In this document: piece after piece, positions 1 through 60,357 of the stretch
How the letters are laid out: every line of letters starts with the position of its first letter
Position numbering within the stretch: the first letter of the stretch is position 1
Assembly: GCA_903910705.1 (NCBI GenBank)
Contig: CAIWAN010000083.1
Coordinates: 1 to 60,357, forward strand
DNA from: an uncultured Candidatus Marinamargulisbacteria bacterium
Lineage (GTDB): Bacteria > Margulisbacteria > Riflemargulisbacteria > GWF2-35-9
Direction: 5' to 3'
DNA: 60,357 nucleotides
The notes under the pieces: model-generated
Database searches by the model: none
What the model was told of the DNA's origin: nothing
The model's input: only the letters and a program-made list of their open reading frames with translations
Position numbers and translations under genes: made by a program

Positions 1-69
1 TCGTCAGGTGGGAATTCTAATTGTCGCTCATCATTTAATGAATGCACTTCAGATATTGACAGTATTTTC

Positions 70-576
70 ATGAAGAAGACATATGAATTATTGAATTTTG
101 ATCGCAGAAAATTAACCCAAATTGTTAATGAGATGAGGCCAAAGATTGTTGCAAATTTTTTTGCGGGTCTTCATAACGCAATGCTACTAGAACAAAACCC
201 TGAAAGAGCAGAGATGATCCGAGAGTGTAGAAAAGAACTATATTTGTCATTGATTCAGAATGATGTTACATATACTCGAAACAAACGAACCAAGGTGGAG
301 CAAATTTCTATATCGATGCATCCTTCTTGTCTCGGGTTGCTATTAGGCGAATTCTCCAATGACTTCGCAGCAAAGATATTGTCACGGATCAATGCATCCG
401 TTTGTTCGACTCTATCGCTTTTACATGGCTATGAAGAGGATGGTAAAGCCGATAAGATTGTAAGTTGCATGGAAACACTCAACATAAACATAAAATTAGC
501 GAAAGAGTTACGTACACCAATGCATCCAATTGGTGGCGGCGAGTATATTGAAGGCATTAAACGAATAGCAAAATAA
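70..576 (+). CDS. hypothetical protein (168 aa)
   Basis: Long ATG-initiated ORF without a competing frame. It ends 2 nt before the convergent argJ stop. I recognised no family motif. Confidence 0.45.
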   Translation: MKKTYELLNFDRRKLTQIVNEMRPKIVANFFAGLHNAMLLEQNPERAEMIRECRKELYLSLIQNDVTYTRNKRTKVEQISISMHPSCLGLLLGEFSNDFAAKILSRINASVCSTLSLLHGYEEDGKADKIVSCMETLNINIKLAKELRTPMHPIGGGEYIEGIKRIAK

Positions 577-578
577 GC

Positions 579-1745
579 TTAATTGTACTCCGCATTGATC
601 TTTACATACTCATAAGACAAATCCGTCGTCCAGCCGGTGAAATGACTTGTCCCTTGATTGAGGTCGAGACGAAAGGTTAGGTTTCGGTTTTTCATATAGG
701 CATCGAGAATAGCTTTATCCATCGGCACAACCGCGCCTTGTTTGACGAGCAAATGAGGCCCCATCCACAAGTCGACTTTTTCAGCGACAAGCGACGATTC
801 GATCTTACCTGCCGAGCAAAGGATACGCCCAAAATTGGGATTCTCACCAAACCATGCGGTTTTGACCAGTGGAGAATTGCAAACCGCAAAAAAGATAGCA
901 CGAGCGTCGCCGTCATTGTCGGCATGGTCTACGGTGAACGTGACGAACTTGGTACAGCCTTCGCCGTCTTGAATGATCTGTTGGGCGAGATCAACCGCTA
1001 TTTCTTTCATCAGCGTGCGAAACTCGGCTTGACGTGATGTCGGGATCGTGGGGCCTTTTCTACTTGCCAGTAACATTAAGGTATCATTGGTCGACGCATC
1101 ACTATCAACCGTGATCCGATTAAAAGAGCTGTCGGCAATATCATTGATCCAAGACCGCAAATCGGAGGTGGGAATATCGGCATTCGTTAAGATGAACCCA
1201 TGCATGGTGGCCATATTGGGTTGTATCATGCCAGAACCCTTACAGATGCCAACCAGTTGAACCGATCGTCCATCCACATCAAGCGTCCGAACAGAGGTTT
1301 TTATAGTGAGGTCAGTGGTCATGATGGCCTGCGCAAAAGGCGTCGCATCAGGGCTAAGGGAATGGGCGAGTTTGGGCAACGCTTGGGTCATGATCTCGAC
1401 GGGTAAGTGTTTGCCAATAATGCCCGTCGATAAAAGAACGCTATTGTCCTTGTTTATTTGGGGGAGGGACTTACCCAGCGCGGTAAGCAGGTCTGAAATA
1501 TCGCGAATCCCTTTGTCACCCGTCAGGGCATTCGCATTGCCACTGTTGACCATAACCGCTTGGAGGGTGTCGGTTTTTTTAAGAAGAGCCTGTGTGTAGT
1601 GAACGCCTGCTGCGCCGAACTTATTGGTCGTCGTCACCGCCGCAAAGGTTGCTCCCTCAGGCGCATAGATCAACGCTAGGTCTTTCTTCTTTTGTTTGAT
1701 CCCTGCATGAATACCTGCAAATTCAAAGCCCTCGACTGTTATCAT
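579..1745 (-). CDS. argJ: bifunctional glutamate N-acetyltransferase / amino-acid acetyltransferase ArgJ
   Basis: 388 aa with ArgJ hallmarks: 'AIMTTD', 'KGSGMIQPNMATMHGF' (self-cleavage Ala|Thr site) and a conserved C-terminus 'DLSYEYVKINAEY'. Confidence 0.9.
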   Translation of the reverse strand: MITVEGFEFAGIHAGIKQKKKDLALIYAPEGATFAAVTTTNKFGAAGVHYTQALLKKTDTLQAVMVNSGNANALTGDKGIRDISDLLTALGKSLPQINKDNSVLLSTGIIGKHLPVEIMTQALPKLAHSLSPDATPFAQAIMTTDLTIKTSVRTLDVDGRSVQLVGICKGSGMIQPNMATMHGFILTNADIPTSDLRSWINDIADSSFNRITVDSDASTNDTLMLLASRKGPTIPTSRQAEFRTLMKEIAVDLAQQIIQDGEGCTKFVTFTVDHADNDGDARAIFFAVCNSPLVKTAWFGENPNFGRILCSAGKIESSLVAEKVDLWMGPHLLVKQGAVVPMDKAILDAYMKNRNLTFRLDLNQGTSHFTGWTTDLSYEYVKINAEYN

Positions 1746-2248
1746 AGTGAATCTCCTTCTTTAAATAGGGCGTGCAATAATCCGCCGTTTTCATATAAAT
1801 GGTAATAATACTTGGGAATGGGTTTGATCTTGATCCCTAACTGACGGGTTCTATTTTGAATATAGGTCTGACGCAAGTCGATGATGAGTTCATTGTCATC
1901 GTCAATATAGTCGGTGTTGGCTTGAACACAAAGCAGTCCGATATTAAACGCGTTTTTGTAAAAGCCGTTAAAGAAGGACTTCCCAATAACCGCCTTGACG
2001 CCAAGCTTTTGTAGAACGAGAGAGGGGAGCTCCTTCGAGGAAGCCGATCCAAAATTATCATCCACCACCAGGATATCTTTCGAAAAGACCTCTTCCCCAA
2101 AGTTAGGAAAAGTCCGCTCAAAGGCTACAATTTGCGTAATATTATGATACGACTCGGTAAAGTCATTTGACACAATATCCTTCGCCGAGACGGGGCCACG
2201 GATCCGAAGACTATGCCCACGAATAATATCTTTTCTCTCGGTGATCAT
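1742..2248 (-). CDS. aconitase-family small (swivel) subunit-like protein, LeuD-like, divergent motif
   Basis: 168 aa, the size of an archaeal-type LeuD/HacB. 'VVDDNFGSASSKELPSLVL' aligns to the canonical 'GxNFGCGSSREHA' but has C->S, R->K and H->L. Overlaps argJ and the upstream gene by 4 nt each (ATGA). Confidence 0.7.
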   Translation of the reverse strand: MITERKDIIRGHSLRIRGPVSAKDIVSNDFTESYHNITQIVAFERTFPNFGEEVFSKDILVVDDNFGSASSKELPSLVLQKLGVKAVIGKSFFNGFYKNAFNIGLLCVQANTDYIDDDNELIIDLRQTYIQNRTRQLGIKIKPIPKYYYHLYENGGLLHALFKEGDSL

Positions 2249-3465
2249 GACCCGATGACCTCATCGATCGGTGCGAGGTATCCACGAATGGCACTGGCAA
2301 GGCAGGTATAAATGGATGCGTTATAAAAAGCAGGGATCATTTGTTTGATCTGAATGGAGAGATCATTGTAACCGGTTGAGAGAATGGTTTCACCGGCGAG
2401 AGGGATGATATCGTTGATCGCGCTACATATCCCTGTTGCAGGGGTTTTAAGGATGCATCCACTCGCCAGAATGGAGGTAAGATAGCCTTGACGAGTCGCT
2501 TCGAGTAGGGTCTTTGCAGAGGATGGAATAATATAGGTCGGAACGGCTACCCGTTTCCCTTCTAGCAAGTGAGCCATCGTCCGAAAGTCGTCCAATGACC
2601 CCCCAATATGTCCGCCGATATAGACCGAATCAATAATTTTCCCCGCAACATCGATGACTTCTTCGATCCGACCATCCACATCAACCAAAGGCGTGAGATT
2701 GGATAGATCAAACGGGAAGATGCGGCTGTACTCGGCGTCCACTGAGGGATTGACCCCCGATTGTTTTCCAAAAAACTGCTTAAGGGGAGGGAACATAAAA
2801 GCGGATCGATTCATCGTATAGTGGTGAAGCGATAGACTAAACAAGTCTTGATCGGTCATCTCATCGAGGATAGAGCCACTAAATTCGAGCATATAGGGCC
2901 GATGGATAACAAGGGATGACAGCTCTTTCTTTAGAAACAGCGCAATGTCTTTGCCGGTTACATAAGCTGACAGCATGCCCGTTAGTTCAACTTGGATAAT
3001 ATCAGGGACTGAAAGATCGTATTTGCCTGTCATCATGGCGTAGATCATGTCGTGAATTCCTGAACTAATATTTAAATTATTAAGGGGAGCAAAATAATTA
3101 ACGGTCGAATCCCGCGCCAGAACCGTGCTACCCGCACTGATAACGCCTTGTTCATAAAGAAGGGTATTCCAAAGACCCTGATAATTGTCGAGAATATTGA
3201 ACTGATATTTTTTGGCGAGGTCGATAATTTGTCGCTGATTAATGCCATAACGGGCTTCGAACTGATAGTGGAAGTGCGTTAAAGCGAGATATATCTGTTT
3301 GTGCGGCGGATGAAGACATTCTTTTTCCAAAAACTCAAAAACGGGTTTTGCGCTATTATCGGGGATAATGATCGTATCAATGGAGATGGGAATAACGTCA
3401 TCTGGAATAACACGGTCAACAGACGCATGCGCTCTGATGATATGATCAAGAATCGTCCCTTTCAT
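2245..3465 (-). CDS. aconitase-family large subunit-like protein, LeuC-like, Fe-S ligand motifs degenerate
   Basis: 406 aa. Its layout is collinear with archaeal-type LeuC/HacA. 'IGGHIGGSLDDFR' aligns to 'IGSCTNGRxEDxR'. 'PATGICSA' aligns to 'PGCGPCxG'. 'STGYNDLSI' aligns to 'STSNRNFxGR'. Alignment done by eye. Confidence 0.65.
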   Translation of the reverse strand: MKGTILDHIIRAHASVDRVIPDDVIPISIDTIIIPDNSAKPVFEFLEKECLHPPHKQIYLALTHFHYQFEARYGINQRQIIDLAKKYQFNILDNYQGLWNTLLYEQGVISAGSTVLARDSTVNYFAPLNNLNISSGIHDMIYAMMTGKYDLSVPDIIQVELTGMLSAYVTGKDIALFLKKELSSLVIHRPYMLEFSGSILDEMTDQDLFSLSLHHYTMNRSAFMFPPLKQFFGKQSGVNPSVDAEYSRIFPFDLSNLTPLVDVDGRIEEVIDVAGKIIDSVYIGGHIGGSLDDFRTMAHLLEGKRVAVPTYIIPSSAKTLLEATRQGYLTSILASGCILKTPATGICSAINDIIPLAGETILSTGYNDLSIQIKQMIPAFYNASIYTCLASAIRGYLAPIDEVIGS

Positions 3466-3513
3466 AATTGAGGATATTATAGCATAGCGACTCGCTTACA
3501 TGTTATTATCGAG

Positions 3514-4407
3514 GTGATGAATATCGTTCGACCGATCCTGTTATTATTCGTGGCACTTTTCACGTTTGCCTCCGATTGGAAGCCAACGGCGGAGCTTAAT
3601 CTTTGTTGGGGGTTTAGCAATAAAAGTGAGATCCTTTCCCCACTACTCACATGGGAGCATTCCTATGTGAATCTTGCGGGTAAGCTTAGTAAAGATTCGA
3701 TCGCGGTGATCCGTTGGGCGCTACCGGATACAACAACCGCAACCGTCCGTTCCCATGATCTGTTTTACGAAGCCTATTATCAAGAGGGCGAGTCGAAGGT
3801 TGGAAAACACCACGCCCCCTTTGGAAGCTATATGACTCGCACGATTTCAGATGTCTGGACTCGATCTTTTGAGGAAGTAAATCGGATCGGACTTTCGACT
3901 CGATTTATCTATTCTGATGTGTTTGCCCTGAACATCGGAGCCTTTAATAATGGGGTAAACGATGCGATGTCGGGGTTTGCCCTCAAGACAGAGATTATTC
4001 CTCGTTCTGATATCATCTTTCAACAGTCTTTTCTCTATGACCAAGTATTCGATACCAGCGGTGCAAGGGTGGATAAACTCGATGTTCAGGCCATGTCGAT
4101 GCTTGATTTTAAGGGGGCGATTGTTGATATCGATCTTTACCGTCAGCTTGCAGGACCCAATATGAATGCCACCGTCGTCAACGTCGGGTTGCAAGTTCAG
4201 TTGACAAAACCCCTTGATCTAGCGATGCGGCTTGAGTGGGCCAATGCGGGGGCGTCGGCTCTTATCAATCGAAATGTGGGGTTAACCATAGGGCTAAACA
4301 ATAAGTTCTCGCCGGTCTCCACCTACAGTATCGAGGGACAGTTCATGACTCTTCAGGACAGTCAATTTAGTTGGGTCTTTCAGAATCGCTTAAGTGTTAG
4401 TCTCTAA
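3514..4407 (+). CDS. secreted / outer-membrane-like hypothetical protein
   Basis: N-terminal signal peptide 'MMNIVRPILLLFVALFTFAS'. The remainder has an alternating, beta-strand-like pattern. No named family recognised. Confidence 0.5.
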   Translation: MMNIVRPILLLFVALFTFASDWKPTAELNLCWGFSNKSEILSPLLTWEHSYVNLAGKLSKDSIAVIRWALPDTTTATVRSHDLFYEAYYQEGESKVGKHHAPFGSYMTRTISDVWTRSFEEVNRIGLSTRFIYSDVFALNIGAFNNGVNDAMSGFALKTEIIPRSDIIFQQSFLYDQVFDTSGARVDKLDVQAMSMLDFKGAIVDIDLYRQLAGPNMNATVVNVGLQVQLTKPLDLAMRLEWANAGASALINRNVGLTIGLNNKFSPVSTYSIEGQFMTLQDSQFSWVFQNRLSVSL

Positions 4408-5167
4408 AAATATCAAAATAGGACTGGCTCTCAGCGGGGGCAGCATTCGAGGGTTCGCCCATTTGGGTGTTTTAAAAATTATCGAAGAACACCAAATTCC
4501 CGTTCATATGATCGCCGGCACCAGCATTGGCGCTATCATTGGTGCTTTATATGCCTCAGGGTATTCGGTCAAAGAGTTGATCTCGATCACCTCTCGAATT
4601 CGATGGAAACATTTATTTCAGTTCCCAACATCACCCGCGGGGATCAGTAGTGGCGAACCCATAGAGCGACTTTTAAAGCGGGTCATCCCCCATGATTCTT
4701 TCGACAAATTAGGTGTTCCGTTCCAAGCCGTCGTCACCAATATTACCCAAGGCAAAAGTCTATCGTTTGGTGAGGGCTCTTTGTCGGCTGCGATTCGAAT
4801 GAGTGCAACGTTTCCGGGTATCTATTCGCCGATGGAACAAGCAGAGTCGCTGATGATGGATGGAGGGCTTTATGCGAATCTTCCGGTTAATGCGGTTAAA
4901 GCGATGGGGGCCGATATCATCATTGGTGTTGATGTTTTACCCAAAGCCGAGCTGACCCCAAAAAATCATAATTTATTTGAGGTGATGGATCGTTCGATCG
5001 ATCTCATGCTGAAAAATCAGCCCGTCAGCCCTCATTGTAATTTACTCCTTGAACCCGTAACAGAATGGATCTCGTCAATGGAGATCAATCGCAAACAAGA
5101 GCTGATCGATATGGGTGAGAAAGCCGCACGGGACAACTTATTGCCGTTTATGGCGACGTTTATTTAG
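4394..5167 (+). CDS. patatin-like phospholipase (RssA-like, cytoplasmic)
   Basis: Carries the oxyanion motif 'GGSIRG', the nucleophile elbow 'GTSIG' and the catalytic 'DGG'. GTG start. No signal peptide. Confidence 0.85.
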   Translation: MLVSKNIKIGLALSGGSIRGFAHLGVLKIIEEHQIPVHMIAGTSIGAIIGALYASGYSVKELISITSRIRWKHLFQFPTSPAGISSGEPIERLLKRVIPHDSFDKLGVPFQAVVTNITQGKSLSFGEGSLSAAIRMSATFPGIYSPMEQAESLMMDGGLYANLPVNAVKAMGADIIIGVDVLPKAELTPKNHNLFEVMDRSIDLMLKNQPVSPHCNLLLEPVTEWISSMEINRKQELIDMGEKAARDNLLPFMATFI

Positions 5168-5762
5168 CGATCTGATAGGCCGTGTTTCGGCCTTGGCCTG
5201 TTTTGACGATAAGGCTGGCGTTTAGCAGACCCGTCAACTCGATATGAGCCGTTTTATGACTCACCTTATATTGATCCCTGAAGTCACGATTCGTAATGGT
5301 GGTATGAGTTTTTAGATAGTCAAGGACGGCCGTCTGTCGAGCATTCCATTTCAGAACCGTTTCTACGCCAACCATGGGACGAATAAGGTCTTTCGCAATT
5401 TTTTTAACCTCACCGCTCGTGTTTCTCATATAGAACTTGTTACGTGTCGCATAGGGCTTTTCTTTTCCTTCTGCAAGCGTGATTAACAGAACCAACCGGT
5501 CGCCACGCTGGATCTCTTCGATGGTAATGGGGGCAGGAGGCGTGATCTTTTGGATGATGGTTTCGACAAAATGCTTTGAGACATTACTGCCCAGTAAATG
5601 GCTGTTTTTGTCGTCGATACCCACAATAATGCGACCACCGGACTCGTTTAAAAAAGCAACGCAAAATTTCAGCAGATCTTCGGCAGCACCCACGGATGGC
5701 AAAAACTCGACTTGCGAGCCTTCTCCAGTTTTCAAACAGGCAAGTACATCACTCCATGGCAT
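5160..5762 (-). CDS. AlbA_2/Schlafen-type DNA-binding domain protein with C-terminal winged-HTH (putative regulator)
   Basis: 'SQVEFLPS...CVAFLNESGGRIIVGIDD' matches the AlbA_2 pattern (xEFK ... AFaN..GG.i.iGv.D). The C-terminal 'ITNRDFRDQYKVSHKTAHIELTGL' looks like an HTH. Confidence 0.6.
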   Translation of the reverse strand: MPWSDVLACLKTGEGSQVEFLPSVGAAEDLLKFCVAFLNESGGRIIVGIDDKNSHLLGSNVSKHFVETIIQKITPPAPITIEEIQRGDRLVLLITLAEGKEKPYATRNKFYMRNTSGEVKKIAKDLIRPMVGVETVLKWNARQTAVLDYLKTHTTITNRDFRDQYKVSHKTAHIELTGLLNASLIVKTGQGRNTAYQIAK

Positions 5763-5791
5763 AATCTTATGCTACCATTCCACAGAACCCT

Positions 5792-5819
5792 TTGACAATT
5801 TAATATAAATCTCTATACT
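5792..5819 (+). promoter_or_regulatory. sigma70-like promoter TTGACA-16 nt-TATACT upstream of the giant repeat protein
   Basis: TTGACA at 5792..5797 and TATACT at 5814..5819. Lies in the 79-bp divergent intergenic region, 22 nt upstream of the TTG start at 5842. Confidence 0.4.
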
Positions 5820-5841
5820 CATTTCGCAGGGGCATATTTAT

Positions 5842-8800
5842 TTGAAAAAGTTACTTTCGCTATTCATTATTTTTATCATCAATGCTTCCTTCGCCGGAAT
5901 CCTTAACTATACCCGTCTTTCTGGGGGCAATGGTGACGTCACCATTACGCAGATCAATGCTTCCGATCGAGCGCGTTATACCGCTAGCGATCTCATGACG
6001 GGGCAAAACCTTAATTTATCCGATATTCGAAATGTAAATGGCAGCAATATCGACAGAAAGATCATGCTGAAGAATCTGGGTACACTGGGACAAATTACTC
6101 TCTTCAATTCGACAAGCACCAATATTCGCGTCAAATTTATTGTCGAAGTAGCGACCAGCCTTGAAGGTCCACTGGTCCGGTTTAAAACCGATCCGGTCGT
6201 TTATCCGGTAGAAGTCCCCGCTCATGGAACACGTGTCTTAGACAGCGTCGAGGTCTACAACCTTAACGATTCTTGGGTAAGAGACTCGACCGAATTAGCG
6301 ACAAAGTCAAAATATGATACCCTACAAAATGCCGCCATTTTTCAGTATTCTCAGACGGGGGAACTGGTTCCGCCTCGCACCTACATCATGAAAGTCAATG
6401 TGGTTAATGAAACCAACGAGGCGACGCTTTACGATAGTGTCGAAGCCAGTGTTTATCAACCGGGTGTGTCAGGAAAAACAGAACTCATTCTGCCTTCAAC
6501 CGGCGAGCAGATCCCTTTCTCTAATGCAAATCCAACCTTTATTTGGCGAAATGAAGTCAGAACAGGCGTAAACTTGAACTACACTTTCTCGCTTTACGAT
6601 TTTAAAGACACGGATAGTCTTGTCGGGGCCATCAGCGGTATTCCCAAGTATTCAACGACCATCGCCAATGACAAGTTCTATACTTATGATGGCCCCTCGT
6701 TAGAGCTGGGTAAAAAGTATGCGTGGAAACTTGACACCTACGACGGAACCGATCGATTCCTTTCGACTGCCTATGATTGGTTCCAGTACGAAGTGCCTCG
6801 ACCAGCGCGCTTAAACGCTCCCCTCGAACCCGTTACGCATTTCCCTGTACTCTTTTCATGGATAGGCGTGGCGGGTGCGGATCGCTACCAGATCGCGATC
6901 TCGTTACACAAGGACTTCACCGAGGCCAAAACCTACGAGACCGATGGGGTTGCTTATTCTATCAATTATGACCCTTTCTTTGAGCCGGGCAAAACCTATT
7001 TTTGGAAAGTCGAAGCCCTCGATAAAATGGGCGCCCGTTTCGTTCCCGACCCTCAAATTGGGACATTCCTTTACAACCAACAGATCGACCTTATTCGTCC
7101 GGTTAATTCACAGATCATGATCCTTCCTCCCCAATTCGAATGGAAGGGTCTGGATGGCGCAGCCGCTTATCGGATCAGGATCACGGATAAACAAGATTTT
7201 GCGTCCTATCAGGAATTTATTGTGGATCAGACGAGCTATCAACCCGACGCCTCCGATTATTATGCGTTCGATAAAACCTATTACTGGAAAGTTCAGGCCC
7301 TATCCAATGTGGGTGGCGAATGGGGGCCCGAGAGCTCGGCCGCATCGTTTAAGTCGCCTCAACGCGAGGTCCCCTTCCTTATATCGCCGATGGGGGATGA
7401 GTTGCCTAACTTACTGCAAGTCCAGTTTAGTTGGCAAAATACGGGATGGGCAAAATCATACGAGATCCAAGTCGCCGATAATCGAGAGATGAAAAATAGC
7501 ATAACGTTCAAGTCAAACGTATCGCCATTGATGGTTCAAAATACAGATGGATGGATGCAATGGGCCAAAACCTATTATTGGCAGGTGCTTCCTTATGATG
7601 AAATCAAACAAAACTTTGGAAAGAAAAGCGAAATGAGCTCTTTTAAAACCCTGCCTAGAAAAGCCCCTGTCTTGATCGCTCCGCTGGGAGACGAAGTCGA
7701 TAACCTCGCGACCATCGGGTTTAACTGGGAAAAACCTTTGTGGGCATCGAAATATCAACTGCTGATCGCTGACAATCGTGACATGAATCACCCCCTCGCG
7801 ATTGATGCATTTCCTCCGTTTGGGTGGCAAAACGATGGGCTTGTTAAATTAGGTCAAACCTATTATTGGCAAGTTATTCCCGCCGATGACCAAGGTCAAT
7901 CCTATGGGGTTAAGTCCGACATCATGACGTTTAGATCTAGATCGATCCCTGCCATAGAGCTTTCAAGTCCTGTCGGAGACGTTATCAATAGCGTCAAAGA
8001 TGTGGTGGTGAATTGGACGTCCATCGAAGGGGCTGCTCAGTACCAAGTTCTTTTAGCCCAAGATGACGCCACATTTCAAAATGCGACCATTTATTATAGT
8101 GAAAAGCCACCGTTCATACTTCAAGCTGATAAATTAAAATCGGGTGTAAAATATCTAGTTCGAATAAAGGCCGTTGATAAAGAAAGTCAAGTTTATGGGG
8201 CACAGTCTAATGATGGCAGTTTCTATATCAACATGGAGGATAGTACCATTCCAAGGCCTCCCGTTATCATTTATCCTGCCGGAAAGATCAATGAGTCAAA
8301 CCCTATTATCAAATGGACATCGGTTCCCAGTGCGGACAGTTATGAAGTGGTTTTGAACGTCCTAAGAAACGGATCTGCATCGAAATTAACCGTCAAAACA
8401 CCTGAAATTGAGTTATCGAAGTTAGGCGTTGTGCGTCCCGGAGAAACGTGTCGATTAACAGTTCAAGCCCTCGACCCTAATGGGAAGCCGTTTCTTGATA
8501 ACAGCAAAGAGTCCTCGTTCTCATTACCCCTTCCTTCCATAAAATTGCTGGGGCCCATTGGCAAACCCCTCGCAGCCAAAGACGTCAAATTATCATGGAA
8601 AGGCGACAAGACCTATGATGAATATAAAGTTGTTTTTGGAAAAGGCCCAAACTTGGATGACCCAAAAACCTTTTCAACCAAGGAGCAACAATACGAGATT
8701 AAAGGCCTTGAATTAGGTGCTTATTCATGGCTGATTATTGGTGTTTGGAAGGGAGAAGAGCTCTTCAAAACAGCACCCGCATCCTTCACCATCGTGCCGT

Positions 8801-9327
8801 CTCCATGGCTAGGCAAGATCGTTCTGACCGATCCCATTAATAAAAATATCCGAGGTGAAAAGATCCTCTTTTCGTGGACGCCCATCGAAGGCCTTGATGA
8901 GTACAAGATCCGACTTTCGAAAGGGATCGATGACAGTAAAGAGTACAAAACAAAAGATAAAACACTGCAAATATCAGACTTAGAGTCGGGCAATTACAAT
9001 TGGCAGGTTCTGGGGGTTAAAGAAGGACGAGACGTTTTGATGTCTTCGGTTGCTGTCTTTAAATTCGACTATGTCAAATCGGTGTCCGAAAATATCGTGA
9101 CAACCGAAAACAACAAACCCTTATTCGTCGAAGCAACACCTCAAGATCTGTCCAAATTTGCCGATTTCATTAAAGAGTATCTCCGTGCCAATGGGGCCGC
9201 GAATCTCATGGACGGCATGGACTTCCAAGAACTTGTGCTAGACGGAAAAAAAGAAAAAATAAACAATATCTTATTGCAAGAATTGATCGATGAGAGCGCT
9301 CAGATCAAATATATAAAGGTGCGTTAA
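5842..9327 (+). CDS. large secreted protein with about 9 tandem Fn3-like domains
   Basis: 1161 aa with signal peptide 'MKKLLSLFIIFIINASFA'. About 95-aa units recur with a W (strand B), 'Y.i.i' and 'TYYWKV.A / TYYWQV / TYFWKVEA' (Fn3 strand-F-like) pattern. TTG start. Confidence 0.75.
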   Translation: MKKLLSLFIIFIINASFAGILNYTRLSGGNGDVTITQINASDRARYTASDLMTGQNLNLSDIRNVNGSNIDRKIMLKNLGTLGQITLFNSTSTNIRVKFIVEVATSLEGPLVRFKTDPVVYPVEVPAHGTRVLDSVEVYNLNDSWVRDSTELATKSKYDTLQNAAIFQYSQTGELVPPRTYIMKVNVVNETNEATLYDSVEASVYQPGVSGKTELILPSTGEQIPFSNANPTFIWRNEVRTGVNLNYTFSLYDFKDTDSLVGAISGIPKYSTTIANDKFYTYDGPSLELGKKYAWKLDTYDGTDRFLSTAYDWFQYEVPRPARLNAPLEPVTHFPVLFSWIGVAGADRYQIAISLHKDFTEAKTYETDGVAYSINYDPFFEPGKTYFWKVEALDKMGARFVPDPQIGTFLYNQQIDLIRPVNSQIMILPPQFEWKGLDGAAAYRIRITDKQDFASYQEFIVDQTSYQPDASDYYAFDKTYYWKVQALSNVGGEWGPESSAASFKSPQREVPFLISPMGDELPNLLQVQFSWQNTGWAKSYEIQVADNREMKNSITFKSNVSPLMVQNTDGWMQWAKTYYWQVLPYDEIKQNFGKKSEMSSFKTLPRKAPVLIAPLGDEVDNLATIGFNWEKPLWASKYQLLIADNRDMNHPLAIDAFPPFGWQNDGLVKLGQTYYWQVIPADDQGQSYGVKSDIMTFRSRSIPAIELSSPVGDVINSVKDVVVNWTSIEGAAQYQVLLAQDDATFQNATIYYSEKPPFILQADKLKSGVKYLVRIKAVDKESQVYGAQSNDGSFYINMEDSTIPRPPVIIYPAGKINESNPIIKWTSVPSADSYEVVLNVLRNGSASKLTVKTPEIELSKLGVVRPGETCRLTVQALDPNGKPFLDNSKESSFSLPLPSIKLLGPIGKPLAAKDVKLSWKGDKTYDEYKVVFGKGPNLDDPKTFSTKEQQYEIKGLELGAYSWLIIGVWKGEELFKTAPASFTIVPSPWLGKIVLTDPINKNIRGEKILFSWTPIEGLDEYKIRLSKGIDDSKEYKTKDKTLQISDLESGNYNWQVLGVKEGRDVLMSSVAVFKFDYVKSVSENIVTTENNKPLFVEATPQDLSKFADFIKEYLRANGAANLMDGMDFQELVLDGKKEKINNILLQELIDESAQIKYIKVR
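6480..9080 (+). repeat. coding tandem array of about 9 divergent ~285-nt (about 95-aa) domain repeats
   Basis: The repeats are visible at protein level only: 'KKYAWKL', 'KTYFWKV', 'KTYYWKV', 'KTYYWQV', 'QTYYWQV', 'VKYLVRI', 'ETCRLTV', 'GAYSWLI', 'GNYNWQV'. Boundaries are approximate. Confidence 0.6.
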
Positions 9328-10307
9328 TGAAGAAGCTATGGGTTTTAATTATGATTATGTGCTTGGCAACATTCGGCTTTTCGGTGGAGAAACGCAACGC
9401 CATGGCTACCTTAACCTTTTATTTGGGACAAGTCTTCTTTAAGGTCAATGACATGGGGGATTTCCTGCCAGTCAAGAAGGGGATGACCTTTTACGAAGGG
9501 GATGTCTTGAAAACGCAAGAAGATGGAAAAGCCGAGATATTTTTCTATACGGGTTCGAAGACCCGTATCGCTAACGGAACCGAGATCATTTTTAAAACGG
9601 ATGTAAAAACGAAATCAAAAAGTATTTTCATCAATGTTGGACAAATATGGAACCAAATCCGCAAAGGCGATAAATTTGAAGTCGAGTCAATTCATGGTGT
9701 TGCGTCGGTAAAAGGTACTGAATTTGATATTGCCAATGATGATGATGGCATGAATCTTTGGGTGGTTGAAGGCTTGGTCAACATCAAAAACGAAAAGGGG
9801 GAGATTCTGGCTGAACGAAATACCCGAACCAACCTTAGAAAAGGATTCTCTCCCGACAAAAAAGGCATCGATCGTAATGAGCTTCCCCATTGGCAAAACA
9901 ATTTCTCAGCCGAGGCGATCTTGACCCTCAGTGCCCCTGGCCAAAAACAAGAGAACAAGCCGTTCAAGGTCAATATCACGCTTAAAGATCCCAAAACAGA
10001 CCGATTCTTTATGGATGAAATGGTTCTCTCGATCAAATCCCTTTCTCGAGGGATGGACATTGCCTCCACGAAAGAGAGTGAACAGTATTCACAGGCGATT
10101 GAAGTCAATATCGTCGATGGTAAAGCTGATCTTTGGGTCAAAGGTCAAGCCGGCGACCATGAGCTTAACTTCACTGGCCGAAAGATCACGGGGCTGAACT
10201 TGCCCATCAAAATTGACCCGCTTCCCACTCAACGAACCGTCGAACTACGTTTTACGGGTAAAGATCTTAAAGAACATCAGATCGATATGAAGTATAAATT
10301 AAAATAA
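9327..10307 (+). CDS. FecR-domain protein (secreted)
   Basis: Has a signal peptide. The FecR-like core is 'GDVLKTQEDGKAEIFFYTGSKTRIANGTEIIF ... VASVKGTEFDI'. Its start overlaps the upstream stop (TAATG). Confidence 0.65.
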   Translation: MKKLWVLIMIMCLATFGFSVEKRNAMATLTFYLGQVFFKVNDMGDFLPVKKGMTFYEGDVLKTQEDGKAEIFFYTGSKTRIANGTEIIFKTDVKTKSKSIFINVGQIWNQIRKGDKFEVESIHGVASVKGTEFDIANDDDGMNLWVVEGLVNIKNEKGEILAERNTRTNLRKGFSPDKKGIDRNELPHWQNNFSAEAILTLSAPGQKQENKPFKVNITLKDPKTDRFFMDEMVLSIKSLSRGMDIASTKESEQYSQAIEVNIVDGKADLWVKGQAGDHELNFTGRKITGLNLPIKIDPLPTQRTVELRFTGKDLKEHQIDMKYKLK

Positions 10308-12646
10308 TGATAAAACGACTTCTTCTCATTTCAATTTTATTATCCAATGTGCTCCATGCCTCACAGCTGTTGCACACACGATACGAGTCTATTATCAAAG
10401 GTCAGCCCTTGCTCTTTAACCTCGAACTTCGTGATGTGAATTTACCCTCGGTTGATTCGGTGGAGTTGTTCTATAAAGGTGACGTCGACGGCGGATATAC
10501 CAAGGTCAACATGACCGCCACGGCGTTGGGTGCCTATCTTTCGAATATCACCCCCGTTCTAAATGATGCCACGCAATTCCAGTATTATTTCTCCGTTCGG
10601 ATGAGCGATGGAAACACTTTAACCTTACCCGAAATCTTCCCCGAGGAAAACTCTTTTATTGCGGATGTAAAAAAGAGCGAATCCGATCCGGGGATTCGGC
10701 TTCTTAATCCTATCAACAAAGGAATTATCAACGATCCACAACCGGTTTTCCTCATTTCCTTTGAAGACTCGTATGACATTCTTGATCTCAACACGATCGC
10801 CCTCAAAATCGACGGGGTGGACGTTTCCAAAGATGCGCAGATCGTGAATCACTTTGTTAGCTATATTCCAGCTACCCCCTTATCCGAAGCCAATCATACG
10901 ATCGAGTTCCATGTTAAGGACAAGAACGGTCAAACCCATACGATCCTCTCTACTTTTCTTTATCAAGCCAAACAGCCCAGTCTAGTCGAGTGGAAAGGGA
11001 ACGAGTCCGTTCTCATCGATCTTTATGGAAGCGATGTCAGCCCCAACACTCGGACAGGCAGTCGGATGAGGAACATTCTTGAGATGAATATGAAAAGTGG
11101 CTTCGTCAATGCTGACATCTATGATTATCGAACCTCGGAAGAATCAGCCGCCTTGCAACACCAAAATCGAACGCGACTTGTGTTATATGATGATAATAAT
11201 ATTGTTCGCGTCTTCCTAAAAGATCAATCGCCGGTTTATTCATATTATGGCCTTAACGGCGTTAATATCGACGGGACAGGGGTTCAGTTTAATTGGCCCA
11301 ATGTCCTACAGGCTAATATGGTGCAAGGGGAGACAGCCCGTGCCATATTAGGCGACTCCAATCCCAGTGCAAATAAGAATGGCACCTTTGCTCAAAAAGT
11401 CTTTGCTTGGCAAGTCGCTTCAAAAACAGGGGGATGGGATAACTCCCTGTCCTACGTTAGCTTCAAAGATGACAAAGACTCCTTGCCTCTCACCTCAAAT
11501 TGGGGTACCAGTTTGCCTCAAGAAAACAGGGTTCTCGGCTGGCAGAGCAAACTCAATCTATCCGAAGATCAGTCTACTTATTTAAAATCTGAGTTGGCTG
11601 GATCGGTTTACTATCCAGACATCTCAACGGGCGAAATGACAACCGTTCCGACTGAAGCCAAGAAAGTTATTCCCGAATTCATTTTGAATGCGATCCCCAT
11701 TCGTGCAGGGATGTCCGCGGGTGCAGCGGGTATGATCGAATACCAGACGCCTTTCGTTTTCAAAGAGCTGCTCGTAAAGACCTATGGGAATTTTGCGTTG
11801 CCAGGCTTTAAATCACTGGGGAACACGAGCATCAAAACCGATGATTTAGCGGGGGGGGCTCAATTTAAATTAAATTTACTGCGTGGAGCGATGTCCTTTT
11901 CAGGCGCTTATCAAAAAAATCGAGATAAGCTCATGAATATTTTTGACCCGAATTCCGTCGGCGGCTTTATTACCTACGGCGATGACTACAAGGCCAATAT
12001 CAATATGGACGTGTTCGGTCTTGCTTATTTTGGGTATAACTATAATTTCAATTCCAAACTGAATGATGCGACAGACAATGTTGCCTTGATCGACAATCAA
12101 ACTAGAACCGATCTATTCTCCTTTAACAATATTCGTTTAGATTGGGAAAAGTTTAGTGGGAAGCTTAACACCAATTACAGTGTCATTAATTATAGCGATG
12201 GCGTCAGCCATCAAAACAACTTCACTCAAACGGGGCTAGGTTTTGCTGTAGACACCGAATTCACGCCCATTAAAGCAAAGTTCAGTTTCTCGAATGCCAA
12301 TAAGGAGGCAAAAGGAAATACACCCAACACAACCATATACACGGGCTATGGGGTTCGGTTGGACTACGAATATATCCCTAAGATATTATCAACGTATGGC
12401 AGTCTGGCCCTTCAACTGGGACTCAATAATGGCAATGATCTAGATGCACGGTTGGATACGAACAAAACAACCCTTGGATTAGGGCTTCTTTATCGTTACC
12501 CTTCAAAGGTAGGGATTTTTGTGGATACAAAGATGTATGTTGATGTCACGATCACCGCCGTCAGCGATCGACTCGCCGCTGCCTCCGACAAATCAAAGAA
12601 TTACTCCGAGCAAACACTTCTCTTTAAGTTAACCACAACGTTTTAA
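10307..12646 (+). CDS. large outer-membrane-type hypothetical protein (N-terminal Ig-like region, C-terminal barrel-like region)
   Basis: 779 aa with a signal peptide. The C-terminal half is rich in alternating aromatic/Gly/Asn strands. It ends in '...LFKLTTTF', the terminal-Phe signature of OMPs. TAATG coupling to the FecR gene. Confidence 0.55.
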   Translation: MIKRLLLISILLSNVLHASQLLHTRYESIIKGQPLLFNLELRDVNLPSVDSVELFYKGDVDGGYTKVNMTATALGAYLSNITPVLNDATQFQYYFSVRMSDGNTLTLPEIFPEENSFIADVKKSESDPGIRLLNPINKGIINDPQPVFLISFEDSYDILDLNTIALKIDGVDVSKDAQIVNHFVSYIPATPLSEANHTIEFHVKDKNGQTHTILSTFLYQAKQPSLVEWKGNESVLIDLYGSDVSPNTRTGSRMRNILEMNMKSGFVNADIYDYRTSEESAALQHQNRTRLVLYDDNNIVRVFLKDQSPVYSYYGLNGVNIDGTGVQFNWPNVLQANMVQGETARAILGDSNPSANKNGTFAQKVFAWQVASKTGGWDNSLSYVSFKDDKDSLPLTSNWGTSLPQENRVLGWQSKLNLSEDQSTYLKSELAGSVYYPDISTGEMTTVPTEAKKVIPEFILNAIPIRAGMSAGAAGMIEYQTPFVFKELLVKTYGNFALPGFKSLGNTSIKTDDLAGGAQFKLNLLRGAMSFSGAYQKNRDKLMNIFDPNSVGGFITYGDDYKANINMDVFGLAYFGYNYNFNSKLNDATDNVALIDNQTRTDLFSFNNIRLDWEKFSGKLNTNYSVINYSDGVSHQNNFTQTGLGFAVDTEFTPIKAKFSFSNANKEAKGNTPNTTIYTGYGVRLDYEYIPKILSTYGSLALQLGLNNGNDLDARLDTNKTTLGLGLLYRYPSKVGIFVDTKMYVDVTITAVSDRLAAASDKSKNYSEQTLLFKLTTTF

Positions 12647-12667
12647 TAATTAAATAAGAATTTTATG

Positions 12668-12743
12668 TGGTGATCTGGCTGGGATTCGAACCCAGGGCCA
12701 CGTGATTAAAAGTCAAGTGCTCTACCAACTGAGCTACCAGATC
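12668..12743 (-). tRNA. tRNA-Lys (anticodon UUU)
   Basis: The reverse complement folds as a cloverleaf: GATCTGG/CCAGATC acceptor, GCTC-AGTTGGTA-GAGC D arm, anticodon loop CTTTTAA, T arm CTGGG-TTCGAAT-CCCAG, encoded CCA. Confidence 0.9.
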
Positions 12744-12795
12744 AAAGAAAATTGTTCGTGCGTATTCTATCAAGAGGCTCTAGGTCAGTCAACTT

Positions 12796-13191
12796 CTAGT
12801 GTTGAAGGATTTTCAGGAAAGAAACGACCCCGACGCCTGCAACGCCGATCATCCCGAGTGTAATAAGCCACGCTAATGCCCGATGAATTTTCTTTAACCC
12901 CGTTAATCCCTTGGTTACCAAGAGCCCAATAAGCATAATTATCAATAGTGAAAAGAGGGCGATGAGCCCGAATTTTGCGTGATCGGAGTGGATGTGGGGG
13001 TAGTGATGTATCGTTTTGAGAACGAAGATAGCGAAAAACGCAAGAAGCATAGCAATAAATCCTGACACCCCAAATTTCTTGTGGTTGATAAACCAAGTGC
13101 CTTTCTTTTTGTGTGCAATAAATACCGCGGTTATGAGCAGGATCAGTCCTGTTAACATGAGTAATCCATGAAGGGGAAGTAGTAATTGCAT
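12796..13191 (-). CDS. small integral membrane protein (4 predicted TM helices, His-rich loop)
   Basis: 131 aa with four hydrophobic segments and the loop 'HHYPHIHSDH'. Preferred over the overlapping 12785..13096 frame, which has no hydrophobic periodicity. Confidence 0.55.
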   Translation of the reverse strand: MQLLLPLHGLLMLTGLILLITAVFIAHKKKGTWFINHKKFGVSGFIAMLLAFFAIFVLKTIHHYPHIHSDHAKFGLIALFSLLIIMLIGLLVTKGLTGLKKIHRALAWLITLGMIGVAGVGVVSFLKILQH

Positions 13192-13243
13192 AAATGCCTC
13201 CTAAAATTGGTTTCTAAGTCTATATAACCACCATGAATGACCT

Positions 13244-13272
13244 TTGTCAAAAAGGATGTATTCCGTTAGAGT
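13244..13272 (+). promoter_or_regulatory. sigma70-like promoter TTGTCA-17 nt-TAGAGT just upstream of the glutaredoxin gene
   Basis: TTGTCA at 13244..13249 and TAGAGT at 13267..13272. The -10 box ends 6 nt before the ATG at 13279, and no Shine-Dalgarno is visible. Confidence 0.3.
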
Positions 13273-13278
13273 ATCCTT

Positions 13279-13518
13279 ATGACCCACGCTATTCTCTATA
13301 CAATGGACAATTGCCCTTATTGTGAACGCGCAAAAAGGCTATTAGAAGCAAGGCAAATTGACACCACTATCATTGATATTTCCGGTGATTATGACGAGAT
13401 CAACCGCCTGTCAAACCGAACGGGGATGCATACATTGCCGCAGATATGGGTTGATGATGTCTTCGTTGGGGGTTGCGATGATTTGATTCGACTAGATTCA
13501 GCAGGAAAACTAAGGTAA
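13279..13518 (+). CDS. glutaredoxin
   Basis: 79 aa with the 'CPYC' active site, then 'TLPQIWVDDVFVGGCDDL', typical of Grx. Confidence 0.9.
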   Translation: MTHAILYTMDNCPYCERAKRLLEARQIDTTIIDISGDYDEINRLSNRTGMHTLPQIWVDDVFVGGCDDLIRLDSAGKLR

Positions 13519-13527
13519 AATATTAAA

Positions 13528-15585
13528 ATGAAACAATTGATCGCGATTCTTCTCGGATTACTCATTCTCATTATTATTGTTTTGGGCGTCTTTTTGTGGT
13601 GGTTTAAGCCGGCTCCGCTTAAGTTGGGGCCGCCGGTTCCCGTTATTGTTTCGATCAATGGGATTAGCCCCAATATCGAAGTCATAGAGCTTGAAGCCCG
13701 ATTAGACAAGATCCTTGTTACCGCTAATATCAGCACGAAAGAGCGTAAAACCACGATCATGCTACCTGTCGGCGGGCATTATCTTCTAACCGCCAATGGG
13801 ATCAAAAACAACAAGACCGTCCAGTCTCAATCCATTCTTATCAGTGTCACATCTGCCAATCAAGTCATCCGGCTCTATTTTGATGACTGGTCAATGTCAG
13901 GCATGCTTTCGGTGAATGGTCGCGACATTCGAACAGGCCAACATGCCAAGATCAATCTTCGGGGGTACGGTCTGCCAAACGCTGTCTATAATGAAATGAA
14001 CCCTGCTGCACTTACCGGCTCTGACTACGAGATCACGTCGGCTGATTATAAAGCGATCAAGGATTCGGGGGCCAATGTCGCTCGATTCTATTTGCAATAT
14101 TATTGGATGAGTCCCCAAAATGAACAGTCACTTTACGCTTATCTCGACAAACAGATCGCCGCCGCTCGTCGTCAGGGCATCTATCTCATCTTGAACCTGC
14201 ATTTCTTTGGCCACTCCCAAGATGTAGCCAAAAAGCATGAAGATGGTTTTTTCCAAGGTGATATAGCAGGGAAGGGCTATGATCTGGTTAGTTTTTGGGA
14301 TCGCCTATCGAAGCGCTATCACTATGAGTCCATTATTGCGGGCTATGATCTGATCAATGAGCCCAACTGCGCTGAGGGATACTTAGAGCCCCTGCTTTAT
14401 GACGAATATGAAAAGATCATCAATGTTATTCGAGCCAATGGGGATCAGCACATGATCTTTTTATCAGATCCTGTCCAGAAATTTACTAATCCAAACGGCC
14501 AAACGTATTTTCCGGGTGCTCCCTTTAAAAAGCTGAAAGATAGCAATATCGTTTATGAATACCATTTGTATCAGCCCATTGAGTTTACGCATCAAGGGTT
14601 CTTCGAGTCCTCATATTTTGAAAGAGGAACGACATATCCCTACTTAAAGTCCGAGGCAACCTACAAAGGGGGCTTTTACAATAATCCTTCGTGGAAAGAT
14701 ACCCTCAATGGGGACTGGCAAGCCTACAAAGGCGCATGGGTCGATATCGAGAAGCAGGCAAACTGCACTATTGATTTTCAAACCGATCGGTTTAACATTA
14801 ATTTATCAGCGGCAAAAACCATTGGCAAAGTTTGGTTCGACGACATAATCCTCGAAGAAAAAGATAAAGCCTCCGGAACGATCCGTCGCTTGAACATCAA
14901 TAATCCCTCCATTACCTTCCCAAAAGACTATTGGGGCTGGCAAAAAGATCCCTTTCCTTCGTCATCAACTTCTGGGTGGTATGGTCTGGCAAACCCTGAA
15001 AGTGAAGCGGTCGTTTTTGCATGGGATCGATCACAGGATCACACCGGAAATGGGGGCGGCGCCTTATTGATCGATGGTACCAGTGCAAAGTGGAGCAAGA
15101 CGAATGCATGGGCTCGATGGGCGCAAGATGGCGGCGCACGGACGATGTTCTATCCGATCGAACGCGGCAAACTATATCGGGTTAGAGCTTGGGTTAAAAT
15201 TAATGGTGACAATGATTATCATACCAATCTTGCGTTCAGTATCAGCAAGGTCAAAGAGACCATGATCAATAAACAATATTTGGCCTCGTTTATTAAGAAT
15301 TACTATGAATCATGGGCTCAGACCAACAATGTTCCTTTGTTTATGGGCGAGTTCGGCGTCACGAATCCTTCTCGGCTTAATATTAAGGGTGTACCCGCTA
15401 TGAAAAGTGACGATCAAGTCGTTTGGCTATCGGATGTACTGGAGATCGTCAACCAAGGTTATACCAAAAATTGGTGCTTTCATGCCTATAAAAGTTATGC
15501 CCTTCGGGGTGATTTGTTCGGCCTTTTTGACAAAGAAGGCCCCGACACAACCTTGCAAAAGGTTATTCAAAAAGGATTACAATAA
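13528..15585 (+). CDS. membrane-anchored glycoside hydrolase family 5 protein with a large internal insertion
   Basis: N-terminal TM anchor. GH5 acid/base motif 'DLINEPN', 'YEYHLY', and nucleophile motif 'LFMGEFGV'. About 330 aa separate the two Glu. The inserted region, 'GWYGLANPES...LLIDGTSAKW...YRVRAWVKING', looks like a carbohydrate-binding jelly-roll. Confidence 0.7.
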   Translation: MKQLIAILLGLLILIIIVLGVFLWWFKPAPLKLGPPVPVIVSINGISPNIEVIELEARLDKILVTANISTKERKTTIMLPVGGHYLLTANGIKNNKTVQSQSILISVTSANQVIRLYFDDWSMSGMLSVNGRDIRTGQHAKINLRGYGLPNAVYNEMNPAALTGSDYEITSADYKAIKDSGANVARFYLQYYWMSPQNEQSLYAYLDKQIAAARRQGIYLILNLHFFGHSQDVAKKHEDGFFQGDIAGKGYDLVSFWDRLSKRYHYESIIAGYDLINEPNCAEGYLEPLLYDEYEKIINVIRANGDQHMIFLSDPVQKFTNPNGQTYFPGAPFKKLKDSNIVYEYHLYQPIEFTHQGFFESSYFERGTTYPYLKSEATYKGGFYNNPSWKDTLNGDWQAYKGAWVDIEKQANCTIDFQTDRFNINLSAAKTIGKVWFDDIILEEKDKASGTIRRLNINNPSITFPKDYWGWQKDPFPSSSTSGWYGLANPESEAVVFAWDRSQDHTGNGGGALLIDGTSAKWSKTNAWARWAQDGGARTMFYPIERGKLYRVRAWVKINGDNDYHTNLAFSISKVKETMINKQYLASFIKNYYESWAQTNNVPLFMGEFGVTNPSRLNIKGVPAMKSDDQVVWLSDVLEIVNQGYTKNWCFHAYKSYALRGDLFGLFDKEGPDTTLQKVIQKGLQ

Positions 15586-15586
15586 A

Positions 15587-16384
15587 TTAGTCGTTGAAAC
15601 GTGCAGAGCTTAAGGCGCTGTGGCAACTGCATGAAAAGTCAGTATCTAGCTTGGCGATCATGTCGAAAAGTAGATTTTTAACTTTATCAAGATTTCCGTT
15701 AAATGTGTCCATGATCTCGCCCACGGTGGAATGGGCAACTTGGCCTTCCAAACCACAGTCATAATCGGTGATCAAGGAAATATTGATGTAGCACATCTCT
15801 AGCTCTCTGGCCAAAATACCTTCGGGATAGTTGGTCATATTGATAACTTCCCAGCCCATTTTTGAATACCAGAGGGATTCGGCTTTTGATGAAAATCGAG
15901 GCCCATTGATCACGACAATGGTGCCGGCCTCATGCGCATTTATCTTGAGACGCTTAGCCGAGTCGATGGCCATTTTTCGTAGGGTGGGGCAAAAGGGATT
16001 CGCCGCTGACACATGCGTCGTCGTGGGTCCATTATAGAAGGTGTCCTTGCGGCCCTTTGTCCGGTCTACAAATTGGTCACAGAAAACAAAATCACCGGGT
16101 TTTACATGTTTTTGAAGAGAGCCTGCTGCACAGGGGCCAAAAATATATCTAACCCCGATCTCTTTCATAGCCCACAGATTGGCACGGTAGTTGATCTCAT
16201 GCGGGGGATAGCTATGGTCGACGCCATGACGAGGCATAAAGGCGACTCGCTTCCCGTTGATCGTTGCCAAGAAAACAGCACTGCTTGGACGTCCATACGG
16301 CGTGTCGACTTTTAACTCAGAAATATCATCGCCGAATTTATAGAAACCACTGCCACCGAAAACGCCGATCTGAGCGATGTCCAT
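15587..16384 (-). CDS. mtnP: S-methyl-5'-thioadenosine phosphorylase
   Basis: 'IGVFGGSGFY', 'PYGRPS', 'FMPRHGVDHSYPPHEINYRANLWA' and 'VINMTNYPE' match the MTAP/PNP family. Confidence 0.9.
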   Translation of the reverse strand: MDIAQIGVFGGSGFYKFGDDISELKVDTPYGRPSSAVFLATINGKRVAFMPRHGVDHSYPPHEINYRANLWAMKEIGVRYIFGPCAAGSLQKHVKPGDFVFCDQFVDRTKGRKDTFYNGPTTTHVSAANPFCPTLRKMAIDSAKRLKINAHEAGTIVVINGPRFSSKAESLWYSKMGWEVINMTNYPEGILARELEMCYINISLITDYDCGLEGQVAHSTVGEIMDTFNGNLDKVKNLLFDMIAKLDTDFSCSCHSALSSARFND

Positions 16385-17787
16385 TAGGTCCCTCTTTCGT
16401 TCATTTTTTTAATAGTATGCGTTGTCGAAAATCCGTTTACAAAGGGGATTAGGACAACCTCTTTGGCAAACTCACGACCCACCACATCGGTAACGACATA
16501 ATCGCCGCCTTTGACAAGGATATCAGGACGAATGGCCGACAATAGCTCGTAAGGGGTATCTTCGTTGAAAATGACAACATGATCGATCGATTCGAGGGCA
16601 GCCATCACTTCAGCCCGATCGAGCTCTTGATTGACAGGGCGAGTGGGGCCTTTTAATCGGCGGACAGACTCATCACTATTCAGACCAACAATAAGGACAT
16701 CCCCAAGGGCGCGAGCCTCTTTTAAATAGTGGACATGTCCGCGGTGGAGGATATCGAAACAGCCGTTTGTAAAAATGATCTTTTTGCCCTGAGAGCGATA
16801 AGCATCCAGTTCCAACAAAAGCAGGTCGAGCGGCAACACTTTGTCGTCCGACGCATGAAGCGCTCGTTGAAGCTCTCCATAGCCGATAGGGGTAGTTCCG
16901 AGTTTGCTGACCACAATTCCCGCTGCCACATTGGCCACATGAATGGATTCATCTAGCGATTGCCCTTGAACCATGGCCCATGCCAAGGTCGCGATGACCG
17001 TGTCTCCCGCACCCGAAACATCAAATACTTCTCTAGCACGTGTTGGGAAATGCTTCGCTCTGTTTCGGGAAATAAGGCTCATGCCTTTTTCGGATCGAGT
17101 GACTAATAGGAATTCGATATTGAACTGTTTAAGGATCATTTGACCGGCTTGCTCGATCTCGTTATCGGTATTGGCCACAGGTCGCCCCAACAGCTCTTGA
17201 ACTTCCTTTAGGTTAGGGGTAACCATATAGGCCCCATTATATTTACTCCAATCATTCCCTTTGGGATCGACATAAACAGGAATATTCGCATCATTGGCCA
17301 ATTGGACAAGGTGCCGACAGAAATCGCCAGCGAGCATGCCCTTGTTATAGTCAGATAAAATGACGGCACTATAGGCACCCATATCGCCAATAACATCAAT
17401 AAACTGAGACTGTTGATTGGCCGTAAGCACTTGGCGTTCTTCAAAATCGAGACGGGTAATTTGTTGATGCTCCCCGATAACCCTGATCTTGGTGGTTGTT
17501 GGGTTATGGGTTTCAAGGGTTCGTAATTCGATATGAGCGGCTTTGGAGAGACGCTTAAGTTCGGTTGCATAATGATCTTGGCCGATCAAACCCGCCAAGA
17601 CAACCCGTCCATTGAGAGTTGAAATATTAGAAGCCACATTCGCCGAGCCACCAAGGGTTGATTCAATATTTTTAACATTGACGACGGGGACGGGGGCTTC
17701 GGGGGATATACGTGAAACGTTGCCTTTGAAGTATTGGTCGAGCATAATATCGCCGACAACAAGAATGGGGCGTACACTCGTTTTCAT
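16384..17787 (-). CDS. hldE: bifunctional D-beta-D-heptose 7-phosphate kinase / D-beta-D-heptose 1-phosphate adenylyltransferase
   Basis: N-terminal ribokinase-like domain ('ILVVGDIMLDQY', 'DVSGAGDTV'). C-terminal cytidylyltransferase domain ('FTNGCFDILHRGHVHYL'). Start trimmed to the Met of 'MKTSVRPILVVGD'. The stop overlaps the mtnP start (TAATG). Confidence 0.9.
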   Translation of the reverse strand: MKTSVRPILVVGDIMLDQYFKGNVSRISPEAPVPVVNVKNIESTLGGSANVASNISTLNGRVVLAGLIGQDHYATELKRLSKAAHIELRTLETHNPTTTKIRVIGEHQQITRLDFEERQVLTANQQSQFIDVIGDMGAYSAVILSDYNKGMLAGDFCRHLVQLANDANIPVYVDPKGNDWSKYNGAYMVTPNLKEVQELLGRPVANTDNEIEQAGQMILKQFNIEFLLVTRSEKGMSLISRNRAKHFPTRAREVFDVSGAGDTVIATLAWAMVQGQSLDESIHVANVAAGIVVSKLGTTPIGYGELQRALHASDDKVLPLDLLLLELDAYRSQGKKIIFTNGCFDILHRGHVHYLKEARALGDVLIVGLNSDESVRRLKGPTRPVNQELDRAEVMAALESIDHVVIFNEDTPYELLSAIRPDILVKGGDYVVTDVVGREFAKEVVLIPFVNGFSTTHTIKKMNERGT

Positions 17788-17851
17788 GCAAATATTATCG
17801 GTGTTTTTATAACGATTGACAAGCATCATCGTGACTTCTAAAATTAGCGCC

Positions 17852-18088
17852 ATGCCCGTCTATCATTATCGTTGCGAATCCTGTAAACACGAGTTTAACG
17901 CCACACAAAAGATGATGGACGAACCACTCAAAGAATGTCAGGTTTGCAAAGGCCCGATACACCGTTTGATCTCTGGAGGCGTCGGAATTTCGTTTAAAGG
18001 CGATGGATTCCACATCAACGACTACTCGGGGAAGGGTGCATCTACAACCCCAACGACATCACCTGCTTCTTCTGAATCCAAGAAATAG
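17852..18088 (+). CDS. FmdB-family zinc-ribbon protein
   Basis: 'MPVYHYRCESCKHEF...CQVCKG' has the CxxC...CxxC zinc ribbon, followed by a Ser/Thr/Pro-rich tail. Start trimmed from 17816 to the ATG at 17852. Confidence 0.8.
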   Translation: MPVYHYRCESCKHEFNATQKMMDEPLKECQVCKGPIHRLISGGVGISFKGDGFHINDYSGKGASTTPTTSPASSESKK

Positions 18089-18097
18089 GGGGGACTT

Positions 18098-19087
18098 ATG
18101 GATATCGAACAACTCAATCAACAAATCGCAAGTGAAATGGCTTTAGTTCAAGGACTTCGAGACGAGGTCAAAAAGGTCATCGTGGGTCAACCGATCCTGA
18201 TCGATCGACTCATCATAGCTTTAATATCAGGGGGGCACGTCCTTCTGGAAGGGGTTCCGGGTTTAGCCAAAACATTAACGATCAAATGTTTAGCAAATTC
18301 GGTTCAGGCGGCTTTTAAGCGTATTCAATTTACGCCCGATCTCTTACCCGCTGATTTAATGGGAACCTTGATCTACAATCATCACAAAGCCGAGTTTTTC
18401 ACCAAAAAAGGTCCTATTTTCGCTAATATTATTCTGGCAGACGAGATCAATCGCGCCCCCGCCAAAGTTCAGTCTGCGCTGCTTGAGGCTATGCAAGAGG
18501 GGCAGGTGACGATCGGGGACGAGACGCATGCTTTGCCCAAACCTTTTTTTGTTCTGGCGACTCAAAATCCGATCGAACAAGAGGGGACCTATCCACTCCC
18601 CGAGGCTCAAGTTGATCGCTTTATGATGAAGGTCATGATCGATTATCCTGATGCAAAGAGCGAACGGGAGGTTCTCGATCGTCATGAACAACGACGCGAC
18701 ACCGAAACCCAGATCCACCCTGTCATGAACATCAATGATCTGATCCGTTTAAAGGACATAGCGGGTTCGATCTATATGGACGATAAACTCAAAGAATACA
18801 TCGTTGATATTGTCGCCTCAACACGAAGTCCCGAACAATTCGGCATGCCCGACCTAAAGGAATGGTTGTCTTTTGGCGCCTCGCCACGCGCTTCTATTGC
18901 TTTGATGCAAGGCAGTAAGGCCATGGCCATGTTACTGGGACGTGGATATGTTATCCCCGACGATATTAAAGTGATCTGCAAGGATGTCTTGCGTCATCGG
19001 ATTATTCCCTCCTACGAGGCTCAAGCGGACGGTAAAACGCCCGATGAATTGATCGAACGGATCCTGCGCGAAATCGTCGTCCCCTAA
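18098..19087 (+). CDS. moxR: MoxR-family AAA+ ATPase
   Basis: Walker A-like 'LLEGVPGLAKT', Walker B 'ILADEINRA', 'FVLATQNPIEQEGTYPLPEAQVDRF'. Confidence 0.9.
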   Translation: MDIEQLNQQIASEMALVQGLRDEVKKVIVGQPILIDRLIIALISGGHVLLEGVPGLAKTLTIKCLANSVQAAFKRIQFTPDLLPADLMGTLIYNHHKAEFFTKKGPIFANIILADEINRAPAKVQSALLEAMQEGQVTIGDETHALPKPFFVLATQNPIEQEGTYPLPEAQVDRFMMKVMIDYPDAKSEREVLDRHEQRRDTETQIHPVMNINDLIRLKDIAGSIYMDDKLKEYIVDIVASTRSPEQFGMPDLKEWLSFGASPRASIALMQGSKAMAMLLGRGYVIPDDIKVICKDVLRHRIIPSYEAQADGKTPDELIERILREIVVP

Positions 19088-19088
19088 C

Positions 19089-19955
19089 ATGAAAGACGCT
19101 CGAGAGCTGATCCGCAAAGCGAAGCGGATCGAGATAACCAGTCGAAAAATCGTCAACACACTCTTCCGAGGTGAATACAGCTCGGCATTCAAAGGACGGG
19201 GGATCGAGTTTTCTGAAGTTCGCGAATACCAAGTAGGCGATGATATCCGTGATATCGACTGGAACGTAACCTCCCGAATGGATCGGCCCTATGTCAAAGT
19301 TAATCATGAAGAGCGCGAACTGTGCGTCATTCTGGTGATGGATGTCAGTGCCAGCATGAACTGGGGCTCTCAAGGCGTTTCAAAGCTAGAGCGAATGATC
19401 GAATTAGCTGCTGTTTTTGTCATTTCAGCCGTGCAAAATGGCGACAAGGTGGGGGCTATCTTGGTCGGCGACCAGATCCAAGCCATTATCGAACCTAAAA
19501 AAGGCAAACAACAGGTCATGCGCATTCTTCGTGCGGCACTGAGCGCAAACCTTTCAGGGACTTCGACCCAATTAGAAGCAGCTTTAGTTTGGGTGATGAA
19601 AACCCAAAAAAGAAAGTCGTTTGTTGTGGTGATGAGTGATTTTTACGCTAATGCGATTGAATCTCCTTTGAAAGTCCTTTCTAATCGTCACCAAGTTGTT
19701 CCGATCTGGATTGAAGATCCGCTTGAAGCCCATTGGCCTTGGTTGCATAGTCGGCCGACTTTAAGTGGATTAGAAGATCATCAGATTGGGGTTGTAGCCC
19801 ATGATTACCAGTCGTCTCGGGAAATATCCCAACTCAAACGACAAACCAACCTAACTGACCTGTTTCGAACCCTTAAATTGCGTCCGCTCCACTTGCGAAT
19901 GGATCAACCGTATTTATCCAAACTCTTGCAATATTTTGGACGGGGAAAATTATGA
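19089..19955 (+). CDS. DUF58 (vWA-like) protein, MoxR partner
   Basis: Typical 'GEYSSAFKGRGIEFSEVREYQVGDDIRDIDW' motif. Sits directly downstream of moxR. Confidence 0.8.
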   Translation: MKDARELIRKAKRIEITSRKIVNTLFRGEYSSAFKGRGIEFSEVREYQVGDDIRDIDWNVTSRMDRPYVKVNHEERELCVILVMDVSASMNWGSQGVSKLERMIELAAVFVISAVQNGDKVGAILVGDQIQAIIEPKKGKQQVMRILRAALSANLSGTSTQLEAALVWVMKTQKRKSFVVVMSDFYANAIESPLKVLSNRHQVVPIWIEDPLEAHWPWLHSRPTLSGLEDHQIGVVAHDYQSSREISQLKRQTNLTDLFRTLKLRPLHLRMDQPYLSKLLQYFGRGKL

Positions 19956-20821
19956 TGAAACGAGTGCTCATTTTCATGATAATGACCGGTCTTTTACACG
20001 CAACGCCTATAAAGGTGAGTTGTCAGCCTCGAACGATTCGCTTGGGCGATGTCATCACCTATCGAATCGATATTAAAGCGCCAAAATCAACTACAGTTGA
20101 TTTTGAATCCAATTGGCCCTCGACTGGCAATATGACCCTGCTTGTTGTGACGGACTCGGTCAAAAAGATGCGGACACGAACCTATTTCTTGTCGGCGTTT
20201 ACCCTAGATAAGACATGGATTCCAACGCTCTCTGTCCGCGTAAATAGCGCCGACTATTTCCTTAAGCCTATTAGCATAAACGTTGTCTCCTCTTTTGAAA
20301 AAAACGAACAAAAAAAGTTCATTAATAGGCTAAAACCTCAAGCGCATATCACGGTTCACTGGATCGCTTACATTTTGGTGGGATTATTCATAACCCTTAT
20401 TGGTATTCTCGGGGCTATCCTTTATCGCCGATTCGTTAACGTTCCCCCTGAATCGTCGATTCAAGCGCCCCTGTCCTTAAGCCCCTTTGAGTCGGCCATG
20501 GAGCGTTTATCGCTGTTAGAAAAAGCGGAATACCTGACAGAGGAAAGCCAAAAGCAGTTGATGTTTTCATTATCTCATCTTATTCGCGAATATCTGGAAC
20601 GGACTTATCATCGTCCCTTTATGGAAGAAACCACGTACGAAATTGGGTTTTCGCTTCCACAGATCATCTCAACCGAACGAACCGACGATGTCCTTGGCTA
20701 CTTACGATTAATGGATCCGGTAAAATACGCCAAAGAGTCGCTTTCTAGCAATGCACTTAAGGGGCGTATCGTGCTATTGCGAGAAATTCTCACGAAATTG
20801 GAGACGGATCATGGTGTTTGA
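19952..20821 (+). CDS. membrane protein of the Bat operon (DUF4381-like)
   Basis: Signal peptide plus an internal TM helix 'IAYILVGLFITLIGILGAILY'. Its position between the DUF58 gene and batA is as in known Bat loci. Family assignment is from context only. Confidence 0.5.
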   Translation: MMKRVLIFMIMTGLLHATPIKVSCQPRTIRLGDVITYRIDIKAPKSTTVDFESNWPSTGNMTLLVVTDSVKKMRTRTYFLSAFTLDKTWIPTLSVRVNSADYFLKPISINVVSSFEKNEQKKFINRLKPQAHITVHWIAYILVGLFITLIGILGAILYRRFVNVPPESSIQAPLSLSPFESAMERLSLLEKAEYLTEESQKQLMFSLSHLIREYLERTYHRPFMEETTYEIGFSLPQIISTERTDDVLGYLRLMDPVKYAKESLSSNALKGRIVLLREILTKLETDHGV

Positions 20822-21821
20822 ACATCCCGCTTGGTTGGTACTTGGCCCCCTCATCGTCTTGTTGCTGTCAATATGGCGATATTTCAGCCGCCTTTCCTTG
20901 AAGGTTCCGTTCCCGATCCATCAAGACGGCGCAGCCAACCATCATCCGACCATTCAGTGGCTGAAAGACGAGTGGCCGTCTGTTTTATTAATGGCCGGTC
21001 TTATTTCATTTTTTATCGCTTTAGCGGGGCCCTATACGTTGATCGCCAACAATGAGCAAAGTGTTCAAGGGGTAGGGATCATGGTGATCATGGATTTATC
21101 GTCAACCATGGAAGCCGAGGATTTTCTTCCAGGAAACCGACTGAGTGTTTCAAAACGTGTTCTTACCACCTTCATTTCCAAACGAACCCAAGACTTAGTC
21201 GGGCTCGTAGTGTTTGGAACCGATGCATTTCTTGTATCCCCATTAACGCTTGATCATAAGCGTGTGATTCAACAATTACAGGATGTTTCCGTTGGTAGTA
21301 TTGAGGGGATGACCGCTATCGGCACCGCGCTTGTAAAGGGCGCGAATCATCTCCGAAAAGCTAATCTTCATTCTAAGGTGATGATTCTAGTGACAGATGG
21401 CGAGAATAACGCAGGGGATATCGATCCCACTACAGCCGCTCAGTTAGCTGCAGCCGTTGGGATAAAAGTCTATACCATTGGTTTAGGTAAGGTTGGCGGG
21501 GCTCCGATGCCCTTCATCCATCCAGTCTTGGGCAAACGATATGTTCGCAATCCAGATGGTTCGCTATATTTAACCAAGTTAGACGAAGGACTCCTTCAAC
21601 GGATCGCTTCAACAACGGGGGGGATGTACTTTCGAGCAACAGATACCGAATCGCTCTATCGCATCACTGACTACATCGATATGCTGGAGAAAACAAAGAT
21701 AACGACCAAGCATTGGGAAGATCGTCGATCCAAGCGATGGCCGTATATAATGGGCGGTCTTGTCCTGACACTTTCGTATGGACTTGTCCATTATATTTTG
21801 TTTAGGAGATGGGTCGCATGA
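20811..21821 (+). CDS. batA: vWA-domain aerotolerance protein BatA
   Basis: N-terminal 'FEHPAWL' plus TM helices. vWA MIDAS 'DLSSTM' and 'ILVTDGENNAG'. C-terminal TM. Start trimmed to the ATG overlapping the upstream stop. Confidence 0.8.
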   Translation: MVFEHPAWLVLGPLIVLLLSIWRYFSRLSLKVPFPIHQDGAANHHPTIQWLKDEWPSVLLMAGLISFFIALAGPYTLIANNEQSVQGVGIMVIMDLSSTMEAEDFLPGNRLSVSKRVLTTFISKRTQDLVGLVVFGTDAFLVSPLTLDHKRVIQQLQDVSVGSIEGMTAIGTALVKGANHLRKANLHSKVMILVTDGENNAGDIDPTTAAQLAAAVGIKVYTIGLGKVGGAPMPFIHPVLGKRYVRNPDGSLYLTKLDEGLLQRIASTTGGMYFRATDTESLYRITDYIDMLEKTKITTKHWEDRRSKRWPYIMGGLVLTLSYGLVHYILFRRWVA

Positions 21822-23458
21822 CGTTCTTGTCGATGAAGGATCTATGGCTTGTTGTCACCCTCGTGGGAACCATTTTGGCTGGGGTTCTGCTTTTGTATAC
21901 GCGGACACGAGCTAATCTTGGCCGTATTCATCCTGACAGTATACACCTCGTATACCCGCTCTCCTTTGCAAAGCTGAGATGGCGTTTACTCTTAGTGTCC
22001 ATAGGCTTGATCGGAATGAGCCTTTTATTGCTTCGTCCTGCATTATTGGTTTCGAGTCAAACCCGAACCCTTCCGAAAATGGATATTGTATTTGTTGTCG
22101 ACATTTCACCGAGTATGCGAACCCGCGATTTAAAACCCGACCGTCTTGACTATGCAAAACATCAATTATCGATGCTGGTTGATCAATTAGGGCAGTATCG
22201 AATGGCGCTTGTGATGTTTAGCGGTGAAGCCATTGTTCAAACCCCGATGACCCCCGATCCGGCATCGATCCTTAGCTCGATCGAGACCCTTAACCCAGAA
22301 AACATTTCAGCCAAAGGGACGCATATTGATGAAGCCCTCTTAACCGCAAGAGGGGCTTTTTCCTCCACACCCCCGACGTTTCGTAAGATTATTATTCTGG
22401 TGACCGATGGCGAAGATCATGGTGTGGGATTGCCTGAAGCCGTTCGACTGCTGAAAAAAGACAATATCCGCGTCTATTCGATCGGCATTGGATCAACGTC
22501 AGGGGCACCGATCCCTGTTTTTGATGATAACGGAAATATCGTCGATTACAAGAAAGACGCGTCGGGTCGCACGGTTGTCAGCAAACTTGATCCGAATTTG
22601 CTTGCAATGATATCTCGTTCAACCAACGGACAGGCTTATATTCTGGGACAAGAACAAGCCGATTGGCGAGACCTAATGAATCATATCCAAAATCTTGAAT
22701 CGGGCAAAGCCAAGCAAGTTTACAAAGAATCCAACGCCCGAGAGATAGGCGGTCTTATCTTATTCCCGAGCTTACTCGCCATTCTCATTGGACTGGCACT
22801 CCCTTTACGTTTAGCGCCCATTATTGTATGTCTGCTGTTCGTGGTGATGAATACCGATAGCGTTTTTGCGAGTGAACGATTTAATCTCGTCGAGTCAGTG
22901 CGAAACGAGATCGGTAATGCCCATGTCGTTCAGAAGAAATTTTCCCCTGCTATTGGCCGTTATATCAAGAATACGGAAACGATACCCCGTGATGCGGTGA
23001 CCCATTATAATTTGGGTAATGCTTTGCAGTTTTCTGGACGCACTGAAGAAGCTCAAGGTGAGTGGGCACAAGCGCTAAACACAAAACCGGATCGTCAACT
23101 TGCTTCTTTGATCCTCTATAATCAAGCGATGCAATTTATCCAAAAAGGGGAGATGGATAAAGCCCAAGCGGCTCTCGTCAAATCGTTAACACTTTGGTCT
23201 AACGATATCGAGGCCAAAAAGAACCTTGAAATGGCTCTCTTGGCCCTCAAGCAAAAACAACAGCAACAAAAGTCCTCTTCAGCGCCACAAAATAAAGGCC
23301 AATCAGGGAATAAGGAGCAAAAGGTGGGCCAAAATCAAGGCGGACAAGGCCAATTCTCCAAGGAGCAGTCCGAGCAGATACTCGATACGATGATGAATAA
23401 TAAAATGCTTCGACCCAACCCCAAACAAAAGAGGACTGATGATGAACAAGATTGGTAG
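21818..23458 (+). CDS. batB: vWA-domain protein BatB with fused C-terminal TPR (BatC-like) region
   Basis: vWA 'VVDISPSM' and 'ILVTDGEDHG'. A TM helix follows, then TPR-like 'HYNLGNALQFSGRTEEAQGEWAQAL'. Q/K-rich tail. Confidence 0.8.
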   Translation: MTFLSMKDLWLVVTLVGTILAGVLLLYTRTRANLGRIHPDSIHLVYPLSFAKLRWRLLLVSIGLIGMSLLLLRPALLVSSQTRTLPKMDIVFVVDISPSMRTRDLKPDRLDYAKHQLSMLVDQLGQYRMALVMFSGEAIVQTPMTPDPASILSSIETLNPENISAKGTHIDEALLTARGAFSSTPPTFRKIIILVTDGEDHGVGLPEAVRLLKKDNIRVYSIGIGSTSGAPIPVFDDNGNIVDYKKDASGRTVVSKLDPNLLAMISRSTNGQAYILGQEQADWRDLMNHIQNLESGKAKQVYKESNAREIGGLILFPSLLAILIGLALPLRLAPIIVCLLFVVMNTDSVFASERFNLVESVRNEIGNAHVVQKKFSPAIGRYIKNTETIPRDAVTHYNLGNALQFSGRTEEAQGEWAQALNTKPDRQLASLILYNQAMQFIQKGEMDKAQAALVKSLTLWSNDIEAKKNLEMALLALKQKQQQQKSSSAPQNKGQSGNKEQKVGQNQGGQGQFSKEQSEQILDTMMNNKMLRPNPKQKRTDDEQDW

Positions 23459-25070
23459 AATTTTAATCATCACCTTCCTTTCAGTCGCGATCACGGTGGC
23501 TGAATTCTCCGTACAGGCCGATGTGGATCGTTCTCAAATGGGTCCCGATGAGGTTGTCGATTTTGTTCTCCGCTTTTCGGGCAGTGGCGATCTACCTAAT
23601 ATCAAACTTCCCGCGTTAGCTGACTTTGATCTGGTTGGCACCTCGCGTATGAGTCGATTTAATATGATAAATGGAGCGGTTACCCGAGGACTTGAACTCC
23701 ATCATCAATTAAGACCTAAACGGACCGGCTCGTTGACGATCCCAGGCTTTAAAGTGGAGGCAGAAGGGAAATCGTATGCCACCCAGCCCATAACGATTCA
23801 AGTATCCGGCACTAAAAGCCCCTCCCAAGTCAATCCTTCAAAAGCATCATCGCCTCTTTTTCTTGAGGCATCAACACTAAAGCCCCGATATTATCTGGGC
23901 GAACCGATTGTGTATTGGCTTCGGATCAATAATCAACTGCAGTTGTTCGGTGAGCCGACCCTTAAAGACCCTGTATTTCGAAACCTTAGCCGGCTCGGGC
24001 AGAAACCACCGCTTCAACGGCAGGAGGTGAAAACCCTGAATGGCCGTCAATATCAAGTCAATAATATATTTATTCACTTGAATCCTTTATCAGTAGGCGA
24101 AGCGGGTGTTGATCCGATGTCCTTGATCTTTTCTTTATCACCGTTTGATCCCAATCGAGAAGTCCGGTCGAATGCGGTGGCGCTGAGTATTCTGCCCATT
24201 CCTCGCAACGCCGATTTCGATCAAGCGATCGGTCAATTCAAACTATCCATGACAGTTAGTCCGCAAACCCTACGGGCGAACGAAGCAGCAACGATAAAGG
24301 TGACGATTAGCGGCCAAGGCAACTTAAAGTTAGCGGTCGCGCCTCATTTTAGCTTACCTAAAGACATCGAGGCGTATACACCCAAAGCCCAATTAAGCGA
24401 AACCCTCACAGAAACCGGCCTGAATGCCGAGAAAACCTTCGAGCAAACCTGGATCCCCAGATCAGCAGGGGATTATTCCATTCCCAGCGGCAAGTGGGTC
24501 TATTTTGATCCCACATCGGAGCGGTTTATCACACTGATGACAGGCGTTATTCCGCTTCATGTCGAAAAAGGCCCTGCAAGAACAGCTATGCTGATGGCCG
24601 CTAACCCCGTAGTTCAAGAGGCAGCTGATATTCGCTACCTCCATCAAGAAGGTGATGATTGGGGCAGGGGAATGATAAAATGGGGTGGCCTGATGGCTTT
24701 TCTCAGTCTTCTCGCTGTAGGGATTCGATATAGACGATTCACCGCATCTGTTCGGTCATGGTTTGGCAGACTTCGCCCCGAAGCTCGACTCTTTAAGCGA
24801 TTAGAAACGGCCATGTCCACCCCCAACCGATTTTATGGTCTACTATTGAAAGCAGTGACGACGGTATTGATCGATCATTACCACTTTCCTGCAGGGGAAC
24901 TAACGACCGAAGGGTTACGAAAGAAATATCCTCAAGCCGACTGGGTCAAGGATTGGCAAACACTCGAAGCCAAATCCTATCAACCCGAGCTAACCCCTTC
25001 AATGGAAGAAATGACGCAGTCTATTCAGACGATGATCACGTTTATTCAAACGGTCAGGAAAAACAAATGA
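23439..25070 (+). CDS. batD: BatD-like oxygen-tolerance protein
   Basis: 543 aa with a signal peptide, repeated beta-sandwich-like segments and a C-terminal TM 'WGGLMAFLSLLAVGI'. Its position after batB is as in Bat operons. Confidence 0.65.
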   Translation: MMNKIGRILIITFLSVAITVAEFSVQADVDRSQMGPDEVVDFVLRFSGSGDLPNIKLPALADFDLVGTSRMSRFNMINGAVTRGLELHHQLRPKRTGSLTIPGFKVEAEGKSYATQPITIQVSGTKSPSQVNPSKASSPLFLEASTLKPRYYLGEPIVYWLRINNQLQLFGEPTLKDPVFRNLSRLGQKPPLQRQEVKTLNGRQYQVNNIFIHLNPLSVGEAGVDPMSLIFSLSPFDPNREVRSNAVALSILPIPRNADFDQAIGQFKLSMTVSPQTLRANEAATIKVTISGQGNLKLAVAPHFSLPKDIEAYTPKAQLSETLTETGLNAEKTFEQTWIPRSAGDYSIPSGKWVYFDPTSERFITLMTGVIPLHVEKGPARTAMLMAANPVVQEAADIRYLHQEGDDWGRGMIKWGGLMAFLSLLAVGIRYRRFTASVRSWFGRLRPEARLFKRLETAMSTPNRFYGLLLKAVTTVLIDHYHFPAGELTTEGLRKKYPQADWVKDWQTLEAKSYQPELTPSMEEMTQSIQTMITFIQTVRKNK

Positions 25071-25693
25071 AAAAATGGCTTCTCTTTTTTCTGTTGAGTT
25101 TATTCGCCCTTTCAAATGCTGGGGATAAACAGTCTGCATCGAGCTATTACAATAAGAGCTATGTCTACTATAAGCAGGGCCATATGCTAGACGCCTTCCT
25201 TAACAATCGTCGTGCTGCACTATATGAACCGCTCGATCGAGATAATAACTTCAACCTCCCGCTCATACAAAAGAGTTTTGTGGAGCAAAACAGTCTCGAT
25301 ATCCCACTTCCGGTTTTATTGACCGGTTGGCTGCCATGGTCTTGGCTATGGGGACTATCATCGATGGTGTTCTTTTGTTATTTGATCCTTTGGACCATAT
25401 TTCCCTCTCGTTTTCAAAAAACAAAGTGGGGATTGCTCTTAATAACGATACTTCTACTCGGAAATATCGGTTTTCGATCAACCATGATCCTCAATGATCA
25501 TCAGATCGTCGTGTCAGCAGAGCGGTCGTCCATCCACAGCGGGCCAGAAAACCAATATCCGATCCTGTATTGGGTTCATCAGGGACTGATGGGCGAACAA
25601 GTTGGGCATCGAGCAGGTTGGTCCTTGATCCGACTCCCCAACGGAGACGAAGGTTGGATCGCAGATAAAGATCGAATAGTGTTGAAAAAATAG
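25067..25693 (+). CDS. BatE-like protein (TM segments plus C-terminal bacterial SH3 domain)
   Basis: Signal peptide 'MKKWLLFFLLSLFALS'. Has TM helices and an SH3b-like C-terminus 'GWSLIRLPNGDEGWIADKD'. Start trimmed to the ATG overlapping the batD stop (ATGA). Confidence 0.6.
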   Translation: MKKWLLFFLLSLFALSNAGDKQSASSYYNKSYVYYKQGHMLDAFLNNRRAALYEPLDRDNNFNLPLIQKSFVEQNSLDIPLPVLLTGWLPWSWLWGLSSMVFFCYLILWTIFPSRFQKTKWGLLLITILLLGNIGFRSTMILNDHQIVVSAERSSIHSGPENQYPILYWVHQGLMGEQVGHRAGWSLIRLPNGDEGWIADKDRIVLKK

Positions 25694-25706
25694 AGAAGGT
25701 TCTATT

Positions 25707-26951
25707 ATGATAGGGACTGAAATGGAAACATTAAAACATGCGAATGAAATTGAGGCTCTTCTTGGGAAAGTGGCCCAGCGAGTAGATCGTATCACCGAAT
25801 CCATCAAGATCTTTGACACGGTTATGATCGTTGATGACGATGAAAGCCAATTATTCTCCATCAAAAAAATCCTTGAGCGCGATTATGAGCTCATTCTTTG
25901 CGATCGGGGTCAAAAGGCTTTGGATGAATACGCCCAGCATCATAACAAGATCAAAGCGATCTTACTTGATATTCGTCTTCCCGATATCGAAGGGTTTGAA
26001 GTCTTTAAATTGATCAAAGACAAAAATCAGAATATTCCGATCATTTTCATCACCGGATATCAGAGCACCTATGGCGATGGGTTCGAAGTATACCGTCAGT
26101 ACCGGCCGCATGGTTATATCGTAAAAAACCATGAAAATGAAGTCACGATGATAAAAGACACGTTGGCGAACGCCGTAGCCTACTACAATCATGTTTTAGA
26201 AAATGAAGCGGCGAAATCCACAACTATGCGCAACCAGTTTATGGCAGGGTTGTTGCACGATCTCAAAAATACATTCAGTCCGATCTATATGATCCCTCAA
26301 ATGATGCAGCGGCTCCTTGATAAGGGTGATTTAGAGATGACCAAAGTTTTACTTGAAAAGCTTAAGCGAGCGGTCGAGTTTTTTTCTGCCAATCAAATGG
26401 TTCTATTTAATTATGCAAATGGCGAGAATGTCAGTATCAAATGGCAATCCTATTCCATCAAAGAGTTGATCGACGATTTTATTACGCTCGTTCAACCAAC
26501 GGTTGAAGGCAAGATCAAGATCATCGCCAATCTCCACTATGATAAAGAGTTTGTCACAGACAAAAATGTTTTCACCTGTCAGATCCTTCAAAACATCGTC
26601 AAAAATGCGAAAGAGGCGATGCCCGACACCATCGGTCGGGTGACGATCAGTTCGTATAGCCCTGAGCAATATAAAAAAATGTTAGGCCCCGATGCGATCC
26701 TTCCCGATCAAAAAAAAGGCACCGTCATTTTTGTAGTAGCTGATAATGGCCCAGGTATGCCCCGAGAGCTTGAAGCTCGATTGTTTACCCCCTATGTTAC
26801 CGCTGGCAAAAAAGAGGGAACAGGCCTTGGAACATGGATGATCAAAAATGGCACCGTTGATCTACTCGAAGGGCAATTAAAGTTGCTCAACAAAATGGAT
26901 GAGGGTGTGGCCTATCATTTAGCTTTTCCTCCCAAAGAAGCCCTATATTAA
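25707..26951 (+). CDS. hybrid response-regulator receiver / histidine kinase
   Basis: N-terminal REC ('VMIVDDDE', 'LLDIRLPD'). H-box 'AGLLHDLKNTFSPI'. HATPase_c 'VADNGPGMP' and 'GTGLGTWMIK'. Confidence 0.8.
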   Translation: MIGTEMETLKHANEIEALLGKVAQRVDRITESIKIFDTVMIVDDDESQLFSIKKILERDYELILCDRGQKALDEYAQHHNKIKAILLDIRLPDIEGFEVFKLIKDKNQNIPIIFITGYQSTYGDGFEVYRQYRPHGYIVKNHENEVTMIKDTLANAVAYYNHVLENEAAKSTTMRNQFMAGLLHDLKNTFSPIYMIPQMMQRLLDKGDLEMTKVLLEKLKRAVEFFSANQMVLFNYANGENVSIKWQSYSIKELIDDFITLVQPTVEGKIKIIANLHYDKEFVTDKNVFTCQILQNIVKNAKEAMPDTIGRVTISSYSPEQYKKMLGPDAILPDQKKGTVIFVVADNGPGMPRELEARLFTPYVTAGKKEGTGLGTWMIKNGTVDLLEGQLKLLNKMDEGVAYHLAFPPKEALY

Positions 26952-28165
26952 AACGACATCGTTAACGAGCCTTCTAGTGCCGTTCGACTCCCACTGAACG
27001 TATACTCGGCATTCTCAGGGCCCAAGAAATGGCTAAGCGTAAAAGCAATCGTTGTATGGTCGATCGGGGAATAGGCAATGCCTGTTGAAAAAATACCCGA
27101 GTTGTCTGATAAATTCATTAATAGATTTGCATTCACACTCGCGTCGGGTATCGGGAATTTTGAGACGCTCATAAAGCAAGCCCCATAGGCTTTACCAAGA
27201 TAATTGGGTTGAAAAAGGTTATGGTCGAGAAGGAGTTTTTTCTTGTCGGGGTCAGCAAAGATATTTTCCGCGTAACCATTGGTTTGGAAAAAACCTTCGA
27301 ACGTGAGACTGATCCGGTCTTTATAGTCCCAATCAAAATAACGCGTGATGCCCAGACTCGTTCGAAAGGTGTCCGCATCCGTTCGTCGATTGATCGTTGA
27401 AGCATCGATCACACGGTCAGAAAGCTCACCTTTTGAATATGAGAGTTCGCCCGCCACATCCCAATCCGTCACACGAGTGGAGATCTCCCACCCCACAACA
27501 AGGGGTAGATTTTGCTTTCCCCAGAGCGAAAGCGCCATCTCTGAACCATTCGTGACCCATTCGACTTTTCCGGCTCCGGCTAATCCGCCTAATGTGTTGG
27601 CTGCAGAGAAATCAATAAAGGAGTACAGGTTCAATGCGGTGCCAAATGGAACATGGGTTTTGATGCCATAGGTGCCACTGCGTGTCTGGGAAAGATTCAT
27701 AAAATCACGATGATCGACATTGATGAGGTCGGTTGGGTTCCAAAAATAGTTCCGCCCCCATTGAAGCACCTGCTTCCCAACGCGAACATAAGCTTGGCGG
27801 TTGATATTGAGATCCAAAAAAAACTCTTTTAAATTGAGCGCCAAGCTGTTTGGTGAAGCGAGTCCATTGTTTGCGACTTGCAAATTAACAAACCCTTTAT
27901 AGTTTTTCTTTAGTCGAACATCGAGCTGAAACTCTAAGCTACCATAGGCAAGCAGGGCTCCTGACGGCATCGAATAGGTGCCTCGATTTTGAAGCATTCC
28001 CGTCAATGCGGTGCTTTCTTTTTCGAATTCATGATCAATCATAGGGTTAGCAATATCGACACTACTTACCATCATAGTCTCGCTCTCAAAGAGGGCGTTT
28101 TCATCGATCTCTGAAGCAGAAAAAGCTAAACCGAGGAATATAAGTAAGAGAACAAGTCGTTTCAC
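26948..28165 (-). CDS. outer-membrane beta-barrel-like protein of the ABC/LolA-like operon
   Basis: Signal peptide 'MKRLVLLLIFLGLAFSA'. Alternating-strand composition. Terminal '...GSLTMSF' OMP signature. ATGA overlap with the upstream gene. Confidence 0.6.
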   Translation of the reverse strand: MKRLVLLLIFLGLAFSASEIDENALFESETMMVSSVDIANPMIDHEFEKESTALTGMLQNRGTYSMPSGALLAYGSLEFQLDVRLKKNYKGFVNLQVANNGLASPNSLALNLKEFFLDLNINRQAYVRVGKQVLQWGRNYFWNPTDLINVDHRDFMNLSQTRSGTYGIKTHVPFGTALNLYSFIDFSAANTLGGLAGAGKVEWVTNGSEMALSLWGKQNLPLVVGWEISTRVTDWDVAGELSYSKGELSDRVIDASTINRRTDADTFRTSLGITRYFDWDYKDRISLTFEGFFQTNGYAENIFADPDKKKLLLDHNLFQPNYLGKAYGACFMSVSKFPIPDASVNANLLMNLSDNSGIFSTGIAYSPIDHTTIAFTLSHFLGPENAEYTFSGSRTALEGSLTMSF

Positions 28166-28914
28166 TTGCTTAAATTCTCTAAAAATGACTTCGTAAAGAT
28201 CGAATCATCCAACTTAGTGGTCGAAATACCCGATATCTCAACAAGGGACTTGTTGCCTTTTTCAAACTCATCGACAAAAAGTCCTTTTATCCAGACAAAA
28301 CGATCATTGATGGTGGTGTATTTAAGAAAATACGCAGATTCCATTAAGGTTCCAGAAAGCGAATAGGATTGTTCTTTTAAGGGTAGAAAATTATCTTTTC
28401 TTACCCAATAGACAACGGTTGGATACTTTACATCCTTCACTTTGCCAAGCAACTTAAATTTGTACACGGGGATGTCGCCCAGTTTCTCTTCAGCGACGAG
28501 TTCCTTGCCCTTAATATCGATTTCGGGCTTATACAGGTCGACTAGCTTTCGTTTTTCAAAATCGTCTGCGCTAGCGTCTGATCCGCCGATGCTTTCATCG
28601 CGGTTGACATGTTGAAAGGTTCGGGTGTTACGACGATACATCCAAAAGTTATCCGCCATCTTCAAGTACCCATTCCCTTTTTCAACTTCGGGTTCGGTCA
28701 TCAAGATCAAAAAGGCATCGTCCTGATCCCGTCGGTAATAGACCATCGTCATGTTCTTGGGGCTTTGATCGACTTTTTGTTGGGTCATCTTCACTTTAGC
28801 CGTAATATCGGATTTCATTTCTTGCAGGTCATCGAGTTTTTGCATCATGTTTAGCACACTGGGCTGTGCGGCAAAGGATAAAGTCAAAAGAACGGGGATC
28901 ATGATTCGTTTCAT
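28162..28914 (-). CDS. LolA-like outer-membrane lipoprotein-sorting family protein
   Basis: 250 aa with a signal peptide. Its size and position directly downstream of the FtsX-type permeases fit the LolA_like family usually found in such operons. The motif-level call is weak. Confidence 0.55.
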   Translation of the reverse strand: MKRIMIPVLLTLSFAAQPSVLNMMQKLDDLQEMKSDITAKVKMTQQKVDQSPKNMTMVYYRRDQDDAFLILMTEPEVEKGNGYLKMADNFWMYRRNTRTFQHVNRDESIGGSDASADDFEKRKLVDLYKPEIDIKGKELVAEEKLGDIPVYKFKLLGKVKDVKYPTVVYWVRKDNFLPLKEQSYSLSGTLMESAYFLKYTTINDRFVWIKGLFVDEFEKGNKSLVEISGISTTKLDDSIFTKSFLENLSK

Positions 28915-28928
28915 ATAGAGCCTCCTAG

Positions 28929-30626
28929 TTATTCAAAATGTCTGAGTGCCTCTGCGGCGGATATCCGTGCAGCTCGACGGGCAGGGAAGTAGGCAGTTAT
29001 TACCGCGATCGTTACGATGAGGATCAAATTCATGATGACAGTGATCGGATTGACCACAAAATGCAGGTGTTTATCAACCAGAAGAATGCTGAAAAAAGAG
29101 TCCGTTTGAATCGTGATCGCCCCCAACCCTGCAATGATAAGAAGCCCCACGATCACCCCTGAAAGCGTCGAGAATACACTCAAAAAGAACGTTTCCAGAA
29201 CGAAGGTCATCAAAACATCGCGACGCTGCATGCCGATGGCGCGAGTGGTTCCAATTTCTCGTGTTCGTTCACGGATGGTCATCCGAAGCGTATTGATAAC
29301 CCCGATCAAAATAATAAAAAATAGCACCAATACAGCGATCATCGTCACCATATTGAGTACGCCCTCCATTTTAACAACGGCGCTTGCGGTTTCGTACATG
29401 GTGCGGACATCAATATAGGCAACCCCTGACTTTTCATTATTCAGGTCTTTCATCCGTTTGGTGAACTCTTTAGTGGTGCTACTACGGGGAAGAATATCAA
29501 AATCATTCCCCAGGTTGGCTTTAAAGGGGCTTTGCTTGAGGGTCGCCCAAAGGAGGTCCGAACTCGGAATGATCGGGGGAATATTGGCATAATATTCTTT
29601 GTAGAAGGATTGATCCAAAACAAGGATCGTCCCTGTTGGGAGCTTGTAGGTGCGATTATCATAGATTTTGACAACATTGAGAGTCCACTCGATAGGGGAA
29701 CGCTCAAATCGAGCGGCATGCGTCAAGGACATCACGTTGCCCGTTGTGAGATGAAGTGTTTGGGCCATATCGAGGGGTATCCACGCCGCATTGAGGGTAG
29801 TGTTTGACGCATGATGCTTTTGTTTAAGACACATCACCCAATTAGGCGATATGCCGGCTATATTTGAGGGAATGACGGCTATATTACTGGTTAAAATATC
29901 ATGCAGGTGATTGGCTTGTTCGATAGCCGATTTGGGCTTTTTCAGCACCAGTTGAAGGGCCCCCGTCTCCTGTGGCCGTAAGCCCATTAAGGCTTTCATG
30001 TCAGTTGGGTTGAGGTAAACCGCAAAGTCCATATACGCATTCTTCGATTTCAACAAGCCGACCACCGTCAGCATGGCTGTTTGAGACTGACCATAAACGG
30101 TTTGAAGCCGGATCCGAATTTGATCATTAAGCGTAACCCCCAACGATTTGGCTTTGCCTTCGGTGATAAAGATCGGATTAACGACCGAGCGATCATGATA
30201 GGCTTCATAGGAGCCACCGATCAAACTAAAATAGTTGCGCTCATCCTCGGAAAGCTTGTTCATGTTAATGTCCACACCAACAATAACCATCAAGTCGCTT
30301 TTGCCTTTGCCAATTCCCCGACAGGTGGTGCTCAAGTTATCCTTGATCTCGATTAGCCCCGAAATATTGGACGTGATCAAGGATACATACGCCGCTCGAT
30401 CCCGCATAACGGGGGTTCGGAACCGTCCATTCTCAATGACATCCACTTCCATGTGACCGGCGATGAAAACGATCATTTTATTAAAAAGCGTGTCAGAGAT
30501 ACCATGTGAAAATGCATTCGCGACGATCAAGATACTCATACCAAAGGCGATCGCAGCGCCCAAGAAAAGATTGCGCCGTTTTTGGCGGAAAAGATTTCGA
30601 AGGCTAAGTCGTGTAATGAGTCCCAT
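28929..30626 (-). CDS. MacB/FtsX-family ABC transporter permease (large periplasmic domain)
   Basis: 'LSLRNLFRQKRRN' N-terminus, one TM helix, a periplasmic domain of about 400 aa, then the FtsX C-terminal 3-TM module ending 'AARISAAEALRHFE'. Start trimmed to M35, just after the upstream stop. Confidence 0.8.
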   Translation of the reverse strand: MGLITRLSLRNLFRQKRRNLFLGAAIAFGMSILIVANAFSHGISDTLFNKMIVFIAGHMEVDVIENGRFRTPVMRDRAAYVSLITSNISGLIEIKDNLSTTCRGIGKGKSDLMVIVGVDINMNKLSEDERNYFSLIGGSYEAYHDRSVVNPIFITEGKAKSLGVTLNDQIRIRLQTVYGQSQTAMLTVVGLLKSKNAYMDFAVYLNPTDMKALMGLRPQETGALQLVLKKPKSAIEQANHLHDILTSNIAVIPSNIAGISPNWVMCLKQKHHASNTTLNAAWIPLDMAQTLHLTTGNVMSLTHAARFERSPIEWTLNVVKIYDNRTYKLPTGTILVLDQSFYKEYYANIPPIIPSSDLLWATLKQSPFKANLGNDFDILPRSSTTKEFTKRMKDLNNEKSGVAYIDVRTMYETASAVVKMEGVLNMVTMIAVLVLFFIILIGVINTLRMTIRERTREIGTTRAIGMQRRDVLMTFVLETFFLSVFSTLSGVIVGLLIIAGLGAITIQTDSFFSILLVDKHLHFVVNPITVIMNLILIVTIAVITAYFPARRAARISAAEALRHFE

Positions 30627-30628
30627 GA

Positions 30629-32173
30629 TTAGTCCTTTGCAATGGCATGGAGCGGGGTAATTTGTCGGGCAACCCGCATGGGGTATAACGTCGAAATAAC
30701 GGTAACGATCGAAAGTTGAATCAAACAAGCAACGATATCGCCCATCGTCAGAAAGGGATGGAATCGCGCCCCGCCATAGAGGAGTTGGAGCATATCATTA
30801 TCCGTCGATAACCCGATCCACGACAAGATCGTGATGGTGATCAACCCAACAAGAATCCCTAACCCTCCAAAAAAGAACGACAAGAACGCCGTTTCACTAA
30901 AAAACATTTTCGAAATAAACCCCTTTCGGGCACCCACAGCTCGCATCATGCCGATCTCACTGACCCGCTCAAGCGCCGCCATGGAGAGGGTATTCATAAT
31001 AATGATGATCGCGACAAAAAAGATGAACATCACAAAGATGAACAGGGACGCTTTAATGATCGTTGCCAATTCGGCGATCTCGCCTAAGGCTTGCCGCCAT
31101 GTTATGACACGGACACCATAGGGTTTCAGGTCTTGGTTTAGCACATTGACCGCTTTAAGCAGTGGAACACCCGATTTAAGTTTGATAAAGATCATATTAT
31201 ACATCCCCGCATCCACATCCAGATGGTTCTCCGTGACGACGAGGGTTCGTGCCGTTTCTTGTTTTACCGAATGGATCGAGTAATCCGATGCGCTTGATCC
31301 GGCCGAACCAAACATCGTCTCGTTTGAAAAAAGATCATCATCGGAAAGGTCGGCATTTGTTAATAGACTCGCTTGCTCTTTATTGAGGGTAACATGACTC
31401 TCGGCCGCCGTGGTGTAACCAAAACATTCCCGATACGTCTCAATATCGACGAGATTAGAAATACCAATAAAGGTATCCAGTGCCTTAAATTTAATGATCC
31501 CCAGCACGGGTGGCATGATATCCATTGCAGAGGTTTTGTCATTCATGCCCATAAAGACCATCTTTTCTTTGACGCGAAGGGTTCCTTTTGTATACGCCGT
31601 CAGAGCTTCTTTTGATAGATTAGCCGTCACCAGCTTGGCGCCCTCGGGGATAACCCAATAATTTAAAAGATACTCATAATTTGTTCGACGGTTAAATTCG
31701 GTTAATAAGAGGCCACGCTCGCCGTCTTTTGGTTGACGACCTTCTAAGACCCGAAACTTATCAGGGAACATGGTGCGATACTGCTTGAAATCGACCCCAA
31801 TAATAAAGTTAAAGTCAGGGTCTCCTTCGTCGCTCATCACCATCGGTGTACCTTGGGCGGCAGGGACATAATGGTCGATCATTTTATGTTGTTTCAAGAC
31901 TGAACGGAATTGGATGAAATTATTGATCGGCTCACTGGCGGCACCACTCATCGGGGTAAGCACCGCATTGTTGATCTGCTTGCTCGATATCACCAACAAG
32001 TCACCCGTGAAGCTATTGACGATATTATCTTTCAAACCACGATCAAGACCGGTAATGATGCCGCTGCCGACCGTCATCAAAAAAGCCCCTAAAAAGAGGA
32101 TCACGCCAATAACAAGACTTTTGCCTCGATGACGAAAGATATTTCTCCATGCGATAGTGAAAATAAGGGGCAT
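30629..32173 (-). CDS. MacB/FtsX-family ABC transporter permease (second paralogue)
   Basis: 'IAWRNIFRHRGKS' N-terminus, a large periplasmic domain, and an FtsX C-terminal module ('ERVSEIGMMRAVGARK'). Confidence 0.8.
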   Translation of the reverse strand: MPLIFTIAWRNIFRHRGKSLVIGVILFLGAFLMTVGSGIITGLDRGLKDNIVNSFTGDLLVISSKQINNAVLTPMSGAASEPINNFIQFRSVLKQHKMIDHYVPAAQGTPMVMSDEGDPDFNFIIGVDFKQYRTMFPDKFRVLEGRQPKDGERGLLLTEFNRRTNYEYLLNYWVIPEGAKLVTANLSKEALTAYTKGTLRVKEKMVFMGMNDKTSAMDIMPPVLGIIKFKALDTFIGISNLVDIETYRECFGYTTAAESHVTLNKEQASLLTNADLSDDDLFSNETMFGSAGSSASDYSIHSVKQETARTLVVTENHLDVDAGMYNMIFIKLKSGVPLLKAVNVLNQDLKPYGVRVITWRQALGEIAELATIIKASLFIFVMFIFFVAIIIIMNTLSMAALERVSEIGMMRAVGARKGFISKMFFSETAFLSFFFGGLGILVGLITITILSWIGLSTDNDMLQLLYGGARFHPFLTMGDIVACLIQLSIVTVISTLYPMRVARQITPLHAIAKD

Positions 32174-32175
32174 AT

Positions 32176-32865
32176 CTACTCGGTGATCAGCCCATCCTTG
32201 ATCTTAACAATCTTTTTGGCATAGGCGAGAACATTGTGATCGTGCGTGGAAAAGATAAACGTCGTATGTTCTTTTTGGTTCAAGTCGCGCATCAATTCGA
32301 GGATCTGATTGCCCGTTTCGCTATCAAGATTGGCCGTCGGTTCATCAGCAAGAATAATCGCCGGTTGGGTGACAAGGGCGCGCGCAATGGCAACGCGTTG
32401 ACGCTGTCCACCCGAAAGTTCAGCGGGGCGATGTTGGCTGTGTTCACTCAGTCCGACAGCTTCAATAAGGCGCTCTGCTCGGGATCGCACCTCAGTTTTT
32501 GAGAATGTTTTCATCAGTAGTAAAGGGAACTCGACATTTTCGATGACATTCAAGACGGGGATCAAGTTAAACGTCTGGAAAATAAATCCGATCTTATAAA
32601 GCCGAAGGTCGGTGATTTGTTTGTCGTTCATCGTGGTTATTTCTTGTCCATCGATCACAACAGAACCCGACGTTGCTTGGTCGATACAGCCAATAATGTT
32701 AAGCAAAGTGGTCTTTCCACTGCCAGACGGCCCCACAATCGACATAAAATCGCCTTTACTCACGGTCAGATCGACACCTCGCAGGGCATGAACCGTTGTA
32801 TTTCCCAGAGGGTATTCTTTAGTAACAGAAGAAAGATGAATAAGGGGCGTTGTCGAGATAGCCAT
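32176..32865 (-). CDS. ABC transporter ATP-binding protein (MacB/LolD type)
   Basis: Walker A 'GPSGSGKTT', Q-loop, signature 'LSGGQRQRV', Walker B 'ILADEPT'. Start trimmed to 'MAISTTPLIHL'. Confidence 0.9.
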   Translation of the reverse strand: MAISTTPLIHLSSVTKEYPLGNTTVHALRGVDLTVSKGDFMSIVGPSGSGKTTLLNIIGCIDQATSGSVVIDGQEITTMNDKQITDLRLYKIGFIFQTFNLIPVLNVIENVEFPLLLMKTFSKTEVRSRAERLIEAVGLSEHSQHRPAELSGGQRQRVAIARALVTQPAIILADEPTANLDSETGNQILELMRDLNQKEHTTFIFSTHDHNVLAYAKKIVKIKDGLITE

Positions 32866-32995
32866 AGCAAAAATTTTAACAATATTGCCAATAAACCGCA
32901 ATAAGATTCGCTGACAATGGATTAGTCGACCCTCTGTTTTTTCTGCTTATTATCGAAAAATTGTCAACAATTTTACGTTTTATTGAAATATGCCC

Positions 32996-33024
32996 TTGAA
33001 AGTGGCGTGGTTGCTGAGTATGAT
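32996..33024 (+). promoter_or_regulatory. sigma70-like promoter TTGAAA-17 nt-TATGAT upstream of the acyltransferase gene
   Basis: TTGAAA at 32996..33001 and TATGAT at 33019..33024. GGGAGA RBS at 33035..33040, ATG at 33045. Confidence 0.35.
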
Positions 33025-33044
33025 ATTTTTTGCAGGGAGAAAAC

Positions 33045-33836
33045 ATGACGAAAACAATCATACAATCCAAGGATACTTCAACAACCGACAAAAAGGTCAT
33101 TCAGAATCCAGATTTATCAATTTTGAAGAAAAAAAATGTTCCCCCTAGGCAAATACAGCGTCAACGTAAAAACTCAAAAATCATTTTTTTCTACAGATTG
33201 TATTTTAACTTTGTAATGAGGATATCTTTGTTCGCTTTTGAAAGGATTCTTAAGGGCAAAGTAAGTGGACTCAATAATATTCAAAATACGCCCGCTTGCG
33301 TATTGGTTATTAATCATGTTAGTTACTTTGACTGGATGGTTGTTTATTCATATTTTAGATTAAAACACGGTATATCGATTACTTTTCTAGCAAAGGAAAA
33401 GTTATTTAATCATATAATTTGGAGGCCATTAATGATTTGTGCTAACTGTATCAAGGTTCCTGAAAAAAATAATTTTTCTGAATACAAAATATTTTTAAAA
33501 CGAATACGCACTGAAAATCATATTATTGGCGTTTTCCCCGAAGGCACCAGATCTGTAGATGGCAAAATTAGCAAGGTAAAGGATGGTGCTACTGACATAG
33601 CTATTAAAAAAAGATGGCCTATTATCCCTGTTGGCTTGGTCGGTTTCTATGAGTTTTGGCCTAAGGGCAAGCTAATGCCTAAATTATTTTTTAATAAAAA
33701 TTTTATTCCAGTCAAAATTAGTATTGGCAAACCTATATTCCTAAATCCGGATATTTCAATTTTTATTCGAAAAGATATGACAAAGATAATAATGTCCAAA
33801 GTTGCCGGTCTTTGCAAGCAGGAGCTTTCATCATAA
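33045..33836 (+). CDS. lysophospholipid (1-acyl-sn-glycerol-3-phosphate) acyltransferase family protein
   Basis: HX4D motif 'NHVSYFDW', 'FPEGTRS' motif and 'IIPVGL'. AT-rich codon usage. Confidence 0.8.
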   Translation: MTKTIIQSKDTSTTDKKVIQNPDLSILKKKNVPPRQIQRQRKNSKIIFFYRLYFNFVMRISLFAFERILKGKVSGLNNIQNTPACVLVINHVSYFDWMVVYSYFRLKHGISITFLAKEKLFNHIIWRPLMICANCIKVPEKNNFSEYKIFLKRIRTENHIIGVFPEGTRSVDGKISKVKDGATDIAIKKRWPIIPVGLVGFYEFWPKGKLMPKLFFNKNFIPVKISIGKPIFLNPDISIFIRKDMTKIIMSKVAGLCKQELSS

Positions 33837-34405
33837 ATAAAAAGATTTCAATAGTTGTTGATTTCGATGGAACAATAGTTAAAACGACTATATATGACCC
33901 AATTATTATTTTTTTTAGAAAACATAAGTTCGGACATCTAATATTTATTTTATATTTCTTTTCCCCTTTAATCTTCGTACTTGACAGAATAAATCGATCA
34001 TTTCATCTTAAACTATATTATCTTCTATTCCACGATATTCTTTCATCTTTTGACGCTTTTGATGAGTATTTTCAATATTTAGATAGTCGGCCAATTTTGG
34101 CAACTCAAGATTTTTTAAAGAAGTATGCTAACGCAAATATATTAATTATTTCAACAAGTTCGTCAATTATTGATAGGTATATCCAAGAAAGGTTCAATCC
34201 AACAATGATATTTTCAATTGATGTAAATAACTTTAAGGCAGACAAGTCATTTTCTAAAAAAACCGCTATGCTATCAATTATGAAAAATGAAAACGCAAGG
34301 AGTTACTTCATTGGGATTGGCGATTCGAAGCAAGACTTAGACTTTATTAAATTATGCGATGAGGGATTCTTGGTTAAAAACGATGCCTTGATAAGAGTCA
34401 AATGA
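33812..34405 (+). CDS. HAD-superfamily (subfamily IB-like) hydrolase
   Basis: Motif I 'VVDFDGT', motif II 'IISTSS', motif IV 'GIGDSKQDLDF'. No in-frame ATG lies near the N-terminus, so the start (TTG at 33812, overlapping the upstream gene) is uncertain. Confidence 0.55.
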   Translation: MQAGAFIINKKISIVVDFDGTIVKTTIYDPIIIFFRKHKFGHLIFILYFFSPLIFVLDRINRSFHLKLYYLLFHDILSSFDAFDEYFQYLDSRPILATQDFLKKYANANILIISTSSSIIDRYIQERFNPTMIFSIDVNNFKADKSFSKKTAMLSIMKNENARSYFIGIGDSKQDLDFIKLCDEGFLVKNDALIRVK

Positions 34406-36720
34406 AAATATTTATACTCTTTAGCTCTTTGGTAAATATTGCTAGTTTCTCTGGCGTATTATTGCTTTTAACTTTAAATCTTAAGCAAAAGAAATTCTCG
34501 GATTATTTGTTTATTTCGTTTACGTTTTTTGGCCTTATTTGGCAAACTATCTTGTATTTTTTATTATTTGTAATAAATGACATCTATTACGCCATTATTT
34601 GTCAAAAGGCTGTTGAATACTCTTCGATTTTCACAGCTCTTTCTCTTTATTGGTTCCTTCTATATTTTGGGAATATTCAGAGAAAGTATCCCCTTCTTCT
34701 GATCGGTAGTTTTTCGTCAATTGCTCTTATTGTTGCATCAATTTTTATTCCAATTTCGAGTACAACGAGTCCGATTCTTTTTTTTAATTTCTGGGCAACT
34801 CAAGGCCCTCTATTTCCGTTGTATTTTTCTCTTTTATTCTTCTTATATTCATTACCTCTCTTTTTTCTTATATATTCATACCTCAAGAACAACAATCGAG
34901 ACTCACGTATTCTTGTAATTGGGCTTCTAATTTGTATATCGGGGGGCTTCACCAATTGGTTCCTTTGGTTCAATATAATGATCCCTCCATTTGGAGATAT
35001 ATCATTATCAATATACGCTGTAATATTTTTTTATGCTGTTGTACGGCATCATATTTTTGAAATTGAAGTAGTTGTAAAACGCAGTACCTATTTTTTATTT
35101 TTTATTTTGGCTGTTATTTTCCCTGCTGTTCTCTTTCTGAATTATTTTCTCGAACTTTTTAATTTTGTTTCATCTACCCCCAAAATCCTTATTAATGCTG
35201 TATTCTGGACAATTGTCGTTTTGGCATCTGATAGAATTCAACTGTTTCTTAGAAGAGTCACAGATCATTTGTTTTTTAAAGCCGACTATGATTTTGATGC
35301 GATTGTTGAGGAGTGTTCGAAGACATTGTTAGAGGTTACGGATTTTAAGATGTTGCTATTTTTTCTTGAAGATGTGGTTAATCGTGTGCTTAAGACCAAT
35401 CGATTTGGGATATTTATTCGAAATAGGATAGATAAAGATTTCTCGCTACTCAACACGGCTAACTACGCCGATGTATTGAACAATCAACGTCAGCATCAAG
35501 AGCAAACCGCTATTCAACTAAATGGAGATAGTATTCTTGTTCAAAAGCTTTTATCGGGTGAAAAGAATGCGGTATTTCTTGATGATCTAAAGAAAGAATT
35601 CAAGATCACCAAAGATCCGCTGCTGGATGAAGCTATTACTTTAATGGCGGCACTAGACTCGGAATTACTCGTCGCTAGCGTCCACCATAATGATATAAAA
35701 GGTGTGGTTGTTCTGGGAACAAAAAAAAGTGGGGATCGTTTTACCTCAAAAGATGTTCGATTGCTGTCTTATATCGTTAATCAAGAATCCTTGGTCATTT
35801 CAAAACTGTTTGAGATCGAGGACAAAGCCATGATGATGCTAGAGAAGGATTGGTCGGATAAATATCAACGTGAATTGGAGGCAAAGAACAAACAACTCCA
35901 AGTCGCGATGAATGACCTCAAAATTGCCCAAGACAAGTTGATCGAAGAAGAACAGCTCGCCGCCATGGGGAATCTGGCCGGTGAGGTGGCCCACGATATC
36001 CGAAACCCGCTGAGTTCAATGAATCGATTGATCCAATACCTTGTCGATAACGGGGTGATTTCTAACAGTGAGCAAATCCTAGTCAGCTTGTACCAAGAAC
36101 ATACAAACGACCCCAAAATAACCGAGAAAATTCGACTCCTCCTTTCAAATAATATCGATCTAAAACAGACGTTTCATGAAATTATCGATATCAACCATAA
36201 GCTACGAAAAATTGCGAATGACTTCCTCGAATATTCCAAAACCTCAAAAGACATCCCCACCGAAAAAATTAATATCCAGAGTCAAATATCCAGCATTGTT
36301 TCCGATTACGATCTACTGGCTAAAGAAGCCCATATTAGCCTTACACGAGAGCTAACTTCTACTCAAAATGTCGTTATGTTCCCCCAACAGATCGAACGCA
36401 TTACTCGTAACATTTTGGATAATGCGTTCAAAGCGATCGAAGAAATGGACGACATAAAAGAAAGGGCTCTTTCGGTTCGACTATGGGATGATCAGAAATG
36501 GATCCGACTTGAAATTAAAGATTCGGGCATTGGGATGGACGCCGATCATCTCTCGAAAATATTCAAACCGTTCTATACTCGACGAAAAAACTTGCAAGGG
36601 ACAGGACTCGGACTCGCTATCGTCAAAAAGATCATCGACGAAGCCAAAGGGACCATAGACGTCACCACCGAACTAGGGCAGGGGACAACGTTCTCGATCG
36701 CATTCCGAGCAGTCGAGTAG
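34402..36720 (+). CDS. sensor histidine kinase with N-terminal multi-TM (7TM-type) sensor region
   Basis: About 7-9 hydrophobic helices in the first ~290 aa. A coiled coil follows. H-box 'EVAHDIRNPL'. HATPase_c 'IKDSGIGMD' and 'GTGLGLAIVKKI'. Confidence 0.85.
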   Translation: MKIFILFSSLVNIASFSGVLLLLTLNLKQKKFSDYLFISFTFFGLIWQTILYFLLFVINDIYYAIICQKAVEYSSIFTALSLYWFLLYFGNIQRKYPLLLIGSFSSIALIVASIFIPISSTTSPILFFNFWATQGPLFPLYFSLLFFLYSLPLFFLIYSYLKNNNRDSRILVIGLLICISGGFTNWFLWFNIMIPPFGDISLSIYAVIFFYAVVRHHIFEIEVVVKRSTYFLFFILAVIFPAVLFLNYFLELFNFVSSTPKILINAVFWTIVVLASDRIQLFLRRVTDHLFFKADYDFDAIVEECSKTLLEVTDFKMLLFFLEDVVNRVLKTNRFGIFIRNRIDKDFSLLNTANYADVLNNQRQHQEQTAIQLNGDSILVQKLLSGEKNAVFLDDLKKEFKITKDPLLDEAITLMAALDSELLVASVHHNDIKGVVVLGTKKSGDRFTSKDVRLLSYIVNQESLVISKLFEIEDKAMMMLEKDWSDKYQRELEAKNKQLQVAMNDLKIAQDKLIEEEQLAAMGNLAGEVAHDIRNPLSSMNRLIQYLVDNGVISNSEQILVSLYQEHTNDPKITEKIRLLLSNNIDLKQTFHEIIDINHKLRKIANDFLEYSKTSKDIPTEKINIQSQISSIVSDYDLLAKEAHISLTRELTSTQNVVMFPQQIERITRNILDNAFKAIEEMDDIKERALSVRLWDDQKWIRLEIKDSGIGMDADHLSKIFKPFYTRRKNLQGTGLGLAIVKKIIDEAKGTIDVTTELGQGTTFSIAFRAVE

Positions 36721-36731
36721 AATATCCTCCC

Positions 36732-37184
36732 TTATCCCCGTTTATCTTCGAAAAATTCACGCATGATATGTTGGCATCGAGCTTGAGGAATGTATTCATA
36801 ATCGACTCGATGAGGGAGTAATTTGTCGTCGAGCAAGGTGTATTGGCTTAACACACAGCCTGTTTTATCATCAAGGGCAGCAAAGTATACTTTCCGAAGC
36901 CTTGACTCGATCAAAGCCCCCGTACACATCGCGCAAGGCTCTAAAGTGACATACATATCGCAATCATCCAGTCGCCAAGTGCCAAGCTGAGTGCAGGCAT
37001 CCGCAATGGCAACCATTTCAGCATGCAGCAAAGCATTATTCTTTGAGATACGCTGATTATATCCTCGACCGACAATTTCCCCATTACGAACCATTACGGC
37101 CCCCACGGGGACCTCGTTTATCGAAAATGCTTTCTGTGCTTCCAGAAATGCTTGATTCCAATAATAGTCAGGATCGGTACTCAC
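36732..37184 (-). CDS. tadA: tRNA adenosine(34) deaminase
   Basis: Zinc motifs 'HAEMVAI' and 'PCAMCTGAL'. 150 aa. Confidence 0.9.
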   Translation of the reverse strand: MSTDPDYYWNQAFLEAQKAFSINEVPVGAVMVRNGEIVGRGYNQRISKNNALLHAEMVAIADACTQLGTWRLDDCDMYVTLEPCAMCTGALIESRLRKVYFAALDDKTGCVLSQYTLLDDKLLPHRVDYEYIPQARCQHIMREFFEDKRG

Positions 37185-38728
37185 AAGGTTTCGATCAGTG
37201 AGGGGACATACACGCGTTGTCGTCGCGTGATCTCGGCAAAAGCGAGCGGTAAATAGACGATAATATCGAGAGGCGATAACGAGAGCTGCCCCATCACTTT
37301 CGCGGCAAGATCCCCCGCCAAACCATGTGCATAGCAGCCTAGCTTTACGCCCTCAACAACCCCAAATTGATGGATCAACGAGGCCACCATACCCGATAAA
37401 ACATCACCAGAACCACCCGTCGCCATTCCAGCGTTGCCAGTTGTATTGACCCAAATAGCATTGTCACTAGTGGCGATAACGGTTCTAGCACCTTTGATAA
37501 TTGTACTAGCCAACAGTTTGTCAAATAATGCTTTAACCGCAACGATTGGGTCGAGATTGATATTCTCTGACGATTCGGAAAGCAGTCGACTTGCCTCACC
37601 GGTATGAGGAGTTAGGATGGTAGGAGAAGTACGACAACGAAAAGCTGCATGAAGTTTTTTATTTTCGGCTAATAGTGTTAAGGCCGTCCCGTCAAGAATA
37701 AGCGCAACGTCGACATTGATGAGCGATTTAAGAATCGCTATTGCGGCTTCGGACTTATCTAATCCAGGCCCCATTAAAACTGACGTTACTTTTTTGTCAA
37801 CGATCATAGTGCCGATTAACAAATCATCTACATAGGGCATAACCATGGCTGCCGGAACTTGACTGGCGATGACATCGACACATTTCGGGTCCGTCATCAC
37901 CGTCACCAACCCAGCACCCGTAGCAAGCGCAGCTTTAGCGGCCATAACAGCAGCCCCTGACATCCCTAGACTACCTGCTATGATCAAAACATGGCCGTAA
38001 TTGTATTTATGCGTATCGTGTTGTCGAGTAAGCGCAGGTAAATCAGTCGGGCAAATCGTGTTGACCTTCGATTCGGTGGGGGTTCCCATTAGACCAATAT
38101 CAGCCAGATGGATAGATCCACAGCTTGCAGCCGATGGGAAAAAGAGATGACACGGTTTAAGAGTTCCAAACGTGATCGTATGGTTCGCCTTGATATGAAC
38201 GGCAGGAAGTGATGAACGATCGGGGTCAAGCCCTGACGGGATATCGATGCTGATGACAGGGCAGGGGGGTGACGATAGTTGGGCTATAACATCGGCTCTC
38301 CAACCCATAACCGGAGGAGAAAAGCCTGTTCCGAAGAGGGCGTCGACCAAAATGTCGGTTGAAAGGAGGGCGGGAAGGAACGAATTCGAGGTATGTTCCG
38401 ACAACCACGTCACAACGCCACCAGACAGTTCAAATAGAGCAAGTTGATGCAAACAATCATGACTCAGCGAATGACGATCTTTGGCTAAAATAAAGGTTAG
38501 CACTTTCGTGTGAAGGGTTGTTAACGTTCGAGCCACAACAAGGCCATCGCCACCATTATTGCCACTCCCACAAAGGATGACACAACGAGTAAAGCGGGGA
38601 TAATAATCAAGGATTTGGGAAACAACAGCGCGGCCAGCCGTCTCCATTAGGGTGCTTGAGGTGACTTTATTATTCGCGATCGTTGATCGCTCCCAATTCA
38701 TCATTTCCTGAGCGGTTAAAACTCGCAT
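37181..38728 (-). CDS. nnr: bifunctional NAD(P)H-hydrate epimerase / ADP-dependent dehydratase
   Basis: YjeF-N 'CGSGNNGGDGLVVAR'. C-terminal carbohydrate-kinase-like 'GNAGMATGGSGDVLSG'. ATGA overlap with tadA. Confidence 0.9.
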   Translation of the reverse strand: MRVLTAQEMMNWERSTIANNKVTSSTLMETAGRAVVSQILDYYPRFTRCVILCGSGNNGGDGLVVARTLTTLHTKVLTFILAKDRHSLSHDCLHQLALFELSGGVVTWLSEHTSNSFLPALLSTDILVDALFGTGFSPPVMGWRADVIAQLSSPPCPVISIDIPSGLDPDRSSLPAVHIKANHTITFGTLKPCHLFFPSAASCGSIHLADIGLMGTPTESKVNTICPTDLPALTRQHDTHKYNYGHVLIIAGSLGMSGAAVMAAKAALATGAGLVTVMTDPKCVDVIASQVPAAMVMPYVDDLLIGTMIVDKKVTSVLMGPGLDKSEAAIAILKSLINVDVALILDGTALTLLAENKKLHAAFRCRTSPTILTPHTGEASRLLSESSENINLDPIVAVKALFDKLLASTIIKGARTVIATSDNAIWVNTTGNAGMATGGSGDVLSGMVASLIHQFGVVEGVKLGCYAHGLAGDLAAKVMGQLSLSPLDIIVYLPLAFAEITRRQRVYVPSLIETL

Positions 38729-38795
38729 AGCAGTAAGGAGTATATCACATTGACAGCCCCAAAATCCCTATGATATAGTTTTCGGGCGTGCTCAG

Positions 38796-38871
38796 GGGCG
38801 GTTAGCTCAGTTGGTAGAGCACCTGGTTTACACCCAGGGTGTCAGCGGTTCGAGCCCGTTACCGCCCACCA
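38796..38871 (+). tRNA. tRNA-Val (anticodon UAC)
   Basis: Cloverleaf: GGGCGGT/ACCGCCC acceptor, GCTC-AGTTGGTA-GAGC, anticodon arm CCTGG-TTTACAC-CCAGG, T arm AGCGG-TTCGAGC-CCGTT, encoded CCA. Confidence 0.92.
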
Positions 38872-38896
38872 AGTATCGCCTGTATGGCCAAAAAGT

Positions 38897-38971
38897 GGCT
38901 CCATCGTCTAGTGGTTAGGACGTTAGGTTTTCAACCTATAAACCGGGGTTCAATTCCCCGTGGAGCTGCCA
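38897..38971 (+). tRNA. tRNA-Glu (anticodon UUC)
   Basis: GGCTCCA/TGGAGCT acceptor, 'TCGTCTAGTGGTTAGGAC' Glu-type D arm, anticodon loop TTTTCAA, T arm CGGGG-TTCAATT-CCCCG, encoded CCA. Confidence 0.9.
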
Positions 38972-38976
38972 AACTA
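38953..38976 (+). repeat. copy 1 of a 24-bp direct repeat (tRNA-Glu 3' end plus 5 nt)
   Basis: ATTCCCCGTGGAGCTGCCAAACTA. An identical copy lies at 39037..39060. Confidence 0.9.
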
Positions 38977-39036
38977 TCTCAAAAGAACTAACATCAAATA
39001 CCCCAATCAGCACTTATGAAATGAAGGATTGAAGCC

Positions 39037-39060
39037 ATTCCCCGTGGAGCTGCCAAACTA
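39037..39060 (+). repeat. copy 2 of the 24-bp direct repeat (orphan tRNA-Glu 3' fragment, att-like)
   Basis: Exact 24/24 match to 38953..38976. The upstream flank cannot form the T-arm, so this is a fragment and not a second tRNA. Confidence 0.9.
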
Positions 39061-39068
39061 AACATTCC

Positions 39069-39824
39069 ATGCTAACATACCCCCACATGAAGAGAGAGCT
39101 TTACGATCAATTATATGTTCAAGAAAAAACCCATTGGTGGTTTGTTTCTAGAAGAGCGATCCTTTCAAAAGTTCTTTCAAGTCGTCTATTTATAAACAGA
39201 AAAAAAGCCCCTCTGATTCTTGAAATCGGCTGTGGCACAGGGGGAAACCTAGAACTCCTTTCAAAATTTGGAACGCTCAGCGCCATTGAGTTTGATAAAG
39301 AAGCCCTGCAATTATCCAAAGAAAAAAATGTATGCAACGTAGTCGAAGGGTCACTTCCACATCATATTCCCTTAGATAAGACATATAACGTAATTGCAAT
39401 GTTTGACGTATTGGAACACATAGAGGAGGATCTAGCGTCACTTTTAGCCATTAAGAAGATCCTTCACAAGAACGGCCGCCTTTTACTCACGGTGCCCGCC
39501 TTTATGTTTTTATGGAGCGATCATGATGATTTACATCATCATAAGCGACGTTATACTAAGAAATCCTTAACAAACGTACTAAAACAAGCTGGATATAACA
39601 TAGAATATCTAACATATTTCAATACGTTTCTTTTTCCCGTAGTATCATTAGTTCGGCTTGTTAGTCGACTATTAAAGCGACGTTCAGGAAGTGACATATC
39701 GAACTCAACACCGTCATTCTTGAATGATTTTCTAACCGTTCTTTTCTCTGCTGAACGGCATTTCTTTCCCCGATTCTCATTTCCCTTTGGCGTTTCGCTT
39801 CTAGTTGTAGTCAAGAATATTTAA
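39069..39824 (+). CDS. class I SAM-dependent methyltransferase
   Basis: Motif I 'ILEIGCGTGGN', 'MFDVLEHI' and N-terminal 'THWWF', typical of Methyltransf_23-like proteins. Confidence 0.8.
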   Translation: MLTYPHMKRELYDQLYVQEKTHWWFVSRRAILSKVLSSRLFINRKKAPLILEIGCGTGGNLELLSKFGTLSAIEFDKEALQLSKEKNVCNVVEGSLPHHIPLDKTYNVIAMFDVLEHIEEDLASLLAIKKILHKNGRLLLTVPAFMFLWSDHDDLHHHKRRYTKKSLTNVLKQAGYNIEYLTYFNTFLFPVVSLVRLVSRLLKRRSGSDISNSTPSFLNDFLTVLFSAERHFFPRFSFPFGVSLLVVVKNI

Positions 39825-39845
39825 CGTCGCATAATATATATTATG

Positions 39846-40658
39846 TCAAATTTCGTAATCTGGTTCTTCCATAGTTTTGCCGGGGCTCTTTGTCTTAGGT
39901 TTGCCCACAACCCTCGCGGGGACGCCAGCAACGGTTGTATGAGCTGGAACATCTGATAATACGACGCTCTCAGCAGCGATCTTTGCGCCTTCACCAACAC
40001 GAATATTGCCCAATATCTTGGCACCTGCACCGATTTGAACACCATCACCGATCTTTGGATGTCGGTCTCCCCCGTGTTTCCCTGTGCCCCCCAAGGTCAC
40101 ACCATGTAGCATAGATACGTTATTTCCAATCGAAGCCGTTTCGCCTATGACGATCCCTGTCGCATGGTCAAATAAGATGCCCGAACCAATTTTTGCTGCA
40201 GGATGAATATCTACCGAAAAAACCAAGGAACTCTTGCTCTGCAAGTAAAAGGCTACAGCTTTTTCATGGTTAGCCCATAACCAATGAGCGATCCGATGCG
40301 TTTGTAGCGCATGGAAGCCCTTAAAGAATAGTAAAGGGTTAATCATCTTGCCATCGGCTGCTGGATCGCGATCGACAACAGCCAATAAATCGTTATAGAT
40401 GATCTTATGCGTTTCAGGGCTATTTATCAGGACATCCTTAAAAAGCTGCTGAAGGGTTTGTCGTGGCGCTTCATCAGAATGCAATTTGGCGGCCAATAAA
40501 CTAGCAATAGCATCGGGCAACGATGCATGGGTTAGTATTGTTGTTTTGTAGATGCTATCAATAAGACAATGGGACACTTGACTATCTTTGCTATTTGCGA
40601 TGATCTGAGTCGCATCATTTTGAATAATTCGCCAATAATTTTCGGTCATTGTTTTCAT
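39846..40658 (-). CDS. cysE: serine O-acetyltransferase
   Basis: SATase N-terminal helical domain plus hexapeptide repeats: 'HPAAKIGSGILFDHATGIVIGETASIGNNVSMLHGVTLGGTG...GDRHPKIGDGV'. Confidence 0.9.
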   Translation of the reverse strand: MKTMTENYWRIIQNDATQIIANSKDSQVSHCLIDSIYKTTILTHASLPDAIASLLAAKLHSDEAPRQTLQQLFKDVLINSPETHKIIYNDLLAVVDRDPAADGKMINPLLFFKGFHALQTHRIAHWLWANHEKAVAFYLQSKSSLVFSVDIHPAAKIGSGILFDHATGIVIGETASIGNNVSMLHGVTLGGTGKHGGDRHPKIGDGVQIGAGAKILGNIRVGEGAKIAAESVVLSDVPAHTTVAGVPARVVGKPKTKSPGKTMEEPDYEI

Positions 40659-40662
40659 TATT

Positions 40663-42345
40663 TTACCTCGTTAGATGACGATATTTGATCCGTGTGGGCT
40701 GCAAGCTATCTTCACCCAGACGTTTTTTGCGATCGTCTTCATAATCACTAAAATTACCTTCGAAAAACCGAATTTGACTGTCACCTTCAAACGCTAGAAT
40801 ATGGGTGGCTATTCGATCAAGGAACCATCGATCATGGCTGATGACCACCGCACAACCGGCAAAATTATCTAACGCATCTTCAAGGGCCCGAATGGTGTTG
40901 ATGTCGAGATCATTCGTGGGTTCATCCAAAAGGAGTAGATTACCGCCCTCTTTCAGCATTCTTGCTAAATGCACCCTATTGCGCTCACCACCGGATATCA
41001 TGCTGACCTTTTTTTGTTGATCGCTACCCGAAAAGTTGAACTTCGATACATAAGCCCGTGAATTGATCTCTCGTTTGCCAAGCGGAATAACATCAAGCCC
41101 TTCGGAGATGACCTCCCAGATACTTTTGTTCGGATCCAAAGTTGAGCGGCTTTGATCGACATAAGCCAACTTAACGGTGTCGCCTATCTTAATCGACCCC
41201 GAATCAGCTTTTTCTTGACCCGCGATTAATTTAAAAAGCGTCGTTTTCCCCGCCCCATTCGCACCAATAACCCCAACGAGACCGCCCGCAGGCAGACTAA
41301 AACTCAATTTATCGAGCAAAACATTGTCGCCAAAACTCTTTGTAACATCATTAAACTCAACAACAAGATTCCCTAAACGAGGCCCTGGCGGGATATAGAT
41401 CTCTAGTTCATCATTTCGTTTTTCGGATTCTTGTTCGAGCAGTTTTTCATAGGAATTGATATGGGCTTTAGCCTTTGCCTGTCTGGCTTTAGGAGCCATC
41501 TTTATCCATTCAAGCTCACGCTTTAATGTTTTCTGACGATCACTTTCATGTTTTTCCTCCACGCGCAGACGGTTTTGCTTTTGCTCGAGCCAACTCGAGT
41601 AATTGCCCTTCCACGGTATCCCCTCTCCACGATCAAGTTCGAGTATCCACCCTGCTACATTATCAAGAAAATATCGATCATGTGTAACGGCGATGATCGT
41701 GCCCTCATAACGACGAAGGTGTTCCTCAAGCCATGCAACCGATTCGGCATCAAGGTGATTCGTCGGTTCATCGAGCAAAAGAATATCAGGTTTTTTGAGC
41801 AATAATCGGCACAAAGCGACCCGACGTCGTTCGCCTCCCGAGATAATATTAACGGGGGTATCACTGGGAGGACATCGAAGAGCATCCATCGCCATTTCTA
41901 GCCGGCTATCAAGGTCCCATCCATCGAGATGATCGAGCTTTTCTTGAACAACCCCCTGACGGGCAAGCAGTTTATCCATTTCGTCATCCGTCATGGGTTC
42001 TCCGAATTTTTCATTGATCGCATTGTATTCCTTCATGAGATCAACCAGTTCTTGCATCCCCTCTTCCACCACTTCTTTGACGGTTTTCGTGTCATCAAGT
42101 TTAGGTTCTTGTTCCAAATAGCCAATGGTGTAGCCAGGTGAAAGGGTGGTGTGTCCGTCAAAGTTTTGATCGACGCCCGAAAGGATTCGAAGCAGCGAGC
42201 TTTTCCCCGATCCGTTCAAACCCAAAACGCCAATCTTAGCTCCATAAAAATAGGACAAATTGATGTCTTTAAGAACTGGCTTCTTGTCATAGAATTTACT
42301 CACTCGTATCATCGAGTAGATCACTTTATTGATTTCATCAGCCAT
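40663..42345 (-). CDS. ettA: energy-dependent translational throttle protein EttA (ABC-F)
   Basis: 560 aa with two ABC cassettes ('GLNGSGKSS', 'GANGAGKTT'; 'ISGGERRRV', 'ISGGERNRV'). N-terminal '[13 protein letters not shown]' and C-terminal '[17 protein letters not shown]' are typical of EttA. Confidence 0.92.
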
Positions 42346-42479
42346 GAGAGCCTCCTAGGGAATATTATGATTAATAAATTCATTATAGCTTGAAGGGGCG
42401 GTTCAAGAAAGTAAGCGAAACTTGCATCAGAATCTGCGTCAACAATTCATTCACTCAACATTGACGCGTAATATATGAA

Positions 42480-42743
42480 TTGACAACAGAAAAGCACTCC
42501 ATTAAAATGACGATTATCATGAATGAGAACATCGAACAGCTTATTGATAAGTCTATTGAGAAAGCCATCGGGATTTATACCGAACGTCTCGAACCGTATC
42601 TTAAAGAAATTATTACCATTCAAGCCGTGCATTCATCGGACTTAAAAACATTAAAAAGTGATGTTATCCAAATTAAAAATGACCTCTCAATTAGCATGCT
42701 AGCTATTAAACATCTTTCGAAAGAACGTACCCGCGTTATTTAA
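42480..42743 (+). CDS. small hypothetical coiled-coil protein (start uncertain)
   Basis: 87-aa ORF in an otherwise non-coding 430-bp gap. It has a TTG start with ATG alternatives downstream. No motif recognised. Confidence 0.3.
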   Translation: MTTEKHSIKMTIIMNENIEQLIDKSIEKAIGIYTERLEPYLKEIITIQAVHSSDLKTLKSDVIQIKNDLSISMLAIKHLSKERTRVI

Positions 42744-42809
42744 CCAACTACCCCAACTCGCTAGTTTTCCGTATAATTGCCAGTATATATGCTTTTAGGA
42801 GGCCGCTTT

Positions 42810-44006
42810 ATGTTAAAGAAGATTAGTCTTTTCGTGTTTATCGTTTTGATGGTCATGACATTGGTTTCTTGTAAAAAACAAGATGCAACGCTAAACATCG
42901 GCTTTTCGGGGCCGATGACGGGAGATTCGGCAAATTACGGAAAGCTCATGTCTCAAGCGGTTCAATTGGCTATTGATGAACGCAATGAATTGGGGGGTAT
43001 CGGAGGACAAATCAAGTTACGAATGATCGCCGAAGATGATGAAGGCAAGGTGGATAAAGCCAATTTGGTTATTGAAAAGCTGGCTAATGTTGACCATATC
43101 GTGGGCTTGGTTGGTGCCGTTTTTAGCAGTTGCTCTTTGGCCATTGCCCCAAAATGCGAACAAGCTCAAATAGTCATGATCAGTCCGTCCTCAACCCACA
43201 AACTACTCACTTCTCTGGGCAAATACATCTTTAGAAATGTGCTGAGCGATGAATCTCAAGCCAAAGTCTTTGCTAAATATGTGAAAGACAAACTGGGGTA
43301 TTCAAAGGTCGCGATATTAAATCTTAAAAACGATTACAGCCAAGGCCTTGCCGATGATTTTAAAACCCAATTCGAATCTGATGGCGGAAAAATCATAGGG
43401 ATGGAATCGGGATTACAAGGGGATAAGGACTTCAAGACACAGCTCACTAAACTCTGGGCCAAGCAACCTGATGCGATATTTATCCCCGGCTATGTCAATG
43501 AAATGGCCCAAATCCTTCAACAAGCCAAAGATATGGGCATCAAAACTCATTGGTTAGCGGCGGACGGTTTCTCTAATCCTGAGATATTTGATCTGGCTGG
43601 AGACTTGGCGAATGGCGTTATTTTCAGTAATTCACCGGACGAGTCAAGTCTTGGGAACGCGAAGAAAAAAGACTTTGAAACGAAGTACCTAAGTCGTTTC
43701 AAACAAAAACCGGATTCCTTCAGTCTAAACAGCTATGATGCAGCAAATATTTTGATGGATGCGATGCAGTTTGTTTACAATGAAGCGTCACCCGAAGACC
43801 AAAAATCGGCGAATTTAAACCCCGCCAAAATTCGTAACTATGTCGCAGACTTGCAGGATTATCCGGGGGTGTCGGGCAAAATAACGTTCCTTCCCAATCG
43901 CGATGTCCAAAAAAATGTAGGCATATTCATGGCCGACCATAAAGAGTTTGTTCAACAGGGCATTTACTTAATAAAAGACGGTCAACTCCTCGAAGTAGTC
44001 GAGTAA
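42810..44006 (+). CDS. branched-chain amino-acid ABC transporter substrate-binding lipoprotein (LivJ/K family)
   Basis: Lipobox 'LVSC'. Type I periplasmic-binding fold motifs ('IGFSGPMTGDSANYG', 'VGLVGAVFSS'). AGGAGG RBS 8 nt upstream of the ATG at 42810. Confidence 0.85.
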   Translation: MLKKISLFVFIVLMVMTLVSCKKQDATLNIGFSGPMTGDSANYGKLMSQAVQLAIDERNELGGIGGQIKLRMIAEDDEGKVDKANLVIEKLANVDHIVGLVGAVFSSCSLAIAPKCEQAQIVMISPSSTHKLLTSLGKYIFRNVLSDESQAKVFAKYVKDKLGYSKVAILNLKNDYSQGLADDFKTQFESDGGKIIGMESGLQGDKDFKTQLTKLWAKQPDAIFIPGYVNEMAQILQQAKDMGIKTHWLAADGFSNPEIFDLAGDLANGVIFSNSPDESSLGNAKKKDFETKYLSRFKQKPDSFSLNSYDAANILMDAMQFVYNEASPEDQKSANLNPAKIRNYVADLQDYPGVSGKITFLPNRDVQKNVGIFMADHKEFVQQGIYLIKDGQLLEVVE

Positions 44007-44012
44007 ACCACC

Positions 44013-44903
44013 TTGCTACAACATCTCCTTAATGGGTTAACCGTCGGGAGTATCTACGCGCTCGTCGCTCTGGGCTATACCCTTGTCTATGGGATTTTGA
44101 AATTTATCAATTTTGCTCATGGCGATGTCTTGATGATCGGAACCTATGTCGCGCTCATGGTTTTCAAGGGGCTAAAATCTTTTATCGAAATCCCGTTTGC
44201 CTTTGGGATAGCGGTACTGGCGGGCATGTTGTCGAGTGCGTTGCTTGGTGTCGTGATTGAGCGACTTGCCTATCGACCGCTTCGTCATGCACCACGACTT
44301 GCGCCCCTGATCAGCGCCATCGGCGTGTCGGTTATTCTCTCCAACTCGGCTGCGCTTATTTTTGGAACAAAATCGCAACGATTTGATATGCCCTTTAACA
44401 ACACACCCATTCATTGCGGAAGCCTTGTCGTTACACCCTACCAAGGTCTTATCTTAATCACGGCTTTTGTCATGATGGCTTTACTTCATGTCTTTATCAA
44501 AACCACTCGAACCGGAAAAGCTATGCGCGCCTCTAGTGAAAATCCACTTGTAGCCGAGTTGATGGGGGTTGATACGGATCGAATGATTCGGTTTACGTTT
44601 ATTTGGGGGTCGGCACTGGGTGCAATTGCAGGGATTTTGGTTTCCCTCGACTACAAAGTCTACCCAACCCTTGGAAGCCTCATTGGATTGAAAGCCTTCA
44701 TCGCTGCGGTCGTTGGGGGGATCGGGAATATTTCAGGCGCTATGCTCGGGGGCCTTCTACTGGGAGTATTGGAAACGTATGGGGTTGCCGTATTGGGTAT
44801 TCCGGTTGGCTATAAAGATACGGTTGCGTTCGTTCTTCTTATTATTATTTTGCTGGTTCGCCCCTCTGGGCTACTCGGTTCTAATAAGCGAGACAAAGTT
44901 TGA
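44013..44903 (+). CDS. livH: branched-chain amino-acid ABC transporter permease LivH
   Basis: 'LLNGLTVGSIYALVALGYTLVYG', 'FAHGD', and 'LLIIILLVRPSGLLG' at the C-terminus. TTG start. Confidence 0.9.
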   Translation: MLQHLLNGLTVGSIYALVALGYTLVYGILKFINFAHGDVLMIGTYVALMVFKGLKSFIEIPFAFGIAVLAGMLSSALLGVVIERLAYRPLRHAPRLAPLISAIGVSVILSNSAALIFGTKSQRFDMPFNNTPIHCGSLVVTPYQGLILITAFVMMALLHVFIKTTRTGKAMRASSENPLVAELMGVDTDRMIRFTFIWGSALGAIAGILVSLDYKVYPTLGSLIGLKAFIAAVVGGIGNISGAMLGGLLLGVLETYGVAVLGIPVGYKDTVAFVLLIIILLVRPSGLLGSNKRDKV

Positions 44904-45733
44904 GCTCGTTTATCTTACTCTTAGGTATCTATTTTGGCATATACGCCCTACTAGCGCTAGGTCAAAATCTCATTACGGGGAAAACCGGTCTTCTGTCCCT
45001 TTGTCAGGCCGCGTTTATGGCGATCGGAGCCTATACGACCGCGATCTTATTATCGAGACATCCGCATTTGTCGTTCGTCTATGTAGGGGTGTGGGTTATC
45101 CTTTCAGGGGCGATTTTTGGTTTATTAATTGGAATCCCTACCTTACGATTAAAGGGCGATTATCTGGCCATCGCCTCGTTGGGTTTTGGCGAGATTGTCA
45201 AGAATGTATTACTCAATGCTGACACCTTAACCGGTGGGCCTATGGGCATTTCTTTGCCAATTAAGTCTTTTGATAAAGGCCTTTTTCTGGGCATGGTTTG
45301 GTTGGTGGTCTGTCTGGTATTGCTTGGACTTATTCAATTGCAACGATCTCATTGGGGGCGTGGGCTTGAAGCAATTCGAGAGGATGAGTTAGCCGCACAG
45401 AGCGTGGGATTAAATACCCCCTTGTACAAAGGGGCGGCCTTTATGATCGGGGCGGCGATCTCAGCCATGGCCGGCATGTTATGGGCACTCTATCATGGCT
45501 CGGCCATCCCTCAGACTTTCGATTCGACCTTGTCGATCATGGTGCTTTGTATGGTTGTATTAGGGGGGCTCGGGAATTATTATGGCTCGTTATTTGGCAC
45601 AATGGTCATTGTTGTTATTTCTGAATTGCCTCGACTCCTCGGATTTTCTGCCATCATTCCGGCAGCCGTTAATCAAATATTGTTCGGGATAATTTTAGTC
45701 TCTCTGGTCATTTTAAGGCAGAAGAAATCATGA
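44900..45733 (+). CDS. livM: branched-chain amino-acid ABC transporter permease LivM
   Basis: 'GQNLITGKTGLLSLCQAAFMAIGAY', 'LRLKGDYLAIASLGFGEI'. Overlaps livH by 4 nt. Confidence 0.85.
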   Translation: MSSFILLLGIYFGIYALLALGQNLITGKTGLLSLCQAAFMAIGAYTTAILLSRHPHLSFVYVGVWVILSGAIFGLLIGIPTLRLKGDYLAIASLGFGEIVKNVLLNADTLTGGPMGISLPIKSFDKGLFLGMVWLVVCLVLLGLIQLQRSHWGRGLEAIREDELAAQSVGLNTPLYKGAAFMIGAAISAMAGMLWALYHGSAIPQTFDSTLSIMVLCMVVLGGLGNYYGSLFGTMVIVVISELPRLLGFSAIIPAAVNQILFGIILVSLVILRQKKS

Positions 45734-46455
45734 CCCTCCTATCTACGCATCGGTTACATAAAGATTTTGGTGGGATCGTCGCCGTCAATGATCTTGATTT
45801 AAACATTGAAAAAGGCTTTATAACTGGGATAATCGGTCCCAATGGTGCAGGTAAAACAACCAGTTTTAATTGTATGACCGGATTAGATGTCCCCACCTCG
45901 GGACAGGTCATCTTTAACGATATTGATATTACAGGCCTCCCTACCTATCGTATTAACCGACTCGGGATCGCCCGAACCTTTCAGAACCTTCGGTTATTCA
46001 AAGAGATGACGGTCTTTGAAAATGTCAGGGTTGCAAAGCATCGGACATCGTCAGCGGGAAACCTGCAAAAGGACTCAGGTCTATGGCTTGAAAAGCTTGG
46101 GCTCTGGACATACCGAGATGAACGCGCCAAGGATCTGCCCTATGGGCTTCAAAAACGCCTAGAAATAGCCCGTGCTATGGCCACGAATCCTAAGCTCCTC
46201 TTCCTTGACGAGCCCGCTGCAGGATTGAATCAGACCGAAACGCAAGAAATCATGGAGCTGATTCGGAGCTTTCGTGATAGCGGACTAACCGTGGTGGTTA
46301 TTGAACATGATATGCATCTCATTATGAACCTTTGCCAACACATCACAGTGCTAAATTTTGGTCAAAAAATTGCCGAGGGATCGCCTGAGTCGGTGCGAAA
46401 TGATCCACAGGTCATCGAGGCCTATCTCGGAAAGGAAGACCATGCTGCTCGTTAA
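45730..46455 (+). CDS. livG: branched-chain amino-acid ABC transporter ATP-binding protein LivG
   Basis: Walker A 'GPNGAGKTT', 'GIARTFQN', Walker B 'LFLDEPAAGL', C-terminal 'VIEAYLG'. Confidence 0.9.
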   Translation: MTLLSTHRLHKDFGGIVAVNDLDLNIEKGFITGIIGPNGAGKTTSFNCMTGLDVPTSGQVIFNDIDITGLPTYRINRLGIARTFQNLRLFKEMTVFENVRVAKHRTSSAGNLQKDSGLWLEKLGLWTYRDERAKDLPYGLQKRLEIARAMATNPKLLFLDEPAAGLNQTETQEIMELIRSFRDSGLTVVVIEHDMHLIMNLCQHITVLNFGQKIAEGSPESVRNDPQVIEAYLGKEDHAAR

Positions 46456-47164
46456 ACATATCACGGTTCACTACGGACAACGTCAAGTCTTGACCGATGT
46501 GACGTTGCTCGTCAAACCCAAAGAGATCGTTTCCTTGATCGGTGCCAATGGCGCGGGAAAGACCACGCTTCTCCGAGCCATAACAGGTCTTACGCCCCTC
46601 TCAGCCGGTGATGTCCTTTTTGATGATGTGCCTATTCGTTCCGTCACGTTCGAACAAGTGCCAACCTGTCGCATGATCGAAAAAGGGATCGGATTGGTCC
46701 CCGAAGGGCGAGGCCTGTTTTCGGATATGACCGTTCTAGAGAACCTTGAGATGGGGGCCTATAGTGTTCGGGACAAGCAGGCTATTCATTTACAGAAAAA
46801 GAAAATGTTCGATCGGTTCCCTATTCTTTTTGAACGGCGCGAACAAAAAGCGGGGGCAATGTCCGGTGGTGAGCAGCAGATGTTAGCCATTGCCAGAACC
46901 CTAATGGCCCGTCCAAAACTGCTCCTGCTCGATGAGCCGGGGCTTGGACTATCCCCCCTTATGGTCAAACAAGTCATGGATATTATCCTAGACATTAATA
47001 AAGAGGATGGGGTCATGGTCTTGCTTGTTGAACAAAATGCCCGTCTTGCGCTACGCCACAGTCATCGGGGTTATGTCCTTGAGAACGGCAAGGTTGTTCT
47101 TTCCGACGAGAGCACGCTCCTATTAAAAAATCCTAACATTCAAAAGGCGTATTTAGGCGGGTAA
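46442..47164 (+). CDS. livF: branched-chain amino-acid ABC transporter ATP-binding protein LivF
   Basis: Walker A 'GANGAGKTT', signature 'MSGGEQQMLAI', Walker B 'LLLDEPGLGL', C-terminal 'KAYLGG'. Start trimmed to 'MLLVKHITV'. Confidence 0.9.
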   Translation: MLLVKHITVHYGQRQVLTDVTLLVKPKEIVSLIGANGAGKTTLLRAITGLTPLSAGDVLFDDVPIRSVTFEQVPTCRMIEKGIGLVPEGRGLFSDMTVLENLEMGAYSVRDKQAIHLQKKKMFDRFPILFERREQKAGAMSGGEQQMLAIARTLMARPKLLLLDEPGLGLSPLMVKQVMDIILDINKEDGVMVLLVEQNARLALRHSHRGYVLENGKVVLSDESTLLLKNPNIQKAYLGG

Positions 47165-47168
47165 CGGT

Positions 47169-48134
47169 TTATAAATTTATATTTTCAGACAAATGATCAA
47201 AACCCCGAGGAAGCGGTATTGTTTGCCCGGATTGGATTAAGTAATATTCTTGGGTTAACGTCATCGTACCGATCGCTGTCAGAGGGGTTTCAAAGGGCCA
47301 CTCAGATTGAAGCCTCTCGCTATTCACTTCGGAAACCGTAAACATCAATTCATAGTCTTCCCCCCCTCGCAGGGCACACTCGATAAGAGAGGCCGAAAGC
47401 AATCCCTCATAAGCGATTGAAGCCGGATGCAAAGGGATCGTGTCGGCATTAATCGTCACCCCACATTGACTTGACATGGCCAGATGACGGGCTTCGGACG
47501 CAACGCCATCACTGATGTCGATCATGCTTGAGGCGAAGTCTTTTAGGAAAACACCTTCCGCAACACGGGCCGTGGGTCGAGCCAGTCGTTCGAAAAGTTC
47601 ATCAGGGGGTTGTTTGCCGTTTTTCAGCAATAATCGGGCCACACAGGCGCTCCCGACATCGCCCGTTACCATAACGATATCCCCAACAGATGCACCCCCT
47701 CGATAGACGACTTTATTCGGTGATTCGCCCAATAGTGTCGCCGTTAACGATAAGGTCTGGCCGTGCGTAATATTCCCGCCCATTAAAGAGATGTGATGTT
47801 TTTGACAGATTGGCCGCATGCCCGCATACAGACGCGCTACCCATTCAGAGTCGGTCGCATCATCAAGCACTAGGGAAATATATAGAAAGGTCGGGGTGGC
47901 GCCCATCGAGGCCACATCGCTGACGTTGCTCATCAAAAATCGATGTCCGATCTGTTCGGGTGTAAACCAATCCTTTAAGAAATGATCGCCCTCGACCATG
48001 CTATCGGTCGTCAGAACCCGAAGTTGATCACCTTCTCGCCAAACTGCGCAATCATCACCAATGCCTTTAACAATATTGGACTGAAATAAAGGAAAATCGC
48101 GGGTTATATGATCGATGAGATTAAATTCATTCAC
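47169..48134 (-). CDS. thiL: thiamine-monophosphate kinase
   Basis: 'NEFNLIDHI', 'GIGDDCAV', 'TTDSMVEGDHF' and 'DISDG' are ThiL/AIR-synthase-family motifs. Preferred start is the GTG at 48134, overlapping the thiC stop (TAGTG). The ATG at 48170 would overlap thiC by 37 nt. Confidence 0.85.
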   Translation of the reverse strand: MNEFNLIDHITRDFPLFQSNIVKGIGDDCAVWREGDQLRVLTTDSMVEGDHFLKDWFTPEQIGHRFLMSNVSDVASMGATPTFLYISLVLDDATDSEWVARLYAGMRPICQKHHISLMGGNITHGQTLSLTATLLGESPNKVVYRGGASVGDIVMVTGDVGSACVARLLLKNGKQPPDELFERLARPTARVAEGVFLKDFASSMIDISDGVASEARHLAMSSQCGVTINADTIPLHPASIAYEGLLSASLIECALRGGEDYELMFTVSEVNSERLQSEWPFETPLTAIGTMTLTQEYYLIQSGQTIPLPRGFDHLSENINL

Positions 48135-49354
48135 TATTTTAAGGCACAAAACTCGCCACACATGGTACATGCATCGAGTCCGGCAGGGATGTTCTTTCGA
48201 TATTTATCGAATGAATCGGGATCAAGTGCCGTTGCTTTTTGAGTCGGCCAGTCCAATTTACCTCGTGCTTCTGACATCTTTCGATCACGATCCCAATCCT
48301 TGCCACGCGTCAAATCAACCGCATGAGCCGCGATCTTAAAGGCGATGATACCGTCCTTAACGTCCGCAAGGCTAGGCGAAGAAAGATGCTCAGAGGGGGT
48401 AACATAACAAAGAAAGTCCGCGCCGGCCATGCCCGCAATCGTCGCCCCAATGGCAGCGGTAATATGGTCATACCCTGCCCCAATGTCCGTTACCAATGGC
48501 CCTAAGATATAAAAAGGAGCCCCGAAGCAATACTCTTTTTGGAGTTGGACATTGAGCGCGATTTTATGGGCGGGAATGTGCCCCGGCCCCTCAACCATCG
48601 ATTGAACACCTGCCTCGCGACAACGAAGCACTAATTGGCCAATATTTTTGAGCTCTTGGATTTGTGCCTCATCGGTTTCGTCTATAATGGTCGCTGGTCG
48701 CATGCCATCACCCAAGGAGATGGTCATGTTATATCGCTTACAAACGTCAAGGATTTGATCAAAATGAGTAAAAAGAAAATTCTCTTTTTGAAACTTTTCC
48801 ATCCATCGGATCAACATCGATCCGCCGCGACTGGTGACTTTGATCAGACGGCTTTTAACCAGCTCTAAATGTTCCATTAATAGGCCTGCATGGATAACGA
48901 CAAAATCAACGCCATCTTTGCCATTCTCTTCTAAGATCTCAAGGAAGGGCTCGATCATGTTCTGCGGATAATCACTATGTCGAAAGAAAAGCTCGTATAA
49001 TGGAACCGTTCCCACCGGCATGGATGAGGCGGCGACAATTTCGCGACGGATTCGACGACTATCGTCACCCAGCGACAAGTCCATAATGCAATCAACATCG
49101 TATCGCTCGCAAAGTTTGACCTTTTCGAGTTCTGCTTCAAGGCTGCTGCACGCAGGCGACACCCCGATATTGGCGTTCATTTTGACCCTAAGTCCCTCAC
49201 CTACGGCCACAGGCTTTACATTGGAATGGATCGGATTAACCAAAATAACGTGTTTACCGCTTTGAATACCCGCCTTTATGGTGTCAACGGGGACGCCTTC
49301 TTTTTGGGCGACTTGTTCGATAATGGCGGGTGTTAATGCTTTTGGAATATTCAT
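48134..49354 (-). CDS. thiC: phosphomethylpyrimidine synthase (short-form ThiC)
   Basis: Radical-SAM ThiC C-terminus 'CTMCGEFCALK', 'EGPGHIP', 'GPLVTDIGAGYDHI'. Start set to 'MNIPKAL' (49354). The ORF extends to 49414. Confidence 0.9.
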   Translation of the reverse strand: MNIPKALTPAIIEQVAQKEGVPVDTIKAGIQSGKHVILVNPIHSNVKPVAVGEGLRVKMNANIGVSPACSSLEAELEKVKLCERYDVDCIMDLSLGDDSRRIRREIVAASSMPVGTVPLYELFFRHSDYPQNMIEPFLEILEENGKDGVDFVVIHAGLLMEHLELVKSRLIKVTSRGGSMLIRWMEKFQKENFLFTHFDQILDVCKRYNMTISLGDGMRPATIIDETDEAQIQELKNIGQLVLRCREAGVQSMVEGPGHIPAHKIALNVQLQKEYCFGAPFYILGPLVTDIGAGYDHITAAIGATIAGMAGADFLCYVTPSEHLSSPSLADVKDGIIAFKIAAHAVDLTRGKDWDRDRKMSEARGKLDWPTQKATALDPDSFDKYRKNIPAGLDACTMCGEFCALK

Positions 49355-49384
49355 GATGAACGGGGGTATGTTAGCATAAGTCGT

Positions 49385-50356
49385 ATGGATATTATAGTGC
49401 GTGTGATCGATCATTTAGGGGACGCAGGGGTCGGATGGCGTCTGGCTATAGCCCTTAAACGAAGTCGGCCACATGAAAATATTCGAATTATTACCGATTC
49501 GCTCGATATTTTCTCTTGGATAGTCTCTCCGGAAGAAAATGACCTCGTTGATATCCTATGTTTTGATGATCTGTCTCCTGATACTTTTGTTTTTTCGTCG
49601 GTCATTCTTGAGTCGCTTGGATGCCGCATACCCGATCCTTTTCGAGATATCGCTTATATCCAAGCCAAAACCATCCTTCATATTGAAGCGCTTTCTGCCG
49701 AACCATGGGTCGAGAATGTTCATGGGAAGGAATCCTTGCTGGGGACACCGGCTCGACGTTTTATCCTGAGTACAGGGTTTACGCCACGCACCTTAGGATT
49801 ATTGCCGGCGATACCACTATCCATGGACAGAGCGACTTTTATTCAGTCGTTTGACCTTCACTTTAATCCCAATTTGATCTGGATCGTTGTCTATACCTAT
49901 GACCTTGATCTTGTGACGTGGAAAGATGCAGCCAAAAAAATGGACATGGACATTGAATTCATTGTTTTAAAGGATATGCCTCGTATCCCTCAACGAGCGT
50001 TCGACACCCTTCTTTCGCTGAGCGACCTTAACATCGTTCGAGGAGAAGACTCCTTCGCCACCTCGCTGCAATGCGGCATTCCGACCCTTTGGCAGGCCTA
50101 TCGTCAAGACGATCAAGTCCATCACCAGAAAGTCGAAGCTTTTCTATCATGGGCAAATCAAGCCACAGGGGAATGGCCCAAAATTTGGTTGGATATGATG
50201 CGACGCATGAATGACATACTACCCCCACCCTCAATTAATGAAATTGTCAGTCTTCTCAAACAGTTGCCCCTTTTAAAACAAAAGGCCATGCAAATACAGC
50301 AAGCCTTGAGATCGTTGGGTAATTTTGCGGAGAATTTCATGAAAAGCCTCCCCTAA
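49385..50356 (+). CDS. earP: EarP-family EF-P arginine glycosyl(rhamnosyl)transferase
   Basis: N-terminal 'IIVRVIDHLGDAGVGWRLA' matches EarP 'DIFCRVVDNYGDIGVxWRLA' (both catalytic Asp present). 'NIVRGEDSF' matches the EarP donor-binding 'VRGEDSF'. 323 aa. Confidence 0.8.
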   Translation: MDIIVRVIDHLGDAGVGWRLAIALKRSRPHENIRIITDSLDIFSWIVSPEENDLVDILCFDDLSPDTFVFSSVILESLGCRIPDPFRDIAYIQAKTILHIEALSAEPWVENVHGKESLLGTPARRFILSTGFTPRTLGLLPAIPLSMDRATFIQSFDLHFNPNLIWIVVYTYDLDLVTWKDAAKKMDMDIEFIVLKDMPRIPQRAFDTLLSLSDLNIVRGEDSFATSLQCGIPTLWQAYRQDDQVHHQKVEAFLSWANQATGEWPKIWLDMMRRMNDILPPPSINEIVSLLKQLPLLKQKAMQIQQALRSLGNFAENFMKSLP

Positions 50357-50387
50357 CAGGGGAGGTGGCACGAAGTGCTGGTGGGGT
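50341..50387 (+). repeat. copy 1 of a ~46-nt double-hairpin repeat (overlaps the earP stop codon)
   Basis: GAAAAGCCTCCCCTAACAGGGGAGGTGGCACGAAGTGCTGGTGGGGT. Hairpin A is CCTCCCCT-AAC-AGGGGAGG and hairpin B is GGCAC-GAA-GTGCT. The earP TAA lies in the loop of hairpin A. Confidence 0.85.
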
Positions 50388-50436
50388 CATTAACGACATA
50401 ATCTGTCAGCAACCCCTCTGTCAGCAAAGCTGACAT

Positions 50437-50453
50437 CTCCCCTAACAGGGGAG
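50437..50453 (+). repeat. partial copy (hairpin A only) of the repeat
   Basis: CTCCCCTAACAGGGGAG. Preceded by the direct repeat CTGTCAGCAA x2 and the hairpin TGTCAGC-AAA-GCTGACA (50419..50435). Confidence 0.8.
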
Positions 50454-50515
50454 ACTATGATACGGAACAAAGAAAGAGTGCGAGTGCGACCGTGCCAACA
50501 GATCTTCACAATAAG

Positions 50516-50562
50516 GAAAAGCCTCCCCTAACAGGGGAGGTGGCGCGTAGCGCCGGTGGGGT
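50516..50562 (+). repeat. copy 2 of the ~46-nt double-hairpin repeat
   Basis: GAAAAGCCTCCCCTAACAGGGGAGGTGGCGCGTAGCGCCGGTGGGGT. Hairpin B here is GGCGC-GTA-GCGCC. It differs from copy 1 at 4 positions. Confidence 0.85.
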
Positions 50563-50578
50563 TTATAATACTCGGCAA

Positions 50579-51841
50579 ATGAACCAAACCATTCTTGATC
50601 TGATTTGTTATCTCCCCGCCAAATTGTATCTTCTCCTGACGCGTCTCCACGATCATATTAATCGACAGCGTTCTCGCAAACAGATGAGACTTGAGGGAAT
50701 GGACATCAAGATTGAGACAACTCTTTCGAAGAATATCAAAAAGAGAATCCTCTTCTATCATATTTCAGGTCTAAGTTTTGGGGGGACAGAAAAACATCTA
50801 CAAATCTTGGCAAAACATATCGATAAAACGGTTTTTGATGTTTTTTTTCTTTATTCACCAAAGTCAACAGGGGATAATAACGATCGCTCCAACTATTTCA
50901 AGCAGTCTGGTGTTACGCTGATCCCCTTTAACTACGATTACGTTGAGAAAGAATATCCCTACATCGTCCATGGTACTGACCCGAGTATTTTCGAGGTTAT
51001 TCGTCGGTTTCATATTGATTTAATGGTGACAGCCGATGCAGGGTACGCGCATTTCCCTATCAACCTAATCCAAGATATTCCCATTGTTTTGATCAATGTC
51101 TTTGGGGCCATCCATAATCAAGACAATATTATGGCCAATATTGGCGTATCAAAAATGATCACGAATAAAATTTGCCCTTTTGTTCCCCAAAATAAGCTAT
51201 ATAGGATGTATGTTCCTTCCGAAGGTCCTGATGTAGGGGCAAAAGAACGGGGACTTGCCCTTCGACATCAACTCAACATCAAGGATACGGATATGGTATT
51301 TGGCCGGATCGGTCGTGCCAGTGATAGCATTTTTGACCCTATTGGGATTCGGGCCTTTAAACGCTTAGTCGCGGAAGATGCAACCGTTCATTACCTCATT
51401 ATGTCCCCTCCTCCTGCCCTTGAAAAAATAGTTAAAGACGACGCAATCCCCAATATTCATTTTCTTGCCCCCACGTCAAAGGAAAGCGAAGTCTGGGCTT
51501 TTCATAACGCCATTGATGCCCTTGCTCATTTCAGAAAAGATGGGGAAACCTTTGGCCTCAATATTGCAGAGGCGATGTTATGTGGAAAGCCCATTTTGAC
51601 CCATATTTCGAAGGTGGATAACGCCCATTTGGAATATTTAGAGCCTGCCTTTAGCCGGGTGGCATCGGTTGATAGCGTTACCGAGTATTACCAAAACATG
51701 AAATCGTTTACCCAGTATAAAATTGATGGAACGTTAATAGAAATGGGCAAACTGGCTAAAATTCAGGCGGACAAACTTTTCTTGATCAACACGGCGATCA
51801 TTCAATTTGAGACGATTCTTCGTCCCCTGCTTAAACCTTAG
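50579..51841 (+). CDS. GT4-family (GT-B fold) glycosyltransferase
   Basis: 'ILFYHISGLSFGGTEKH' N-terminus and the 'GETFGLNIAEAMLCGKPIL' EX7E-type motif. The start is uncertain (Met at 50579, 50684 or 50699). The ORF's 5' part (50492..50578) lies within the repeat element and is probably not coding. Confidence 0.75.
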   Translation: MNQTILDLICYLPAKLYLLLTRLHDHINRQRSRKQMRLEGMDIKIETTLSKNIKKRILFYHISGLSFGGTEKHLQILAKHIDKTVFDVFFLYSPKSTGDNNDRSNYFKQSGVTLIPFNYDYVEKEYPYIVHGTDPSIFEVIRRFHIDLMVTADAGYAHFPINLIQDIPIVLINVFGAIHNQDNIMANIGVSKMITNKICPFVPQNKLYRMYVPSEGPDVGAKERGLALRHQLNIKDTDMVFGRIGRASDSIFDPIGIRAFKRLVAEDATVHYLIMSPPPALEKIVKDDAIPNIHFLAPTSKESEVWAFHNAIDALAHFRKDGETFGLNIAEAMLCGKPILTHISKVDNAHLEYLEPAFSRVASVDSVTEYYQNMKSFTQYKIDGTLIEMGKLAKIQADKLFLINTAIIQFETILRPLLKP

Positions 51842-51846
51842 ATTTC

Positions 51847-52599
51847 TCAAAGTTTCTTATATTTATTCAAATCCCCTTGGGTCGTCGTGGGTTGAGCTAA
51901 ATCTTTTAAATTATCCATTGATTCAAGTTCGTTTAAAAGCTTAACATTATTTTCATAATTCGCATGCTTATTTTTATCAAATTTTGTCCGTGAATGGTGT
52001 AAATGATGACAGGTGTAAGGAAGCACAACCGTTTTTTTGTTTAGTCTTTTCAACTTCACGGAAACCGCGTCATCTTCGGCTCCCCACCCACGAAAACGTT
52101 CATCCCAACCCCCGATATCTTTGAGACATTTACGAGTAAATGCAACAATGCCACTACAAAAACACGCGAATTGACGACGTCGAAAGGGAAAACTGGCGAA
52201 AAATCGGGAAACGGAATAAAGCATTGTTTGAAAGCGTGTCAGATCGATCAATCTCGTAAAAGGTTTAACACTTTCAACGCCTGACTTTAATAGATCGATC
52301 GCTTTTTGCAAAGCTTCTAAAGGTAGGATCATGTCATTATCTCCACAAAAAATCAAATCATGGGTTGCCGCGTTAATGCCGATATTAACTGCCCACGATT
52401 TATTAAAGATACCATCATTAAAGGCAAAAATATAGTTGGCCCCTTTCAATTCGACTTGTTCTTGAACACGGGGCTCGCTATCTTGTTCAACCACAATAAC
52501 CTCAAAACCAAGAGGCATAAGCCAATCAAGCACAAGACTTAAATTCCTGTCTCGACTTCCCTTGTCCGATCGATGGGTAATAATATAGCTTACGTTCAT
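51847..52599 (-). CDS. GT-A fold glycosyltransferase (GT2 / beta-1,4-galactosyltransferase-like)
   Basis: 'VSYIITHR' start, DxD-like 'CGDNDMIL', and 'GWGAEDDAVSVKL', which resembles the galactosyltransferase C-terminal 'GWGGEDDD' motif. Confidence 0.65.
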   Translation of the reverse strand: MNVSYIITHRSDKGSRDRNLSLVLDWLMPLGFEVIVVEQDSEPRVQEQVELKGANYIFAFNDGIFNKSWAVNIGINAATHDLIFCGDNDMILPLEALQKAIDLLKSGVESVKPFTRLIDLTRFQTMLYSVSRFFASFPFRRRQFACFCSGIVAFTRKCLKDIGGWDERFRGWGAEDDAVSVKLKRLNKKTVVLPYTCHHLHHSRTKFDKNKHANYENNVKLLNELESMDNLKDLAQPTTTQGDLNKYKKL

Positions 52600-53499
52600 C
52601 TACACTTTACCCTGAATGATTTTCCAGATGATCTCCATCGGGTTATAGTCATTTAGCGCCTTACCTTTCGCTCGTTTAATAGCCGGTAGTCGCTGCTCCC
52701 AAAGTTTATCTTTGATCGATCTTGATATAATGTCTAAAGAAGCTGCTGGTTGCGTTATATCGATCTTAACATAGGACTCTGGGTCAAAGAAATCGTTCAT
52801 ATTCGTACAGCCATCATAAAAAATAAGCGATTCAAAAAATAGCGCATCCAAAAATTTCTCTGTAAAATATCCCTGCTCAAAATCATTTTCACAGTTAAAG
52901 TGATACCTATAGGGAATAATGCCATCTTCTTTATGCTCTAGCGGTCCAAGAAAGTGCTTCATCTGTGAAAAATCACCTCGGCCAAAATGATCGTAGCCTT
53001 CTAAATTATTTAGCTCTCGAACCATGTTAAGACGAAGTTTATGTCCCATTAATGCATCATTACCTGACACGATACCACTCATCAATTTGGTCTTATTTTT
53101 GCTAAAATCAGTCTTCGCTATATCCGCATATGTCCTCGAATGGAACCATTTATCTACGCTATGGTATTGATTCGTATCGTAAACAAAAAAATAATTTTCC
53201 CCAGGATTAAACCCAAACAAGGTATAGGCCTTTTTTCGAATATGGTCTCGTGTCGTTTTTGTTTCAGCGTTTAAGACAATTGTTTTCTTCGGATCATAAA
53301 AAGGATGTCGAGGAAAATTGAAGATGACAAAGAAATCATAATGATTACTGAGAGTAAGTTCGATATCTTTCCAGATATAGTCACCCTGTGGACAGCATCG
53401 ATTAAGATGTTGCCTGAGCGTCACATCATCACACCAGTTGGTGTGCGCTTTGACTTTAATGCGATTCAATGGAGTCGAGGACCTTTGTCCATGTGTCAT
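52600..53499 (-). CDS. GT10-like (alpha-1,3/4-fucosyltransferase-like) glycosyltransferase
   Basis: 'YRYHFNCENDFEQGYFTEKFLDALFFESLIFYDG' aligns to the GT10 signature 'YKFxLAFENSxxxGYVTEKxxDAxxxxxIPIYWG'. The rest of the protein was not assignable by eye. Confidence 0.6.
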   Translation of the reverse strand: MTHGQRSSTPLNRIKVKAHTNWCDDVTLRQHLNRCCPQGDYIWKDIELTLSNHYDFFVIFNFPRHPFYDPKKTIVLNAETKTTRDHIRKKAYTLFGFNPGENYFFVYDTNQYHSVDKWFHSRTYADIAKTDFSKNKTKLMSGIVSGNDALMGHKLRLNMVRELNNLEGYDHFGRGDFSQMKHFLGPLEHKEDGIIPYRYHFNCENDFEQGYFTEKFLDALFFESLIFYDGCTNMNDFFDPESYVKIDITQPAASLDIISRSIKDKLWEQRLPAIKRAKGKALNDYNPMEIIWKIIQGKV

Positions 53500-54385
53500 A
53501 ATTCGACGTTAATCCAAACGATTTTGAATCCACGACAGTATAGATGAAATGTTTATACTCCATACAGAATTTGGAATACGGTTCCACTTTTTTACCAAGG
53601 ATTTTAGCGAGAAACAAGATGAAATCAATGAAGATAGGGATTTTGATAAAGACTTTATATCCATAATATTTGGCTGTCTCATTAACAAGTGCATCCAACG
53701 TCGTCGCCGGATTGCCCAACACATAATCGGTTTGCGTCGCCTCATGAGTAAGCAAATATAGGGTTATCTTTGCGATATCATCCGCATGGATAAAATGGAA
53801 TGACCCTTCAATCGAAATAAACCTCGCCCATTTAATAAATGAACGGGCGGTTTTGAGCCCTTCCCCAATATGGGAATACTGATGTTTGCTATCCCCCGAA
53901 AGCACCATGGTTGGAAATAACGTGATGATCTTGTTGTGAAGAGGATGGTCTTTTAAGGTAACGTACAGATCATATTTGCTTTTGATATAGCCGGTTCCAT
54001 ATTGGTTGGCCTCTGGGAGCAACTGATTGCCCCGCCCCAAAACAGATGCGGTTGAAAAAATGATGATCTTTTCAATAATCTTTGGGTTAACATAGGACAG
54101 CATTTCAAGAGTTTGCTTTCGATTCACCGAGTTATCATCGTCGTTTCTATCCACCCAATTTGTTGCCAAATGAAGGATACTCTCACATTTAAAAATAATA
54201 TCTTTATGTTCTGAAATGGTTTCGAGCGTACCCATTACCAGATGAATGTTTTTTGCTGCTTTGACCTCAGGGGCTAATTTTTCAGGTTTTGAGATAAGGG
54301 CATAAACCTCAAAATTAGTTTTAACAAGGTGATCCGCTAAATATGATCCGACTGCGCCAGTTAGTCCCGTAACAAATATATTCAT
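53456..54385 (-). CDS. NAD(P)-dependent epimerase/dehydratase-family (extended SDR) protein
   Basis: Rossmann 'IFVTGLTGAVGSYL' and catalytic YxxxK 'YIKSK'. Start trimmed to 'MNIFVTG' (54385). The 3' end overlaps the GT10-like start by 44 nt. Confidence 0.75.
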   Translation of the reverse strand: MNIFVTGLTGAVGSYLADHLVKTNFEVYALISKPEKLAPEVKAAKNIHLVMGTLETISEHKDIIFKCESILHLATNWVDRNDDDNSVNRKQTLEMLSYVNPKIIEKIIIFSTASVLGRGNQLLPEANQYGTGYIKSKYDLYVTLKDHPLHNKIITLFPTMVLSGDSKHQYSHIGEGLKTARSFIKWARFISIEGSFHFIHADDIAKITLYLLTHEATQTDYVLGNPATTLDALVNETAKYYGYKVFIKIPIFIDFILFLAKILGKKVEPYSKFCMEYKHFIYTVVDSKSFGLTSNYDTWTKVLDSIESH

Positions 54386-54407
54386 GATGCAGTATATATT
54401 ATCATAT

Positions 54408-54437
54408 TTGTCACAATTGCTGTGCATTTGGTACAAT
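54408..54437 (+). promoter_or_regulatory. sigma70-like promoter TTGTCA-18 nt-TACAAT upstream of efp
   Basis: TTGTCA at 54408..54413 and TACAAT at 54432..54437. AAGGAG RBS at 54457..54462, ATG at 54471. Confidence 0.4.
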
Positions 54438-54470
54438 ACGCAAACAGTTCGCAACAAAGGAGTCTTTATT

Positions 54471-55037
54471 ATGAAGTTTGCAAATGAAGTTCGTGCCGGA
54501 AATATTATTAAAGTGGGTCGAGACTTGTGGCTCGTATTGAAAGCCGATTATTATCGTGCTGCCCGCAAAGAAGCCACGGTTGAAATGAAACTGAAAAACA
54601 TTGATACAGGCAACACCACCGCGACCGTTTACAAACTGGATGACAAACTCGACGAAGTCCGTTTGGATAAGAAACCGATCCAATTCCTTTATAAGGTTAA
54701 TGACACGTATAGCTTTATGGATCAAGAGAATTTTGAGCAGTTTGATATTAACAAAGAAGACCTGGGAAACAGCATCTATTTTATTAAAGAAGATGACATG
54801 CTGGATATGATGTTCTATGAAGGTCGTCCGCTCAATGTCGAATTGCCTAACGCTATTGATCTAAAAATCACCTATACCGAGAATGGTGTTCGCGGTGACA
54901 CCTCGGGCAAGGTGATGAAGCCCGCCACGCTCGAAACAGGCCTTGAGGTATCCGTTCCGATGTTTTGTGATATCGACGATGTCATTCGTGTTGATACGGC
55001 CACATTAGAATATAAAGAACGCGTCAAAGGCAAGTAA
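54471..55037 (+). CDS. efp: elongation factor P (Arg32, EarP-type)
   Basis: 188 aa. The C-terminus '[51 protein letters not shown]' is close to Pseudomonas-type EF-P. Residue 32 is Arg, within 'YYRAARKEA'. Start trimmed to the ATG behind the AAGGAG RBS. Confidence 0.92.
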
Positions 55038-56185
55038 TGTCTGGCAAAGTAGCCCTCATCACCGGCATCACCGGACAAGATGGTGCTTATTTGGCCGAGT
55101 TATTGCTGAGCAAGGGCTATACGGTTCATGGTTTAAAGCGTCGGGCGTCTCTTTTTAATACGGAGCGGATCGATCATCTTTATCAAGACCCCCACGAGAA
55201 AGCTGTTAAGCTTCATCTTCACTACAGCGATCTAACCGATAGCACCAATTTGATTCGTATCATTCAAGAAGTTCAGCCCGATGAGATCTACAATTTAGCG
55301 GCCATGAGTCATGTCCATGTCAGTTTTGATACGCCTGAATACACAGGAAATGCAGATGGACTCGGTACCCTTCGTCTACTTGAAGCGATCCGTTTACTGG
55401 GTTTGACTAAAAAGACGCGGATATATCAAGCATCGACCAGTGAGCTTTACGGAAAGGTACAAGAGATCCCTCAAAAGGAAACAACCCCTTTTTACCCTCG
55501 AAGCCCCTATGCCGTTGCAAAGATGTATGCCTACTGGATAACCGTAAATTACCGCGAAGCCTATAACATGTTTGCCTGTAATGGCATTCTTTTTAACCAT
55601 GAGAGTCCTCTTCGAGGTGAAACGTTTGTCACCCGAAAGATCACCCGTGCGATCGCTAATATCGCCATCGGAGTGGAACATAAATTATTTCTCGGCAACC
55701 TCGATTCCAAACGAGATTGGGGACACGCCAAAGACTATGTTGAAGCCATGTGGTTGATCTTGCAACAAGATAAACCTGATGATTTTGTTATCGCTACGGG
55801 GGTCACTACGCCCGTTCGCGACTTTGTTAGCAAAGCTTTTCAGCATATTGGAGTGACCCTTTCGTTCTCAGGAAAAGGTGAACATGAAAAGGGAATCATC
55901 GATATTATCGATAAAAAAAGGTTCGAATCGATAACAGGCATCGAGGGTCTCAATATGAAAAAGGGCGATGTCGTTGTTGAAGTTGATAAACGATATTTTC
56001 GTCCCACCGAAGTTGACCTGCTTATTGGCGATGCGACCAAGGCAAAGACGGTTCTGGGATGGACGCCGAAGATCGCGCTTGATCAACTGATCGTTGAAAT
56101 GGTGGACACTGATATTTTGGCGGTCCGCAAAAAACAGGTTCTCAAAACCCATGGATATGAGATATTAAATCAATGGGGCGTCTAG
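55037..56185 (+). CDS. gmd: GDP-mannose 4,6-dehydratase
   Basis: '[27 protein letters not shown]', '[10 protein letters not shown]', '[17 protein letters not shown]'. Its start overlaps the efp stop (TAATG). Confidence 0.93.
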
Positions 56186-57255
56186 ACACTCGTCAGAAGA
56201 TCTATATCGCTGGACATCGAGGACTTGTTGGTAGTGCGATCGTTCGCAAGTTCCTGTCCATGGGCTTTAACAACATTATCGCTCAGACACGCGAAGAACT
56301 CGATCTTCTTAATCAAGCTGGGGTAGACGCTTTTTTTGCAAAAGAAAAACCCGACATCGTCGTGTTGGCTGCCGCTAAAGTGGGGGGTATTCAAGCCAAT
56401 GATACGTTTCGAGCCGACTTTATCTATGAAAACCTGCAAATTCAAAACAATATCATTCATAACAGTTTTGTTTCAGGTGTCCAACGACTCTTGTTCTTGG
56501 GTAGCAGCTGCATCTATCCCAAACGTTGCCCCCAACCGATCAAAGAGGAATACTTGCTGACCGGCGATCTAGAACCGACCAATGAGCCCTACGCCATCGC
56601 CAAGATCGCAGGGCTTAAAATGTGCGAAAGTTACAATCGCCAATATGGAACACGATTCCTCTCCGTCATGCCTACCAATCTATACGGGCCCAACGATAAT
56701 TATAATCTTGAAACCTCTCATGTTCTTCCCGCCATGATCCGAAAGTTTACGCTGGGAGTTTTACTAGAGCGTCAGGATTTCAATGGAATTAAACAGAACT
56801 TCAAGATCAATCGCCTCTCAGAAAAAGGCACCTTTTTATCTCCGGTTGAGATCGATAAACTTTCAAAGTTTGATATCATTAATATTCTAAAAAATTATGG
56901 CATTGAGAAAGCGTTAACCCTCTGGGGAAGTGGAACACCCCGACGCGAATTTCTCCACGTCGATGATTTGGCCGAGGCCTGCGCCTTTCTTCTTTCTCAA
57001 AACGATGATGAACTGGATGCGGTTAAGGATCAACATCTGAATATTGGTGTCGGGAACGATATTTCCATAAAAGAACTCGCGGATATGATCAAAGAAATAT
57101 CTCAGTTCAAAGGCGATATTCATTGGGATGCCAGCAAACCGGATGGGACACCTCAAAAGTTGCTCGATGTCAGCCGAATCAATAAATACGGATGGCAAGC
57201 AAAAATTTCGCTAAAAGACGGTATATCTGCCTTATTTAATCAAAAATCACCCTAG
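56173..57255 (+). CDS. fcl: GDP-L-fucose synthase (GDP-4-keto-6-deoxy-D-mannose 3,5-epimerase/4-reductase)
   Basis: '[14 protein letters not shown]', '[12 protein letters not shown]', 'YAIAKIAG', '[11 protein letters not shown]'. Overlaps gmd by 13 nt. Confidence 0.9.
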
Positions 57256-57312
57256 ATATTAAGCAAATTCCTTGCTATCATTAGTTTTATCAAACATTAG
57301 GAGGTTCCCGTT

Positions 57313-57585
57313 ATGAATAAAGCAGAATTAATTGGCGCGGTTGCAGAGGCTACGAAATTGACAAAGACAGATATCGGTACCGTTTTAGATTCTATCCTTG
57401 ATAGTATCGAAGCATCCTTAAAGTCTGGCAACGACGTTTCTCTCGTTGGGTTTGGTACATGGAACAAGAAAAGCCGTGCAGCACGTACAGGGCGTAATCC
57501 TCAAACCGGCGCAGCGATCAAAATTGCCGCAAAGAACACCGTTACTTTCAGTGCAGGTAAAGCGCTAAAAGATTCCGTCAACTAA
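57313..57585 (+). CDS. hup: HU-family DNA-binding protein
   Basis: 90 aa. 'MNKAELI...' and 'GFGTWNKKSRAARTGRNPQTGAAIKI' give the HU beta-arm motif. GGAGG RBS upstream. Confidence 0.92.
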   Translation: MNKAELIGAVAEATKLTKTDIGTVLDSILDSIEASLKSGNDVSLVGFGTWNKKSRAARTGRNPQTGAAIKIAAKNTVTFSAGKALKDSVN

Positions 57586-57595
57586 GATTCCTTAA

Positions 57596-57621
57596 GCTGG
57601 GGGACGTCACTGTCCTCCAGC
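57596..57621. terminator. hairpin between convergent hup and tex (possible bidirectional terminator)
   Basis: GCTGGGGGA-cgtcactg-TCCTCCAGC, a 9-bp stem with one G-U pair. No clear U-tract on either side. Confidence 0.3.
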
Positions 57622-57626
57622 GTTCT

Positions 57627-59780
57627 CTACATTTTCTTTAAACTAATTCGCTTCCTCGTTATATCAAGATCTAGGACTTTAACCGAAACACTCTCCCCTA
57701 CCGAAACAACAGTTGTGGGGTCTTTGACAAAGGTGTCGCTCAACTGCGAGATATGAATGAGCCCATCTTGATGAACACCGATATCGACAAAAGCACCAAA
57801 GTTGGTCACATTCGTCACAATACCGTTAAGGATCATCCCCTCTTTTAGGTCTTTGATTGCATTAATATCCTCTCGAAAAGCAGCGTACTTAAACTCCGCA
57901 CGCGGGTCTCGTCCGGGTTTGCTCATTTCAACAACGATATCCTTTAAGGTCGGCAAACCGACCAATGCGGTCATAAAATCAGAAAGATGAAGCTGGGCAA
58001 GTGATTCAGGACGTTGGATAAGTGCCTCTACGGTCATATCAAGCGCTGAAGCCATTTGTTTGACAACAGGATATGATTCAGGGTGGATCGCTGTATTGTC
58101 GAGCGGATTCGTGCTTTGGCGGATTCTCAAAAACCCTGCACATTGCTCAAACGCTTTAGCGCCGAGCTTGGGAACCTTTTTTAACTGTGTCCGATTCGTA
58201 AAGGCGCCGATCTCATGACGGAAAGCCACGATATTCTTGGCGAGTGTTGGTCCGATACCCGAAACATGTGACAACAGAGAAAACGAAGCGGTGTTGAGGT
58301 CAACGCCCACATGGTTGACGCATTGCTCGACCATAAAATCGAGAGACACTTTTAAATGGCCTTGGTCAACATCATGCTGATATTGCCCGACCCCAATGGA
58401 TTTCGGATCGATCTTGATCAATTCCGCAAGCGGGTCTTGAAGCCGGCGAGCGATGCTAATGGCGCCTCGGATGGTCAGATCAAGGTTGGGGAATTCCTCT
58501 CGGGCGACATCGGAAGCAGAATAAATGGAGGCGCCCGATTCATTAACCAGAACAGCACGAGCAGTCAGTTGATGGTTGGATATCACTGATTTGATAAAAA
58601 GGTCGGTTTCTTTGGATGCGGTTCCATTACCGATCGCGACATATTTGATGTCATATTTGGCAAAGAGCTTCATGATATCGACAGCGGACTTTACCGGATC
58701 TTGCGTTGGGTAGATCGTCACGGTCTCTTTAAACGTCCCTGTTTCATCAATAATGGCACATTTACAGCCGGTTCTAAACCCTGGATCAACCCCTAAGATA
58801 GTCGCTGCGCCAACGGGAGCGGCCATGAGTAGATTCTTCAAGTTCCCCGAGAAAACAGCGATGGATTCTTTTTCAGCCTCAGCGATCTTTACGTTAAAAC
58901 ACTCATTTTCGATCGAAGGAAAGATCAATCGTTTAAAGCTGTCTTCGATAGCTGCTACGAGCTCTTTTTCAAAAGGAGCCTGCTTATGTGGAAGAACGCG
59001 AGTAGTCAAGAAATCCAGACATTTTCCGGTATCGATCTCAAGGCTCCAATGGATGACTTTCTCGGCTGCCGCTCTTCGTATGGCAAGGATGCGATGAGCT
59101 GGCGAATTTTGAAGACGCCCACTGAATTGATAATACATTTCGTATTTAGAAGGTTTATCCTTCCACTCTTTGGTCACGGTTGAGATCAGCACCCCTTGCG
59201 TTTGCGTTAACTGACGAACAAACAAGCGATAGTGAGCATCGCTAGAGACATGCTGCGCGATGATATCTTTTGCGCCTAAAAGCGCATCCTCGATCGTCTT
59301 GATCTTGTCGTCGTTGAGAAACGTTTTAAGCAACGCGTCTTTGCTTACAGGAAGCGGTTTCCCCGATAACATTAGATCCGCTAAAGGCTGCAACCCTTGA
59401 GCAATAGCCCGATCAGCACGGGTGGTTTTGTGGGGTTTGTAGGGTAAATAGATGTCTTCTAAGATCAGTCGATCGGTGCAGTTATCAATTTGATCTTGAA
59501 GCTCGGGGGTTAATTTCCCTAGCTCCGCTAAGGTCTTAAAGATGGTTGCCTTGCGGATGGCCATTTCTTTGAGCTCTTCGAACCGTTGTTTGATCTTTTG
59601 GATCTGGACTTCATCCAAATTCCCAGTACGTTCTTTTCGATAACGCGCGATAAAGGGAATCGTCGCCCCCTCATCAAGCAATGCTAAGACCTGCTTAACA
59701 TTTTGAAGTGCTAATGCCTGCTCTTTTGAAATGATGAGATCGATAGACACAATGCGATTATAGCATCGAAAAGAACTCAT
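57627..59780 (-). CDS. tex: transcription accessory protein Tex (S1-domain RNA-binding protein)
   Basis: 'LLDEGATIPFIARYRKERTGNLDE' Tex N-terminus, a YqgF/RuvC-like centre, HhH, and a C-terminal S1 domain 'GMILNGIVTNVTNFGAFVDIGVHQDGLIHISQL'. At 717 aa from Met115 of the ORF, this is a normal full-length Tex. Confidence 0.9.
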   Translation of the reverse strand: MSSFRCYNRIVSIDLIISKEQALALQNVKQVLALLDEGATIPFIARYRKERTGNLDEVQIQKIKQRFEELKEMAIRKATIFKTLAELGKLTPELQDQIDNCTDRLILEDIYLPYKPHKTTRADRAIAQGLQPLADLMLSGKPLPVSKDALLKTFLNDDKIKTIEDALLGAKDIIAQHVSSDAHYRLFVRQLTQTQGVLISTVTKEWKDKPSKYEMYYQFSGRLQNSPAHRILAIRRAAAEKVIHWSLEIDTGKCLDFLTTRVLPHKQAPFEKELVAAIEDSFKRLIFPSIENECFNVKIAEAEKESIAVFSGNLKNLLMAAPVGAATILGVDPGFRTGCKCAIIDETGTFKETVTIYPTQDPVKSAVDIMKLFAKYDIKYVAIGNGTASKETDLFIKSVISNHQLTARAVLVNESGASIYSASDVAREEFPNLDLTIRGAISIARRLQDPLAELIKIDPKSIGVGQYQHDVDQGHLKVSLDFMVEQCVNHVGVDLNTASFSLLSHVSGIGPTLAKNIVAFRHEIGAFTNRTQLKKVPKLGAKAFEQCAGFLRIRQSTNPLDNTAIHPESYPVVKQMASALDMTVEALIQRPESLAQLHLSDFMTALVGLPTLKDIVVEMSKPGRDPRAEFKYAAFREDINAIKDLKEGMILNGIVTNVTNFGAFVDIGVHQDGLIHISQLSDTFVKDPTTVVSVGESVSVKVLDLDITRKRISLKKM

Positions 59781-60122
59781 CGAAAAAACTCGTGAGTTAT
59801 CCTGAAAAAGAACGGGCATTGAAACGGGGGCATAAAAGGGCTCGATCTTATGGCAAAGCGAGATTAATTCCTTCTGAATCTTGTCGAGTTGATTTTCAGG
59901 AATCCCTTCTGGGGGCAAAACAGGGCGACCATCGGCTTCACCCACACCAATAATGATATAGCCACCGCCCCAATTATTGATATCATTAGCGAAAGCACAA
60001 AGGGTATGAAGCACGTCTTCAGGATTCCATCCCAATTTAAACTCTAATCGATCCCATTCGATGGCTTTACCGTGAATCAGTTGGTTAATGTTAACAGGGA
60101 GGCTCATACCGCTATCTACCAC
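59781..60122 (-). other. in-frame 114-codon N-terminal extension of tex encoding a truncated AlbA_2/Schlafen-type domain
   Basis: 'WDRLEFKLGW...LCAFANDINNWGGGYIIIGVGEADG' matches the AlbA_2 pattern. The domain stops short of its usual C-terminal strands and runs without a stop codon into the Tex N-terminus. Confidence 0.5.
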
Positions 60123-60357
60123 CTTTTATCAATAATTGACAAATGACTATCTCGCAATCCCTTGCGATGAGCGATGATTTGCCTTTCATATGAGAAAATA
60201 TATTCATAAGAAAGTCCGGGCGCATAAAATTTAGTCGGGTAGATGAGTAAAACCGGAGAGCTAAATGGGCTTGAGCGCAGACAAACAACGAGATAAAAGC
60301 ACTTGACAGCGGGCAAAGGCCCCCAAAATTTTTTAGGGGTAAATCACATACCTCTAA

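What the first reader, a model, noticed from the sequence alone, without database searches (positions are those of the whole stretch)
49385..57255. EarP plus Arg32 EF-P module wired to GDP-fucose biosynthesis, with no dTDP-rhamnose genes visible
**Seen in the sequence.**
- ORF 49385..50356 carries the EarP signatures: N-terminal 'VIDHLGDAGVGWRLA' with both Asp, and 'VRGEDSF'.
- efp (54471..55037) has Arg at exactly residue 32.
- The efp stop overlaps the gmd start (TAATG at 55035..55039), and gmd overlaps fcl by 13 nt. efp-gmd-fcl therefore looks like one translationally coupled operon.
- earP is separated from efp by four glycan genes.
- No rmlA/B/C/D-like ORF is in the window.

**Established knowledge.**
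- EarP (GT104) transfers L-rhamnose from dTDP-beta-L-rhamnose (RmlABCD pathway) to EF-P Arg32.
- earP normally sits next to efp.
- Gmd plus Fcl make GDP-beta-L-fucose, which is also a beta-linked 6-deoxy-L-hexose.

**Inference.** This lineage may modify EF-P with a GDP-derived 6-deoxyhexose (arginine fucosylation). Alternatively, the neighbouring transferases may extend the Arg-linked sugar. Either would be undescribed. The dull alternative is that a surface-glycan cassette simply landed between earP and efp.
Basis: partly seen in the sequence, partly recalled or inferred. Interest (0 to 1): 0.8.

Follow-up and report, generated by a model that had tools for sequence, protein, structure and literature searches.

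The report
EarP–EF-P embedded in fucose-glycan cluster
A divergent but intact EF-P arginine-glycosylation pair (earP, efp) in a Marinamargulisbacteria genome sits inside a cell-envelope fucose-glycan gene cluster, so efp shares an operon with the GDP-fucose genes; this is most likely a genomic rearrangement, not a new EF-P modification, although arginine fucosylation is not excluded.

Summary
Every sequence observation checks out. There is a divergent EarP (49385-50356), an Arg32 EF-P (54471-55037), a TAATG efp/gmd overlap, a 13-nt gmd/fcl overlap, four glycan genes between earP and efp, and no rml gene in the window.

The organism is a Marinamargulisbacteria relative. The efp-gmd-fcl trio is kept in every lineage seen with EF-P at least 92% identical. 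None of 158 ordinary EarP loci has gmd or fcl nearby.

The functional reading is weak, for four reasons:
- More distant relatives with the same EarP/EF-P type (L001, L171) have plain earP-efp and no gmd.
- A related genome (L173/L174) carries the same six glycan genes (gmd, fcl, SDR, GT10-like, GT2/7C, GT4) next to thiC-thiL, an LPS heptosyltransferase-like gene, an MsbA-like exporter and a membrane glycosyltransferase-like protein. It has no earP or efp within 10 kb.
- A Clostridia MAG (L177) also links the GT10-like gene to gmd-fcl without efp.
- The cluster therefore has its own GDP-fucose consumer.

Start/stop overlaps are the norm in this window. EarP keeps all but one of the dTDP-rhamnose-contact residues checked, and the exception (F252 to R) lies in a variable column.

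Whether the genome has rmlABCD could not be tested. Best reading: ordinary Arg32 glycosylation plus a rearranged envelope-glycan locus (about 0.75). Arginine fucosylation: about 0.08.

The parts
49385..50356 (+). earP: a divergent, shortened EF-P arginine glycosyltransferase (GT104), 323 aa
   Evidence: - Pfam PF10093 176.5 bits. TIGR03837 168.7 bits, below its 347 cut-off.
- AF2 pLDDT 92; TM 0.84 to N. meningitidis EarP 5wxk.
- D9/D13, Y172, Q203, F206, R219-G-E221-D222-S223 and Y239 match the P. putida catalytic and donor residues.
- It lacks one beta-alpha unit of the C-domain.
- dN/dS is 0.17-0.19.
50347..50540 (.). Three copies of a palindromic element, CTCCCCTAACAGGGGAG, in the earP-GT4 spacer
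   Evidence: -: 3 matches against 0 expected by chance.
- The same spacer holds a DUF559 gene in the P0002 lineage.
- It is probably a hairpin, terminator-like or REP-like element marking a rearrangement-prone junction.
50492..51841 (+). GT4-like (GT-B, Glycos_transf_1) glycosyltransferase; the true start is probably near 50579
   Evidence: - Pfam PF00534 26.5 bits and PF13692 26.4 bits, both borderline.
- Orthologues: 80-94% in L002/L006 and 60% in L173, in the same position relative to thiC.
51847..52599 (-). GT2 / Glyco_transf_7C glycosyltransferase
   Evidence: - Pfam PF02709 40 bits and PF00535 36 bits.
- Orthologues: 92-94% in close relatives, 65% in L009, 52% in L173.
52600..53499 (-). 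GT10-like putative fucosyltransferase; relatives start at the equivalent of 53469
   Evidence: - Pfam PF00852 23.8 bits against a 23.9 cut-off.
- PDB H. pylori alpha1,3-FucT 2nzw, E 5.6e-4, over the C-terminal part of the enzyme, residues 222-282.
- It sits near gmd-fcl in three separate contexts: the window clade, L173/L174 and L177.
53456..54385 (-). SDR-family sugar epimerase/reductase of unknown specificity
   Evidence: - Pfam PF01370 55 bits.
- Only weak N-terminal PDB matches, including GDP-6-deoxy-D-lyxo-4-hexulose reductase 2pk3, E 7e-4.
- 55-58% orthologues in L173/L174 next to the GT10-like gene.
54408..54437 (+). Promoter-like site for efp-gmd-fcl: TTGTCA, 18 nt, TG-TACAAT
   Evidence: -: 10/12 match with an extended -10 TG, 34 nt upstream of the efp ATG.
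- No site of at least 9/12 inside efp.
- This is a consensus match only.
54471..55037 (+). efp: Arg32-type elongation factor P with loop YYRAAR32KEA
   Evidence: - TIGR00038 209.7 bits against 185.8.
- Arg32 and the loop are invariant in five relatives.
- dN/dS is 0.004-0.009.
55037..56185 (+). gmd: GDP-mannose 4,6-dehydratase; its start overlaps the efp stop (TAATG)
   Evidence: TIGR01472 592 bits against 415.
56173..57255 (+). fcl: GDP-L-fucose synthase with an insertion of about 50 aa
   Evidence: - NF047922 439 bits against a 500 cut-off, matched as two stretches.
- PDB GDP-L-fucose synthases at E 1e-101 to 1e-103.
- The GSSCIYP, YAIAK and SHV motifs align with E. coli GFS.

Best explanation
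The window comes from a relative of Candidatus Marinamargulisbacteria. It carries a divergent but functional EarP / Arg32 EF-P pair.

In one subclade this pair has become physically interleaved with a cell-envelope (LPS-type) fucose-containing glycan cluster:
- efp was joined once to the front of gmd-fcl and now drives them from its own promoter.
- The GT4, GT2/7C, GT10-like and SDR block lies between earP and efp.

GDP-L-fucose made by Gmd and Fcl is consumed by the GT10-like fucosyltransferase and its partner transferases to build an envelope glycan. EarP glycosylates EF-P Arg32 independently, most likely with dTDP-beta-L-rhamnose made by genes elsewhere in the genome.

**Shown:** the gene identities, the conservation pattern, and the independence of the glycan set from earP/efp in relatives.

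**Inferred:** co-transcription, the envelope target of the glycan, and the EarP donor.
For: 1. **Taxon.** The ThiC neighbour is 95% identical to a contig of MAG CAIUCY01, 'uncultured Candidatus Marinamargulisbacteria'.
2. **Canonical arrangement in relatives.** Relatives with the same RAAR32 EF-P loop have earP-efp and no gmd. These are L001 (EarP 44%, EF-P 71% identity) and L171, a second Marinamargulisbacteria MAG (EF-P 65%).
3. **The glycan genes form an independent unit.**
   - L173/L174 carry, in order: GT9 heptosyltransferase-like, MsbA-like (529 bits), gmd (72%), fcl (49%), four other genes, SDR (55%), GT10-like (62%), GT2/7C (52%), GT4 (60%), a polytopic membrane (GT-C-like) protein, thiC (66%) and thiL (53%).
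   - The GT4 to SDR block and thiC-thiL are collinear with the window.
   - There is no earP or efp within 10 kb.
   - L177 (Clostridia MAG) also has the GT10-like gene within about 1.5 kb of gmd (60%) and fcl (51%), without efp.
4. **A single origin.** The efp-gmd junction is seen only in lineages with EF-P at least 92% identical (window, L002, L006, L008, L256, L257/258). The upstream neighbour varies: SDR, earP or thiL. The overlapping genes leave no neutral breakpoint.
5. **The overlap is not special.** Start/stop overlaps are the rule here: 23 of 33 same-strand pairs.
6. **Donor site.** EarP keeps the residues that contact dTDP-Rha in P. putida EarP (Y193, Q255, F258, R271, E273, D274, S275, Y291, with F191 replaced conservatively by Tyr) and the catalytic Asp pair. 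It is under purifying selection (omega 0.17-0.19).
7. **Recombination.** Mosaic dS and variable cassette content (DUF559, an extra GT2, DUF2079) are typical of recombining surface-glycan loci.
8. **rml absence is normal.** No RmlC or RmlD lies near earP in the 158 ordinary EarP loci.
Against: - The efp-gmd-fcl linkage is unique among all EarP loci sampled (0 of 158), and L008 shows a compact earP-efp-gmd run.
- There is a published precedent for donor-pathway genes (rfbB/C/D) sitting beside a horizontally acquired earP-efp in Petrotogaceae (PMC11388002). Synteny with a sugar-nucleotide pathway can therefore be meaningful.
- EarP in the gmd-linked lineages is unusually diverged.
   - It is about 30% identical to ordinary EarPs and scores below the NCBIfam equivalog cut-off.
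   - One beta-alpha unit beside the base pocket is missing or shortened.
   - The thymine-capping F252 is replaced by R, Q or H.
That is only about 200 kb of partly overlapping loci.
- The window cluster lacks an obvious initiating transferase, flippase or polymerase, so the envelope target is inferred from relatives.
Confidence: 0.75

Rival explanations
1. Arginine fucosylation. [quoted passage not shown] The efp-gmd-fcl operon then supplies both the acceptor and the donor, giving alpha-L-fucosyl-Arg32 EF-P.
For: - efp-gmd-fcl is conserved through several upstream rearrangements.
- L008 has earP-efp-gmd contiguous, with a 4-nt overlap and a 2-nt gap.
- 0 of 158 other EarP loci has gmd or fcl.
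- The thymine-capping F252 is R, Q or H in the gmd- or cassette-linked lineages, but L or F in the unlinked L001 and L171.
- A beta-alpha unit next to the base pocket is absent in the window, P0002, P0003 and P0005 and shortened in P0004 and P0006.
- Petrotogaceae show that donor-pathway genes can travel with earP-efp.
- Fcl keeps the epimerase/reductase residues, so the product is GDP-L-fucose, which is also a beta-L-6-deoxyhexose.
Against: - gmd-fcl belongs with the same GT set in relatives that have no efp or earP nearby (L173/L174, L177). The cluster contains its own GT10-like consumer.
- The F252 column also varies (L, W, R, P) among ordinary proteobacterial EarPs.
- All other donor contacts are unchanged.
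- The linkage is one evolutionary event and is absent from other Marinamargulisbacteria-type EarP/EF-P loci (L001, L171).
- No EF-P fucosylation has been reported. Where it was examined, the +146 Da sugar was rhamnose (PMC4739656).
Confidence: 0.08
2. Extended Arg-glycan. EarP adds the first sugar, and the neighbouring GT4, GT2/7C and GT10-like enzymes elongate it on EF-P.
For: Only physical proximity: the four genes lie between earP and efp and are conserved in close relatives.
Against: - The same GT set occurs without earP or efp, next to LPS-core-type genes and a membrane GT-C-like protein, in L173/L174.
- L008 has earP-efp with no GTs between them.
- Cassette content varies between close lineages, while EF-P is 99-100% identical.
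- From established knowledge of EF-P on the ribosome, the modification reaches into the crowded peptidyl-transferase centre. A multi-sugar chain is hard to accommodate there (inference).
Confidence: 0.02
3. Decaying or repurposed EarP. The shortened, fast-evolving EarP no longer modifies EF-P, and EF-P works unmodified or with another modification.
For: - EarP is the least constrained gene of the region (omega 0.17-0.19 against 0.004-0.14 for the others).
- It is 42-46% identical between lineages whose EF-P is 92% identical.
- One beta-alpha unit is lost.
- The EF-P loop has Ala31, whereas P. putida EF-P G31A is rhamnosylated at under 1% of the wild-type rate (PMC6544042).
Against: - Omega is well below 1.
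- All catalytic and diphosphate-binding residues are invariant across the clade.
- The model is confident and EarP-like.
- Arg32 and the whole loop are invariant.
- earP is retained in every lineage where the relevant DNA is visible.
Confidence: 0.05

Closest known systems
EarP / EF-P arginine-32 rhamnosylation (GT104; Shewanella, Pseudomonas, Neisseria; structures 5NV8, 5WXI-K, 6J7J-M)
   Same: - GT-B fold (TM 0.84).
- Catalytic Asp pair, the R-G-E-D-S motif, and the Tyr and Gln donor contacts.
- An Arg32 EF-P with no Pro at position -2.
- earP directly upstream of efp in the nearest relatives (L001, L008, L171).
   Different: - About 30% identity; below the NCBIfam equivalog cut-off.
- 323 aa instead of about 375, with one C-domain beta-alpha unit missing.
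- F252 replaced by R.
- Acceptor loop RAAR32KEA, with Ala31 instead of the Gly31 that P. putida needs.
- earP is 4.1 kb from efp.
- It occurs in Marinamargulisbacteria, a group that is not among the EarP-bearing taxa named in the main text of the one phylogenomic paper checked for it (PMC11388002).
- The donor is untested.
Petrotogaceae earP-efp co-located with rfbB/C/D (Brewer and Wagner 2024, PMC11388002)
   Same: An EarP-type efp lies beside genes of a 6-deoxy-L-hexose nucleotide-sugar pathway, outside the Proteobacteria.
   Different: - There the linked pathway is the known donor pathway (dTDP-rhamnose).
- Here it is GDP-fucose.
- Here the linked pathway also occurs, with the same transferases, without efp or earP in relatives.
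Gmd-Fcl (WcaG) GDP-L-fucose pathway with GT10 alpha1,3-fucosyltransferases in LPS/O-antigen and exopolysaccharide loci (for example H. pylori Lewis antigens, E. coli colanic acid)
   Same: - gmd and fcl are adjacent and overlapping.
- A GT10-like gene and other GTs lie in the same cluster.
- In L173/L174 the set lies beside heptosyltransferase-like and MsbA-like genes.
- Variable content and recombination are typical of surface-glycan loci.
   Different: - The GT10 match is borderline (23.8 against 23.9 bits).
- The window cluster has no initiating transferase, flippase or polymerase.
- A translation factor gene heads the gmd-fcl operon.

Membership tests
EarP (GT104, Pfam PF10093 / NCBIfam TIGR03837) | Scores above the Pfam family gathering threshold | tested here: met
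   176.5 bits against 25
EarP (GT104, Pfam PF10093 / NCBIfam TIGR03837) | Scores above the NCBIfam equivalog cut-off | tested here: not met
   168.7 bits against 347.05, matched as two stretches. This marks a divergent subfamily.
EarP (GT104, Pfam PF10093 / NCBIfam TIGR03837) | GT-B fold superposable on solved EarP structures | tested here: met
   AF2 pLDDT 92.3, pTM 0.90. Foldseek top 13 hits are all EarP, with TM 0.76-0.84.
EarP (GT104, Pfam PF10093 / NCBIfam TIGR03837) | Catalytic Asp pair (P. putida D13/D17), and R271, E273, D274, S275, Y193, Q255, F258, Y291 | tested here: met
   D9, D13, Y172, Q203, F206, R219, E221, D222, S223 and Y239. Mapped through the HMMER alignment to 5nv8 and the 25-sequence alignment.
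EarP (GT104, Pfam PF10093 / NCBIfam TIGR03837) | Aromatic cap over the thymine base (P. putida F252) | tested here: not met
   The residue here is R200. The column is also L, W, R or P in some ordinary EarPs, so it is not diagnostic of a donor change.
EarP (GT104, Pfam PF10093 / NCBIfam TIGR03837) | Complete C-terminal Rossmann-like domain | tested here: not met
   About 40-50 residues (one strand-helix unit) between Y172 and R200 are absent in the window, P0002, P0003 and P0005. They are shortened in P0004 and P0006.
EarP (GT104, Pfam PF10093 / NCBIfam TIGR03837) | Cognate EF-P with Arg32 and no Pro at -2 | tested here: met
   The loop YYRAAR32KEA is invariant in five relatives. The rule comes from PMC6544042.
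EarP (GT104, Pfam PF10093 / NCBIfam TIGR03837) | Gly31 in the acceptor loop (needed for efficient rhamnosylation of P. putida EF-P) | tested here: not met
   Ala31 is present here and in all Marinamargulisbacteria-type EF-Ps seen.
EarP (GT104, Pfam PF10093 / NCBIfam TIGR03837) | earP adjacent to efp | tested here: not met
   They are 4114 nt apart in the window. They are adjacent or overlapping in L001, L008 and L171.
EarP (GT104, Pfam PF10093 / NCBIfam TIGR03837) | Uses dTDP-beta-L-rhamnose, and the genome encodes RmlABCD | not testable with these tools
   - Only the 60-kb contig and short related contigs are available.
- There is no rml in the window or in the related loci.
- The complete MAGs could not be queried.
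Elongation factor P (TIGR00038) | Equivalog cut-off and three-domain architecture | tested here: met
   209.7 bits against 185.8. EFP_N, EFP and Elong-fact-P_C are all present.
GDP-mannose 4,6-dehydratase (TIGR01472) | Equivalog cut-off | tested here: met
   592.3 bits against 415
GDP-L-fucose synthase (NF047922) | Equivalog cut-off; Ser/Tyr/Lys triad plus the Cys and His epimerisation residues | tested here: inconclusive
   - 439 bits against 500, because an insertion of about 50 aa splits the match.
- E 1e-101 to 1e-103 to solved GDP-L-fucose synthases.
- GSSCIYP, YAIAK and SHV align with E. coli GFS.
- The residue roles are taken from my own knowledge of E. coli GMER.
GT10 alpha1,3-fucosyltransferase (PF00852) | Family threshold and the GDP-fucose-binding C-terminal motif | tested here: inconclusive
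   - 23.8 bits against 23.9.
- H. pylori FucT 2nzw, E 5.6e-4, over residues 187-247.
- Repeated co-location with gmd-fcl.
LPS / envelope glycan biosynthesis cluster | Linkage to lipid A-core or export genes, and membrane-associated transferases | tested here: inconclusive
   - Met in the relative L173/L174: heptosyltransferase-like 104 bits, MsbA-like 529 bits, a polytopic GT-C-like protein.
- Met in L002, which has DUF2079.
- In the window itself, only hldE at 16384-17853 is nearby.

The most novel reading that the evidence does not exclude
In this Marinamargulisbacteria subclade, the shortened EarP has switched nucleotide-sugar donor and fucosylates EF-P Arg32 using GDP-beta-L-fucose made by the co-transcribed gmd-fcl. 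This would be the first EF-P arginine fucosylation and the first GDP-sugar-dependent GT104 enzyme.
Probability: 0.08. Interest if true: 0.8.

Novelty: new member of a known kind. Interest (0 to 1): 0.3.

Why it matters
**If the ordinary reading holds**, there are two modest gains.
- It adds Marinamargulisbacteria to the taxa carrying the EarP system. That group belongs to Margulisbacteria, a lineage neighbouring the Cyanobacteria (PMC6349859).
- It shows an unusually minimal EarP (323 aa, one Rossmann unit short) working on an Ala31 acceptor loop. This is useful for defining the true minimal determinants of arginine glycosylation.

It is also a cautionary example. Tight operon linkage of a translation factor with sugar-nucleotide genes can arise by a single rearrangement.

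**If the minority reading holds**, it would reveal a new EF-P modification chemistry and a donor switch within GT104.

Tried and rejected
1. **F252 to R as evidence of a donor switch.** Rejected as diagnostic. The column is L, W, R or P in several ordinary EarPs.
2. **TAATG overlap as a special coupling signal.** Rejected. 23 of 33 same-strand neighbour pairs overlap in this window.
3. **Absence of rml in the window as evidence.** Rejected. 0 of 158 ordinary EarP loci has RmlC or RmlD within about 10 kb.
4. **Searching GTDB genomes with the single EarP sequence.** It found nothing because the exact peptide patterns differ in the 85% relative. The clade alignment and ThiC then found CAIUCY01.
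5. **Finding more clade members.** The GTDB scan found one genome and the metagenome scan one extra fragment, L090. The clade is rare.
6. **Testing whether the 462-aa protein at earP's position in L173 is a cryptic EarP.** hhalign probability was 0.1%. It is a polytopic membrane protein.
7. **Literature search for EF-P fucosylation or a GDP-sugar EarP.** None found.
8. **Direct test for rmlABCD in the MAGs.** Not possible.
9. **Rfam scan of the window.** Only three tRNAs.

Full report
**Observation**

- ORF 49385-50356 (+) encodes 323 aa with VIDHLGDAGVGWRLA and VRGEDSF. It hits Pfam EarP at 176.5 bits, but reaches only 168.7 bits against the NCBIfam equivalog cut-off of 347.
- Its AF2 model is confident (pLDDT 92.3). 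The 13 best PDB fold matches are all EarP, with TM up to 0.84.
- efp (54471-55037) has a good Shine-Dalgarno sequence and Arg at residue 32.
- Its TAA overlaps the gmd ATG (TAATG, 55035-55039).
- gmd (TIGR01472, 592 bits) overlaps fcl by 13 nt.
- Fcl is a true GDP-L-fucose synthase, with E 1e-101 to 1e-103 to solved enzymes and aligned catalytic motifs. It carries an insertion of about 50 aa that keeps it just under the NCBIfam cut-off.
- Between earP and efp lie a GT4-like gene (+), and on the other strand a GT2/GT7C, a GT10-like putative fucosyltransferase and an SDR.
- No rml homologue is in the window.

**Who it is**

- The flanking ThiC is 95% identical to a contig of MAG CAIUCY01, 'uncultured Candidatus Marinamargulisbacteria'.
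- The EarP belongs to a small clade whose members are 42-86% identical to it: P0002-P0006 and L090.
- Every other EarP found is at most about 36% identical. The nearest are in Chitinispirillia, Fibrobacter, Fusobacterium, Cloacimonadota and Burkholderiales.

**Synteny across relatives**

The table lists the arrangements seen, from closest to most distant relatives.

| Lineage | EF-P identity to the window | Arrangement |
|---|---|---|
| L002-L004 / L010 | 100% | thiC, earP, GT cassette, SDR, efp-gmd-fcl, HU, Tex; adds DUF559, GT2 and DUF2079 |
| L005 / L006 | 99% | Same layout; adds an extra GT2 |
| L257 / L258 | 100% | Same layout where visible: GT10-like, SDR, efp-gmd-fcl |
| L256 | 98% | thiC-thiL-efp-gmd-fcl, all on one strand |
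| L008 | 92% | earP-efp-gmd, contiguous |
| L009 | not visible | earP followed by GT2, GT2/7C and GT10-like on the opposite strand |
| L001 | 71% | Plain earP-efp, then unrelated genes |
| L171 (second Marinamargulisbacteria MAG) | 65% | Plain earP-efp, then unrelated genes |

- efp-gmd-fcl is therefore fixed within one shallow subclade, while the gene upstream of efp changes (SDR, earP or thiL).
- It is absent from the deeper lineages that share the same RAAR32 EF-P type.
- That pattern fits a single fusion event that was then inherited. Because the three genes overlap, there is no neutral breakpoint to separate them again.

**Uniqueness and background**

- tblastn of the window's Gmd and Fcl against 158 ordinary EarP loci (up to 10 kb each side) found no orthologue.
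- E. coli RmlC and RmlD found nothing there either.
- So the gmd-fcl linkage is unique to this subclade. The lack of rml next to earP is normal and says nothing about the donor.

**The glycan genes are an independent unit**

This is the decisive comparison.
- The GT10-like protein has a 62%-identical homologue on L173/L174 (JGI 3300000230 and NCBI GCA_974328665.1).
- Its neighbourhood runs: heptosyltransferase-like GT9, MsbA-like ABC exporter (529 bits), gmd (72%), fcl (49%), Fic, two unknown genes, GT2, SDR (55%), GT10-like, GT2/7C (52%), GT4 (60%, opposite strand), a 462-aa polytopic membrane protein, thiC (66%) and thiL (53%). ArgJ, aconitase-family, patatin and AlbA_2 genes follow, and these also occur at 579-5762 of the window.
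- The order thiL, thiC, [one gene], GT4, GT2/7C, GT10, SDR is collinear with the window. There the bracketed gene is earP; in L173 it is the membrane protein.
- That membrane protein is not an EarP (hhalign probability 0.1%).
- No earP or efp lies within 10 kb in L173/L174.
- In GTDB the closest homologue outside Marinamargulisbacteria is L177, a Clostridia MAG at 47%. It also sits within about 1.5 kb of gmd (60%) and fcl (51%), with no efp.
- Gmd and Fcl therefore have a resident consumer, the GT10-like transferase. In relatives they have an envelope/LPS context that does not need EF-P.

**Operon evidence**

- A 10/12 promoter-like site with an extended -10 lies at 54408-54437, just upstream of efp.
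- No site of at least 9/12 lies inside efp.
- Terminator-like hits are at chance level: 10 found against 8.0 expected.
- Co-transcription of efp-gmd-fcl is therefore likely.
- However, 23 of 33 same-strand neighbour pairs in this window overlap, mostly by 1 or 4 nt. In L173, gmd simply follows the msbA-like gene by 12 nt.
- gmd-fcl seems to ride on whatever stands upstream of it.

**Donor site of EarP**

I mapped the residues onto P. putida EarP (5NV8) using the HMMER alignment and the published contacts.

| P. putida residue | Role (Krafczyk et al. 2017) | Residue here |
|---|---|---|
| D13, D17 | Catalytic Asp pair | D9, D13 |
| F191 | Aromatic cage around the base | Y170 |
| Y193 | Diphosphate contact, closes the pocket | Y172 |
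| F252 | Cap over the thymine base | R200 |
| Q255 | H-bond to the nucleotide sugar 3'-OH | Q203 |
| F258 | Stacks on the nucleotide sugar | F206 |
| R271, E273, D274, S275 | Diphosphate binding and catalysis | R219, E221, D222, S223 |
| Y291 | Essential in vivo | Y239 |

- Only the F252 cap differs in kind. It is R in the window group, Q in L008 and H in L009, but L in L001 and F in L171.
- This loosely tracks the gmd/cassette linkage. The same column is also L, W, R or P in ordinary proteobacterial EarPs, so it is not diagnostic.
- The clade also lacks, or has shortened, one strand-helix unit between Y172 and R200.
- EarP is under purifying selection (omega 0.17-0.19) but is the least constrained gene in the region. 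EF-P is extremely constrained (omega 0.004-0.009).
- The acceptor loop has Ala31. In P. putida, the G31A variant is rhamnosylated at under 1% of the wild-type rate (PMC6544042). Enzyme and acceptor have therefore co-diverged across the whole Marinamargulisbacteria group, including the lineages without gmd.

**Literature**

- No report of EF-P fucosylation or of a GDP-sugar-using EarP was found.
- When rhamnose and fucose were distinguished in N. meningitidis, the sugar was rhamnose (PMC4739656).
In Petrotogaceae, a horizontally acquired earP-efp sits beside rfbB/C/D (PMC11388002). Donor-pathway synteny does occur.

**Verdict**

The most likely explanation (about 0.75) has two parts:
- An ordinary, if divergent, EarP/EF-P Arg32 glycosylation system.
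- An envelope fucose-glycan locus that has been rearranged around it. efp was fused once to the head of gmd-fcl.

Mosaic dS values and variable cassette content fit a recombining surface-glycan locus.

| Reading | Probability |
|---|---|
| Ordinary EarP/EF-P plus a rearranged glycan locus | about 0.75 |
| Arginine fucosylation | about 0.08 |
| Inactive or repurposed EarP | about 0.05 |
| Elongation of the Arg-linked sugar by the neighbouring GTs | about 0.02 |

Arginine fucosylation stays open because the rml status of these genomes could not be tested, and because the linkage is unique. Elongation is very unlikely. An inactive EarP is unlikely given the invariant catalytic residues.

The decisive missing computation is an Rml HMM search of the complete MAGs. 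The decisive experiment is a donor comparison with the recombinant EarP/EF-P pair.

Noticed in passing
window 50341-50562: Three copies of a palindromic element, CTCCCCTAACAGGGGAG, lie 86-89 nt apart within a 47-nt direct repeat (91% identical) in the earP-GT4 spacer; 0 are expected by chance. The first copy overlaps the earP stop. The third lies inside the mechanical N-terminal extension of the GT4 ORF. In the P0002 lineage the same spacer holds a DUF559 gene.
   Followed up: partly
window 50222-50230 (EarP aa 280-282) and the GT4-like gene (MSPPPAL): Both EarP (ILPPPSI) and the GT4-like enzyme contain PPP motifs. Their translation should therefore itself depend on active EF-P, which could form a feedback loop for EarP. 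PPP is kept in P0002 and P0003, and is PP in P0004.
   Followed up: partly
window 48134-57255 compared with L002 and L006: Synonymous divergence is mosaic. For example, window against L006 gives dS 0.07-0.27 for thiC, GT4, SDR and gmd, but 0.45-0.64 for earP, GT2/7C, GT10, efp and fcl. Against L002 the pattern is reversed. This indicates homologous recombination within the locus.
   Followed up: partly
window 54471-55037; L001, L008, L171: All Marinamargulisbacteria-type EF-Ps have Ala at position 31 (loop RAAR32), where P. putida EF-P requires Gly31 for efficient rhamnosylation. The EarP and EF-P recognition surfaces appear to have co-diverged.
   Followed up: partly
window 57627-60122 (-): The Tex ORF is 831 aa here against 707 aa in relatives. 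The extra N-terminal part of about 120 aa reads like the start of a Schlafen/AlbA_2 domain protein. It may be a gene fragment fused in frame or a mis-extended ORF. A separate AlbA_2 gene lies at 5160-5762.
   Followed up: no
window 32001-36000: GC drops to 0.34-0.38, against about 0.45 elsewhere, over genes for an acyltransferase, an unknown 197-aa protein and a 772-aa histidine kinase. This may be a foreign island.
   Followed up: no
window 5842-12646 and 13528-15585: There is a 1161-aa protein with a Rha78A-like Ig domain, followed by a FecR-like protein and a 779-aa protein with no family match. Nearby is a GH5 cellulase-family protein. Function unknown.
   Followed up: no
window 16384-17853 (-) and 18098-25693 (+): There is an HldE-like bifunctional heptose kinase/adenylyltransferase, which implies a heptose-containing LPS. 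There is also a MoxR, DUF58, VWA, BatD 'aerotolerance'-type operon.
   Followed up: no
L175 (JGI 3300037851, 136.8-kb contig) 9223-10837: The GT2/7C and GT10-like gene pair also occurs on a contig that looks viral: LAGLIDADG intein, thymidylate synthase, Macro domain, many methyltransferases, topoisomerase. The pair may therefore be a mobile two-enzyme glycan module.
   Followed up: no
L173/L174 5258-6322: A Fic-domain gene sits between fcl and the glycosyltransferase genes in the related glycan cluster. In L174, an AbiEii toxin-type gene and a nucleotidyltransferase/HEPN gene pair are inserted between the cluster and thiC.
   Followed up: no
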